Source of the DNA: a virus
DNA: 45,255 nt
IMG/VR virus record: IMGVR_UViG_3300028588_000003
Span: 1 to 45,255 of that record
Direction: 5' to 3' (one strand)
Shown one piece after another: positions 1 to 45,255 of this stretch. Position numbers and translations under genes: made by a program. The first letter of the stretch is position 1. Each line of letters opens with the position of its first letter. The notes below the pieces were generated by a model. The model saw nothing but the letters and a program-made list of their open reading frames with translations, had not been told where the DNA came from and ran no database searches.

Positions 1-127
1 GGCTATGGCTGCTGTGGTGTCACGCCTGGGCGCACAGGATCGTGCTGGAGCGCCGCAAAGAAATCGCATCAAAGCTGGAAGATTTTGAGAAGGACGGCGA
101 CCTCACCATCGTCGATAAACCAGGCCC
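1..127. repeat. Terminal overlap copy 1, identical to 45129-45255
   Basis: Base-by-base comparison of the two window ends shows 127 identical nt. The copy lies inside the terminase large-subunit reading frame. Confidence 0.95.
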
Positions 128-566
128 AGACGTGAAGGCAGTCGCCGACATTGTCTGCCGCGTTCGCGACACCGGTCTGCTGCCCGAAAAGCACGGCATC
201 GGCGTCGACGGCGCTGGTATCGGCGCGATCGTGAAGGAGCTGCTCCTGCGCAAATTCTCGGCTGAGCCAGAGCACGACATCGTCGCGATCTCGCAGGGCT
301 GGCGGCTGAACGCGGCGATCAAGGATACCGAGCGCGCGGTGGCCGGCGGCGAGCTGCTCCACGGTGGCCGCCCGCTCATGGCCTGGTGCGTGGGCAATGC
401 CCGCACCTACCAAGCCGGGAATGCGGTCGGCATCAACAAGCAGGTCAGCGGCACCGCAAAGATCGACCCGCTCATGGCGACCTTCGACGCCGCGCAGCTC
501 ATGACGCTGAACCCGATTGCCCGCGGCGACTCGGCTTACCAGAGCCGCGGCATTCTCATGATTTAA
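3..566 (+). CDS. terL: Terminase large subunit, C-terminal part (continuation of 43976..45255 across the circular junction)
   Basis: Frame is continuous with the ORF open at the window end (45170 corresponds to 42, same frame). The sequence VVGIDGGGLDDLLGL...AISQGWRLNAAI...LMAWCVGNA reads as a terminase nuclease-domain region. Confidence 0.9.
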   Translation, partial: LWLLWCHAWAHRIVLERRKEIASKLEDFEKDGDLTIVDKPGPDVKAVADIVCRVRDTGLLPEKHGIGVDGAGIGAIVKELLLRKFSAEPEHDIVAISQGWRLNAAIKDTERAVAGGELLHGGRPLMAWCVGNARTYQAGNAVGINKQVSGTAKIDPLMATFDAAQLMTLNPIARGDSAYQSRGILMI

Positions 567-574
567 GGAACCCC

Positions 575-1828
575 ATGGAACTTTTCGACGCCCTCCTCGC
601 CACGTCGCACTGGCGGGAGGATCAGTCGCGCCCGTCTAGCGCGTCGGTGTCAGCGGCCCTGACCAGCGCCGACCTGCCGGCGTTCATGCGCGGCGGCGAG
701 ACCGCCAGCGGCGAGTACGTCACAGCGTCCAAGGCGCTGGAGAACATGGCGATCCTGCGCTGCGTCAGCCTGATTTCCGAGTCGATCGGCATGCTGCCGC
801 TGAACCTGATCGCCAGGGGCGACGAGAAGGCTTATGCAACGGAGCACGCGGTGCACCGCCTGTGTAAGCACCGGCCAAACGAATACCAGGGGCCGTACAA
901 GTTCAAAAGCACGATGCAGCTGCGGGCGCTCCTGCGCGGCAACGCATACGCACGCATCATTTGGCGCGGCGCCACGCCGATCCGGCTAATTCCTCTGGAC
1001 TCGACCAAGGTGACGCCGCAGCTTAACGACGACTTCACGGTGCGCTACGAATACCGGCGCCCGGACGGCGGAATTCTCACGCTGCCGGCCCGCGACGTGC
1101 TTCATCTGGCCGATCTCGCCGATGACGAACACGGCCTGGTGGGCCTCTCGCGTGTGAAAAAGGCACGAGAGGCGATCGGTCTGGCCCTGCAAGCGCAGAA
1201 GGCCGCTGGCCGCATCTTCAAGAACGGCGTGATGGCCGGGGGCGCCCTGGTCTACCCGCGCAAGCTCGACCCTCAACAGATCGAAAACATCCGCCAGAGC
1301 CTGGAAGCGAACAGCGCCGGCGTGAGCAACGCCCACAAATGGATGGTCCTCGAGGATGGGATCACTGCCGAAAAGTGGGCCAATACTGCGCGCGACTCGG
1401 AGCTGGGCGGCAGCCGTGATCACCAGATCGAGGAAATCGCCCGCGCGTTCGGCGTGCCGCGCCCGCTGCTCATGATGGACGACACCTCCTGGGGCTCGGG
1501 CATCGAGCAGCTGGGCATCTTCTTTGTGCAATACGGCCTGCAGCACTGGTTCAACATCTGGGAAGACGAGATCGCGCTCAAGCTGCTGAGCGAGAAAGAG
1601 CGCGATCTCTACTACGCCAAGTTCAACGAACGCGCGCTGCTGCGCGGCACGCTGAAAGACCAGGCCGAATTCTTCGGCAAGGCCCTGGGATCCGGCGGCA
1701 GCCAGCCCTGGATGAAGGCCAACGAAGTCCGCGACCTGCAAGACCTGTCGAAGTCCAACGACCCGGCCGCCAACTCGCTGGAAAGCACCATCACAAGGAA
1801 AACGAATGTCCCTGCTGAAACTACCTGA
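575..1828 (+). CDS. Portal protein, HK97 family
   Basis: AAGGAA RBS at 565-570 precedes ATG 575. Lies directly after terL. The 417-aa product carries portal-like segments (NMAILRCVSLISESIGMLPLNL, HKWMVLEDG, FGVPRPLLMMDD). Confidence 0.88.
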   Translation: MELFDALLATSHWREDQSRPSSASVSAALTSADLPAFMRGGETASGEYVTASKALENMAILRCVSLISESIGMLPLNLIARGDEKAYATEHAVHRLCKHRPNEYQGPYKFKSTMQLRALLRGNAYARIIWRGATPIRLIPLDSTKVTPQLNDDFTVRYEYRRPDGGILTLPARDVLHLADLADDEHGLVGLSRVKKAREAIGLALQAQKAAGRIFKNGVMAGGALVYPRKLDPQQIENIRQSLEANSAGVSNAHKWMVLEDGITAEKWANTARDSELGGSRDHQIEEIARAFGVPRPLLMMDDTSWGSGIEQLGIFFVQYGLQHWFNIWEDEIALKLLSEKERDLYYAKFNERALLRGTLKDQAEFFGKALGSGGSQPWMKANEVRDLQDLSKSNDPAANSLESTITRKTNVPAETT

Positions 1829-2663
1829 AATCCGGGCCGATGCCCGCATCGCTACTGCGCAATTCGACCTGCGCCAGGACGCGCTGGACACCTGGGAGCC
1901 GGGCGTGCGCGCGGCCGCCGACGGCGACGCGAAGACCATCAGCATGTACGCGCCGATCGGCCAGACCTGGGACGGCGAAGGCGTCACCGCCCGCCGCATC
2001 GGCGCCGCGCTGCGCAACATCGGCGACAACGACGTGGTGGTCAACCTGAACTCCCCGGGCGGCGACTTCTTCGAAGGGGTCGCGATCTACAACTTGCTGC
2101 GGATGCACACGGCGAAAGTCACCATCAACGTGATGGGCATCGCCGCATCGGCGGCGTCGGTGATCGCGATGGCCGGCGACGAGATCAACATGGGCGAAGG
2201 CACGCACCTGATGATCCACAACGCCTGGGTGGTCGCCGCCGGCAACCGCCACGACATGGCCGAGGCCGCCGCCTACCTGGAGCCGTTCGACAACGCCATG
2301 CGCGACCTGTACGCGGCGCGCACCGGCCTCGACGGCAAGGTGATCGCAAAGATGATGGACGACGAGACCTTCATCAGCGCATCCGACGCGGTCGCCAAGG
2401 GCTTCGCCACCGGCAAGCTCGACCGCGCCGCGGTCACGAAAGACACAAAGGCGGCACAGCACATGAAGGTGCTGGCCACCGTCGAGTCCTCGCTCGCGAA
2501 GTCCGGCCTGAGCCGCACGGCGCGCCGCGAGACGCTCAACGCCCTATTCAACGGCAAGCCGGGCGCTGCCGTGGAACCTGATGCCACGCCGAGCGCTGGT
2601 ATCGACGAGACCGCAGCCGCCGCGCTGCAACAACTCCTCAACACCATCGAAGGAAAAGCATGA
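1806..2663 (+). CDS. Prohead serine protease, ClpP/S49-like
   Basis: VVVNLNSPGGDFFEGVAIYNLL...GIAASAASVIAMAGD...LMIHNAW is a ClpP-family signature. Positioned between portal and capsid, with an AAGGAA RBS. Confidence 0.88.
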   Translation: MSLLKLPEIRADARIATAQFDLRQDALDTWEPGVRAAADGDAKTISMYAPIGQTWDGEGVTARRIGAALRNIGDNDVVVNLNSPGGDFFEGVAIYNLLRMHTAKVTINVMGIAASAASVIAMAGDEINMGEGTHLMIHNAWVVAAGNRHDMAEAAAYLEPFDNAMRDLYAARTGLDGKVIAKMMDDETFISASDAVAKGFATGKLDRAAVTKDTKAAQHMKVLATVESSLAKSGLSRTARRETLNALFNGKPGAAVEPDATPSAGIDETAAAALQQLLNTIEGKA

Positions 2664-3889
2664 ACACCATTCGCACTCCAATCGCGCGCGGCATCCTGTC
2701 GGGCGTCCGCGCCGATTCGGGCAATGTCACGCAAATCGTCCAGCAGCTGCAGCAGGCCTTCGCGACCTTCAAGGCCGAGAACGACCGCCAGCTGACCGAG
2801 CTGAAGAAGGGCATCAACGATCCGCTGCAGGCGTCGAAGCTGGACCAGATTAACGCCGAAATCTCCACCCTGCAGGCCGCCGTCGACCAATTCAACACTC
2901 AAGCCGCAGCCTTCCAGATGAACGGCGCCGGCGGCGCGCGTGTCCTGGCCGACAAGGAATACAGCGATGCGTTCTCGGCGCACATGCGCCGTGGCGACGT
3001 TGTCGCATCGCTCAACAAGGGAACCGCTGCGGAAGGCGGCTTTACCGTCCCAATCGAATGGGACCGCACGATCACCGACAAGCTGGTGATCGTGTCGCCG
3101 ATGCGCGACCTGGTCACCGTGCAATCGGTCTCGGGCGCCGGCTACAAGAAACTGATCAACATGCGCGGTACCGGCAGCGGCTGGGTCGGCGAGACCTCGG
3201 CGCGCCCGGAAACCAATACGCCGCAGTTCGCCGAGCAGGGCTACGGCTGGGGCGAGTTGTATGCCAATCCGAGCGCTACCCAGCAAATGCTGGACGACAG
3301 CGAGCTCGATCTGGAGGCCTGGCTGGGCGGTGAAGTGCAGACCGAATTCTCCTTGCGCGAGAACGCCGCGTTCGTCAGCGGCGACGGCGTCAACAAGCCG
3401 CGCGGCCTGCTGACCTATGCCGCTGGCGGCACGGGCTTGCACCCGCTGGGCGGTATCCAGATCGTGAACTCGGGCGCCGCCGCAGCCATCACGTCGGACG
3501 CCATCTTCAACCTGGTGTACGCACTGCCGGCCGCATTTACCGGCAATGCGCGTTGGGCGTTCAACCGCAACACCCACCTCGGCATCCGCAAATTGAAGGA
3601 CGGCCAGGGCAACTACATGTGGCAGCCGTCGCTTGCAGCCGGCCAGCCGGCGCAACTGGCCGGCTACAACATCAGCGAGATCCCAGACATGCCGGATGTC
3701 GCCGCTAACGCGCTGTCCCTGGCGTTCGGCGACTTCAAGCGCGCCTACAAGGTGCTGGACCGCATCGGTGTGCGCGTTCTGCGTGATCCCTTCACCAACA
3801 AGCCGTACATCAGCTTCTACACCACGAAGCGTGTCGGCGGTGGCCTGGAGAACCCGGAGTGCATGAAGTTCATGCGCATCGCAGCCTAA
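2660..3889 (+). CDS. Major capsid protein, HK97 fold family
   Basis: 409 aa with an N-terminal coiled delta-like region followed by GGFTVPIEWDRTI and ENAAFVSGDGVNKPRGLL motifs. ATGA overlap with the protease gene. Confidence 0.9.
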   Translation: MNTIRTPIARGILSGVRADSGNVTQIVQQLQQAFATFKAENDRQLTELKKGINDPLQASKLDQINAEISTLQAAVDQFNTQAAAFQMNGAGGARVLADKEYSDAFSAHMRRGDVVASLNKGTAAEGGFTVPIEWDRTITDKLVIVSPMRDLVTVQSVSGAGYKKLINMRGTGSGWVGETSARPETNTPQFAEQGYGWGELYANPSATQQMLDDSELDLEAWLGGEVQTEFSLRENAAFVSGDGVNKPRGLLTYAAGGTGLHPLGGIQIVNSGAAAAITSDAIFNLVYALPAAFTGNARWAFNRNTHLGIRKLKDGQGNYMWQPSLAAGQPAQLAGYNISEIPDMPDVAANALSLAFGDFKRAYKVLDRIGVRVLRDPFTNKPYISFYTTKRVGGGLENPECMKFMRIAA

Positions 3890-3902
3890 TCCACCACCTG
3901 TG

Positions 3903-3930
3903 CGGGCCACTTCGGTGGCCCGTTTCTTTT
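3903..3930 (+). terminator. Rho-independent terminator after the capsid gene
   Basis: 8-bp GC stem CGGGCCAC/GTGGCCCG with a TTCG tetraloop, followed by TTTCTTTT. Confidence 0.75.
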
Positions 3931-3941
3931 CAGGAGTACAG

Positions 3942-4253
3942 ATGAAACTCATTGCAATCGCAGCGTTCAGCTGGGCGCACGCAGGCATCGCCGTAGAACA
4001 GTTCGAGCCGGACCAGGAAGTCGACACCGACGACCAGGACCTGATCGACACGGCCGTGCGCGAGGGCTGGGCAACGCCCGCAGGCGCGGAGGTGATCGCG
4101 CCGGCGCCAGATCCGGAACCGGGGTCCGATCCCGTGCCTGATCCCGCACCAGACCCGGCGCCCGATCCCGCGCCGGCGCCACGGTCGGAACCAGAAACCG
4201 AACTCGCCCCAGCACCTGCAGCGGCGCCGTCCGCCGGCCGCAAGAAGAAATAA
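3942..4253 (+). CDS. Hypothetical protein with Pro/Asp-rich (PDPx)n tail and KKK terminus
   Basis: AGGAG RBS at 3932-3936, high GC3. The C-terminal half is APAPDPEPGSDPVPDPAPDPAPDPAPAP. Confidence 0.6.
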   Translation: MKLIAIAAFSWAHAGIAVEQFEPDQEVDTDDQDLIDTAVREGWATPAGAEVIAPAPDPEPGSDPVPDPAPDPAPDPAPAPRSEPETELAPAPAAAPSAGRKKK

Positions 4254-4256
4254 GCC

Positions 4257-4424
4257 ATGGACGCCCGCACCGCTGCCTGGCTCGCAAAACTGCGTGCCGA
4301 GGCCGCGGTGCCCGGCACCATCCTGGTGTGCGCAGGTCAGCTGCGCATGCTCCCCGAAGACATAGTCGGCAAGTCCGACGACGAGCTGCTCGCCCACGTG
4401 AGCGCGCTGCTCGAGAAACGATGA
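4257..4424 (+). CDS. Small hypothetical protein (55 aa)
   Basis: Not in the ORF track because it is under 60 aa. Read by eye: ATG 4257 to TGA 4422-4424, strong GC3 bias, fills the gap between flanking genes. Confidence 0.5.
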   Translation: MDARTAAWLAKLRAEAAVPGTILVCAGQLRMLPEDIVGKSDDELLAHVSALLEKR

Positions 4425-4434
4425 AAGGCAGCAC

Positions 4435-4851
4435 ATGCCGCAACTCCAGAAATTCCAGGACTTCGCCGAGCAGGTGCTGCGCGCGAAACACGACTTCGGC
4501 ACGCACGTCTTCAAGGCCGTGCTGTCGAACACGGCGCCGGCCGCGACGGCTACGGTGCTGGCGGACATCGCCCAAGTGAGCGGCGGCGCGTACACCGCCG
4601 GTGGCTATGTGCTCGACGGCGTGTCGCTGTCCGAGACCGGCGGCACCGCCAAGGTCGTCATCACCGACGAGGTGATCACCGCCACCGGCGGTGCGATCGG
4701 CCCGTTCCGCTACGCGGTCGTCTACAACGATACAGCGACCGGCAAGCCCTTGGTCGGCTACGTCGACCGTGGCGACAGCATCACGCTGGCCGACGGCGAG
4801 GCGCTGACCCTCGACTTCGACGCGGCTGCCGGCGTCCTGACCCTGAGTTGA
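4435..4851 (+). CDS. Hypothetical virion-module protein (138 aa)
   Basis: High-GC3 ORF in the structural operon. No motif recognised. Confidence 0.65.
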   Translation: MPQLQKFQDFAEQVLRAKHDFGTHVFKAVLSNTAPAATATVLADIAQVSGGAYTAGGYVLDGVSLSETGGTAKVVITDEVITATGGAIGPFRYAVVYNDTATGKPLVGYVDRGDSITLADGEALTLDFDAAAGVLTLS

Positions 4852-4858
4852 GGCGCGC

Positions 4859-5740
4859 ATGCTCGCAAACTGGATCGCCCAAACCACAGGCACGCCGGGC
4901 GCTGGAAACCTGACCCTCGCTGCGGTTACCGGCTTCCCGACGTTCAACGACGTGCTGGGCCTGCAGCGTCGCTTCACCTACGTTATCGAGGACAGCAACG
5001 GCCAGCCGATCGAGGCAGGTATCGGCTACCTGAGCGATGCGACGACGCTGGTGCGCGAGCGCGTGACGGCGACCCTCGTCAGCGGCGTCTACGACGACAC
5101 CTCGCCATCTGCCGCCAACCTGGCAGCGGGCACTTACCGCGTTATCTGCGCCGGCGCTGCCGACGCGATCCAGGGTGCCTCCAAAGGAGTGAACCGGACG
5201 CAAGGCGGGACCCAGCGGGCGGTGTTCTCGCAGCATTTCACGGTGAACAACGCCAGCTCAAACGGGATTGCCCTACTTGCGGGGCGCATGCTGTTCATCC
5301 CATTTTGGCTGACCTGTTCGGCAGACCTCGACGCTCTCATCGTCCGCTGCGGCACCGGGGTGGCGGGCACGAGCCTGCGTATGGGTGTGTACGACATCGG
5401 CGCAGATGGGCACCCGAACAGACTTCTCGCTGAGACCGCCAGCCTTTCCAGTGCAACCAGCGGCGTCGATATCGTGGGTACCGTGCCACAAGTCCGGCTG
5501 CAACCAGGCTGGTATATCGTCGCCATCATCAGCGACGGGGCGCCGACGCTCGGTCGCGTGGACAATTCCGGACAGTTGCAATCGTTCCTGGCGCCAGCAG
5601 CGGCAAACGTGATCTCGACGAACGGAAGCCTGATCCTTGCAACCTCATACGGCCCATTTCCCAATCCGGCCCCGACGACGATGTCCGGCGGACAGCCGTC
5701 CAGCACCGGGGTTCCTGCAATCGCAATGAGGCTCGCATGA
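4859..5740 (+). CDS. Hypothetical structural protein, possibly fibre or decoration-like (293 aa)
   Basis: High-GC3 ORF. The Gly/Thr-rich N-terminus (TTGTPGAGNLTLAAVTGFPTF...YVIEDSNGQPIEAGIGYL) resembles fibre-like phage proteins, judged by eye only. Confidence 0.6.
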   Translation: MLANWIAQTTGTPGAGNLTLAAVTGFPTFNDVLGLQRRFTYVIEDSNGQPIEAGIGYLSDATTLVRERVTATLVSGVYDDTSPSAANLAAGTYRVICAGAADAIQGASKGVNRTQGGTQRAVFSQHFTVNNASSNGIALLAGRMLFIPFWLTCSADLDALIVRCGTGVAGTSLRMGVYDIGADGHPNRLLAETASLSSATSGVDIVGTVPQVRLQPGWYIVAIISDGAPTLGRVDNSGQLQSFLAPAAANVISTNGSLILATSYGPFPNPAPTTMSGGQPSSTGVPAIAMRLA

Positions 5741-6243
5741 TCAATTTCAACGGCAAAAACCAGTTCTCCAGTTGCATGCGGTTGATTGAGGTCGCTGGCC
5801 ATTACGTTCGTCTGGTCGACAACGTGCTGGAGGCGTCCGACCCTGTTGCGGTGCAGTCGATCATCGACAGCTACACCCTCGACATGGCGAAGGCCGAGCG
5901 GTCGCTGGCGGTCTCCCTGCATGCGAAGGCGCTGCGCGACAAGGTGACTGCCCCGATCGCTGCCGGTGAGATGGCAAGCTGGCCGATCAAGCGCGACGAG
6001 GCGGCCGACTATATGGCGGTGGGCGACGCAGCAACGTGCCCAGCGCTGCGGCAGGAGGCGCAGGCGCGCGGCGTCACCCTGGCTCAGCTGGTGGCGAAGG
6101 TGAACAGCAACGCCGCCCGTTTTATTGCGGCGGAGACGGCCATCGGCGGCGCGGACGGAAAGCACCGTGACGCGATCGCGGCACTGGAGACGTTCGACCA
6201 GGTGGCCGCCTACGACTTCAGCTCCGGCTGGCCGGAGGTCTAA
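5737..6243 (+). CDS. Hypothetical protein (168 aa)
   Basis: ATGA-coupled to the upstream ORF. High GC3. Confidence 0.65.
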   Translation: MINFNGKNQFSSCMRLIEVAGHYVRLVDNVLEASDPVAVQSIIDSYTLDMAKAERSLAVSLHAKALRDKVTAPIAAGEMASWPIKRDEAADYMAVGDAATCPALRQEAQARGVTLAQLVAKVNSNAARFIAAETAIGGADGKHRDAIAALETFDQVAAYDFSSGWPEV

Positions 6244-7131
6244 ATGGCTCTCGGCCTATCGCCCGTCGGCATCCGCCCGGTGGGGTTGGGCCCGGCCGCT
6301 GCCGCAGCGGTACCGCAGCCCAATAATCCGATTCAGGTAACAGCTGCGGCATTTCAGCTGGCCGGCGGCGACGTCACGATGCGCGTGTCGCGCCGCGTCG
6401 CCGTCCAGGCCGCGCAGCTGCAGCTCGCCGTCGCCGACGTCAGTGTCCGGGCGTCTCGCAAGATCGGCATCCAGCCGGCGGGGCTGTCCGCTGCCGTAGG
6501 TCAGGTCGACCTGCGCGCGGCGCGGCGCGTGGCCGTCTCGGCCGCCGACCTGGTGCTGCAGACTGGCGCGGCGCAGTTGCGCGCGGCCCGGCGCCTGCCA
6601 ATGGCGGCTGCCGAACTCACCCTGCAGCCCGGGTCGGCGCAGCTCCGCGCGGTGCGGCGCTTGGTGGTCACTCCAGCGGCCGCCACGCTGACCGGCGGCG
6701 CGATCGAGTTCGTCTACGCGCCGGCCGAGAGCGGGAACAGCTACAGCATCGCAGTGGCGCCGGCCGCGCTGGTCCTGACCGGCGGCACCGTCGCCATGCG
6801 CGTTACCCGGAAGATCGCTGTGGCGCCGGCGGCGCTCACCCTGGCGGCCGGCGACGTCCAGCTGCTCGTCGCGCGCAAGATCGGCGTCGGCGCCGCAGTC
6901 CTGCAGATGGGCGCCGGCCAGGCCCTGCTGCGCGCCACCCGCCGGCTGCCGGTCGACGCGGCCCAGCTGGCGATCACCGGCGGCGCCGTGACGCTCCGCT
7001 ACAGCTCCCAGGTGGAATACACCCGGGCCCCGGCCGGCAACGGCTATTCGCCGCAGCGTGTCGAGGTGCAATCCAGGCCCGCGCAGTTCGGCGGCAGCCG
7101 CCCCGCTTCAATTCAAAGGAACAACCGATGA
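6244..7131 (+). CDS. Tandem-repeat protein (about ten 22-aa repeats)
   Basis: GGAGG RBS at 6233-6237. The product is built of units such as VAVSAADLVLQTGAAQLRAARR, LPMAAAELTLQPGSAQLRAVRR and IAVAPAALTLAAGDVQLLVARK. Confidence 0.7.
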   Translation: MALGLSPVGIRPVGLGPAAAAAVPQPNNPIQVTAAAFQLAGGDVTMRVSRRVAVQAAQLQLAVADVSVRASRKIGIQPAGLSAAVGQVDLRAARRVAVSAADLVLQTGAAQLRAARRLPMAAAELTLQPGSAQLRAVRRLVVTPAAATLTGGAIEFVYAPAESGNSYSIAVAPAALVLTGGTVAMRVTRKIAVAPAALTLAAGDVQLLVARKIGVGAAVLQMGAGQALLRATRRLPVDAAQLAITGGAVTLRYSSQVEYTRAPAGNGYSPQRVEVQSRPAQFGGSRPASIQRNNR

Positions 7132-7676
7132 CAAAACGACTGGTGAAGGCGCCGGTGGGCCTGCCGGTGTCGCTGGCGGCCGCCATCTCGAAGGCGCGCG
7201 CCGACGGCGCCGGCATGGACGACGAGATCGACCTCGAGGTGCGCGGCATCGCCGGCGACGTGCAACACCAGCTGCAGCGCGCGCTGATCGAGCAGACCTG
7301 GGTGGTGACGCTGGACCGGTTCCCGGACGCGATCAAGCTGCCCATGGCGGCGCCGCTGATCGCCGTCGAGCACGTGAAGTACTACGACGTCGACGGCGCG
7401 CTGCGCACCCTGCACCCGGACGACTACCTGGTCGATTCGGCGAGCGAGCCGGCCTACGTGCTGCCCGCGCCTGGAAAGGCCTGGCCGGCGACCGCCGACC
7501 GCATCAACGCGGTCGAGGTGCAGTACCGCTGCGGCTTCGGGGTGGACCACACGGCGGTGCCGGCGCAGATCCAAAGCTATATCCTGGGGCGCATCGAAGC
7601 GACCTACGCGCCGGCCGAAAGCCGCAACGCGCAGTTTCTCGACGGCCTGCTCGATCGCTATCGGGTGTACGGCTGA
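7128..7676 (+). CDS. Head-tail connector protein (gp6-like)
   Basis: Position, plus a C-terminal pattern (VEVQYRCGFG...VPAQIQSYILGRIEATY) typical of QLRG/gp6-type connectors. Confidence 0.65.
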   Translation: MTKRLVKAPVGLPVSLAAAISKARADGAGMDDEIDLEVRGIAGDVQHQLQRALIEQTWVVTLDRFPDAIKLPMAAPLIAVEHVKYYDVDGALRTLHPDDYLVDSASEPAYVLPAPGKAWPATADRINAVEVQYRCGFGVDHTAVPAQIQSYILGRIEATYAPAESRNAQFLDGLLDRYRVYG

Positions 7677-8023
7677 TGGCGGCGCCGGTTCGACTCAACG
7701 AGCGCGCGAGCATCCAGAAGCGCGTGCCAGGGCGCGATCCCGAATGGAACACCGAGATTGACACCTGGCTGACGGTGGCGGAGCGCATCTGGTGCGAAGC
7801 TCAAGACGTGCTTCCCAGCCGTGCCGAGAAGGTCCTGGAGGGCCGCCAGGTGGCGACGTCGACAACGCGCTTCCGGATCCGCCGGCAGATTGCGATCGCT
7901 GCGGACATGCGCGTGATACTGCACGGCAAAGGCGACCGCGTGATGCAGGTGATCGCTGGCCCTGCGCACATGGACGACAAAACGCACGTCGAATGCATGC
8001 TGGAGGGCTACGGCGATGGCTGA
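7676..8023 (+). CDS. Head-tail adaptor / head closure protein
   Basis: 115 aa. The pattern LNERASIQKR...WLTVAERIWCEAQDVLPSRAEK...TTRFRIRRQ fits the SPP1 gp16/HK97 gp7-like pattern. ATG overlaps the upstream TGA. Confidence 0.65.
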   Translation: MAAPVRLNERASIQKRVPGRDPEWNTEIDTWLTVAERIWCEAQDVLPSRAEKVLEGRQVATSTTRFRIRRQIAIAADMRVILHGKGDRVMQVIAGPAHMDDKTHVECMLEGYGDG

Positions 8024-8501
8024 TGAAGGGGCAATCATTGGTGGGCGCGAACTCGACGCATTCCTGCAGCAGCTGCCGGTGAAGGTGGAGAAGAACATTC
8101 TTCGCGCGGCACTCCGCGCTGGTGCAGCTGAATTCCGCGATGTGGCGCGCCAGAACGTGCCGGTTGACGAGGGCGATCTGCGTGCCAGCATCCGGGTTAC
8201 CACCCGCGTCAAGCGCGGCACGGTCTTCGCGGGGGTGAAGGCCGGCGGTCGCCGCGCTCCACACTGGCACTGGATCGAGTTCGGCACCGCCGCGCACAAG
8301 ATCAAACCGAAAAAGCAGCAAGCCTTGGCTTTCGGCGGCACTGTGGCGCGCGAGGTGGACCACCCCGGCAGTCGGCCGAAACCCTACATGCGACCCGCGT
8401 TCGACAGCGGACAGCGCGCCGCGCTCGCCGCGGTGGCCAACAAGATCAGGGAGCGACTCACCCTGGAGGGCCTGAACTCACCAGCACCGGAGGAACGATG
8501 A
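8016..8501 (+). CDS. HK97 gp10-family tail-component protein
   Basis: GRELDAFLQQLPVKVEKNILRAALRAGAAEFRDVARQNVPVDEGDLRASI...HWHWIEFGT is a typical gp10-family sequence. Confidence 0.75.
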   Translation: MADEGAIIGGRELDAFLQQLPVKVEKNILRAALRAGAAEFRDVARQNVPVDEGDLRASIRVTTRVKRGTVFAGVKAGGRRAPHWHWIEFGTAAHKIKPKKQQALAFGGTVAREVDHPGSRPKPYMRPAFDSGQRAALAAVANKIRERLTLEGLNSPAPEER

Positions 8502-8896
8502 GCGCAGTAAAGGCAGTAATCGCCCTGTTGTTGGCGGCGCCCGATGTCGTAGCCCTGGCGGGAGATCGCGTGTTCCCTGGGGACGTTCCGCTCAAGCAGC
8601 TGCGCCCGGCAATTGCCGTTCGCGAGGTCGGAAACAACCGTGAAGGTGCCATTGATGCCCAGGCCGAGGCCTCGCTCGCCACCAGCCGCGTGCAGGTCAC
8701 CGTGCACGTAAAGGACTACCCAGAAATCGCCGGCGTCCTGCGTGCCGTTCGCAAGGCTTGCAACTTCGAGCGCGGCCTAATCGCCGGCGTCGACGTCGTC
8801 AGCATCGTGCGCGATCTGATCGGCCCAGATCTCGATTTTCCGGACGGCTGGGGCAAGAGCATCGACTTCATGGTCACGCATTACGAGCAGAATTAG
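8498..8896 (+). CDS. Tail terminator / tail completion protein (DUF3168-like)
   Basis: 132 aa, immediately upstream of the major tail gene. N-terminus VKAVIALLLAAPDVVALAGDRVFPG is typical of the family. Confidence 0.6.
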   Translation: MSAVKAVIALLLAAPDVVALAGDRVFPGDVPLKQLRPAIAVREVGNNREGAIDAQAEASLATSRVQVTVHVKDYPEIAGVLRAVRKACNFERGLIAGVDVVSIVRDLIGPDLDFPDGWGKSIDFMVTHYEQN

Positions 8897-8918
8897 CAAC
8901 ACCACACTTTCAACCCAG

Positions 8919-8950
8919 GCCCGCACAGCATTCCGCTTGCGGGCTTTTTT
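8919..8950 (+). terminator. Intrinsic terminator-like hairpin upstream of the major tail gene
   Basis: GCCCGCA...TGCGGGC stem followed by TTTTTT (8945-8950). Confidence 0.6.
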
Positions 8951-8967
8951 ATGCCCGAAGGAGAAAC

Positions 8968-10179
8968 ATGGGAACCGCAAGCGGAGTTTTTAAGCAGGTC
9001 ACCTACAAACCGGAGACCATCTATGGCGTGGTGCCGGCGGCCACGGCCGCGCAGGCCATGCGCCGCGTGACTTCGTCCCTGGACCTGACCAAGGACACCT
9101 ACCAGTCGAACGAGATCCGCCCCGATTTCCAGGTCGGCGATATGCGCCACGGCCTGCGCAAGGTCGGCGGCAGCATTAACGGCGAGCTGTCGGCAAAGAC
9201 CTGGTCGGACTTCATCGCTGCAGCACTGAAGCAGGACTTCGTTGCTGGCGTCGTCGTCGCGAGCGCCTCGATCACCATCGGCGGTACCGCCGGCGCCTGG
9301 ACTCTCACGCGCGCTGCTGGTTCCTGGCTAACCGACGGCGTGAAGGTTGGCGATGTCGTGCGACTGACGGCTGGCGCGTTTAACGCGGCCAACAGCGGCA
9401 AAAATATCCAGGTAACCGCCGTCACTGCCACCGTGCTGACCGGCATCGTGCTCAATGCGTCGGCTCTGGTGGCGCAGGGTCCCATCGCCAGCGCGACCCT
9501 GTCCGTGTTCGGCAAGAAGGCCTTGGTGCCGCAGACCGGCCATACCGACAAGTCGTTCTCGATCGAGCACTGGTTCCCGGACGTTCCGGCCAGCGAGGTC
9601 TACAGCGGCTGCAAAGTCTCCAAGATCTCGATCAACCTGCCGGCAAGCGGTATGGCGACTATCACCGTCGAGCTCACCGGCAAGGACGTGGTCGGCGCCG
9701 CGGCCCAGTACTTCACGACGCCGACGTCTGTGACCGTGACCGGCACCATGGCGGCCGTCAACGGCGTCGTCAAGGTCGGTACCGCCACCGGCGGCACCAT
9801 CACGAGCGCGAGTCTGGAGATCTCCTGCGAGCAGTCGAACGAGCCGGGCATCGGTTCGAATGTCGCTGACCAAGTGGCTACTGGCCGCGTCATCGTGACC
9901 GGCCAGATCACCGCCAAGTTCGACTCGACCGCGCTGCGCGATGCGTTCTACAACGAGACCGAGGTGTCGGCCTACCTGGCATTCACGTCGGACAACTCGG
10001 CAGGTTCGGACTTCATCGCCTTCAGCATGGGGCGCTTGAAGCTCAACGGCGCAGCGAAAGATGACGGCGAGAAGATCCTGATCCAGACCATTCCATTCCA
10101 GGCGCTGCTGAACGGCGCCGGCGGCGCCAGCCAGGCGACCGACCTGACCACGATCGCCGTGCAGGACAGCGCGGCCTGA
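8968..10179 (+). CDS. Major tail (tube) protein
   Basis: Strong RBS GAAGGAGAAAC before ATG 8968. 403 aa. Lies directly upstream of the chaperone and tape-measure pair. Confidence 0.75.
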   Translation: MGTASGVFKQVTYKPETIYGVVPAATAAQAMRRVTSSLDLTKDTYQSNEIRPDFQVGDMRHGLRKVGGSINGELSAKTWSDFIAAALKQDFVAGVVVASASITIGGTAGAWTLTRAAGSWLTDGVKVGDVVRLTAGAFNAANSGKNIQVTAVTATVLTGIVLNASALVAQGPIASATLSVFGKKALVPQTGHTDKSFSIEHWFPDVPASEVYSGCKVSKISINLPASGMATITVELTGKDVVGAAAQYFTTPTSVTVTGTMAAVNGVVKVGTATGGTITSASLEISCEQSNEPGIGSNVADQVATGRVIVTGQITAKFDSTALRDAFYNETEVSAYLAFTSDNSAGSDFIAFSMGRLKLNGAAKDDGEKILIQTIPFQALLNGAGGASQATDLTTIAVQDSAA

Positions 10180-10297
10180 TCGTAACCCTTAGCGCGGCCT
10201 CTCCGGCCGCACCACCAGCACCGACTGGCTGCCGTCTCCTTTCGCGGGAGCGGCGGCTGGCACGGGCATTTTCCTCCACGCGAAAGTGAGAACCTGT

Positions 10298-10750
10298 ATG
10301 AACCTGAACACCGCACAACCGTCCGGCTTGCTGACCAAATTAGTTTCGTCGCTCGATATCGACGCCTTCGACGATGTCCCGACCGGCAAGCTGTACCTGC
10401 TCAACCCGAAGACGAAGGAAAAGACCAATACTTTCATCGAGCTCGCCAGCCCGGAGCATGAGTCGCGCAAGCGCATTGACCTGGCTCGCACTCGCCGCCT
10501 GCGCGCCGAATTTGCCGCGAACGGCAAGCTGGAATCGCGCGATCCGCTGGAAGACATCGAGGAAGAGACCGACTACCTGGTCGCTGCCTGCCTTGGCTGG
10601 AACGTCGTCCGCGGCGGCCTGCCGGTCGACTTCAACGCGGCAAACGTCCGTGAGCTGCTGACCGATCCGAAAAAGCAGTGGGTGCGCGCGCAAGTCTCGG
10701 CCGGCATCAGCAAGACCGAGCTTTTTATCGTCGACTCCGCGAAAGCCTAG
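10298..10750 (+). CDS. Tail assembly chaperone (gpG analogue)
   Basis: Acidic 150-aa ORF between the major tail and tape-measure genes, with an overlapping -1 frame ORF at its 3' end. Confidence 0.75.
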   Translation: MNLNTAQPSGLLTKLVSSLDIDAFDDVPTGKLYLLNPKTKEKTNTFIELASPEHESRKRIDLARTRRLRAEFAANGKLESRDPLEDIEEETDYLVAACLGWNVVRGGLPVDFNAANVRELLTDPKKQWVRAQVSAGISKTELFIVDSAKA

Positions 10751-11085
10751 CGGCTTGCGCCCGGGCGGAGCACGAGCTCGCCGCCCGGCAAGGTGATGGC
10801 GCGTCGTTGCGCACGCATTTGCAACGCGCCGCCAGGAATACCGGCGAGGTCGATCCCCTGCTGAAGGTTGATTGGCCGAGCGTCGGTTACCCGCTCTGGC
10901 GTGCCTTCTGCGAGATGGGGCGGCCGCCGGCGGTATCTGGCCTGGCCGAGATCACCTCGCAGGAGATCCTGGCCTACCAGCAGATTGAGGGCGTGTCCTT
11001 CACATCCTGGGAGCTGAGCATCATCAGGATGTTCGACAAGATCGCGCTCGAATCGGCGCACAAGCAGCAATCCAAAAGCCCCTAA
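10726..11085 (+). CDS. T-frame extension of the tail assembly chaperone (gpGT analogue, reached by -1 frameshift)
   Basis: The -1 frame is open from 10678 with no usable internal start before residue ~80. A T5 run (CTTTTTA, 10721-10727) sits 7 codons before the G stop. Confidence 0.6.
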   Translation, partial: YRRLRESLAACARAEHELAARQGDGASLRTHLQRAARNTGEVDPLLKVDWPSVGYPLWRAFCEMGRPPAVSGLAEITSQEILAYQQIEGVSFTSWELSIIRMFDKIALESAHKQQSKSP

Positions 11086-11115
11086 GCGCAGCCGTGCCAG
11101 GGGCTTTTCCTTTTT
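11074..11115 (+). terminator. Intrinsic terminator-like hairpin before the tape-measure gene
   Basis: AAAAGCCCCT (11074-11083) pairs with AGGGGCTTTT (11099-11108), followed by CCTTTTT. Confidence 0.6.
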
Positions 11116-11134
11116 ACCTCAGGTGGAGAAGATC

Positions 11135-14100
11135 ATGATCATCGGCGACATGGAAATCCGGCTGCGCGCCGATATCGCACGCCTGCAGCGCGACATGGAC
11201 TCGGCGCGCCAGGTGGTCGGCAACGCTACCGCTGGCATGGAGCGCGCCGCCAACGCGGCAAAAGCTGCTTTCGCCGGTATGGCCTCGGGCCTGGGCGGCC
11301 GCGAGATCATTCGAATGGCCGACGAATACACGAAATTTACCGCTCAGCTGAAACTGGCCACTCAGTCGCAGCGCGAGTACGCGCAGGCCTATGCTTCGGT
11401 CAAGAGCATCGCTACCGCTTCGCAGCAGGATTTGAGCGCCACTGGCATGCTGTACGCCCGGATCGCCAACGGCACGCGCGAGCTGGGGGTTAGCCAGAAG
11501 CAGGTAGCAGACATCACCAACACGGTCAACATGGCCCTGAAGGTATCGGGCGCCACCGCATCGGAATCCGCATCTGCTCAGCTGCAGTTATCCCAGGCGT
11601 TCGCCTCGGGCACGCTGCGCGGCGAGGAATTCAACGCCGTTAACGAAGCCGCGCCACGCCTCATGCAAGCGCTGGCAGATGGCATCGGCGTGCCCGTAGG
11701 CGCTCTCAAGAAAATGGCTGAAGAAGGCCAGATCACGTCCAAAATTATGTCGGACGTGCTGCCGAAGGCGTTGGCCGGCCTGCAGGAAGAGGCGAAGGAA
11801 GTCCAGACCATTGCTGGCGCCTTCACAGTTCTGAAGAACAACGCCATGGAGTTTGTAGGTGTGCAGGCCAATGCGAGTGGGGCAGTGTCCGCGCTGACGG
11901 GCGGCATTGGGCTACTTGCCGACAACCTCAACGTCGTAGCCGGTGCGATTGCGACCGTCACCGCAGCAAAGCTGAGCTCTTGGGCCGCTTCGTTCGTCAC
12001 CGATACCTATCGCCAGGTTGTTGCCACCAAGGAGCTGCAGGCCGCTACTCTTGCGCGCGCTGTGACCACGACGGAAGCGGCGGCACTGGCTGCCAATGCG
12101 AAGATGGCGGAAGCGCAGGCCGATGTGCGGGCGACAGCTGCGGCTGCAACCTTGGCTGGTGCGCGAGTGGCGGAGTTGCGTTCGGCCGTGCTGGCTGCTG
12201 ACGGCGCAGTGGCTCTCGCGATCGCGACCAACGGTCTGATCCCAGCGCAGGCCCGCGCGCTCGCGCTCGAAGAGGCTCGCACAATCGCCCTGGCAGGTCA
12301 GGCTGTCGCACAAAATGCGGCAACCGTGGCCGCGAACGCCTCGACTGCCGCTCTCGGCGCACAGGCCGCCGCTGCCACCGTCGGCGCCACTGCAATGGGC
12401 GGACTGCGCGCTGCGGTGGGCTTCCTTGGCGGCCCAATCGGCGCAATCGTAACGCTTCTCGGCGTCGGCGCGATGGCCTGGTCGCACTGGGGAAACTCGG
12501 CGAAGGAGGCGAACGACAAGACGGCGCAATCGGTTCAGGAAACCCATGACGAAGTGCTGTCCCGGCTGCAGAAGCAAATTGACAAGCTGAACGAACGTGC
12601 CGCCCTGGCCAAGGCTCAGCCGAACCTGAAGGTCGAGAACGCTGCTGACTTGGAGCGATTGGCATCCCTCTGGGCCGAGTACAACGACGCGAAAAACAAC
12701 ACTGGCAGGTTCGCAGGGGCGACCGCTGAATACCGTGGCGTCATGGAGCGTATCGCACTTCGCGAGCACGGCGAGCTGCTGCAGAAGTTGACCGCCATGC
12801 AGGCGGCGCAAACCGCTGCTGCCCAGAAAGGAGTTGATACTCGCGTCGCTGCCTTCATGAAGGAGAACGCCACCAAGAAGGAGCAGATGGCCGCCGAGCT
12901 CAAGGCCATCGAGGACCTGAAAGGTAAGACCGCCGAGTACGGCGAAATGGAGCGCCGCATTCGCGAGAAGTATGCCGACAAAGGTGCCGCAGCCGCCATC
13001 AAGCAAGAGGCCACCGCCTACCAGAATCTGATGACGTCCATCCGCGAGAAGGTCGCGGCCAACCAGCTGGAGCTGAGCGGCTACGACAAGCTGACCGAAT
13101 CGCAGAAGGCCACCATCAAGCTGGACGCCGAGATCAGCACCGGCAAGAACAAGCTGAGCGCCGATAGCATCAAGCTGGCGCGCGCGGAGATCGAGCGCCT
13201 GGAGGTGCAGGAGCAAGCGCTGGAGTTCCAGAAGCTGCGCGCGAAGGCGACCGAGACGGAATCCAAGGCATTTTCGGATTACCTCGACAAGCTGCGCGCC
13301 AGCACCTCGGCGGTTGAGGAGCGGATCGTCCAGATGCAGCGGGAAATCGACCTGCACGGCCTGTCCGCCGCTGCAGCCGTTGATGCCGAAAGGGCGAAGC
13401 TCGAGGCGAAGCTGGCCCTGGGCCCGGCGACGCATGCCGAGCTGATCGCACTGGACCAGCAGATCGAGAAGCTGGGTCAGCTCGCCGACCTGGTGCGCAA
13501 GAAGGAAACGCTGGACGCCAGCAAGAAGGCGACCGACCAGATCGTCGAGGACCAAAAGCGCATCTGGGGCGACATCGAGCGCACTGCGCACGATACCTTC
13601 ATCAGCATCTTCGATAGCGGAAAGTCGGCCTTCGACCGCCTGAAGGACGCGCTCAAGAACGGGCTGTACGAGCTGCTGTATCAGATGACGGTGAAGAAGT
13701 GGATCATCAACCTCCAGGCATCTTCCTCGGGCGGATCGCTCGTGCAGGCGCTGACGTCGTCGAGCTCCAGTGGCGCGGGCGGTTCCAGCATCTTCGGTAC
13801 GGCCTCGAACCTGTTCGAAGTGGGCAAGTCGATCTTCGGCGGGTTCAAGACTGGCCTGTCGTCCTACCTGGGTCAGGGCGTTTCGTACGTCGGTAACGCC
13901 GTCAACTCCAACGCCATGTTCAGCTTCGGCCAGGGCATGCAGGGCTTCAGCGCCGGCGGCGTGGGCAGCGGGATCAGCGGCGGTGCCGCCAGTGCTGGTG
14001 GCAGCTTCTCGTCGGCGCTGGGCGTCTCGGGCTGGGTTGCGGCCGGCATGGCCCTGGCGGATGGCTTGTTCAAGAAAGGCTTCAACGACACCAGCACGAT

Positions 14101-15847
14101 CCAGAAGAAGGACTACGTGCACCCGCTGGTCGCCGAGTCCTTGCTCTTCAACAAGGTTTTCCAGTCGCTGGGTATGTCGAGCAAGACGGCGAATCTGCTG
14201 TCGGGTGCGAGCATCGCGACCGCGCTGTTCGGCCGCAAGGCGCCGGAGATCGAGTCCCAGGGCATCCAGGGCACGTTCGGCGGCGCCGGCTTCTCGGGCC
14301 AAGCCTACGCCAACGTGGTCGAGAAAGGCGGCCTGTTCCGCAGCACGAAGCGCTACGTCTCGACCGGCAATCTGTCGGCTGACCAGGATGCAACCTTCGA
14401 CGCCACGTACAAGGCGCTGGTCGACGCGGCCAAGGGCTTCGCATCGACGCTGGGTATCGAGGCCAGCGTCATCGACGGCTACAACAAGCAGATCAAGCTC
14501 GAGCTCGGGAAGGACGAGGCGAAGAACCAGGAGGCGATCGCCAAGCTGTTCGGCGAGATCGGCGACGAACTGTCGCTGCGCCTGGTGCCGGGTCTGTCCA
14601 GCTTCGCCCTGGCCGGCGAGGCCACGAGCGCGACGCTGCAGCGCCTGGTGACCGACTACGCGACGGTCGACGAGGCGCTGACCGCCATCGGCACGCAGTT
14701 CGGTGCTGTCGGCGTGGCGTCGCTGGAAGCGCGCGAGCGCCTGCTGGCGGCGGCAGGTGGCCTGGAAGCATTCGCGGCAAACACCGCGGGCTTCCAGCAG
14801 AACTTCCTGAGCGAGGCGGAACGCAACGCGCCGGTGTTGAAAGCCGTGACGGAGCAGCTGGCAGCCCTGGGCCTGGCGGGCGTGGATACGCGCGACGAGT
14901 TCAAGCAGGTGGTGCTGGGGCTGGACCTGACGACTGATGCTGGCGCCAAGCAGTACGGCGCACTGATGAAGCTGCAGGCCGGCTTCGCCCAGGTGTATCC
15001 GGCGGTCGACCACGCAGCGATCGCAGCGCAGGCGCTGGCCGATGCCCAGGCGCGCGCCAACGAGGTGATGCGGGAGCGTGAGGAACTGCAGGATCGCCTC
15101 GACTCCATGCTGATGAGTACTGATCAGCTACGTGAAAAGGAAATCGCTAAGTACGACGAGACCAACAGGGCACTGTTGCACCAGATCTACGCTTACGAGG
15201 ACCAGAAAACGGCAGCGGAAAAGGCGTCCGAAGCATGGGACAAGGCTACGGCTGCGATCCAGGAGGCGCAGGAAAAAGCCGCCGCGTCGATTCGTGCGAT
15301 CGGCGATGCGTTCGCCGACTCGATCCAGCGTGCACGGGACGAAGCGAAGGCGCTGCGTGAGTTCGACGCAGCGCTGAAGCTGGGCGCCCTGTCCGCGCTG
15401 GATCCGGACGCTCGGTACCGAGCTGCCAAGTCGCAGTTCGAAACCGTCGGCGACACCCAGTCGATGCAGGCCTTCCTGCAGGCGTCGAAGGACCGTGGCG
15501 TGGACTCGTTCTACTACGAGCGGGATTTCGCGTCGGTGCAAAAGGCGCTGGCGGAATCGATCAAGGCTGCTGACGCCCGCCCCGCGGCGCTGGCCGGGCT
15601 TTACCAAGACATGGCGGGCTGGCTCAGCGCGCCGACGGCTTCCATTGCAGCGCCCACGCCTCCAGCGGTGCAGACCGGCAGCATGTCCGGCAGCTCGGCC
15701 CAGGTGAACAAAGGATTGGAGGACCAGATGGAAAAGATGATCGACCGGCTCGGCGTGCTGGAGAGGATTGCTGACAGCACCAGCCAGACCGCCTTCTACA
15801 TCGATCAGGTCACTGGTGGCGGGTCAGAAATGCGGGTGAAGGAATGA
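11135..15847 (+). CDS. Tape measure protein (about 1570 aa)
   Basis: Largest ORF in the window, Ala/Gln-rich coiled-coil composition, directly after the G/GT genes. GGAG RBS lies 6 nt before ATG 11135. Confidence 0.9.
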   Translation: MIIGDMEIRLRADIARLQRDMDSARQVVGNATAGMERAANAAKAAFAGMASGLGGREIIRMADEYTKFTAQLKLATQSQREYAQAYASVKSIATASQQDLSATGMLYARIANGTRELGVSQKQVADITNTVNMALKVSGATASESASAQLQLSQAFASGTLRGEEFNAVNEAAPRLMQALADGIGVPVGALKKMAEEGQITSKIMSDVLPKALAGLQEEAKEVQTIAGAFTVLKNNAMEFVGVQANASGAVSALTGGIGLLADNLNVVAGAIATVTAAKLSSWAASFVTDTYRQVVATKELQAATLARAVTTTEAAALAANAKMAEAQADVRATAAAATLAGARVAELRSAVLAADGAVALAIATNGLIPAQARALALEEARTIALAGQAVAQNAATVAANASTAALGAQAAAATVGATAMGGLRAAVGFLGGPIGAIVTLLGVGAMAWSHWGNSAKEANDKTAQSVQETHDEVLSRLQKQIDKLNERAALAKAQPNLKVENAADLERLASLWAEYNDAKNNTGRFAGATAEYRGVMERIALREHGELLQKLTAMQAAQTAAAQKGVDTRVAAFMKENATKKEQMAAELKAIEDLKGKTAEYGEMERRIREKYADKGAAAAIKQEATAYQNLMTSIREKVAANQLELSGYDKLTESQKATIKLDAEISTGKNKLSADSIKLARAEIERLEVQEQALEFQKLRAKATETESKAFSDYLDKLRASTSAVEERIVQMQREIDLHGLSAAAAVDAERAKLEAKLALGPATHAELIALDQQIEKLGQLADLVRKKETLDASKKATDQIVEDQKRIWGDIERTAHDTFISIFDSGKSAFDRLKDALKNGLYELLYQMTVKKWIINLQASSSGGSLVQALTSSSSSGAGGSSIFGTASNLFEVGKSIFGGFKTGLSSYLGQGVSYVGNAVNSNAMFSFGQGMQGFSAGGVGSGISGGAASAGGSFSSALGVSGWVAAGMALADGLFKKGFNDTSTIQKKDYVHPLVAESLLFNKVFQSLGMSSKTANLLSGASIATALFGRKAPEIESQGIQGTFGGAGFSGQAYANVVEKGGLFRSTKRYVSTGNLSADQDATFDATYKALVDAAKGFASTLGIEASVIDGYNKQIKLELGKDEAKNQEAIAKLFGEIGDELSLRLVPGLSSFALAGEATSATLQRLVTDYATVDEALTAIGTQFGAVGVASLEARERLLAAAGGLEAFAANTAGFQQNFLSEAERNAPVLKAVTEQLAALGLAGVDTRDEFKQVVLGLDLTTDAGAKQYGALMKLQAGFAQVYPAVDHAAIAAQALADAQARANEVMREREELQDRLDSMLMSTDQLREKEIAKYDETNRALLHQIYAYEDQKTAAEKASEAWDKATAAIQEAQEKAAASIRAIGDAFADSIQRARDEAKALREFDAALKLGALSALDPDARYRAAKSQFETVGDTQSMQAFLQASKDRGVDSFYYERDFASVQKALAESIKAADARPAALAGLYQDMAGWLSAPTASIAAPTPPAVQTGSMSGSSAQVNKGLEDQMEKMIDRLGVLERIADSTSQTAFYIDQVTGGGSEMRVKE

Positions 15848-16758
15848 CGGCACCGGTCAGCTTTATCCGACCGCTCACAATCGTTCCGAGCATGATCACC
15901 AGTACCACGGCGGTGACGAAGTTGCCGGCCGAAGGCGAGTGGAGTGCGATGGGCACCTACACCAAGGGCCAAGTCGTCTTCCGCACAGCAGTCGGGCGAC
16001 GCTTCGAGAACAAGATTCCCGGCATGAACGGGAATCTGCCCGAGGAGGACAGGGAGCGCTGGTACGACCTCGGCGCCACTGACCAGACGACGATGTTCGA
16101 TGCTGAGGTCAGCTCCGAATCGATCGCTCCCGACGTCCTAACGACGGTGTTTCGCCCTGGTGCGTTCAATGCGGGGTGGCTGCTCAAACTAACCGGCACA
16201 TCATTGACTTTCACCGTCAAGGACGCACCAGGTGGGGCGACGGTGTTCACCGAGACGATTTCACTGGAGGACTCTCAACCAGACGACTACTGGGAGCATT
16301 TATTCGATCCATACAGACCAAGGACGGAATATCTGGTCACCGGTCTGGAGCCCTACATGAGCTGCGAGGTGACCGTTTCGATAGCGTTCCCTGGCAGTGT
16401 GGCGCGGTGCGGCATGGCCTCCCTGGGTGACTTGGTTTCCGTCGGCGGCCTGGCACTCACGGGCGCCACTGCCGAACCGAAGTCGTACTCGCGAATCGTG
16501 ACGGACGAGCGAGGAAAGACCAGTATCGAGACAGGTAAATCAGCGCTCGACCTCACGGGCAGTTGCCTCGTCGCTCTGGATGTCGCGGACACTGTGGTCG
16601 ATGCGCTGCGGTCCACCCTTGGGGTTCCGTGCCCCTGGATTCTCACTGACTCGCAGAACATGCGGTCCTTACGTGGCTTCGGGCTAGGAACCTTCAAGCT
16701 GACTTACGACACCACCGACAAGGCTCGCCTTTCGTACAACATTTCAGGAATGATCTGA
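15844..16758 (+). CDS. Minor/distal tail protein (304 aa)
   Basis: ATGA-coupled to the tape-measure gene. Assignment is by position only. Confidence 0.55.
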   Translation: MTAPVSFIRPLTIVPSMITSTTAVTKLPAEGEWSAMGTYTKGQVVFRTAVGRRFENKIPGMNGNLPEEDRERWYDLGATDQTTMFDAEVSSESIAPDVLTTVFRPGAFNAGWLLKLTGTSLTFTVKDAPGGATVFTETISLEDSQPDDYWEHLFDPYRPRTEYLVTGLEPYMSCEVTVSIAFPGSVARCGMASLGDLVSVGGLALTGATAEPKSYSRIVTDERGKTSIETGKSALDLTGSCLVALDVADTVVDALRSTLGVPCPWILTDSQNMRSLRGFGLGTFKLTYDTTDKARLSYNISGMI

Positions 16759-17441
16759 TGCCGACCACACCACCCACCATCAGCGCCGCACCAGCAGCGC
16801 CGCAACGCGGCGTAAAGGCCACTTTCTCGGCCCGCGTCGACGCCTTCGTCACCTGGCTGGTTGCAGCGGTCGGGCAATTCGCTGCGCTGGCCACCAACGT
16901 CTACAACAACGCGGTCGAGACATTCAACAATGCGACCACGGCCAGCACGGCGGCCAGCACGGCAACCAGTGCCGCAGCCGCAGCAGTGGCCACCGCAAAC
17001 GCCACCTTGTGGGTCAGCGGCCAGTCCGTTGCACAGGATGCGAACAAGATCAGCCCGCTCGATCGCCAGACGTACCGGCGCAAGACGGCATCGGGTGCGG
17101 GCACCACTGACCCGGCGCTGGACACGACGAATTATGTTCCGCTCCTACCGTTGACTAGGTCGTTCACATCGGCAGAGCAGCTCGTTACGTCATCGGGGAA
17201 TCTGACGATTGCGCACGGCTTGGGTGCGATTCCGAAGTATCTACTCCCATCCGTCCGGGACGCTTCGAGTGGCGCAGTTTTCTACCCCGGCCCCGCGCTC
17301 GATACCGCTGGTGGATCTACGGTCGGGTGCGTTTTGTCAGCAGATAGCACAAATATTTATGTCTATTGTGGCACTGCTAGCTCAGCGTTTTATGGGATGA
17401 CCAACGCTAATGCACGACTCACCGTGAGGGCCTACGTATGA
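16758..17441 (+). CDS. Tail fibre-like protein (227 aa)
   Basis: The N-terminus PQRGVKATFSARVDAFVTWL...NNAVETFNNATTASTAASTATSAAAAA matches the common fibre N-terminal anchor pattern, judged by eye. Confidence 0.55.
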   Translation: MPTTPPTISAAPAAPQRGVKATFSARVDAFVTWLVAAVGQFAALATNVYNNAVETFNNATTASTAASTATSAAAAAVATANATLWVSGQSVAQDANKISPLDRQTYRRKTASGAGTTDPALDTTNYVPLLPLTRSFTSAEQLVTSSGNLTIAHGLGAIPKYLLPSVRDASSGAVFYPGPALDTAGGSTVGCVLSADSTNIYVYCGTASSAFYGMTNANARLTVRAYV

Positions 17442-17932
17442 CCCAGTATTTCGTGAATGAGCAGGGCCGCTACATCGGCGGTTTCGACGGCGCAGAGCCG
17501 CCAGAGGGTGCAATCGAAGTACCCCATCCGCCGGCAGACGCGCGCATGGTGTGGGATGGCGAGCAGTTCGGCGTGGATCTGATGGGCCTGATAGCGTCGA
17601 AGAACACCGAGATCAACGCCTGGCGCGCGGCTGCGAACCTGTCCATGTTCCCGCACGCCGGCAAGCACATCGCCTGCGACGAGCTGTCCCGCTCCGATAT
17701 CGACGGCGTGGCCAACAACATCGCCCTCTTCGGCGAGTTCCCCGCCGGCTTCCCCGGCGCGTGGCGCGCGACGGACAACACGATGATCCCGCTGCCGGAC
17801 GTCGATGCCTTCCGCGCCATGTACGCCTCGATGACCGCCCAGGGCACCGAGAACTTCAACCACTCGCAGGAACTGAAAGCGCAGCTGGCTGCCGCCAGCA
17901 CGCCGGACGAGATCGCGGCAATCCAATGGTGA
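17438..17932 (+). CDS. DUF4376-like protein (fibre-associated)
   Basis: ...KNTEINAWRAAAN...GAWRATDNTMIPL...AASTPDEIAAIQW pattern. ATGA-coupled to the fibre gene. Confidence 0.55.
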   Translation: MTQYFVNEQGRYIGGFDGAEPPEGAIEVPHPPADARMVWDGEQFGVDLMGLIASKNTEINAWRAAANLSMFPHAGKHIACDELSRSDIDGVANNIALFGEFPAGFPGAWRATDNTMIPLPDVDAFRAMYASMTAQGTENFNHSQELKAQLAAASTPDEIAAIQW

Positions 17933-17936
17933 TGAC

Positions 17937-18401
17937 ATGCAAGTAGCCTTCTACAAAAGCACGCGTCCCGGCATCGCCGGCATCTACAACCGCCTGGTCG
18001 CTTGGTGGTCGAAATCTCGGTATTCGCACGTCGAGCTGATCGTGTCGACCGGCCGCGCCTGGTCGGCATCCTTCGAAGACGGCGGCGTGCGCAGCAAGCT
18101 GATCGACTTCGACCCGGAGAAGTGGGACCTGGTCGACGTGCCGGTGCACCTCGAGCCGGCGGCCGTGGACTGGTTCACCGCGCACCGCGGCGAAAAGTAC
18201 GACCTGCGCGGCAACCTGCAGTTCGTCATCGCGGCTGCCGGACACAGCGAGAAGCGCTGGTTCTGCTCCGAAGCCGTCGCGGCCGCGCTCGGCATTCCGG
18301 ATCCGTGGCGCTACGACCCGGGCACGCTGGCCAGCGCGCTCACCCTCCTGACCCGACCCGCTCCTGCGGGTTTTTTTACGCCTACCGAAAGGCCCATGTG
18401 A
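17937..18401 (+). CDS. Permuted papain-like (NlpC/P60 or YiiX/C92-like) peptidase candidate
   Basis: His-before-Cys order: YSHVELIV, then WFCSEAVAAALG. Lies next to the lysis genes. Confidence 0.5.
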   Translation: MQVAFYKSTRPGIAGIYNRLVAWWSKSRYSHVELIVSTGRAWSASFEDGGVRSKLIDFDPEKWDLVDVPVHLEPAAVDWFTAHRGEKYDLRGNLQFVIAAAGHSEKRWFCSEAVAAALGIPDPWRYDPGTLASALTLLTRPAPAGFFTPTERPM

Positions 18402-18745
18402 GCCCAATTTCCCAACAAGACGCCATGCGAATCGGCGGCCAGCAGCTGGTCCAGCTGCTCAACGAGGTGCGCGACAACCAGCTGGGCATGATGGCGAACT
18501 TCGACACCCTCTCGAAGAAAATGGCCGAGGTTCAGGCGTCGAATGATCGCTTGCTTTCCGGCTTTCCAGCCAACGACGTCGAGGGCCACCGCCGTTACCA
18601 CGAGTCCGTGATCGAGTGGCGTGAGCTGCGCAACAAGCTCGTGCGTGAAGCCCTGATCAAGATCGCCAGCGCAAGCGCCCTCGGCGCAGCCGGCTGGCTG
18701 CTGCTGACCATCTGGCAGTCCTTCAAGATGACGGTGCAGCGATGA
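18398..18745 (+). CDS. Membrane protein with C-terminal TM helix (lysis-cassette member, holin/antiholin candidate)
   Basis: GTG 18398 overlaps the upstream stop; ATG 18425 is an alternative start. The C-terminal segment ALGAAGWLLLTIWQSF is hydrophobic. Confidence 0.5.
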   Translation: MSPISQQDAMRIGGQQLVQLLNEVRDNQLGMMANFDTLSKKMAEVQASNDRLLSGFPANDVEGHRRYHESVIEWRELRNKLVREALIKIASASALGAAGWLLLTIWQSFKMTVQR

Positions 18746-19239
18746 GCCCGCTGCGTTTGCTGAACCTGGCCATCGTGCCGGCGCTGGCCGAGCTGGCACG
18801 CTGCGGGATCCCGGACACGATCGACGCCCGGCGCTTCCTGCTGGCGATCGCGCTGCAGGAATCCGGCCTGGCCCACCGGCGTCAGGTCGTCGCCGGCGGC
18901 GCCGAGAGCGGCCCGGCCGCGTCGTTCTGGCAGTTCGAACAGGGTGGCGGCTGCAAAGGTGTGCTGACGCACTACAGAGTGGCGCCTACCATGCGCACCC
19001 TGTGCGCCGACTTCAACGTCCAGCCGACCCCGGCAGGGCTGTGGGAGGCGATGCGCTACCAGGACACCGTCGCCGCGATCGCCGCGCGCCTGCTGCTCTA
19101 CACCCTGCCGTCGAAGCTGGCCACTACCGCCTGCGCCGGCTGGGCTCAATACCTCGCCGCCTGGCGCCCAGGCAGACCGCACCCCAACACCTGGTCCGCA
19201 AACTGGGACCTAGCCACCCTCACCGTAGGAGCGAAATAA
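18742..19239 (+). CDS. Lytic transglycosylase (SLT-type) endolysin
   Basis: Catalytic-Glu context LLAIALQESGLAHRRQ, and lysis-cassette position. Confidence 0.75.
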   Translation: MSPLRLLNLAIVPALAELARCGIPDTIDARRFLLAIALQESGLAHRRQVVAGGAESGPAASFWQFEQGGGCKGVLTHYRVAPTMRTLCADFNVQPTPAGLWEAMRYQDTVAAIAARLLLYTLPSKLATTACAGWAQYLAAWRPGRPHPNTWSANWDLATLTVGAK

Positions 19240-19766
19240 TGGCACCTCTTATCGCCGCCGGCCTATCCCTGGCCGCCAAGTACGCGCCAGACGTCATCCG
19301 GCACTTCTCGAACAACGACACCGCGGCGACCGTCGCCGGCCAGGTGATCGGCATCGCTCAGACTGTGACCGGCACGAAAACGCCCGAGGCGGCTGACCAG
19401 GCGCTGGCCCTGAACCCCGAGCTGGCGATGCAGTTCCAGATGGCGGTGATGGCCAGCGACGCCGACCTGGTGAAAGCTTATCTGGGCGACACGCAAAGCG
19501 CCCGCGCGCGCGACGTCGACCTGGCGAAGGCTGGCATCGTCAACTACCGGGCGAATGTGATGGCGAGCGCCGCGCTGCTGCTGGTTCTCCTGTGCTTGGC
19601 GGTGGTGATCTGGAATTCCGACGCTAACGAGTTCGCGAAGGCCACGATCAGCCTGATCCTAGGCCGCGCCCTGGGCTGGGTCGAGCAGCTGTTCTCCTTC
19701 GAGTTCGGCACGACGCGTGCGAGTAAGGCGAAGGACGATACGATCAACCGGCTGTCGGGGAGCTGA
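19239..19766 (+). CDS. Holin, 3TM (GTA-holin-like) family candidate
   Basis: N-terminus MAPLIAAGLSLAAKYAPDVI, DTQSARARD motif, hydrophobic AALLLVLLCLAVVIW. ATG overlaps the endolysin stop. Confidence 0.55.
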   Translation: MAPLIAAGLSLAAKYAPDVIRHFSNNDTAATVAGQVIGIAQTVTGTKTPEAADQALALNPELAMQFQMAVMASDADLVKAYLGDTQSARARDVDLAKAGIVNYRANVMASAALLLVLLCLAVVIWNSDANEFAKATISLILGRALGWVEQLFSFEFGTTRASKAKDDTINRLSGS

Positions 19767-20008
19767 CCGGCATCGGCGGCTTGCCGCGCCGGCGTGCGGG
19801 GTGCAACAGTACCCGGTGCGCCAGCTCGAGCGGTAAGCCGAACTCAAACAGCGCCCGAGCCCCGGCGGCGACGCCGTGCGACGACGAGAGGTTGATGGCG
19901 AGGTCTACCTGGAGCGCCGCTAGGCGGTCGGATCGTGTGTGCATCGCGAAATGGTAGCACGCGGCGCCGGCCGGACTTGCGCCAGCTCGACGGCGCTACA
20001 CTCGGCCC

Positions 20009-20302
20009 ATGTACGGAAAAGTGAAACAACTGCGGCGCGCCGGCAAGCGCCTGTCGGATCACGACATCGCCCGGTCGGAATATATCGAGGGCGAGGTGCG
20101 CGTCTACGTCCTGGCCGGCGTCATCATGGCGAACGTAAGCGACCCAAATTCGCAAGTCGGCGAACCGCTGCTGGCCGCGCTCTACGACGCGAAGCTGGTC
20201 ACGATGCACGGTCACGGCATGCTGTTCAGGGGCGAGGAGCGGCCGCAGGGCGACGCCGGACCGGCGTACATCCAGGAGTGGTCGGTGATGGTCGAGGGTT
20301 AG
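20009..20302 (+). CDS. Hypothetical cargo protein (97 aa)
   Basis: Strong GC3 bias on the plus strand; the antisense 123-aa ORF is a shadow. Located after the lysis genes near attP. Confidence 0.6.
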   Translation: MYGKVKQLRRAGKRLSDHDIARSEYIEGEVRVYVLAGVIMANVSDPNSQVGEPLLAALYDAKLVTMHGHGMLFRGEERPQGDAGPAYIQEWSVMVEG

Positions 20303-20307
20303 GGCAT

Positions 20308-20622
20308 CTAACCGTTGCCTTTTGCGCTGTCAAACATCGCTTCTAAGATCGTAAGCGCCTCTATTATCCCTTTCTCTCTGATCAAAGCCACGGTTATAGC
20401 GATTCCCTCGCGCAATCCTTCGGCCTTCGCATCTTCTAACTGCTTGCGACGGCGATCTGCCCCCACATCGACTGCCGGCTCAAATTTGGCTCCAGGCACG
20501 TTGGCCAATGCGGTCCCGCGCCACTTCTCAACCGCATTCTGCAGTCTCTGATTCAACGCTCGATCAAACTCCGCTTGTTCCTCTGGCGGCTTCGGCGGCT
20601 GTGCCAAATCTTCAATGTTCAT
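20308..20622 (-). CDS. Hypothetical cargo protein (104 aa), lower GC
   Basis: AGGGGT RBS before the ATG. Protein-like charged helical sequence. Convergent with the 97-aa ORF. Confidence 0.6.
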   Translation of the reverse strand: MNIEDLAQPPKPPEEQAEFDRALNQRLQNAVEKWRGTALANVPGAKFEPAVDVGADRRRKQLEDAKAEGLREGIAITVALIREKGIIEALTILEAMFDSAKGNG

Positions 20623-20669
20623 CGATTACCCCTGCTTTTCAGACTCATCGGACGAAAAAAAACAGCGCG

Positions 20670-20695
20670 GATATTATCGCGACGATAATATACAG
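20670..20695. repeat. Putative integrase arm-type sites, P arm (GATATTATCG + CGATAATATACAG)
   Basis: ATATTATCG-CGA-CGATAATAT inverted pair. GATAATATACAG recurs at 20841-20852 and GATATTATCG at 20902-20911. Confidence 0.55.
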
Positions 20696-20739
20696 CACTG
20701 TCTATGTGTACAGCTTTTGTTGTAACTATTTGATTTTGT

Positions 20740-20787
<48 letters not shown>

Positions 20788-20839
20788 GCGACCGCAACCC
20801 AGAGCAGCCCGCATGGATGCTACGTTTCAGCATGCGACC

Positions 20840-20912
20840 CGATAATATACAGTAGTCCGTTTTCGACTGATTTGCGGGGCAGCGTCCGACCTTTTGCGTC
20901 CGATATTATCGG
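20840..20912. repeat. Putative integrase arm-type sites, P' arm (CGATAATATACAG at 20840-20852; palindrome CCGATATTATCGG at 20900-20912)
   Basis: Direct repeat of the 20683-20695 motif, plus a 13-bp palindrome overlapping the integrase stop codon. Confidence 0.55.
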
Positions 20913-22051
20913 GCTTTCCAGGGCAGTTTCATGTCGATCGCGGACGTCGTCGGCACCGCTTCCTTGATGTAGATTTCCGATGTCTTGCTGCTCGTGTGCA
21001 CGAGACGATTCTGGATTTCTGCCATCGTCTTCCCTTGCTTCGCCGCGTCCGTGGCGCCCAGCGCCCGTAGATCCTTGAACTGGATCATTGCGCCGAACTC
21101 CCTGCCTTCCTCCTTCGCCGCTGCGACTGCGCGCTCGCGAGCTCGATCCCACATCGTAATCAGCCCCGTCCTTGCATAGGGCGTCCCTTTTCGTGTCGGA
21201 AACAAGTACGGGCTGATCAGCTTCCTGGAGCGCTTCAGGGCGCGTGCGCGCTCGATGACCTCGCGGATCTCCGCGGTGATCGTGATATCCACCTGCAGGC
21301 CACTGCTCTTCTTCGTCTTCGACGGCTTCAGGCTGATGCGACCGCCGCCGCCCGGCAGGTCTTCGATCTGGGCTTCCTTGAGCGTCCGGATATCGACCGC
21401 GCGCGCCCACAGCAGGTAAGTCATGTCCACGATGCACGCGAACATCGGGCCGCTCTGCGTAGGCTTTCCGTCGACACCCACGAAACCCGCCGCACGAATT
21501 GCCGCGACCTGGTCGTGCGTGGCCAGCACCTCGCGCCGGCTCACCTCGAATTCGCCCAGGTCGATCTGGTCCATCGGATTGTCCTGGCGCAGGCCCAGCA
21601 CGCCGATCGCGTATCGGAACAGCTTCCCCAGCAGCGCGCTGTACTTGCGAGCGGTGTTTGCCTTGTCCGCGAAGTTATTGCGGAGGAAGTCCGCACATGC
21701 CTTCGTGGTCACCTGGGCGACCGTGAAGGCCTCGAAGTCGTCCGCGATCACATCCAGGAACCGCGTGTACTGGTCCTGCGTCTCCTGCGTGTACTTGCCC
21801 AGCTTCTTGGCCTTGAATTCCGCACACAGGTGCACCATCGTCCCCTCGGTCGCGAGCTTGTCGCTCTTGAGCACCGAGAGCGCCGACAGCATGGCGGCCT
21901 CGCCCTCTTCGACGCTGGCCAGGCGGATCCAGAACTTCATCTTGCCGTCGGCCGGGTCGCGGATCTTCTCGGGCGCCATGAATTTGTAGGCGCCGTCCTT
22001 GATATAGACCCGGGCCGGCAGGCCGCGCCCGGTCTTTCGTTTTCGATTCAT
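20906..22051 (-). CDS. int: Tyrosine integrase
   Basis: 381 aa from MNRKRKTGRGLP. The C-terminal catalytic region FKDLRALGATDAAKQG...LVHTSSKTSEIYIKE has the H..Y box. Adjacent to the tRNA-derived att core. Confidence 0.88.
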   Translation of the reverse strand: MNRKRKTGRGLPARVYIKDGAYKFMAPEKIRDPADGKMKFWIRLASVEEGEAAMLSALSVLKSDKLATEGTMVHLCAEFKAKKLGKYTQETQDQYTRFLDVIADDFEAFTVAQVTTKACADFLRNNFADKANTARKYSALLGKLFRYAIGVLGLRQDNPMDQIDLGEFEVSRREVLATHDQVAAIRAAGFVGVDGKPTQSGPMFACIVDMTYLLWARAVDIRTLKEAQIEDLPGGGGRISLKPSKTKKSSGLQVDITITAEIREVIERARALKRSRKLISPYLFPTRKGTPYARTGLITMWDRARERAVAAAKEEGREFGAMIQFKDLRALGATDAAKQGKTMAEIQNRLVHTSSKTSEIYIKEAVPTTSAIDMKLPWKAR

Positions 22052-22278
22052 CGTCTCGCTGATTTCAGTTGTGGTCCGTCGTTCGCCGGCGCGCCTGCGC
22101 CAGGCAGTGAGCCGGGCACCGTGACGTACATTCGCAGCACGCACACGGTGTTGTCCACGCGCCGCGTGGCCGGGATCCTCATCCGCTCGAGCTCGCGCAG
22201 CTGCTCTTTCGCGCGCTTGCAATGCGTGAGGCCGTATATCTCTTCTGGCGACAGCGCCAGGTCATTCGAATTCGGCAT
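22048..22278 (-). CDS. xis: DUF4224-like excisionase candidate
   Basis: LSPEEIYGLTHCKRAKEQLRELERMRIPATRRVDNTVCVLR matches the DUF4224 pattern. ATGA overlap with int. Confidence 0.6.
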   Translation of the reverse strand: MPNSNDLALSPEEIYGLTHCKRAKEQLRELERMRIPATRRVDNTVCVLRMYVTVPGSLPGAGAPANDGPQLKSARR

Positions 22279-22907
22279 TATCCGATCTCCTTCTCCGCTT
22301 CGGCCAGGGCCACATTCAATTCCGACATCGCGGCGTCGCTGCCGCCGTTGCGGTCGGGGTGGTGCACGGCGGCCAAGCTGCGGAAGCGCCGGCGCAGCTC
22401 GTCGCGCGATGGCGTCGACGCGCCGAAGCCCAATACCTCGCGCCAGGTGCGCGCCGTCGTAGGGGCCGGCAGTGCCGTGAACCCGGTGAATGCACGCTCG
22501 AGCACACGCGCGCCGCCGTGCCGCTCGATCGCACGCATGGCGTCCAGCGTCGCCGCAATGGCGGCAAGGTTTTCCTCCACCTTCCAGTACTGGTCGATCG
22601 CCATCACGCGGCGGTCGCCCTTGCGGGTCTGCCAGTAGACGGCAGCGCCGGCGTCACGCACCGCAGCCTGGCGGGACAGCGGCAGCCCATCCTGGCGCAG
22701 CGCCAGATTGGTCGAGATCACGATGTCGCGGCGATCGACGCCCATGCGTCCCAGTTCACCGAGAACCCGGTGGACGGCCTCGGCCACCGTGATATCGGTC
22801 ACGCGCGTGGCCGCGCCCTTCTTGCTGCCGAAGTTGCTGTACCGCTGCTGGCCCCATGGCGTGCGCGGCCAGCCTTCCGGCCACTGGAGCGGGTAGGCGG
22901 GAATCAC
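22278..22907 (-). CDS. J-domain (DnaJ-like) protein with unknown N-terminal domain
   Basis: The C-terminus WREVLGFGASTPSRDELRRRFRSLAAVHHPDRNGG carries the HPD motif. GTG start overlaps the upstream stop (GTGA). Confidence 0.7.
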   Translation of the reverse strand: MIPAYPLQWPEGWPRTPWGQQRYSNFGSKKGAATRVTDITVAEAVHRVLGELGRMGVDRRDIVISTNLALRQDGLPLSRQAAVRDAGAAVYWQTRKGDRRVMAIDQYWKVEENLAAIAATLDAMRAIERHGGARVLERAFTGFTALPAPTTARTWREVLGFGASTPSRDELRRRFRSLAAVHHPDRNGGSDAAMSELNVALAEAEKEIG

Positions 22908-23341
22908 GATGCACCGCCTTCCTTGCGCGGTGCCATCGGCACGCCAGTGTCCATCGCGTGGCGCAGCGCCGCCGCGGCCTGGCCGGACAGCGTGACGGGC
23001 TTCCCGGCCTCCGCCGCAGCCTGCAGCCAGCGCCGGATCGTGACCAGGTCGGGTGAGTCGACCACCAGCGGGCCATCGGTGCCAGGCTCGAGCTCATCGA
23101 AGGACAGCACCGGGGCTGGCGGATCGCCGGCGCGACGGCCGCCCAGCATCGGCTCGCGCGAGTTGGCGCGCAGCAGCTGGCCGACCCTGTCCAGGGCGCC
23201 GAGCACGATCACGCTGGGCGGCACGCTGGCCGGGATCTCGATCGCGATGCCGTCGCTGCCGGCGGCGCGCAGCAGGTCGCGGGCGGCGGCCACCAAGCCG
23301 GATTTGTATGGGGCGAGCAGTTCGGGTGGGGTTTGGTTCAT
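22904..23341 (-). CDS. Hypothetical protein (145 aa)
   Basis: High-GC3 ORF in the leftward operon with an AAAGG RBS. Confidence 0.6.
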   Translation of the reverse strand: MNQTPPELLAPYKSGLVAAARDLLRAAGSDGIAIEIPASVPPSVIVLGALDRVGQLLRANSREPMLGGRRAGDPPAPVLSFDELEPGTDGPLVVDSPDLVTIRRWLQAAAEAGKPVTLSGQAAAALRHAMDTGVPMAPRKEGGAS

Positions 23342-23414
23342 CTGTGACCTTTCGTTAGTAATTCAGCATGAGAGCCGTGCTACGATTCAGAAATTTTTCG
23401 ACTTTGAGGTACTC

Positions 23415-24071
23415 GTGCATCAGAAAATTCAGGACTGGGGATTCGCGTTGCTGGCGCTCGCTATTGGTCTTCTCGCGCTGATTGGTGTGCTGCTCTTCGC
23501 CTGGCACGTCGAAGACGCGACACCCTGGAAAAGTATGGAAGCCGGCGACTGGGGTGTTTGGGTAGGCTCGATCGGCACAATGCTCGCGTTCGGCGGCACC
23601 ATCTGGCTTGCAAGAAGCGATCGCCGCCAGCGAAAACGTGAGGAGCGAGATTTGGCAATGGTCACCTTGGCTGGTCTCAGCCTTCGAATGGGAGCTGTTG
23701 AATCGGCGTTGAGGCTTATAGGTCAAGCTATGGCAAATGACATCGCCAAAGGCAACGTTACCGACTATCAGAAGCTGCTCGAGTTCATTCGAAGCTCGGA
23801 TCCCTGGGTGCCAAGCGAGCTCACGGCACTGGTCTGCTTGGAGCGTCATCTGGCCGCTCGACTCGCGCTGATTAGTGCAGAAGTCGATACGATCGTGGCA
23901 GTCCTGGAAGACGCACTCAAGCTCAAGACCTACAAGAATCCTGTCGAGTGCGCGAAACTGAATCACCAAGCTTCGCGACTGATGGCGAAAACTGGGAAAT
24001 CTCTGGAGCATGCCTATATTGACAGCATGACTTTTCTCCAAAATTCCGGAGTCGAGGAATACTTGAGGTAG
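23415..24071 (+). CDS. Two-TM membrane protein (218 aa), opposite-strand moron in a lower-GC patch
   Basis: GAGG RBS then GTG 23415. TM helices WGFALLALAIGLLALIGVLLFAW and WGVWVGSIGTMLAFGGTIWLA, then an RSDRRQRKREERD stop-transfer and a helical domain. The antisense 336-aa ORF is Cys/His/Gln-rich and unprotein-like. Confidence 0.65.
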   Translation: MHQKIQDWGFALLALAIGLLALIGVLLFAWHVEDATPWKSMEAGDWGVWVGSIGTMLAFGGTIWLARSDRRQRKREERDLAMVTLAGLSLRMGAVESALRLIGQAMANDIAKGNVTDYQKLLEFIRSSDPWVPSELTALVCLERHLAARLALISAEVDTIVAVLEDALKLKTYKNPVECAKLNHQASRLMAKTGKSLEHAYIDSMTFLQNSGVEEYLR

Positions 24072-24100
24072 TTGGATTGTAGTGCTCATATCCGATTTGC

Positions 24101-25903
24101 TCAGCAACCCGGCATCGTCAGCGCCAGCGCGACGTTCCGCACCCAGATCGGCGTAGCGCTGAGCACGAAGGTCTCGCCACCCCACGCCAGCAGCAGCGTC
24201 GTACCCATCACCTCCGCGATCGCGGTCGCCGCATCCGGCGGCACCAGGTTGCCGATATGTTCGCGCCACACGCTGTCGCTTGCGCCGTCCAGCAGCAGGT
24301 ATTCCTCGGGTTCGATCAGCGACTGCAGTGCGGCCAGCTCGAGCGTGGTGAACGGCCGGTGCCAAGTGCCGTCCAGCGCGCGGATGATCGCGACGGTCTT
24401 CTGGTCCAGCGCCGGCAGCGCGCGCGGGTCGGCGACCGACCAGCGGCCGTTGTCCTGGCGCGCGGCCGCGCTCACGGCGCCGCTCGGCGAATCCCAGGGC
24501 ACCACCCCGTAATGCCCGCCGCCGAAGAACGCGTCACCGGCGCCGCGGTTCCCATTCAGGCTGGAGCGCGGGTCCGCGACGGCGAACGCGCCCTGGCCCG
24601 TGGTGCTGGCGCCGATCACGGTGCCAGCCGCTTGGTCGAACGGCGTGACCAGGTACTTGCCGGCGCCATCGAATGCGCTGGTCGACCGTGGGTCGGCCAC
24701 GCCGTACGCGCCCGAGTCGTCACCACCAATGACTGTGCCGGTGCGGCGATCCCATCTGGTGATCGCGTACTTACCAAACAGGTCGCGCGCCGGTGGACGC
24801 GGATCCTGAACCGCGAATGTCCCCTGCCCTGGACTTTTCACGTTGATGACCGCCCCCATGGACTCGTCCCAGCCGCAAAGGCCATACTGTCCGCAGTCGT
24901 ACTTGCCTGAGTCGAAGCGTGGGTCGGCCACCGAAAAGTTTCCGTTCATCGGCATGCCGCGGCTGGTGATGGTTCCGATCGGCTCCTCCCACTCGTTCAC
25001 GCCCAGCACGCCGCGGTGCATATCGGGCACGATCAGGTAGTCGCGAAGGTGCCCGTTCTCCACCGCCAGTCGGTTCAGGCTGCGCCAGTCGCTACCGGCC
25101 TCGACAAATGCCAGGCGCACCCAGGTCTTCCACTGCAAGCGCGGAATGCGGTGCATCGGGCCGCCGGCCTGGTCCCCAGGGAACGGCATGCGACCGAGCA
25201 CGTCGCCGACGGCGCGCAGGCGCTTCTTCTCCGGTTCGTACAGGAACGGCGGAACCTTCTCGGCGTGGCGTGCCACCAGCAGGAAGCGCTTGCGCGACTG
25301 GGCCAGGCCGCCCAACTCACCGCAGTCGTGGGTGGTCTCGGCCACCGCGTAGCCGAAGCGCTGCAGCAGCAGGGTGATCTGGTCCAGCAGGTGCCGGCCG
25401 CGCGACGCCAGGCGGGGCACGTTCTCGAACACGATCAGGTCGACCGGGTCGTCGGCCCAGGCTTCGGCCATCAGCCAGATGCAACGCAGCGTCAGCTCGT
25501 TGAGCGCCTGGTACTTCGCCGTCTGGCTCTTCTTCTCCGAGAGCAGGCCGGACGCGCCTTTGCACGGGCTGCTGATGAACACGATGTTCGGGCGCTCGTT
25601 GCCGGCGGCGCGCCGGATATCGGAGGGGCCCATTTCGCGCCAGTCGGCCGGCGGTTCCTTTCCGTGGAAGGCAGTGTGCTGTTCGCGGCTGAACAGGTCC
25701 ATCACGGTGCCAGGCACGCCAGCAATGCGGTTGAAGTCGCGGATCGCTGCAGGCGACACGTCGACGCCGCCCAGGCAGCGGAAACGTGCGGCGACGGCGC
25801 CGACACGCGGATTCGCCTTGTTGAAGCCTTTGGCGCCGCCGCCGATACCGCAGCAGAAGTGGAAGTGGGTGACCTCGCGGGTCAGGGTTGCGTCACGCGG
25901 CAT
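24101..25903 (-). CDS. DNA (cytosine-5)-methyltransferase with expanded repeat-containing variable region
   Basis: Motif I FCCGIGGG, motif IV SSPCKGAS, motif VI FENVPRL, motif X GNLVPP. AAGGAA RBS before ATG 25903. Confidence 0.85.
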   Translation of the reverse strand: MPRDATLTREVTHFHFCCGIGGGAKGFNKANPRVGAVAARFRCLGGVDVSPAAIRDFNRIAGVPGTVMDLFSREQHTAFHGKEPPADWREMGPSDIRRAAGNERPNIVFISSPCKGASGLLSEKKSQTAKYQALNELTLRCIWLMAEAWADDPVDLIVFENVPRLASRGRHLLDQITLLLQRFGYAVAETTHDCGELGGLAQSRKRFLLVARHAEKVPPFLYEPEKKRLRAVGDVLGRMPFPGDQAGGPMHRIPRLQWKTWVRLAFVEAGSDWRSLNRLAVENGHLRDYLIVPDMHRGVLGVNEWEEPIGTITSRGMPMNGNFSVADPRFDSGKYDCGQYGLCGWDESMGAVINVKSPGQGTFAVQDPRPPARDLFGKYAITRWDRRTGTVIGGDDSGAYGVADPRSTSAFDGAGKYLVTPFDQAAGTVIGASTTGQGAFAVADPRSSLNGNRGAGDAFFGGGHYGVVPWDSPSGAVSAAARQDNGRWSVADPRALPALDQKTVAIIRALDGTWHRPFTTLELAALQSLIEPEEYLLLDGASDSVWREHIGNLVPPDAATAIAEVMGTTLLLAWGGETFVLSATPIWVRNVALALTMPGC

Positions 25904-26312
25904 GCTGCATTCCTTGGTTGGTAGTGATGGTGGCCGGCCCGAACAGCGCCGCGATAAGTGGGTCCCGCCGCATCCCGAGCTGGCGCGCCGGGCCAATTCC
26001 ACGCTTCGGCGCGAAGTACTCGTCCAGCGCCTCATCTGGTGTCGGCAGCGCCGGATCGGCGCCCAGCTCCCACAGGATCCAGGAACCGTCCTTCTCGCCG
26101 GACGGCCGCACGGTGCGTCGGTTCTTGTGCATGTAGCGCAGGTAGTTGGCCAGCGTGGCGCGGATGCCTTCGCATCCGTCGAAGAGCTCATGGGCCGTCT
26201 TGCGCCCTTCCCGGAGCAGCGCTTCCATCTTGGCCACGGCGTCGGCGCGCGCGGCCAGCTGCTGCTCCTTCGTCCGGGGCTGGAATGGCAGGTGATCTGG
26301 TCCGCGCGCCAT
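25893..26312 (-). CDS. Hypothetical protein (139 aa)
   Basis: High-GC3 ORF tightly packed in the leftward operon. Confidence 0.6.
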   Translation of the reverse strand: MARGPDHLPFQPRTKEQQLAARADAVAKMEALLREGRKTAHELFDGCEGIRATLANYLRYMHKNRRTVRPSGEKDGSWILWELGADPALPTPDEALDEYFAPKRGIGPARQLGMRRDPLIAALFGPATITTNQGMQHAA

Positions 26313-26314
26313 GA

Positions 26315-27187
26315 TCAGTACCTCCTCGCATGGCTGCGGGCGGCCTGGACATCGGCCGCGAGCTGCTGGTCACTGGCCGTCGCGTACAGCGCGCCGTAGC
26401 TCCAGGTGGTGTCGCGGAACACGCGCCCATCTTCGAAGTCGCGCGTGCAGCCGAGCACGTCGGCTGCGATGTCCTTGTCCTCGTTGTCGCGGATCGTAAA
26501 GCGCGCCAGCGCAGCTTCGACGGCGCCGCATCCGTCGCTCCAGTCGCCGCGCACGTCTTCCATGGCTACAGCCAGGTCCAGACGCTGATCGCGGCCACGC
26601 AGGGCTTCCAGCACTTCATCCCATTCCGACTCGATCGGCAGGCTGTATCGCTGAATGATGGTTACTAGGGCGAGATCGGCCTTCCGCTTCTCAATCCGCT
26701 CGGTTTCGGCACGTTCAGCGGCCGCGCGCGCCTTCTCGGCCTCTACCTTCGCAGAGGCTTCGTACTCGCGGTAGCGCGCCAGCAGGCTGTTGTACGTGCT
26801 GGTGGCGGAGGCAAATCCATCGTCCGTTCGGCACTCGCGCACCAGGTCTGCCAGGTAGCCGGCCGAAGAGGTGATGTTTTTGGGGAAGCGTGAACGCGAC
26901 TTCGTATCGCGCTGCGACCAGCTGCGAGGCATGCCGATGCTGTCCATTACCGCTTCTACGTGGGCGCGCACCGCCGCGTTGTTCTCGATCGCCGGCAGAT
27001 TCCGCTCATGCATGGCAACGTCAGCGGCGCGCGCCGCCTCCAGCGCCCGCATCGCATATGCCGCGACCTGGTCGATCGACGGATTCCGGTGCGCGTTAAT
27101 GTGCGAAGCGTAGCTCTGGGGCGACGACATGCATTTACCGACGGCGCCGCACTGCTCGAGCGGCATGATCTTCAGTGCGGCATCCAT
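26315..27187 (-). CDS. Hypothetical protein (290 aa)
   Basis: Start chosen at ATG 27187, just after the upstream stop at 27190. The longer track ORF upstream of that is Arg-rich shadow sequence. Confidence 0.6.
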   Translation of the reverse strand: MDAALKIMPLEQCGAVGKCMSSPQSYASHINAHRNPSIDQVAAYAMRALEAARAADVAMHERNLPAIENNAAVRAHVEAVMDSIGMPRSWSQRDTKSRSRFPKNITSSAGYLADLVRECRTDDGFASATSTYNSLLARYREYEASAKVEAEKARAAAERAETERIEKRKADLALVTIIQRYSLPIESEWDEVLEALRGRDQRLDLAVAMEDVRGDWSDGCGAVEAALARFTIRDNEDKDIAADVLGCTRDFEDGRVFRDTTWSYGALYATASDQQLAADVQAARSHARRY

Positions 27188-27189
27188 GA

Positions 27190-27717
27190 TCAAGCCGCCT
27201 TCCGGAAGTTGTCCGGGAACAGGTCGTCGGCCGACTTCGCCTCGGGCGGCGTCAGCACCAGCTCGATGTCGCGCTGGATGAACTCGCACAGCTTGCCGAC
27301 GTCGCGCGGATCCGGGTGCGCGGTGATGCGGAAGGTGATCGCGACCGAACCGCCGTTCATGGCCTCGAAGGCGAAGTGGTCGATCTTCACGTCTTCCAGC
27401 ACGACGTTGCTCTCGCCGCCCATCCCGTAATCCACGATGGCGGTGTAGCCCTCCGCTTCCCAGTCCCACTTGATGGCGCCCATCTTCGGGTAGCGCAGCT
27501 GCGTCAGCGCGTCGGCGTCGCCCAGCTGGTCGACCAGGTCGGGATTCTCGTCCTTCTTGAACAGGTGCTGGCGCAGCTCATGGTGGAAGTGGATCAGCGC
27601 GGTGCTGGGGCAGATCGCCTCGATCTTGAGGTCGAGGGCGGGCTTCGTGTCTTCGCCGTGCTTCTCCGCGCGCGGATTCAGGTTGGCGAGTTTGACGGTC
27701 TGGTCGAGGTCGAACAT
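27190..27717 (-). CDS. Hypothetical protein (175 aa)
   Basis: Protein-like composition in the leftward operon. No motif recognised. Confidence 0.65.
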   Translation of the reverse strand: MFDLDQTVKLANLNPRAEKHGEDTKPALDLKIEAICPSTALIHFHHELRQHLFKKDENPDLVDQLGDADALTQLRYPKMGAIKWDWEAEGYTAIVDYGMGGESNVVLEDVKIDHFAFEAMNGGSVAITFRITAHPDPRDVGKLCEFIQRDIELVLTPPEAKSADDLFPDNFRKAA

Positions 27718-27720
27718 CGG

Positions 27721-27960
27721 TTATTTCTCCAGGTTGTTGGTCTTGGGTTGCTGCTGGAATTGCAGGTACGGCAGTCGGATGAACTGGTGGAACCGCTTCT
27801 CCGCCGCCGCGTCGCGATCGATATCGCCGCGCGAGCGCACGCCGCAGATGGCGCGCACGCTGTGCGCCGCCGTCGCTTCGTCGGGCACGCGCAGGAAGCG
27901 CTGGAAGTCGGCCTCGCGGCAGCGCAGCGCGACCCAGCGGCTCAATAAGTGTTTCATCAC
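27721..27960 (-). CDS. Hypothetical protein (79 aa)
   Basis: Compact ORF with a 4-nt overlap to the upstream gene. Confidence 0.55.
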   Translation of the reverse strand: MMKHLLSRWVALRCREADFQRFLRVPDEATAAHSVRAICGVRSRGDIDRDAAAEKRFHQFIRLPYLQFQQQPKTNNLEK

Positions 27961-28493
27961 CTACTCCTCGCAAATTCGGCGTGCAGCTGCTGGCGAAGGG
28001 TGGTGACCCATGTCTCAGCTCCGGTAATGCTGTCAAAAAGAGCTGAGTGTCGAGTACCGCGGTGCGTTAGCTGCGCGCGCCACTTCAGTTCGGACGGGCT
28101 CCAGCAAACGCCCTTGATACCCGTCCGGTTATTGCGCGGAATCGCCGAGTTGGACGCGTTCTGCTCCCGCGTGGCCAGGCGCAAATTCGCCGGGCGGTTG
28201 TTGCTCGTATCACCATCGGCGTGGTCTACCTGGAGTTCCGCCGGATCAGTTCCGGTTGCGAGGTAGAACACGATCCTGTGGCTGTAGTAGCGCTTGCCAT
28301 CGATGTTGATCTTCCGATACCCGTGCTCAGCCGTACCGGCCGCCTTGCTTGCGTAGCGACCATTCCAACGGGCCGCCACAATGCGGTTCGCGAAATGCGT
28401 CATCGGCCGGCGTTTCCAGAACAGCGAACCGTCGTCGATCAGCCGCAGGCAGGTGCGCAGGTAGCTGAGTGGCGGGAGCGGAAGGTTTTCCAT
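27957..28493 (-). CDS. HNH endonuclease with AP2-like DNA-binding domain
   Basis: YYSHRIVFYLATG...VDHADGDTSNNRPANLRLATREQN (HNH_3 type), followed by GIKGVCWSPSELKWRAQL (AP2-like). Confidence 0.75.
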   Translation of the reverse strand: MENLPLPPLSYLRTCLRLIDDGSLFWKRRPMTHFANRIVAARWNGRYASKAAGTAEHGYRKINIDGKRYYSHRIVFYLATGTDPAELQVDHADGDTSNNRPANLRLATREQNASNSAIPRNNRTGIKGVCWSPSELKWRAQLTHRGTRHSALFDSITGAETWVTTLRQQLHAEFARSR

Positions 28494-28495
28494 GG

Positions 28496-30343
28496 TTAAG
28501 CAGCCTTGGCCTGGGCCACGTTGGTGACGTGGCGGATCAGCGCGGCGCACATCGCGGGGAACGAAGTCTCGTGGTACAGCTTTGCCGACTTGTCGGTTGC
28601 GGCCGGCGCGAAGCCCAGGCGAGCCAGGCCGTCGGCGGTGACGGCGATGGGCGCCAGGCGCTCGTTGATCTGGCCGAGGCGCAGGGCTGGCGGCGTGCTG
28701 ACGGCTGCTGGGCGCGCGGCGGCGATCGGCGTGACCTGGGCGGCCTGCACTTCCTGGAAGCCCGGGTCGTCTGTCGGCGTCGCGACCGCTGGTGCCGGTG
28801 CCGGCGCGGCGCTGGCCTGCTGTGCCGCGCGCGCTGCCGCTTCGCCGCGTGCACGCGCCGCGGCAACGCTGCCGGCCTGCTCCTCGAGCTGGCGCTTCGT
28901 CTCGACCGCAACCCGGGCGCGCTCGATCGCTTCAGCTTCGGCGGCGACGCGCGCGGCCTCGGCCTGCTCCTGGCGCACCTTCTCCGCGGCTGCCGCCTCA
29001 GCCTTCACGCGCTCCTCCTCGGCGATCCGCGCGCGCAGCGCATCGGCCTTCGCCTGCTCGGCCGCTTCGTGCTCGGCGATGCGCATCTTCACCAGTGCCG
29101 CCAGGTCGTCGGGCGCCTTCAGCACGATCGACGCGGTGTCGGCGAACAGGAATGCATGGGCGCCGGCCAGCTCGCGCAGCGTGCCCAAGTTGATCTGGAT
29201 GCGGTCGGCGATCGCGTTCGCTTCGATCTTGAAGCGCGCCAGCTCGGTGTCGACGGCGTCGCGCAGGCTGGTGACGGTCTTCTTGCCCTTCATGACGCCG
29301 GCGAAGTCGACCAGCACGGTGGGCATGTACGGCTTGCCGAGGCGCGCGTTCAGCGCGGCGATGTGCGCCGCTGCCTTGTCCTTGCCAGCCTGCTGGATCT
29401 CGACACGAATGGTTTCCTTGCGGGCCTTGACGACCTTTTCCAGCATCAGACGCGTCTTGCGCGCCAGGTCCTTGTAACTGGCGACCGTCTTCACCATTTC
29501 GTCGACCGTCGAGATCTGGCCCAGGGCCGATGCCTCGGCGGCGCCCAGCGCGTGCTCGGCCCGCTCCATCACCTTGATCGCCTGCTCGGCGTCGGCGAAT
29601 GCCTGGTCGTCGCTCGGGTTCGTGTCGATGTCGGCCACGAACGCTTTCAGCTTCTCACCGAACAGCACCAGGTTGTGGTTCAGGGTCAGCTGGCCATCGA
29701 CGCGGATCGAGAGCGCCGGCAGGTCCTGCACCGCGGCGGCGACCGGCGGCGGCAGCACCTCGATGTGCTCGTACGTCGCCAGGTCCTGCTCGAACTGCGC
29801 CCAGCCGGCGATGATCTCTGCGCGCAGTTTCTCATCCGGCGCATACCAAAAATGCCGCTCCTCGATCAGGCCGTCGTTGGCGTCCCAGCAGGTCGCGAGG
29901 AACAAGCAGCCGCCAGCGCCAGACACGAGCAGCTGCTGCTCCATCTGCACGCGGTAGTGCAGCCCCAGGTGCTCCGCTACGTGACATGAGCGGATGTCGT
30001 CGTTCAGGGTCTTGTGCTCCCACACCACATCCTCGCCCAGAGTGATGCCGTCGAACGACGCGGAGAGTTTGCCGAGCGAGCCGGTGATGGGATACAGCTC
30101 TTCGCCGACCAGTTCCTCGGCACGTGGGCGGGCCAGCGCTTCGAAGCGATGTCCGTCGTCGAAGCGAGCCTGCGTGACCGGGTCGACTTCCGGCGCAGTG
30201 CCGGTGTGGCGCTCCTGCAGCAGGTCAGTGCGACTGCGATATGGCGAGCAGCCCATCATGGCCGGTGCGTCGCTGGCATTGAAGTGCGCGGCGCGGTAGG
30301 CGTGCCAATCGGGGCTACCCTGAATAAGCGAGTGCGTAATCAT
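28496..30343 (-). CDS. YqaJ/lambda-exo-type recombination exonuclease fused to a ~400-aa coiled-coil/Ala-rich C-terminal extension
   Basis: The N-terminus SLIQGSPDWHAYRAAHFNASDAPAMMG...WEHKTLN...YRVQMEQQLLVSG is YqaJ-like. AAGGA RBS lies 7 nt before ATG 30343. The rest of the 615 aa is unrelated to the nuclease fold. Confidence 0.8.
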   Translation of the reverse strand: MITHSLIQGSPDWHAYRAAHFNASDAPAMMGCSPYRSRTDLLQERHTGTAPEVDPVTQARFDDGHRFEALARPRAEELVGEELYPITGSLGKLSASFDGITLGEDVVWEHKTLNDDIRSCHVAEHLGLHYRVQMEQQLLVSGAGGCLFLATCWDANDGLIEERHFWYAPDEKLRAEIIAGWAQFEQDLATYEHIEVLPPPVAAAVQDLPALSIRVDGQLTLNHNLVLFGEKLKAFVADIDTNPSDDQAFADAEQAIKVMERAEHALGAAEASALGQISTVDEMVKTVASYKDLARKTRLMLEKVVKARKETIRVEIQQAGKDKAAAHIAALNARLGKPYMPTVLVDFAGVMKGKKTVTSLRDAVDTELARFKIEANAIADRIQINLGTLRELAGAHAFLFADTASIVLKAPDDLAALVKMRIAEHEAAEQAKADALRARIAEEERVKAEAAAAEKVRQEQAEAARVAAEAEAIERARVAVETKRQLEEQAGSVAAARARGEAAARAAQQASAAPAPAPAVATPTDDPGFQEVQAAQVTPIAAARPAAVSTPPALRLGQINERLAPIAVTADGLARLGFAPAATDKSAKLYHETSFPAMCAALIRHVTNVAQAKAA

Positions 30344-30362
30344 GTCATTTTCCTTCGTTGCG

Positions 30363-31133
30363 TTATTCGGCTTCATGACCCCAGCTGTCGATCGTCAGCT
30401 TCTGGTCTTCGGTGAGGATGGTCTTCGTGCTCAGCATCGCGACCAGGGCGGCCGGCGTCTTCTTGCCCGACAGGACGATGTCGCGCCAGGCGGGCGTGTT
30501 CTCGGCGAACTTCTCGGGCGTGCACTCCGGCAGCGGCGCGGCCACCTGGGCGGTACGCGCAGCGGCTGCTGCTGGCGCCGGCGTGATGTCGCGCTCGACA
30601 CGTTCGTCGGCCGGGTAGTCGCGCAGCTCCTCGATCGACTTGATGCCCTTGAGCGCGTCGGCGAACAGGTCGCGCGCGGCGAAGGCGAAGGCGCGCATCT
30701 GCAGCATCCGCTTCGGCGCCGTCTGCCATGGCCCCTGCTTACCGGCCAGGCCTGCCTTCTTCGCGTCTTCCATCGTGAAGGTCGTCACCACCGCCGAGCG
30801 GCCGCGCCGCTTCAAGGTGACGGTGCACTGGGTTTCCTGTTTGTCTTCGTGCAGATCCTCGAACTCGGGATGGCTGATCACCAGCGCGCGCATCGCATCG
30901 CCCCACACGCCCGGGCGGCCGTTGATGACCGAGATACCCTGCAGCGACTGCATCGGCTTGAGGCCCAGCTCGGCGCCAGTTTGCACGGCGACCAGGACGT
31001 TGCCGGGCTTACCGACGTAATCCTTCGGCACCATGTCGGACTTGGCGATGATGTTCGCGAACTCCATGGCTTCGGCCAGGTTGCGCGGGGCAAGGGAGAA
31101 CGTCTGTTCGCCCGTGGTGGTGAGGTCGTTCAT
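30363..31133 (-). CDS. recT: RecT-family single-strand annealing protein
   Basis: AMEFANIIAKSDMVPKDYVGKPGNVLVAVQTGAELGLKPMQSLQGISVINGRPGVWGD...MLQMRAFAFAARD is typical RecT sequence. Confidence 0.85.
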   Translation of the reverse strand: MNDLTTTGEQTFSLAPRNLAEAMEFANIIAKSDMVPKDYVGKPGNVLVAVQTGAELGLKPMQSLQGISVINGRPGVWGDAMRALVISHPEFEDLHEDKQETQCTVTLKRRGRSAVVTTFTMEDAKKAGLAGKQGPWQTAPKRMLQMRAFAFAARDLFADALKGIKSIEELRDYPADERVERDITPAPAAAAARTAQVAAPLPECTPEKFAENTPAWRDIVLSGKKTPAALVAMLSTKTILTEDQKLTIDSWGHEAE

Positions 31134-31248
31134 GGTTTCCTTCGTGGTTAAAAGCCGGTGAAGTAGGTGCGCACGGCGCGCGTGATTGCCTTGCGGCGGC
31201 CGAAGCCGGCGATCAAGCTCAGGCGGTACTGGTTGCGGAAGTGACGGA

Positions 31249-31752
31249 TCATGGGTTGCATTCCCTGGGCAAGAAATCACCGCGCTGCGGTGCCACATAG
31301 CGCATGTAAGCGTCGTGCGCAGCCTCCTTTGTTGCGTGTGTTCCCAGGTACTTCGAGACGCCGCCGATATTGGCCTGCGCCTGCCAGCGGCCGCTCGGCA
31401 GCTTTGCGATGCCGCGCAGGCCATGGCGATTCTTGTGCACGCGGTTCGTGCTGTTCTGCTCGTCCGTGACGACGCGCAGGTTTTCGATCCGGTTGTCAGC
31501 CGGGTTGCGGTTGATGTGGTCGATCAGACCCTTCGGCCATTCGCCATGGAAGAGCGCCCAGGCCAGCCGGTGGCAGGCGATCTGCTTGCTCTGGAAGCGC
31601 ACGCGCAGGTAGCCCTCCTTGTCCAGCGAGCCGCATGCAACGCCGGCAGGACGATGTTTCCCAGTGCCGACCCAAAGCACATCGCCCGTTTCGGGAACGT
31701 AGGTGAAGTGCTGCGCCAGCTCCGCCGGCGTGAAGTGTTCAGTGAAATTCAA
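31249..31752 (-). CDS. HNH endonuclease with AP2-like domain (second copy, divergent)
   Basis: IACHRLAWALFHGEWPKGLIDHINRNPADNRIENLRVVTDEQN, then GIAKLPSGRWQAQ. Only a TTG start fits: GAGAGG RBS, TTGA overlap with the upstream stop. Confidence 0.65.
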   Translation of the reverse strand: MNFTEHFTPAELAQHFTYVPETGDVLWVGTGKHRPAGVACGSLDKEGYLRVRFQSKQIACHRLAWALFHGEWPKGLIDHINRNPADNRIENLRVVTDEQNSTNRVHKNRHGLRGIAKLPSGRWQAQANIGGVSKYLGTHATKEAAHDAYMRYVAPQRGDFLPRECNP

Positions 31753-31982
31753 AGCACACCTCTCTCGATGCCCATGCGGCGCGCGGCCAGGCGGGACGCC
31801 TGCTCGGCGGCCTGCTGCTTGAGGACCGATGCCTCGACGCGCACGCCTTCGAAGTAGTCGACGTTCTGCTCGGCGGTCGCCAGCTGCGCGCGCACCATGG
31901 CCAGGCGCAGTGGCTTCGTGGCGCGGCGCACAAGACGACGCAGGACGCGGACCGGGCCTCGGAGGATGCGGGCGGCGGTCAT
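31749..31982 (-). CDS. Hypothetical small basic protein (77 aa)
   Basis: ORF in operon context. Weak evidence only. Confidence 0.45.
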   Translation of the reverse strand: MTAARILRGPVRVLRRLVRRATKPLRLAMVRAQLATAEQNVDYFEGVRVEASVLKQQAAEQASRLAARRMGIERGVL

Positions 31983-32356
31983 GCCTCCTCCGATTCACGC
32001 TCGGCCGTGACGGTGTCGCCATCGTTCAGTGGGTACCAGTTGCCGTAGGCTGTCTGAACCACTCGTCCGTAGCCATTGGTGCGCATGTTGCTGAGAAGGA
32101 TGCGAGAGCGGTCTCCCTCCATCGCTTGCACCTGCTCGAGGGTGAATTCTTTGCCGAAGTAGGTCCAAGGGCTGTAATTCTTCGGCTGGCCGACCAGTTT
32201 TTCGCCATCGACCACGGCTTCGTGGCGCGTGAAGAAGCGATAGCCGGTAGCTTGACCGGGGATCGTCGCTGGCAGTTCGCGGCACGGCACCGGCCGGCTG
32301 CTGCTCTCCGCGAAGAATGTCCCTGGGTACAGGAACTCGATGTGAGTGACGTCCAT
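31979..32356 (-). CDS. Hypothetical protein (125 aa)
   Basis: AGGAGAG RBS before ATG 32356. Protein-like sequence MDVTHIEFLYPGTFF... Confidence 0.6.
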   Translation of the reverse strand: MDVTHIEFLYPGTFFAESSSRPVPCRELPATIPGQATGYRFFTRHEAVVDGEKLVGQPKNYSPWTYFGKEFTLEQVQAMEGDRSRILLSNMRTNGYGRVVQTAYGNWYPLNDGDTVTAERESEEA

Positions 32357-32399
32357 TTCCCTACTCTCCTGGTTGGCGCCGGCGCGGCCGGCTCGGTTG

Positions 32400-32690
32400 T
32401 TATTCGTTTGCGGCTGCGAGCGCGGCGTCGGCCGCTTTGCAGAGCCGGCACATGTCCGCGTGGTGCGGCTCGGTGATGTCGTGGTCGTGCTTGAGCATGC
32501 GCACCGCGTCGACCAGCTGCTGGTGCGCGTTCCACACGGTGACCAGGCGGCGGGAATGCACCTCGCGGTCGACCTTCTGCTCGGCATCCAGGTGGACCGC
32601 GCTGGTCAGGACGGTGACTGGGAAAGCCAGGCCGCGGATCTCGCGGACAACTGGGTAGCCGGCATCGTCGAGGGTGAGCAGCGGGCTCAT
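32400..32690 (-). CDS. Hypothetical protein (96 aa)
   Basis: ORF in the leftward early operon. Confidence 0.55.
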   Translation of the reverse strand: MSPLLTLDDAGYPVVREIRGLAFPVTVLTSAVHLDAEQKVDREVHSRRLVTVWNAHQQLVDAVRMLKHDHDITEPHHADMCRLCKAADAALAAANE

Positions 32691-32692
32691 GG

Positions 32693-33040
32693 TCAGGCCG
32701 CCTTCGCGTCGATCGCGCGCTCGATGCGCTGCTCGTCCTGGGATTCCTTGCGGCGGCGGGCACCGGCCGCCATCTCGTTGCGCGCCTGGTGCTCGCCCTG
32801 GTCGAGGGCCAGCTGCTGCAACAGCGTGAGGAAGGCGTTCTTGCCCTGCGCGGTCTCGCGGATCAGCGCGGCCAGCGCCTGGTCGTCGCCGAGGAAGGTG
32901 CCCAGGTCTTCGATCATCACGGCGGTGTTCAGGCGGCTGCCGGCCTTGAGCGCGAGCAGGATCACGTGCGCCTTCTCGCGGGTCAGGCGGTCAAGCTCAG
33001 CTTGGTGTTGCAGGTCGTCGGTAGGGTCGTGCAGGGCCAT
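32693..33040 (-). CDS. Hypothetical protein (115 aa), first gene of the leftward early operon
   Basis: First ORF downstream of the PL-like promoter. Confidence 0.55.
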   Translation of the reverse strand: MALHDPTDDLQHQAELDRLTREKAHVILLALKAGSRLNTAVMIEDLGTFLGDDQALAALIRETAQGKNAFLTLLQQLALDQGEHQARNEMAAGARRRKESQDEQRIERAIDAKAA

Positions 33041-33088
33041 GGTGGTCTCCAGTCGGCGGCTCGGGTTGAGCTCGTTTCGATGGAGATA

Positions 33089-33117
33089 ATTTTAGGCATA
33101 CCTAAAGACAAAGGCAA
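33089..33117 (-). promoter_or_regulatory. PL-like early leftward promoter (TTGCCT-17-TAAAAT)
   Basis: The minus strand reads TTGCCT (33117-33112), a 17-nt spacer, then TAAAAT (33094-33089). An operator copy overlaps the spacer and -10. Confidence 0.65.
33092..33105. promoter_or_regulatory. Operator OL-a, TTAGGCATACCTAA
   Basis: TTAGG-N4-CCTAA dyad, same family as the sites at 36475-36546. Confidence 0.65.
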
Positions 33118-33126
33118 GAACTATTT

Positions 33127-33140
33127 TTAGGCATGGCTAA
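33127..33140. promoter_or_regulatory. Operator OL-b, TTAGGCATGGCTAA (one arm mismatch)
   Basis: 13/14 match to the perfect palindrome at 36533-36546. Confidence 0.55.
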
Positions 33141-33235
33141 TTTTGGTACACTGTAGTCTCCCTGCTTGGACATCGAGCGAGCGGCGCCGGCGCACAGGCG
33201 CAAAAAGCCCGCTCGTGGCGGGCATGGAGGATGGG

Positions 33236-33748
33236 ATGGAACAGGTAGATTTGGGCAACGCCCAAGGTAGTGGCGTTATCGACCCTTGGAAACTGCCGCG
33301 TCCTTGGGAGTTGCGCGAGCGGGGCGACGTGAAACGGAACCTGCGCGAGGCGCGAGTCTGGGGGCGATACATCGCTCGGAGTTACGACCGAGGCTGCACA
33401 GGCTTCGACGGTGCTCTGTTGCTAGATCTAATCGAGCGCGCCAGGGTAGATCTTGAGTGGTTACGGATTTATGGAGGAAAGGTCGATGACGAAGCTCGCC
33501 AGCGTGCGCATATTAAGATTCAGGAGCAGCTGAGCGCCGCCGAAATAGGTGTCACCCGGCTTCTGGGCATTCCTTGCGAATTCGGGCAATATAGTCTTCG
33601 AAATAAGCCTTTGACCCATCCAATGTTCGCCACCATTCCGCCTTTAACGGGTCTGTATCGACGCGCATTCGAAAGTCAGCAGATGCCCGCTGAAGCGCCC
33701 ACCCAAGAAAACGGGCGGGACCAGTCGACGGTACCTTCCGACCATTAA
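33236..33748 (+). CDS. Hypothetical protein (170 aa from ATG 33236)
   Basis: GGAGGA RBS before ATG 33236. The N-terminal two thirds look protein-like. The 3' 197 nt overlap a convergent ORF. Confidence 0.45.
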   Translation: MEQVDLGNAQGSGVIDPWKLPRPWELRERGDVKRNLREARVWGRYIARSYDRGCTGFDGALLLDLIERARVDLEWLRIYGGKVDDEARQRAHIKIQEQLSAAEIGVTRLLGIPCEFGQYSLRNKPLTHPMFATIPPLTGLYRRAFESQQMPAEAPTQENGRDQSTVPSDH

Positions 33749-33920
33749 TCCTGCAGGATGAGTTGGCGGTTTTGATGTCGTTCTTGAGCTCGGTCGTTGC
33801 CGCAACCAGTTGGTCCGTGCCAGCACTTCCTGGCCGGTCGGCGAGCATCAGCTCGATTCGGTTGCGAAAGCTCTCCATTACCTCCCGCGCCCAAATAGCC
33901 TCTTCGATTATCTCGTCCAT
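33552..33920 (-). CDS. Hypothetical protein (122 aa)
   Basis: Protein-like sequence throughout (MDEIIEEAIWAREVMESFRNRIELML...AEWWRTLDGSKAYFEDYIARIRKE). No clear SD. Overlaps the 3' end of 33236..33748. Confidence 0.5.
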   Translation of the reverse strand: MDEIIEEAIWAREVMESFRNRIELMLADRPGSAGTDQLVAATTELKNDIKTANSSCRINGRKVPSTGPARFLGWALQRASADFRMRVDTDPLKAEWWRTLDGSKAYFEDYIARIRKECPEAG

Positions 33921-34029
33921 TTTTCAGTCAACCTGTGGCGAATCCTGGTTTATTCTCATCCATTGAGCGCATCCTCGAATCGCGCTAGACTGTCCGCAGC
34001 ACAGTAATCCCCTCCAAATCAAGGAAAAA

Positions 34030-34545
34030 ATGAAAGAGCTACTCGATTACATTGAAAATGAAGCACGGGTAAATGCCGCCTTTCACATTGCCAATGCTGA
34101 CAGCCTAACGAAAGAAAGTAATACCCTGCTCAATTTGCTGCTTGCGGGCGCGGGCGGCGCCTTAGCCCTTCTCGTGTCCCTACTCCAGAAGACCACACCC
34201 GCTCCGACGTGGCAATTGTGGGCAGTCGGCGCAGCCGCGGTCTACCTGTTTGCACTGGCCGGACTGGTTGTCCGCAAGTGCCTGTGGGTTCAAGACATCT
34301 GGCCGCCAGCGAACGATCCACGAAATTTTCCGCTGACGGGGTATTCGCTAGACCAGATCCGGCAATTTGACCTGGAGAACAAGCAGCGGTGCTGCGACAG
34401 CAACCGACTCCGAAATGAAGGCGTCGGAATATGGCTCAACCGCTGTCGCTCCCTGGCAGCTGCAACGCCGCTCGTTACCGCTTTGGTGGCGTTGGCTGCG
34501 GCTGTGGTTGCGGCCGGGGGTCTGGCTGCCTATTGGGCTGGTTGA
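34030..34545 (+). CDS. Three-TM membrane protein (171 aa)
   Basis: AAGGAAAAA RBS. Soluble N-terminal helix, two closely spaced TM helices (LLNLLLAGAGGALALLVSLL and WQLWAVGAAAVYLFALAGLVV), a ~75-aa loop, then a C-terminal TM. Confidence 0.65.
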   Translation: MKELLDYIENEARVNAAFHIANADSLTKESNTLLNLLLAGAGGALALLVSLLQKTTPAPTWQLWAVGAAAVYLFALAGLVVRKCLWVQDIWPPANDPRNFPLTGYSLDQIRQFDLENKQRCCDSNRLRNEGVGIWLNRCRSLAAATPLVTALVALAAAVVAAGGLAAYWAG

Positions 34546-34681
34546 ATGGCTCTTCGCTCCGTCGGCCTGGCTGCGGCATTGGAATGGGATTATTCATTTC
34601 AGTAAGCATATTCTTCGTCTCCGTGCGGCATCCAGGCGTGCCGCGTCACCGTTAATCATCATCCTGCGGCAAATCGAGGTA

Positions 34682-35434
34682 TCACATTGAAAGCGATTTT
34701 TCAATAAATGGTTTAAATCCCCGATATACCTTAGTGCGCCTGAAGCGACAAGCACTTTCGGAAGCAATACTTTCTTTACAGGAGGGGGTTATTTTCACGA
34801 TCTCGACAGTCCCAGCGCGCGGCATTTTTATAACTGCTATTCCCAGCTTTCCATCGTCCGTCGGGTTATATGTTTCAATAATCGTGTCCGTTGCGACCTG
34901 GATCTTCTGATCGGCATTCTCGCGCACGTAGATCTGTGCTAACGCAAATACCTTATTGCATGTAGCCTTGTCATTACAGATAACGACAGAACTTTCCGCA
35001 GCCTCTATCTCTGCAGATATTTCCCGAAGTCGCTCAACCCTTTCTCGCTCGCGTTTCGCTGCGGCCAGTTCTTCCTCACGTGCTAACGCCGCATTCTTTA
35101 GATCGTTTTGACGTATCCATTCGGCCGCGAGTCGGTCTCGAGCCGCTTGGGATATGATGCCGCCCTCTGGCACGTCCACTATTCTGCCATCGACAACGTT
35201 AAATTCGATCGCTCCGTATTGGGTGCCATCGTAAGCACGGATATTCCCAGGGCGCCACACCACTTTGCCGGCGTGTCGATGAGTAGGTTGCATTCCCAGC
35301 AGCGCACTCGCTTCTTCGACTGACATGCCGTTTGTAACTAAATTGGCTTTTTCGCGCGCACCCTTAAAAGCTTGCGAAGCACAGCCGGTCAACATAGTCG
35401 AAGCAATGATAAGAATGGTCAGAAGTTTTTTCAT
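34682..35434 (-). CDS. Lipoprotein with BamE/SmpA-OmlA-like N-domain, coiled coil and Cys-containing C-domain
   Basis: Signal peptide MKKLLTILIIASTMLTG|C with an LTGC lipobox. GMSVEEASALLGMQP...VVWRPGN...IEFNVVDGRIV resembles BamE. An alternative start at 35452 adds 6 aa. Confidence 0.7.
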   Translation of the reverse strand: MKKLLTILIIASTMLTGCASQAFKGAREKANLVTNGMSVEEASALLGMQPTHRHAGKVVWRPGNIRAYDGTQYGAIEFNVVDGRIVDVPEGGIISQAARDRLAAEWIRQNDLKNAALAREEELAAAKRERERVERLREISAEIEAAESSVVICNDKATCNKVFALAQIYVRENADQKIQVATDTIIETYNPTDDGKLGIAVIKMPRAGTVEIVKITPSCKESIASESACRFRRTKVYRGFKPFIEKSLSM

Positions 35435-35470
35435 TATTTTCCAGTTCGGCATCTTGGCGTTCCGCAGCGC

Positions 35471-35740
35471 CTAGAATGGTAATTCTGGCTCGCTTGGTTC
35501 AGGTAGCGTCGACCATTCCACTTCATCCAGGGCTAAAAGCGCAAATAGATACGCGTCTGCTTCAAATTGAGCCTTCGCCTGAACCCCTTTTAGTGAAGTT
35601 TCATTGCGCGCTACCAGCATCACAGGAAGGGCTAATTGCATTTGCAAGCGCACGATCAGCTGGTCGTCATGCAGCTGACCTCCCTCTACCAAAACAACCG
35701 CCATTCGAACCCCGCGAAGGCGCAATACGGAATAACGCAT
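35471..35740 (-). CDS. Small protein abutting the cI stop codon (89 aa), acidic C-terminus ...PEPSEPELPF
   Basis: ATG 35740-35738 abuts the cI stop codon (35743-35741). Same strand as cI and the lipoprotein gene. Confidence 0.55.
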   Translation of the reverse strand: MRYSVLRLRGVRMAVVLVEGGQLHDDQLIVRLQMQLALPVMLVARNETSLKGVQAKAQFEADAYLFALLALDEVEWSTLPEPSEPELPF

Positions 35741-36475
35741 CTACAGACGTTCGCTTTCTTTCCGCACAATCCGCCCGATTACGATGCAGGCCTCGCCACG
35801 GCAGGTCTTACGCCCATACTTTCGCTGATCGTGATTATCCGACTTCAGATACCACTGGCCGCCGTCACGCTCCAGACGCTTTACGACCGGCTCACCCTCG
35901 TAGTTGACGGCGTACACGTAGCCGTCGACCATCTTTTTGTCGGCCGTATTGATAACGACCAGGTCGCCTTCGTATAACGTCGGCTCCATGCTCTCGCCCT
36001 TCACTACGATCGAGATCAGGTTGTCCTTGTAGTAGCCGTTTCGCATCATCCAGTCGGCTGGGACTGTCGTCGTCGATCCGTCATACCGCTCAGGCTCGAC
36101 TTCGAACCCGCTGATGCCGGCCGAGAGCCGCAATCGCACTTTCGGAATGCGCACAAGGCTCGGATCGTCGTCATCGACAACGCGGACCTTGCGGAACGTA
36201 CCTGGCGGCAGCCCGAAGTTACCATCTGGTCCAGGATCTGCTGGCGGGGGCGGCGGCGCCTCCTCGCCATGCAGTAGCCACCCTGGCGTTACGTCGAGCA
36301 CCTGGCATACCTTCGTCAGGTTGATGCCCGAAAGCTCCTTGATGCCGCCATCCCCAACGCTCTTCTCCCAGTCGGTAACCGTCGGGTTCGAGACGCCGAT
36401 AGCTTTCGCGAATCCGGTCTTGTTCAGGCCTTTGTCGAGGCGTGCCGACTTCAATCTTTGTTTCCATTCTTCCAT
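35741..36475 (-). CDS. cI: cI/LexA-type repressor (XRE HTH + S24 peptidase domain)
   Basis: HTH segment LNKTGFAKAIGVSNPTVTDWEKS. S24 Ser and Lys in VKGESMEPTLYEGDLVV and EPVVKRLERDGG. Divergent from the cro-like gene across the operator region. Confidence 0.88.
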   Translation of the reverse strand: MEEWKQRLKSARLDKGLNKTGFAKAIGVSNPTVTDWEKSVGDGGIKELSGINLTKVCQVLDVTPGWLLHGEEAPPPPPADPGPDGNFGLPPGTFRKVRVVDDDDPSLVRIPKVRLRLSAGISGFEVEPERYDGSTTTVPADWMMRNGYYKDNLISIVVKGESMEPTLYEGDLVVINTADKKMVDGYVYAVNYEGEPVVKRLERDGGQWYLKSDNHDQRKYGRKTCRGEACIVIGRIVRKESERL

Positions 36476-36488
36476 TAGGTAATCCTAA
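36475..36488. promoter_or_regulatory. Operator OR-a, TTAGGTAATCCTAA
   Basis: Perfect TTAGG-N4-CCTAA dyad whose first base (36475) is the first base of the cI ATG. Confidence 0.6.
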
Positions 36489-36499
36489 TACATTCGCTC

Positions 36500-36513
36500 T
36501 TCGGCATACCTAA
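36500..36513. promoter_or_regulatory. Operator OR-b, TTCGGCATACCTAA (one arm mismatch)
   Basis: 13/14 match to OL-a. Confidence 0.55.
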
Positions 36514-36520
36514 AAATACC

Positions 36521-36549
36521 TTGCGTTTGATCTTAGGCATGCCTAAAAT
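36521..36549 (+). promoter_or_regulatory. PR-like early rightward promoter (TTGCGT-17-TAAAAT)
   Basis: TTGCGT at 36521-36526, a 17-nt spacer, TAAAAT at 36544-36549. Same architecture as the PL-like promoter. Confidence 0.65.
36533..36546. promoter_or_regulatory. Operator OR-c, TTAGGCATGCCTAA (perfect 14-bp palindrome)
   Basis: Overlaps the spacer and -10 of the PR-like promoter. Confidence 0.7.
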
Positions 36550-36556
36550 GCGAACT

Positions 36557-36763
36557 ATGAATACTCCAGACCCCAACACCATCATCGACCGAATCGGAGG
36601 CACCTCCGAGACTGCTCGCCTGTGTGAAGTGAAGCCGCCCTCGGTCTCGGAGTGGCGTAGGACGGGCATCCCAAAGGCGCAGCTCAAGTTCTTGAAACTG
36701 GCGCGTCCTGAAGTATTCGACGCCGACGAGACCGGCGATCCGCCGGCGCCATCCCCTTCCTGA
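36557..36763 (+). CDS. cro: Cro-like HTH regulator
   Basis: IIDRIGGTSETARLCEVKPPSVSEWRRTGIPKAQL fits the Cro/YdaS pattern. ATG 36557 lies ~7 nt after the -10. The upstream in-frame ATGs (36521, 36539, 36548) lie within or upstream of the promoter -10. Confidence 0.7.
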   Translation: MNTPDPNTIIDRIGGTSETARLCEVKPPSVSEWRRTGIPKAQLKFLKLARPEVFDADETGDPPAPSPS

Positions 36764-36915
36764 TCACTCCTACGTCGAATGCGCGCTGAGACGCGCCAAC
36801 CACTGCCGGCAAGGCGGTCGGCCTTCACAACGTCCATGGAGCAAGTCGAATTTCCCATGCTCGCATTGTCCCGCCCTAAAAGTTTCCCCGCCTCATTTGT
36901 TTCAAGGAAAACCAC

Positions 36916-37383
36916 ATGAACTACAAAGACGCCTTCCACAGAACCGTGCACCACACCCCTGGCGGCTGCGAGGCGCTTGCCGTGCGCATGGGCTACACGG
37001 CCGGCCTGCTGCGCAACAAGGCGAACCCGAACAGCTCGACCAACGTGCTGACCATGGACGACGCCTCCCGCGTGATGGAGATCACCGGCGATTACGAGGT
37101 GCTGCACGCCCTGGCGCGCGAGCACGGCTTCGTGTGCACGAGGATTGATGAGCAGCCTGCGGGCGACATGTCGGTGCTGGAGTCGACCACCGACATCTGG
37201 GAATGCCTGGGCGACCTGGGCACGGAGGTGAAGAAGGCCTTGGCCGACGGCCGTATCGAGCAGCACGAGGTCGACGCGATTCAGGCGGCCGCCTTCGTGA
37301 TGTTCCGCCCGGTGATGCAGTTGGTCGCGCGCGTGAGCAGCATGGCTGAGCCGGTGCCGGCGGCGAAGAAAGCGAGGAAGTGA
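36916..37383 (+). CDS. CII-like (CP76-type) phage regulatory protein candidate
   Basis: Second gene of the rightward operon. ...LAVRMGYTAGLLRNKANPNSSTNVLTMDDASRVMEITGDYEVLHALA pattern. AAGGAAAA RBS. Confidence 0.5.
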   Translation: MNYKDAFHRTVHHTPGGCEALAVRMGYTAGLLRNKANPNSSTNVLTMDDASRVMEITGDYEVLHALAREHGFVCTRIDEQPAGDMSVLESTTDIWECLGDLGTEVKKALADGRIEQHEVDAIQAAAFVMFRPVMQLVARVSSMAEPVPAAKKARK

Positions 37384-37385
37384 TC

Positions 37386-37583
37386 ATGGACGGCTCGATC
37401 ATTGCAGTTCCGCGCTCCGCGATCGAGGCGAAAGCCCGGGCCGCGCACGCGCACGGCGTCAAGCGCGACGGCCACAACTTCAACTGGCACAGCACCGCCG
37501 CCATCGATGTCTGGCAAGCCGAATGGGATCGCTGCGAGGCTGAGGCCCACCAGCAGCTGATCGCCGAGTTGGCGGGGGCGTAG
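37386..37583 (+). CDS. Hypothetical protein (65 aa)
   Basis: GAGGAAG RBS before ATG 37386. Confidence 0.5.
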   Translation: MDGSIIAVPRSAIEAKARAAHAHGVKRDGHNFNWHSTAAIDVWQAEWDRCEAEAHQQLIAELAGA

Positions 37584-37586
37584 GCC

Positions 37587-38465
37587 ATGACCGTGATCGC
37601 CGATATTCAGACGGCGCCGGCGCGCCCGGTGCTGCGCTACCACGGGGGCAAGTTCCGCCTGGCGCCGTGGGTCATCAAGCACTTCCCGCCGCACCGCTGC
37701 TACGTCGAGCCTTTCGGCGGCGCCGCCGGCGTGCTGGTGCAGAAGGACCGCGCCTACGCCGAGGTGTACAACGACCTGGACGGCGACATCGTCAACGTGT
37801 TCCGCGTGCTGCGCGATCGCGTGCAGTGCGAATTGCTGATTGCCCAGCTGCTGCTCACACCGTATGCCCGCGATGAGTTCGACGCCGCCTACGAGCCGAC
37901 CGAGGATCCAGTCGAGCGCGCCCGGCGCACCCTGGTGCGCGCAGAGATGGGTTTTGGTTCCGCCGGCGCCACGAAGGGCACGACCGGCTTCCGCATCGAC
38001 ACCCGGCGCAAGCACGGCACGGCGCAGCAGCTCTGGGCCCGCTTCCCTGAATCGCTCGCTCGAGTATGCGCGCGCCTGTCGGGTGTGATGATCGAGAACC
38101 GCCCTGCCTCGACCATCATCGATCAGCACGACGCCGAGGACACCCTGTTCTACGTCGACCCACCCTACGTGATGGATACCCGCAACGTCGGGGCGCGCCA
38201 CGGCCGCTATTACGACTGCGAGATGAAGGACGCCGACCACGTTCAGCTGCTGGAGCAGCTGCGCCAGGTGAAAGGCATGGTCGTGCTGAGCGGCTACTCG
38301 AGCGCGATGTACCTTGGCGCGCTGCAGGGCTGGGCCATGGCAACCACGGAAGCTCGAATCTCGGCGGCGCGCGGCACTGCCATGCGTACGGAATGCCTCT
38401 GGCTGAACCCGGCCGCGTCGCATGCGCTGAACCGCACGGGCCTGTTTGGACAGGTGGATCCATGA
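37587..38465 (+). CDS. dam: DNA N6-adenine methyltransferase, Dam (D12) class
   Basis: LRYHGGKFRLAPWVI, EPFGGAAGV (AdoMet site), FYVDPPY (DPPY catalytic motif). Confidence 0.85.
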   Translation: MTVIADIQTAPARPVLRYHGGKFRLAPWVIKHFPPHRCYVEPFGGAAGVLVQKDRAYAEVYNDLDGDIVNVFRVLRDRVQCELLIAQLLLTPYARDEFDAAYEPTEDPVERARRTLVRAEMGFGSAGATKGTTGFRIDTRRKHGTAQQLWARFPESLARVCARLSGVMIENRPASTIIDQHDAEDTLFYVDPPYVMDTRNVGARHGRYYDCEMKDADHVQLLEQLRQVKGMVVLSGYSSAMYLGALQGWAMATTEARISAARGTAMRTECLWLNPAASHALNRTGLFGQVDP

Positions 38466-39376
38466 ACTTCTACAAGCGCCACATCGGCGACTACATCAAG
38501 AAGGCCGGCCACCTGACGCTGCTCGAGCACGGCATCTACGCGCGCCTCATGGACGTCTACTACACGCGTGAGGCCGGCATCCCCGAGGATAAGGCTGCGC
38601 GCCTCATTGGCGCCAGGTCGAAGGACGAGCTGCAGGCGCTCACCAACGTGCTGGACGAGTTCTTCACGCTGGTCGACGGCACCTGGACGCAGAACCGCTG
38701 CGAGGAGGAAATCAGCAACGCCAGCGAGAAAGCGGAGAAGAACCGAACGAACGGCGCCAAGGGCGGACGACCGAGGAAAGTAGCAACCGAACAACAACCC
38801 AACGGAAACCCAAACGGTTTCGATTCTGGAAACCATGTGGGTTTTGAAAATAACCTTAGCCAGACTCCAGACTCCAGACTCCAGACAAAAGACCTTAGCG
38901 GCGGCGGCTCTCCTCAACCGAAGTCGGGCGAGGACGAAGACCGGCTTCCTGCTCGACCAACCACGGCCAGCGCCAGCATCCAACCCGGGCAGCGCGCCAT
39001 CGCGATCGCCACCCTGCTGACCGGCGCCGGCGTGCGCAAGGTAACCGCGTTCCACCCCGCCGTCGCCGTGACCTGGGCCCAGGACGAGCGCGTGACCGAC
39101 GAGCTGCTGCTGGCCGCCGTTGCTCGAGCGAAGGAATCGCTGGGCGACGAGCCCTTCCAGGTTCCGTACCTGAGCCCGATCGTGGTCGAGCTGCTGAACC
39201 CGCCAGCGCCGAAGCCCGCGAAGGTCGACACCCGGTCATGGAGGCGCACGCCAGCAGGTATCGAAGCCAAGGGCCGCGAGCTACGCATGTTCGCCCGTGG
39301 CGGAGAGTCACACGACGCCTTCGCCGCCCGCATCGAAGCTGAGATCGAGAAACGTCAGGGAGGAAAAGCAGCATGA
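38462..39376 (+). CDS. DUF1376 (YdaU-like) replication-associated protein
   Basis: The N-terminus MNFYKRHIGDYIKKAGHLTLLEHGIYARLMDVYYTRE is a characteristic DUF1376 start. ATGA overlap with dam. Confidence 0.75.
   Translation: MNFYKRHIGDYIKKAGHLTLLEHGIYARLMDVYYTREAGIPEDKAARLIGARSKDELQALTNVLDEFFTLVDGTWTQNRCEEEISNASEKAEKNRTNGAKGGRPRKVATEQQPNGNPNGFDSGNHVGFENNLSQTPDSRLQTKDLSGGGSPQPKSGEDEDRLPARPTTASASIQPGQRAIAIATLLTGAGVRKVTAFHPAVAVTWAQDERVTDELLLAAVARAKESLGDEPFQVPYLSPIVVELLNPPAPKPAKVDTRSWRRTPAGIEAKGRELRMFARGGESHDAFAARIEAEIEKRQGGKAA
38853..38899. repeat. Heptamer tandem repeat (CCAGACT x3.9) bracketed by ACCTTAGC direct repeats; candidate origin iterons
   Basis: CCAGACT at 38860, 38867 and 38874, plus partial CCAGAC at 38881. 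ACCTTAGC at 38853 and 38892. An AT-richer stretch lies just upstream. Confidence 0.45.
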
Positions 39377-39873
39377 CCCACACCCATGAAGACCGCATCG
39401 CCGACCGACCGCAGCACCTGTGCGCCGCCTACGGCTGCCCGCTGATCGGCTCGATGTCGAGCAGCACCTCCGGCAGCACCGACTGGTGGTGCTTCGCCCA
39501 CTTCGGCGTCAACGGTCCGCAGTTGCAGGCCATCACGTCCGAGCTGCACAGCCTCGAATGGCTGGCCCAGGCCGTGCACGACGTGCGCTTCCACGACAAG
39601 CCCGGCACCGAGGTGTCGCGTCGGGCGTTCGCGATCATCGAGCACCAGCTGGCCCTGCACCATCGCACAGACCTGCTCTGGACGCGGCCAAGCGCCGACG
39701 GCACCGTGCCCGGCGAGAAACGCTACCGCTGGCTCGAGCGGCTGGAGAACGCGCTCAAGGCGATGCTCGACGCCGCCGGCGTGCTGAACCCGAGCAGCTA
39801 CCAGGCCACGCTTCCGATCGGCGGCGGCGCACCCGGGACGTTCGACAAGGTCGGCTTCGACATGCCGATGTAG
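39373..39873 (+). CDS. Hypothetical protein (166 aa)
   Basis: ATGA-coupled to the replication gene. High GC3. Confidence 0.6.
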   Translation: MTHTHEDRIADRPQHLCAAYGCPLIGSMSSSTSGSTDWWCFAHFGVNGPQLQAITSELHSLEWLAQAVHDVRFHDKPGTEVSRRAFAIIEHQLALHHRTDLLWTRPSADGTVPGEKRYRWLERLENALKAMLDAAGVLNPSSYQATLPIGGGAPGTFDKVGFDMPM

Positions 39874-39904
39874 CACCAACCACAACAACGATACGGAGAA
39901 CCCC

Positions 39905-40108
39905 ATGGAACGAATTACCGAATCACGGAATCAGCGCGAAGGCCACTTCGCCGGCAAGGTTTGGCGCTACAACGTCTCGCTCGGCCGCGGAAAGTCGCGC
40001 CGCGTCCGCGCTGGCCAGGATGGTCACAACGGAAGCCTGCGCGAGCGCATCCCTCCAGGCGGCTGGTACGGCGACCCTCTCGGCGGCGGATGGGGAGAAG
40101 AGGAATGA
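39905..40108 (+). CDS. Hypothetical protein (67 aa)
   Basis: GGAGAA RBS. ATGA overlap with the downstream RuvC-like gene. Confidence 0.5.
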   Translation: MERITESRNQREGHFAGKVWRYNVSLGRGKSRRVRAGQDGHNGSLRERIPPGGWYGDPLGGGWGEEE

Positions 40109-40590
40109 TCATCATCGCCATCGACATCGGCACCCAAACCGGCTGGGCCCGCAGCTCGCGCGCCGGCAGCATCGCCAGCGGCAGTCAGAACTTTGCTGCC
40201 GGACGCATGGAGAAGCCCGGCCACCGCTGGCTCAAGTTCCGCGCCTTCCTCAACGACCAGCGCGCCCAGGCCGGCAACGACATCGGCGCTGTCTACTACG
40301 AGGACGTGAAACAGCACGCCGGCACCCTGGCCGCCCACGTCTACGGCGGCTTCCTCGCCTGCCTCGAAATGTGGTGCGCATCGAACAACGTCCCGCTGCG
40401 CCCGGTCGGCGTCGGCCAGGTCAAGAAGCACTGGACCGGAAAGGGCAATGCGGACAAGGCCGCCATGTGCGAAACGGCGCGTGCCAAGGGCTTCCGGCCG
40501 AAGGACAACAACGAGGCGGATGCGCTGGCGATCCTGTCGCTGGCGCAGTACCAGGAAGGCGTCGCATCGCCGGTAGCGGAGGCAGCGTGA
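40105..40590 (+). CDS. ruvC: RuvC-like Holliday junction resolvase
   Basis: MIIIAIDIGTQTGWA (first catalytic Asp) and NNEADALAILSLA (C-terminal acidic motif). Confidence 0.8.
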   Translation: MIIIAIDIGTQTGWARSSRAGSIASGSQNFAAGRMEKPGHRWLKFRAFLNDQRAQAGNDIGAVYYEDVKQHAGTLAAHVYGGFLACLEMWCASNNVPLRPVGVGQVKKHWTGKGNADKAAMCETARAKGFRPKDNNEADALAILSLAQYQEGVASPVAEAA

Positions 40591-40697
40591 CCGCCCTCGC
40601 CCTCTGGCTCGCGCTCTCCCCGGTGGTCGGCCTGGTGGCCGGCTGCTGCATCCGTGCCGGCATGGTCGACCACGAACTGGAGGAGGCTGCACCTTGA
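40587..40697 (+). CDS. Small hydrophobic peptide (36 aa), tentative
   Basis: GTG overlaps the RuvC stop, preceded by GGAGG. The sequence TALALWLALSPVVGLVAGCCI is TM-like. Confidence 0.35.
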   Translation: MTALALWLALSPVVGLVAGCCIRAGMVDHELEEAAP

Positions 40698-41080
40698 CCG
40701 ACCGCCGTACCTACGACATCGGCTCCAGGCTTGAGAATTGGGCCAGGTGCTACCGCACGCAACGCCCGATCGAGGTCAGTCCGACCGGGAAGTTCTGCGA
40801 CCAGCTGCGGCGCGAGAAGGAGGGTGATAGTGCAACAGGCGAGCGTCGCAAGCCGGACGAGGTCGACGCCAGGGTGATCGAAGACGCGATGCGGCACATC
40901 ACCGACCGCGAGCGGAAGATGCTGGTCTACTGCTACATCGAGGGATATCGACCTGAGAAGGTCTGCCGTCTGCTTGGGCTCTCGCCCTACCCTGCACTCG
41001 TCTTCATCAACGCCTTCCGCCAGGCGCAGGCCGCAGTCGAGGCTGTGTCGAAATGCGACGAAAATTTCCACGATGCATAA
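40694..41080 (+). CDS. Q-like late-gene antiterminator (Phage_antitermQ-type pattern)
   Basis: RLENWARCYR near the N-terminus, and DARVIEDAMRHITDRERKMLVYCYIEGYRPEKVCRLLGLS (sigma-region-4-like HTH). TTG start with AGGAGG 7 nt upstream. Sits just before a promoter plus terminator unit. Confidence 0.65.
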   Translation: MTDRRTYDIGSRLENWARCYRTQRPIEVSPTGKFCDQLRREKEGDSATGERRKPDEVDARVIEDAMRHITDRERKMLVYCYIEGYRPEKVCRLLGLSPYPALVFINAFRQAQAAVEAVSKCDENFHDA

Positions 41081-41087
41081 AAATTTC

Positions 41088-41116
41088 TTGACCACAGGAA
41101 AACTCAGCAGTACATT
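41088..41116 (+). promoter_or_regulatory. Late promoter candidate (TTGACC-17-TACATT), with a -10-like TACAAC repeat at 41124-41129
   Basis: Sigma70-like hexamers with a 17-nt spacer directly downstream of the Q-like gene, followed by a -10-like element in the initially transcribed region. Confidence 0.6.
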
Positions 41117-41194
41117 CGCAACCTACAACTTGATTCCGCCCAGAAATGGTGTGTGTATAGGTTCCCTGCAGGGAGCCCCTCGCACGACCAGATG

Positions 41195-41228
41195 AAAGCC
41201 CGCTCCGAAAGGTCAGCGGGCTTTTTTG
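41195..41228 (+). terminator. Strong intrinsic terminator (tR'-like)
   Basis: 10-bp perfect stem AAAGCCCGCT/AGCGGGCTTT, 10-nt loop, T6 tract. Confidence 0.8.
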
Positions 41229-41361
41229 CATTCTGGCGTCCACGAACGTATGGAGGCGATCATGTGAACGAACCCGCGACCGAAGCGCAGCGCATCGGCA
41301 CCGCTGCACCCCGCGCCATATCGTCGCTGTCAGCACCCTGCCTCATGGGAGCTTCGCGCCT

Positions 41362-41445
41362 CACCGGCGTAACCGGTGGCCACAACGAAAGCCGACTGGC
41401 TACTGGGGGTTCCTGGTAGAGCGCACCAGTCGGCTCCCGTGTGGC
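41362..41445 (+). ncRNA. Structured RNA element candidate in the late-operon leader
   Basis: Hairpin CACCGG-cgtaa-CCGGTG (41362-41378). Then a compound stem: GCCACA (41379-84) and AGCCGACTGG (41390-99) pair with CCAGTCGGCT (41426-35) and TGTGGC (41440-45). No convincing CDS. Confidence 0.4.
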
Positions 41446-41486
41446 AAATCCCTGGTGTCTCCAATGCCGCTTGAACAACGGCATCT

Positions 41487-41523
41487 TCGCCCTGGCCTGC
41501 TTTGCAGTGCCCGGGCTTTTTTA
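41487..41523 (+). terminator. Second intrinsic terminator-like element before the first late ORF
   Basis: GC-rich dyads (GGCCTGC-ttt-GCAGtGCC; GCCCGGGC) followed by TTTTTT (41517-41522). Confidence 0.5.
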
Positions 41524-41535
41524 TTCGAGGTCCGC

Positions 41536-41697
41536 ATGGCTACGCTCAGCATCACCCTGCAGGTGCACCACCGCTGGTGGTTCGGCCCGGCCCTCAAGCT
41601 GCTGCTGCTCGTGCACCAGGTCACGGGCTGGGCGCCCAGCACCAACACCATCCGCCGGCTGACAAACCTGGGCGTGCGCTGCACGGTCAGGCCATGA
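41536..41697 (+). CDS. Small hydrophobic protein (53 aa)
   Basis: GAGG RBS 5 nt before ATG 41536. Confidence 0.45.
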   Translation: MATLSITLQVHHRWWFGPALKLLLLVHQVTGWAPSTNTIRRLTNLGVRCTVRP

Positions 41698-41924
41698 CGG
41701 ACGAAGCCCAGATCTACCGTGGGCTGCTGGTGCGCGCCATCAGCGGCCAGCGCCCAGCCATGGCCGTAGCAGTGGCCGATCCGGACAGGCTGGAGCAGCT
41801 GTGTGAAGTGCTGGCCCGCGCCGAGCGCGTCGCCGAGCTGCTGCACGTGCGCGGCTTCGGGCCGCGTGGGATGGACATCGAGCAGGTGGTGGCCCAGCTG
41901 CTGGGGTGCGAGGAGTCGAGCTGA
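41694..41924 (+). CDS. Hypothetical protein (76 aa)
   Basis: ATGA overlap with the upstream ORF. High GC3. Confidence 0.5.
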   Translation: MTDEAQIYRGLLVRAISGQRPAMAVAVADPDRLEQLCEVLARAERVAELLHVRGFGPRGMDIEQVVAQLLGCEESS

Positions 41925-42118
41925 TGGCCTACTGCACCTACTGCGGCAAGGCCCATCCGTATTCGCTCTGTCCGCACACGTATGGCGGCAGCTCGGCGCG
42001 GGTCAACCTGCGCTGCACCTACTGCGGCAGCAATAAGCACACCGAGACGTACTGCCTGAGCACGGCAAGCGGCGCCGGTAACCGCCGTCGCAATCCGAAT
42101 GGCGAGTTTCTGGACTGA
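41924..42118 (+). CDS. Double CCHC zinc-knuckle protein (64 aa)
   Basis: CTYCGKAHPYSLC (CX2CX3HX4C) and CTYCGSNKHTETYC (CX2CX4HX4C). Confidence 0.6.
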   Translation: MAYCTYCGKAHPYSLCPHTYGGSSARVNLRCTYCGSNKHTETYCLSTASGAGNRRRNPNGEFLD

Positions 42119-42128
42119 TGGAGCACGA

Positions 42129-42491
42129 ATGAAGCTCACTACCTTGAAATCCCGATTACAAAAGGTCGGGCCGCGCCTTTCATCTCTGCCTGTCGCCGCC
42201 GGCACCGTCGAGCGCAAGCGCGGCTCGGCCGGCGTGCGTGACCGCGACCGGATCCGGAAGCGCGACTGCGGCCTCTGCCAGAACTGCGGTCACCTCGGCA
42301 GCGTGGTCGACCACAACAAGCCGCTGTGGGCAGGCGGATCGGATGAGGACGACAACAAGTGGGTCCTGTGCCCGGTCTGCCACGACGCGAAGAGCAAGGT
42401 GGAGGCGGCGCAGCGCGCGGCCAGCAGCTACGACCAGGACGCCGTGCGCCAGGTCCTGCACCAGGTCGGGGAGCAGCGCCGACGGGCATAA
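42129..42491 (+). CDS. HNH endonuclease, terminase-associated type
   Basis: MKLTTLKSRLQ... N-terminus and CGLCQNCGHLGSVVDHNKPLWAGGSDEDDNKWVLCPVCHDAK (CxxC...H-N-H...CxxC). Upstream of terS/terL as in HK97-like cos phages. Confidence 0.8.
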   Translation: MKLTTLKSRLQKVGPRLSSLPVAAGTVERKRGSAGVRDRDRIRKRDCGLCQNCGHLGSVVDHNKPLWAGGSDEDDNKWVLCPVCHDAKSKVEAAQRAASSYDQDAVRQVLHQVGEQRRRA

Positions 42492-42590
42492 AGCACTGTG
42501 CAGAAACACAGTAGTATAAAATTGACGAAGCCGACGAGTGCGCTAACACTGGCCGGCTTCTAATCACATCAACCTGGCTAGAGGTTACCC

Positions 42591-43448
42591 GTGACTACCA
42601 CGAATTCTACAGCAGGCATTGCCGCTCAGCTGCGGCCTTGCCTCATATGCGGCTCCAATGTAATAGGTCCGCGATCAAAGAAGTACTGCTCGAAGCGCTG
42701 CTGCTGGATGGCGCAAGACCGCAAGGCCGGAGCCGCTCCTATGCGTGAGTACGCAGCGGCCAGGCGGAAGCCAGCGAACTGGTTCAAGTGCCAGCACTGC
42801 GGCAAGGACGCTCACCGGAACATGAGTGGAACGAATCCTGGGCCGAACCGCTGGTGCTCGATGCAATGCCGGAAGGATGCAGCAAAGGACGCCCGGCCGG
42901 CACCCTACTCCCGTTGCTATGGCCTGTACTGCAGGACATGCCGCGCGCCATTCGTGTCCAAGACTGACAAAACGCACTGCAGCCGGACCTGCGAACTAGC
43001 GGCCGCCCGCGCTGCTACCCTGGCCGCAGCCTTGGCCGCGCACCAGGAGGCGGCAAGAGTCAATGCCTGTGAGTGTTGCGGGGCTCAGTTCTGCCCGCTG
43101 TATGGAGCCAGTCACGCCGCCCTGTGTGGGCCATGCGGACTCATCCGACAAAGAGAGCACAAGCGCACGCACCGGATCGCAAGAAAGGCCCGTCAACGCG
43201 GCGCCCAAGTCGAGGCAGTCAACCCTATGAGGGTGTTTGAGCGCGATGGCTGGCGGTGCAAGCTGTGCGGGATTCGCACGCCCAGGAGCAAGCGCGGCAC
43301 GCAGGCTGATGACGCGCCCGAACTCGACCACATCATTCCGCTCTCAAGGAACGGTGAGCACTCGTATCGCAATACCCAGTGCACTTGCCGGAAGTGCAAC
43401 GCGGAGAAGTCAGATCGGCCGCTCGGGCAGCTGCTGCTCATCGGGTAG
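42591..43448 (+). CDS. Four CxxC...CSxxC zinc-ribbon repeats fused to a C-terminal HNH nuclease domain
   Basis: CLICG...YCSKRC, CQHCG...WCSMQC, CRTCR...HCSRTC, CECCG...LCGPC, then WRCKLCG...LDHIIPLSRNGEHSYRNTQCTCRKCNAEK. GTG start with a GAGG RBS. Confidence 0.7.
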   Translation: MTTTNSTAGIAAQLRPCLICGSNVIGPRSKKYCSKRCCWMAQDRKAGAAPMREYAAARRKPANWFKCQHCGKDAHRNMSGTNPGPNRWCSMQCRKDAAKDARPAPYSRCYGLYCRTCRAPFVSKTDKTHCSRTCELAAARAATLAAALAAHQEAARVNACECCGAQFCPLYGASHAALCGPCGLIRQREHKRTHRIARKARQRGAQVEAVNPMRVFERDGWRCKLCGIRTPRSKRGTQADDAPELDHIIPLSRNGEHSYRNTQCTCRKCNAEKSDRPLGQLLLIG

Positions 43449-43546
43449 CCCCCTCCCCATCAAATGTTTGGAGCGGTCTTGGGCGGACACCGCCTGCTTC
43501 CCCACGCGCGGAAAAAAGTCCCCTTTTTGATTTAGGAAATCAGCAA

Positions 43547-43975
43547 ATGGCAGGCGTACAAGGCAAGAGCGGAGGGCCCCGCCCCAACTCTGGCGGCGCC
43601 CGTCCTGGTGCTGGGCGCAAGCCCAAGGCTGAGGCCTCGAAATCAGCAAATGCGAAGGCCGAGAAGGCGTCGTCGGTCGAGGTGAAGCTCGAGCACCAGC
43701 CCCGCGGCGGCGCGCTGAAGCGGAAGAAGGCGGTACCCGTTCCTGTCGAGGCCAGCGACATGCTCGACCTGCTGCAAAAGATCGCCCTCGGCCACATCGA
43801 CGCGACTGCTGGCCAAATCCGCGCCGCGATCGCCGCGGTGCAGTACACCCACACGAAGCGGGGCGACGGCGGGAAGAAGGACGAGAGGGCTGACAAGGCG
43901 AAGTCGGCCGGCGCCGGAAAGTTCGCTTCGGCCGCGCCGCCGCGCCTGGCCGCTGCCGGCGGGAAGAAGGTCTAA
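43547..43975 (+). CDS. terS: Terminase small subunit (putative)
   Basis: AGGAAA RBS. Basic Gly-rich N-terminus GGPRPNSGGARPGAGRKPK. Immediately upstream of terL. Confidence 0.65.
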   Translation: MAGVQGKSGGPRPNSGGARPGAGRKPKAEASKSANAKAEKASSVEVKLEHQPRGGALKRKKAVPVPVEASDMLDLLQKIALGHIDATAGQIRAAIAAVQYTHTKRGDGGKKDERADKAKSAGAGKFASAAPPRLAAAGGKKV

Positions 43976-45255
43976 ATGGTCGAGTGGACAACAGCGTGCC
44001 CTGACTGGGCGGATAGATTGCGCCGTGGCGATTCGATCATTCCCCCGCCGATCTTCCCTGAAGAGGCTGAAGCCGGTCTGGCGATCATGCGCGACCTGCG
44101 CATCGTCGACGCACCCGGCAGTCCCAGGATGGATGACGCGTGCGGGCAATGGATCTTCGACCTGGCGGCTACCATCTTCGGCGCCTACGATGCCGAGAGT
44201 GGGCGGCGGCTGATCACGGAGTGGTTCGTGATGCTGCCGAAGAAGAACTTCAAGTCTGGCTTGGCCGCATCGATCATGCTGACTTGCTTAATCCGGAACT
44301 GGCGGCAGTCGGCGGAATTCACGATCCTGGCGCCGACGTTGGAGGTGGCGAACAACAGTTTTGGCCCCGCCCAGGACATGGTGCAGTACCAGCCGGACGA
44401 GGAGGACAGCGACGAGCCGAACGAGCTGGTCGACCTGATCCAGGTGCAGACGCACGTTAAGACGCTGACCCACCACGAAAAGCGGGCGAAGCTCAAGGTG
44501 ATTGCCGCCGACGAGAAAACGGCAGCAGGTAAAAAGTCGGTCGGAACGCTGATCGAAGAGCTGTGGCTGTTCGGGAAGATGCCGAACGCGAAGGAGATGT
44601 TCCGGGAAGCCCTGGGCGGCCTCGCGTCGCGGAAGGAAGGCTTCACGATCTACATCACAACGCAGAGCGACGAGCCTCCCGCCGGCATCTTCAAGGAAAA
44701 GCTGCAATACGCGCGCGACGTGCGCGATGGGAAGATCCACGATCCGCAGTTCCTGCCAATCATCTACGAGCACCCGCCCGAGATGGTCAAGCGCAAGGAG
44801 CACCTGAAGCTGGAAAACATGGCGATGGTGAACCCGAATATCGGGTACTCGGTCGACGACGCCTTCCTCGAGCGCGAGCACCGGAAGGCAACGATCGAGG
44901 GGGAGGCCTCGCTTCGCAGCTTCATGGCGAAGCACGCCAATGTCGAGATCGGCTTGAACCTGCGCTCCGACCGCTGGGCCGGCGCCGACTTCTGGGAAGA
45001 GGCGGCCGACAAGTCGATCAACCTGGATACCCTGCTGGCGCGCTGCGAAGTCGCGGTGGTCGGCATCGATGGCGGAGGCCTGGACGACTTGCTGGGCCTG
45101 GCCGTGCTGGGCCGCGAGCGCGGTACCGGGCTATGGCTGCTGTGGTGTCACGCCTGGGCGCACAGGATCGTGCTGGAGCGCCGCAAAGAAATCGCATCAA
45201 AGCTGGAAGATTTTGAGAAGGACGGCGACCTCACCATCGTCGATAAACCAGGCCC
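43976..45255 (+). CDS. terL: Terminase large subunit, N-terminal part (runs off the window end, continues at 128..566)
   Basis: Read by eye; absent from the ORF track because there is no stop in the window. The sequence runs MVEWTTACPDWADRLRRGDSIIPPPIF...FVMLPKKNFKSGLAA (Walker A-like)...IEELWLFG...TIYITTQSD. The frame matches 42..566 via the 127-nt overlap, giving 572 aa in total. Confidence 0.9.
   Translation, partial: MVEWTTACPDWADRLRRGDSIIPPPIFPEEAEAGLAIMRDLRIVDAPGSPRMDDACGQWIFDLAATIFGAYDAESGRRLITEWFVMLPKKNFKSGLAASIMLTCLIRNWRQSAEFTILAPTLEVANNSFGPAQDMVQYQPDEEDSDEPNELVDLIQVQTHVKTLTHHEKRAKLKVIAADEKTAAGKKSVGTLIEELWLFGKMPNAKEMFREALGGLASRKEGFTIYITTQSDEPPAGIFKEKLQYARDVRDGKIHDPQFLPIIYEHPPEMVKRKEHLKLENMAMVNPNIGYSVDDAFLEREHRKATIEGEASLRSFMAKHANVEIGLNLRSDRWAGADFWEEAADKSINLDTLLARCEVAVVGIDGGGLDDLLGLAVLGRERGTGLWLLWCHAWAHRIVLERRKEIASKLEDFEKDGDLTIVDKPG
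45129..45255. repeat. Terminal overlap copy 2, identical to 1-127
   Basis: Same 127-nt string as the window start. Confidence 0.95.

Follow-up and report, generated by a model that had tools for sequence, protein, structure and literature searches.

We found that the roughly 2.6 kb between the leftward operators and the repressor gene cI of this phage most probably form a moron-accretion hotspot in the immunity region, in which three unrelated and separately working cargo units lie in tandem. The slot is anchored on one side by cI and a translationally coupled small gene, orf89, and on the other by OL/PL; the cargo consists of a lipoprotein gene, a gene for a protein with three transmembrane (TM) segments (TM171), and a convergent gene pair (orf122/orf170). 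Read from gene context, orf89 and these three are four independently inherited units. We infer that the cargo benefits the lysogen at the cell envelope.

Layout of the immunity region

The window analysed here is the whole stretch of 45,255 nucleotides, from a lambda-like temperate phage whose host is probably Massilia or one of its relatives in the Oxalobacteraceae. An earlier note on this DNA had placed the island in a rexAB-equivalent position; as the gene order across the genome is integrase, leftward early genes, OL/PL, island, cI, cro and cII, the term is accurate, and operators, PL, cI and genome map agree on a slot of ~2.6 kb between OL/PL and cI. Each of the elements that the note had described lies where it had put it. 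The features are as follows.

33089-33141, minus strand: OL/PL, from sequence reading and a promoter scan; left anchor of the slot
33207-33223, minus strand: predicted intrinsic terminator, GCCCGC-loop-GCGGGC then UUUUU, from a terminator scan
33236-33748, plus strand: orf170, 170 aa, soluble, preceded by a GGAGGA Shine-Dalgarno sequence; convergent partner of orf122
33552-33748, coding on both strands: 3' overlap of orf122 and orf170, 197 nt
33552-33920, minus strand (the cI strand): orf122, 122 aa, helical, with homologs of the same length
33963-33991, plus strand: candidate TM171 promoter, TTGAGC, 17-nt spacer, TAGACT, an 8/12 match from sequence reading
34030-34545, plus strand: TM171, 171 aa, three TM segments; convergent with the cI operon
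34682-35434, minus strand: lipoprotein, 250 aa, with lipobox LTGC, BamE-like N-domain, helix of ~50 residues and helix-grip C-domain
35471-35740, minus strand: orf89, 89 aa, small alpha/beta protein whose floppy acidic tail has EPELPF at its end
35741-36475, minus strand: cI repressor, HTH_3 and Peptidase_S24; right anchor of the slot
About 36500-36545: OR operators, with the same palindrome as OL, between cI and the cro-like gene

The operator palindrome TTAGGCATRCCTAA occurs twice in OL (33092-33106 and 33127-33141), where the promoter scan places a PL-like promoter on the minus strand at 33117-33089 (-35 at 33117, -10 ending at 33089). Beyond cI, the cro-like and cII (CP76) genes are on the plus strand. 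The island has one canonical terminator (33223-33207; fold dG -16.7 kcal/mol, z -2.0), which is predicted to stop leftward island transcription just ahead of PL.

The earlier note had described the island as lower in GC than the rest of the genome. GC in 500-nt windows from 33001 to 35500 is indeed 0.49-0.58, versus about 0.60-0.77 elsewhere, but the cI-cro stretch is also GC-poor (0.54-0.58 up to 37000); the dip thus extends through cI and cro and is not restricted to the island.

The slot is hypervariable among related phages

About 40 related loci were compared, and slot content downstream of orf89 was surveyed in 33 loci. One locus (L001) is the same phage as the window and therefore provides no independent gene context. 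Searches of INPHARED DNA with the island and the whole window as queries returned no close relative, and scanning named genomes with cI gave none either.

A sister phage of the same immunity type (L015), whose cI is 96% identical at the amino acid level, shares three blocks of homology with the window: from cII via cro and cI to the cI stop codon (89.5%), orf89 (74.6%), and OL/PL (85.8% nucleotide identity, L015 positions 7117-7221). Between these blocks the contents are unrelated to the window, and the cargo in the same slot, which includes the PADLOC candidate defence gene PDC-S13 (E 8e-104), is wholly different. Over the 33 loci, the approximately 180 ORFs downstream of orf89 fall into 143 clusters, and no cluster is present in more than four loci. 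The alignment with L015 and the 33-locus survey together establish a variable hotspot between conserved cI/orf89 and OL/PL, as the earlier note had suggested might exist.

orf89 is conserved independently of the cargo

The earlier note had counted orf89 as part of the accessory island; it is instead a conserved backbone gene, kept independently of any cargo. Its ATG follows directly on the cI stop codon (TAGATG), the 89-aa start is backed by conserved residues 1-12 in 26 homologs, and in about 24 of 33 related phages the start abuts or overlaps the repressor stop codon. This arrangement points to translational coupling to cI within the immunity operon. It is under purifying selection (dN/dS 0.056).

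About 24 of 33 homologs retain the C-terminal tip E-x-E-[LMVF]-P-F, and all 31 of its occurrences among 4269 background ORFs are in orf89 homologs. The tail that carries it is modelled with low confidence (pLDDT 58) and is flexible. Foldseek of the orf89 model gave no match better than E 0.15, and tblastn against deposited phages gave none. A DinI-like or ImmA-like role was considered and rejected, since the protein lacks an HExxH motif and matches nothing in Pfam or by fold. The C-terminal hexapeptide of SSB (SSB-Ct) is DDDIPF (PMC5872125), and the orf89 family resembles it in that a flexible tail bears an acidic tip whose C-terminal Phe is free; in orf89 the tip ends in L-P-F, within the SSB-Ct pattern [IL]-P-F. 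The likeness is a resemblance only, as orf89 is not an OB-fold SSB. Such an SSB-tail mimic could dock on host SSB-partner proteins (e.g. RecO, RecQ) and so tune RecA-dependent induction.

The lipoprotein and the possibility of lysogenic conversion

As the earlier note had proposed, cI, orf89 and the lipoprotein gene form one leftward arrangement, with no terminator between them in the terminator scan. The lipoprotein gene starts 36 nt past orf89 and is thus most likely expressed in the lysogen from the PRM/cI transcript, co-transcription being read solely from this spacing and the absent terminator. The cargo at large would also be expressed in the lysogen.

The lipobox is L-T-G-C, with C18 invariant across 49 homologs, and LPAM_1 matches 22 of the 49 family members. 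Export to the periplasm or outer membrane is most likely, supported by Ala at position +2 and by four invariant Cys residues in the C-domain, which presumably form two disulfides. The AlphaFold model is very confident (pLDDT 95), with an alpha-beta-beta-beta N-domain. Of the BamE-like domain seen in the earlier note, a weak signal stands at family level, where Pfam BamE (PF04355) matches 9 of 49 homologs (best E 2.4e-4), but the gathering threshold is not reached and the window protein itself gives no match. For the helix-grip C-domain the best Foldseek matches are Flpp3 and BamC. The lipoprotein therefore has a lipobox in common with BamE, BamC and Flpp3, together with the family-level BamE matches and the helix-grip C-domain; however, the matches are weak (E 8e-4 to 8e-3, target-normalised TM-score 0.34-0.45), and the three-part architecture with its 50-residue helix has no described counterpart. 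Foldseek against BFVD found nothing below 1e-3, an IMG/VR scan with the lipoprotein as single-protein query found nothing, and in tblastn against deposited phages the C-domain matched only a 130-aa hypothetical protein of two E. coli phages. It is a lipobox lipoprotein within a lysogeny module, as are Cor, Llp and Ltp, but homology to these is absent, the sole match being that of the signal peptide (residues 7-27) to a Cor PHROG (E 0.041).

Members of the family are chromosomal, with conserved synteny, in eight Massilia/Pseudoduganella genomes, and the gene occupies the slot downstream of cI-orf89 in three phages. It is under purifying selection (pN 0.14 vs pS 0.8). It is a cellular gene captured from a Massilia-group chromosomal family. 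The many cellular orthologs fit host physiology as well as exclusion.

It is possible, if on balance doubtful, that the cargo serves lysogenic conversion unrelated to phages, the lipoprotein supplementing or modifying a BamE/BamC-like function of the host envelope and the other units serving fitness or interbacterial competition. The syntenic chromosomal family in Massilia species and the BamE and BamC/Flpp3 likeness of the lipoprotein domains are consistent with this, as are a Rap1a T6SS-immunity protein and an Adhesin_E lipoprotein that we observed in the same slot of other phages; in addition, 0 of 99 slot cargo ORFs of related phages match a known defence family in PADLOC, a result that also gives no support to the earlier note's view of the island as an exclusion or abortive-infection module. 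Against conversion, lipoproteins and small membrane proteins in prophage lysogeny modules are classic exclusion factors (PMC3952083, PMC10883804), and PDC-S13 and PDC-M53 are found in or beside equivalent slots.

TM171 is a solitary membrane protein

The three TM segments that the earlier note had recognised are borne out by hydropathy (residues 33-51, 63-81 and 148-166), and a conserved, positively charged loop of 61 residues is present. TM171 is under purifying selection (dN/dS 0.07), and its family (n = 36, 154-202 aa) is always solitary, in differing prophage accessory slots: alone beside an integrase and PDC-M53A/B in L008/9, alone in the early region of L010-12, and alone and convergent after a 55%-identical cI in L013. 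TM171 would be a solitary inner-membrane protein, and its gene has its own ribosome-binding site (AAGGA, 34021-34025) and candidate promoter. The latter lies in a 109-nt divergent intergenic region and stays a candidate because its 8/12 match falls under the 9/12 threshold of the scanner. Between the lipoprotein gene and TM171 the scan found no terminator, and as a bidirectional terminator the fold is no better than that of shuffled sequence. Neither tblastn against deposited phages nor an IMG/VR scan with TM171 as single-protein query gave a match.

PycTM, the Pycsar effector, has been described as a 3-TM family (bioRxiv 10.64898/2026.08.12.744502), and TM171 agrees with it in having three TM segments and a length in the range of about 160 aa. 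We consider it rather unlikely that TM171 is a remote PycTM (pJV1-SpdB3) member that permeabilises the inner membrane when triggered, i.e. a cyclase-less abortive-infection effector, for which a cyclic nucleotide synthesised in trans, or else a phage cue detected by the conserved cytoplasmic loop, would serve as the trigger. Among TM-effector models only those for PycTM recur in the family: PADLOC models PDLC02364 and PDLC02365 match 9 and 8 of 29 members, respectively (E 6e-4 to 1 across both models, the best for PDLC02364 being 6e-4). The matches are collinear over the N-terminal helix and TM1-TM2 (protein residues 13-86 against profile positions 6-74 of 160), sizes are similar (155-171 aa), and one family member adjoins PDC-M53. 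However, these matches stay below threshold and extend over no more than the N-terminal half of the profile, and scores of this kind are raised by hydrophobic helices; the window TM171 has no match to the PycTM models at E<=1, and the Pfam PycTM model matches 1 of 29 members (E 0.05). No cyclase domain, and so no PycC partner, was found among TM171 neighbours in the window or in L008-L013, nor does a cyclase adjoin the gene in any distinct context examined.

orf122 and orf170 form a conserved convergent pair

Both ORFs of the convergent pair at 33236-33920, another element of the earlier note, are real genes on the evidence of homologs and codon-position bias. Homologs of orf170 (56-63% identity, in L060-L063 and L027) always overlap an orf122 homolog in antisense, and substitutions in the unique part of orf170 are biased to third codon positions; the possibility that orf170 is a spurious antisense ORF was rejected on these grounds. 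Its last ~25 residues are variable. It has no match in Pfam, PHROG, PADLOC or PDB, and none by tblastn against deposited phages or in the IMG/VR single-protein scan. orf122, which is always on the cI strand, matches phrog_35260 (E 3e-7) and has dN/dS 0.31 against L027. A 122-aa gene in L015 was considered as an orf122 homolog and ruled out by comparison.

The pair is conserved as a unit in six contigs; in L060-L063 it stands alone downstream of cI-like genes and retains an overlap of 146-197 nt. Identity to L027 at the nucleotide level is 77% in the overlap and 53-54% where either gene codes alone; the overlap is under dual-coding constraint. As the genes are convergent, their mRNAs are necessarily antisense to each other over 197 nt or more. 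In the window the 5' region of orf170 abuts OL, and just past the 33127-33141 operator there is a possible extended -10 (TGgTACACT, 33144-33152).

A self-regulating module of toxin-antitoxin or abortive-infection type, in which the opposing transcripts repress each other via the antisense overlap, would account for the retention of the pair and its overlap in six contigs, the higher identity of the overlap, the constant strand of orf122 and the position of orf170 next to the operator. We nevertheless judge this improbable: no toxin or antitoxin homology was found for either gene in Pfam, NCBIfam, PADLOC or PDB sequences, and dual-coding constraint by itself would explain the conservation of the overlap without regulation at the RNA level.

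The units do not form a single system

The earlier note had treated the region as a single module, and its position, tight packing, common lower GC and lack of standard phage functions could suggest one multi-gene exclusion or abortive-infection system, in which the 3-TM effector and the lipoprotein would cooperate with a sensor in the manner of RexA and RexB. The components, however, never co-occur elsewhere, and for each there are several phages that lack the others: the lipoprotein gene follows cI-orf89 without TM171 in L002 and L035, TM171 occurs by itself in L008-L013 and L028-L030, and orf122/orf170 occur without lipoprotein or TM171 in L027 and L060-L063; orf89 is conserved whatever the cargo. 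The gene-context survey thus largely refutes a single system, which we regard as highly improbable. That the island is decaying, non-functional DNA with chance or remnant frames, as its lower GC and lack of database annotation might suggest, is refuted by the conservation data and has a negligible chance of being correct, since all five ORFs have full-length homologs with strong purifying selection or codon-position bias, and the lipoprotein model is very confident.

Possible functions and significance of the slot

In line with the earlier note, the five proteins have no match to a standard phage function. Nor do they match any PADLOC family, and the cargo proteins hit no Pfam or PHROG family whose function is known; searching PDB sequences with profiles of the five families brought up nothing meaningful. 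As neither this cargo nor the 99 slot ORFs match PADLOC, the defence flavour of the slot comes from a single PDC-S13 and a single PDC-M53 neighbour. An anti-phage role of the island cargo is plausible, and the chances that at least one cargo unit has such a role seem to us about even. By analogy with Ltp/Cor and SieA, our best guess within the moron-hotspot reading is that the lipoprotein and TM171 would each singly alter or block the entry of other phages; alternatively, TM171 may be a membrane-damaging effector.

The hotspot itself is an expected, unsurprising phenomenon, a classic moron hotspot with uncharacterised genes. It is, however, a clean, well-anchored and hypervariable cargo slot beside the repressor in poorly studied temperate phages of the Oxalobacteraceae. 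The families of genes that pass through it number about 140, almost none of them annotated, which makes it a practical hunting ground for prophage exclusion, defence and conversion genes. Three candidates are concrete: the solitary PycTM-like TM171, which could serve as a single-gene prophage defence, as a stand-alone relative of the PycTM 3-TM pore effectors that works without a cyclase; the dual-coded orf122/orf170, which could be a new defence or addiction pair under antisense-transcription control; and the repressor-coupled orf89 with its SSB-tail-like tip, which could be a previously unrecognised lysogeny factor coupled to S24 repressors. There is perhaps a slim chance that the slot holds at least one truly new system among these.

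Comparison with known systems

In lambda, rexA-rexB lie between OL/PL and cI and are co-transcribed with cI from PRM. The island shares their map position between OL/PL and cI, their orientation on the cI strand and, probably, expression in the lysogen. It differs in that no family named Rex in Pfam, PHROGs or PADLOC matches its proteins at E<=0.1, and it is not a two-gene sensor-plus-channel system but three unrelated units and one backbone gene.

The lysogeny module of S. thermophilus phage TP-J34 comprises crh (repressor), orf3 and ltp, which encodes an exclusion lipoprotein (PMC3952083). The order repressor, small partner gene and lipoprotein, all on the lysogenic strand, is the same, whereas there is no sequence or fold relationship, the present host is Gram-negative, orf89 lacks a metalloprotease motif, and the lipoprotein here has 250 aa and cellular orthologs. 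P22 SieA, which blocks DNA injection, is a solitary inner-membrane protein of 162-164 aa for which three TM segments are predicted (PMC10883804). TM171 resembles it in coming from a solitary prophage gene, in its length (171 aa), in the three TM segments predicted for it and in its conserved cytoplasmic segment, but has no detectable homology to it; the motif FxRYPxEAxxFNK is missing on direct reading, and there is no match to a PHROG of known function.

Morons, e.g. HK97 gp15, have been reviewed in 'The moron comes of age' (PMC3594210). The island departs from them in that the lipoprotein unit probably rides on the cI transcript, and that its own promoters and terminators are only candidates (the weak TM171 promoter, 8/12, and the one terminator at 33223-33207). 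It resembles them in its atypical base composition, with GC of 0.49-0.58 as opposed to about 0.65, which the cI-cro region shares, in its presence or absence between otherwise homologous phages (the L015 breakpoints and the 33 loci), and in its make-up of independent units in a region that would be expressed during lysogeny.

Genome layout and the region between OL and cI

We found that the region between the leftward operators (OL) and cI comprises the backbone gene orf89 and, stacked in what is a classic moron slot (PMC3594210), three cargo units unrelated to one another; the earlier note, which had taken it for a single module, was wrong in this respect. The window is a complete lambda-like genome, in which the early genes are followed to the right by the island, cI, cro, cII, the replication genes and, at the right end, the terminase. 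Its main features are as follows.

575-19766, + strand: structural genes
20906-22051, - strand: tyrosine integrase
after the integrase, up to 33040: leftward early genes
33092-33141: two copies of the operator palindrome TTAGGCATRCCTAA, with two more at ~36500-36545
33117-33089, - strand: PL-like promoter
33223-33207, - strand: sole canonical terminator of the island
33236-33748, + strand: orf170
33552-33920, - strand: orf122
34030-34545, + strand: TM171, a 171-aa protein with three transmembrane (TM) segments
34682-35434, - strand: lipoprotein, 250 aa
35471-35740, - strand: orf89
35741-36475, - strand: cI (HTH_3 and Peptidase_S24)
after cI, + strand: cro-like gene and cII (CP76)

The genome map, the operators and the base composition agree with the earlier description of a lower-GC island between OL and cI: GC content is 0.49-0.58 across 33001-35500 versus ~0.65 elsewhere in the window, and the cI-cro region is likewise low. 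The impression that its ORFs lack a standard phage function also held, as Pfam, PHROGs, PADLOC and NCBIfam gave no match to a functionally characterised family for any of the five. A search of 50,697 deposited phage genomes returned no close relative of the window; L001, a Logan metagenome contig, is the same phage. The one nucleotide match of appreciable length that the right half (24001-45255) has with deposited phages is a stretch of ~870 nt (~24996-25868), 78-80% identical to a gene for DNA cytosine methyltransferase in Pseudomonas phages (phiCTX, H66 and others).

A backbone gene coupled to cI

orf89 is a backbone gene and not cargo. Its ATG immediately follows the cI TAG (TAGATG), and in a survey of 33 loci (29 IMG/VR contigs, the related loci L002, L015 and L017, and the window) the S24 repressor's stop codon and the orf89 start overlap or adjoin (TAATG or TGATG) in about 24. 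The family comprises ~29 clusters, mostly of 88-92 aa, with conservation beginning at residue 1, and dN/dS between the window and L015 is 0.056. In the AlphaFold model (pLDDT 81) a tail of low confidence extends from a small alpha/beta domain; the model has no structural neighbour among PDB structures (best E 0.15), and the protein has no match among PDB sequences. In ~24 of the 33 homologs the tail is closed by the motif E-x-E-[LMVF]-P-F (35471-35488 in the window); homologs that share the acidic tip lie in L015, L017 and L031-L050. This tip was counted 31 times among the 4,269 six-frame ORFs of all loci, each time in an orf89 homolog. It resembles, in sequence only, the C-terminal hexapeptide of SSB (DDDIPF), a peptide that docks onto numerous proteins of genome maintenance (PMC5872125).

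Variability of the slot

The proposal that cI and OL are the conserved flanks of a variable hotspot is borne out by the breakpoints in L015, a sister phage, and by the 33-locus survey. L015 and L016 are of the same immunity type as the window (cI 96%, cro 96% and cII 79% identical), and DNA homology between the window and L015 is 89.5% from cII to the cI stop, 74.6% in orf89 and 85.8% across OL/PL. Four genes of the window are replaced in L015 by a single 236-aa gene without assigned function, and a 335-aa gene has been inserted at the exact junction of cI and the orf89 homolog (L015 4990-5997; L016 1324-2331). This insert, which has a Bro-N domain, is the PADLOC candidate defence gene PDC-S13 (E 8e-104); in L015 it disrupts the usual coupling of cI stop and orf89 start. 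Downstream of orf89, the ~180 ORFs of the 33 loci fall into 143 clusters, none of which is present in more than four loci.

None of 99 slot cargo ORFs of related phages matched PADLOC at 1e-5, and Pfam matches among slot cargo were limited to RecT (two ORFs), DUF2513, serine recombinase, Rap1a, DUF7694, Adhesin_E and alpha-hel2. Rap1a is a T6SS immunity protein. The presence of this protein and of an Adhesin_E-type lipoprotein among the slot ORFs of L031-L059 hints that genes for interbacterial competition or adhesion are also carried here.

A captured lipoprotein gene

The lipoprotein gene is of cellular origin and was captured by the phage. Full-length homologs number ~80, and all eight named-genome matches belong to Massilia or Pseudoduganella, with chromosomal synteny conserved in two species groups; in Massilia sp. 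YIM B02763 the homolog adjoins an aryl-polyene-like cluster. Phage copies are confined to this slot (the window; L002, 78% identity; L035, 52%). C18 and four C-domain cysteines are invariant, and the lipobox reads LTGC, followed at +2 by Ala. Purifying selection is indicated by pN of 0.14 versus pS of 0.8. As the gap between orf89 and the lipoprotein gene is 36 nt and contains no terminator, co-transcription with cI would be the simplest reading.

The AlphaFold model (pLDDT 95.4) places a helix (96-148) between an N-domain of alpha-beta-beta-beta topology and a C-domain that is beta-alpha-beta4-alpha. PDB structures matched it weakly, the best being Flpp3 (E 8e-4), BamC, KA1 and START/helix-grip domains, and Pfam BamE gave a weak match in 9 of 49 homologs. 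By itself the C-domain matches phrog_16082 (E 4e-15) and, in two E. coli phages, a hypothetical protein of 130 aa. One copy of the latter, which shares the helix-grip C-terminal domain at 33% identity (phrog_16082), in Escherichia phage vB_EcoS-689R5 (ON470583.1; L026 3890-4282), is flanked by genes annotated 'host killer protein' and 'toxin to Rem'. As the C-terminal domain is also contained in ~300-aa proteins with Pfam PF07603 (P0081-P0093), it is a mobile domain.

TM171, a solitary accessory gene

TM171 is a solitary accessory gene whose contexts differ from one another. Its family has 36 members of 154-202 aa, and dN/dS is 0.07. In L008 and L009 its neighbours are an integrase and PDC-M53A/B, a PADLOC candidate pair (E 9e-56 and 2e-61), in L010-12 it lies inside an early or partition region, and in L013 it is convergent, directly after a cI of 55% identity. 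In the arrangement near the prophage integrase (L009 2011-3570; L008 6920-7873) the homolog is divergent from PDC-M53A/B, and the PADLOC definition of the pair does not include TM171. No co-occurrence with the lipoprotein, orf122 or orf170 was seen in the other loci examined.

Hydrophobic segments lie at 33-51, 63-81 and 148-166. The conserved 61-residue loop probably faces the cytoplasm, since it is rich in Arg/Lys and follows TM2. Two PADLOC PycTM models matched members of the family (PDLC02364, 9 of 29, best E 6e-4; PDLC02365, 8 of 29), and no other PADLOC membrane-effector model recurred across these 29. The matches are collinear (protein 13-86, profile 6-74 of 160) and limited to the N-terminal helix and TM1-TM2.

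The overlapping pair orf122/orf170

The third cargo consists of the convergent pair orf122/orf170, a two-gene unit whose overlap is dual-coding. Homologs of orf122 of equal length exist, and in five loci (L027, L060-L063) a convergent orf170 homolog (56-63% identity) runs across the 3' end of every orf122 homolog (49-70%). The overlaps span 146-197 nt. Between the window and L027, nucleotide identity is 77% in the overlap versus 53-54% in the unique part of each gene, and third codon positions hold most substitutions in both unique parts. In L060-L063, too, the pair has a cI-like gene upstream of it; in L062 it follows cI-orf89.

A leftward transcript would cross all of orf170 in antisense before reaching the terminator at 33223-33207. 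A possible extended -10 (TGgTACACT, 33144-33152), directed rightward to orf170, sits just downstream of the OL operator at 33127-33141, 3 nt away; if it is real, orf170 would be under cI repression. Two further families recur near the pair and may be extra partners: a membrane protein, MKFFGILIL... (L060 2953-3330, L062 3468-3995, L063 3007-3432), with a CxxC zinc-ribbon-like tail in L062 and L063, and a 178-184-aa protein, MP[KR]IQCPTCKS... (L061 2851-3387, L062 4804-5358, L063 4241-4795).

Possible roles and comparison with known systems

It is plausible that one or more of the units act against phages: the location is suited to such a role, envelope proteins commonly serve as exclusion factors, a PycTM signal, though faint, is present, and equivalent slots contain or adjoin PDC-S13 and PDC-M53. 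The data agree just as well with a role of the captured lipoprotein in host fitness. The hotspot phenomenon is already known; the gene families in it are uncharacterised.

PycTM has been described as a 3-TM family (bioRxiv 10.64898/2026.08.12.744502), and it acts together with the PycC cyclase (PMC11224242). No adjacent cyclase was found in any TM171 context examined. SieA of P22, a 3-TM protein of 162-164 aa that blocks DNA injection (PMC10883804), is like TM171 in architecture and solitary habit to the same degree as PycTM; the SieA motif is not in TM171. In layout, the island as a whole is analogous to rexAB of lambda and to crh-orf3-ltp of TP-J34 (PMC3952083).
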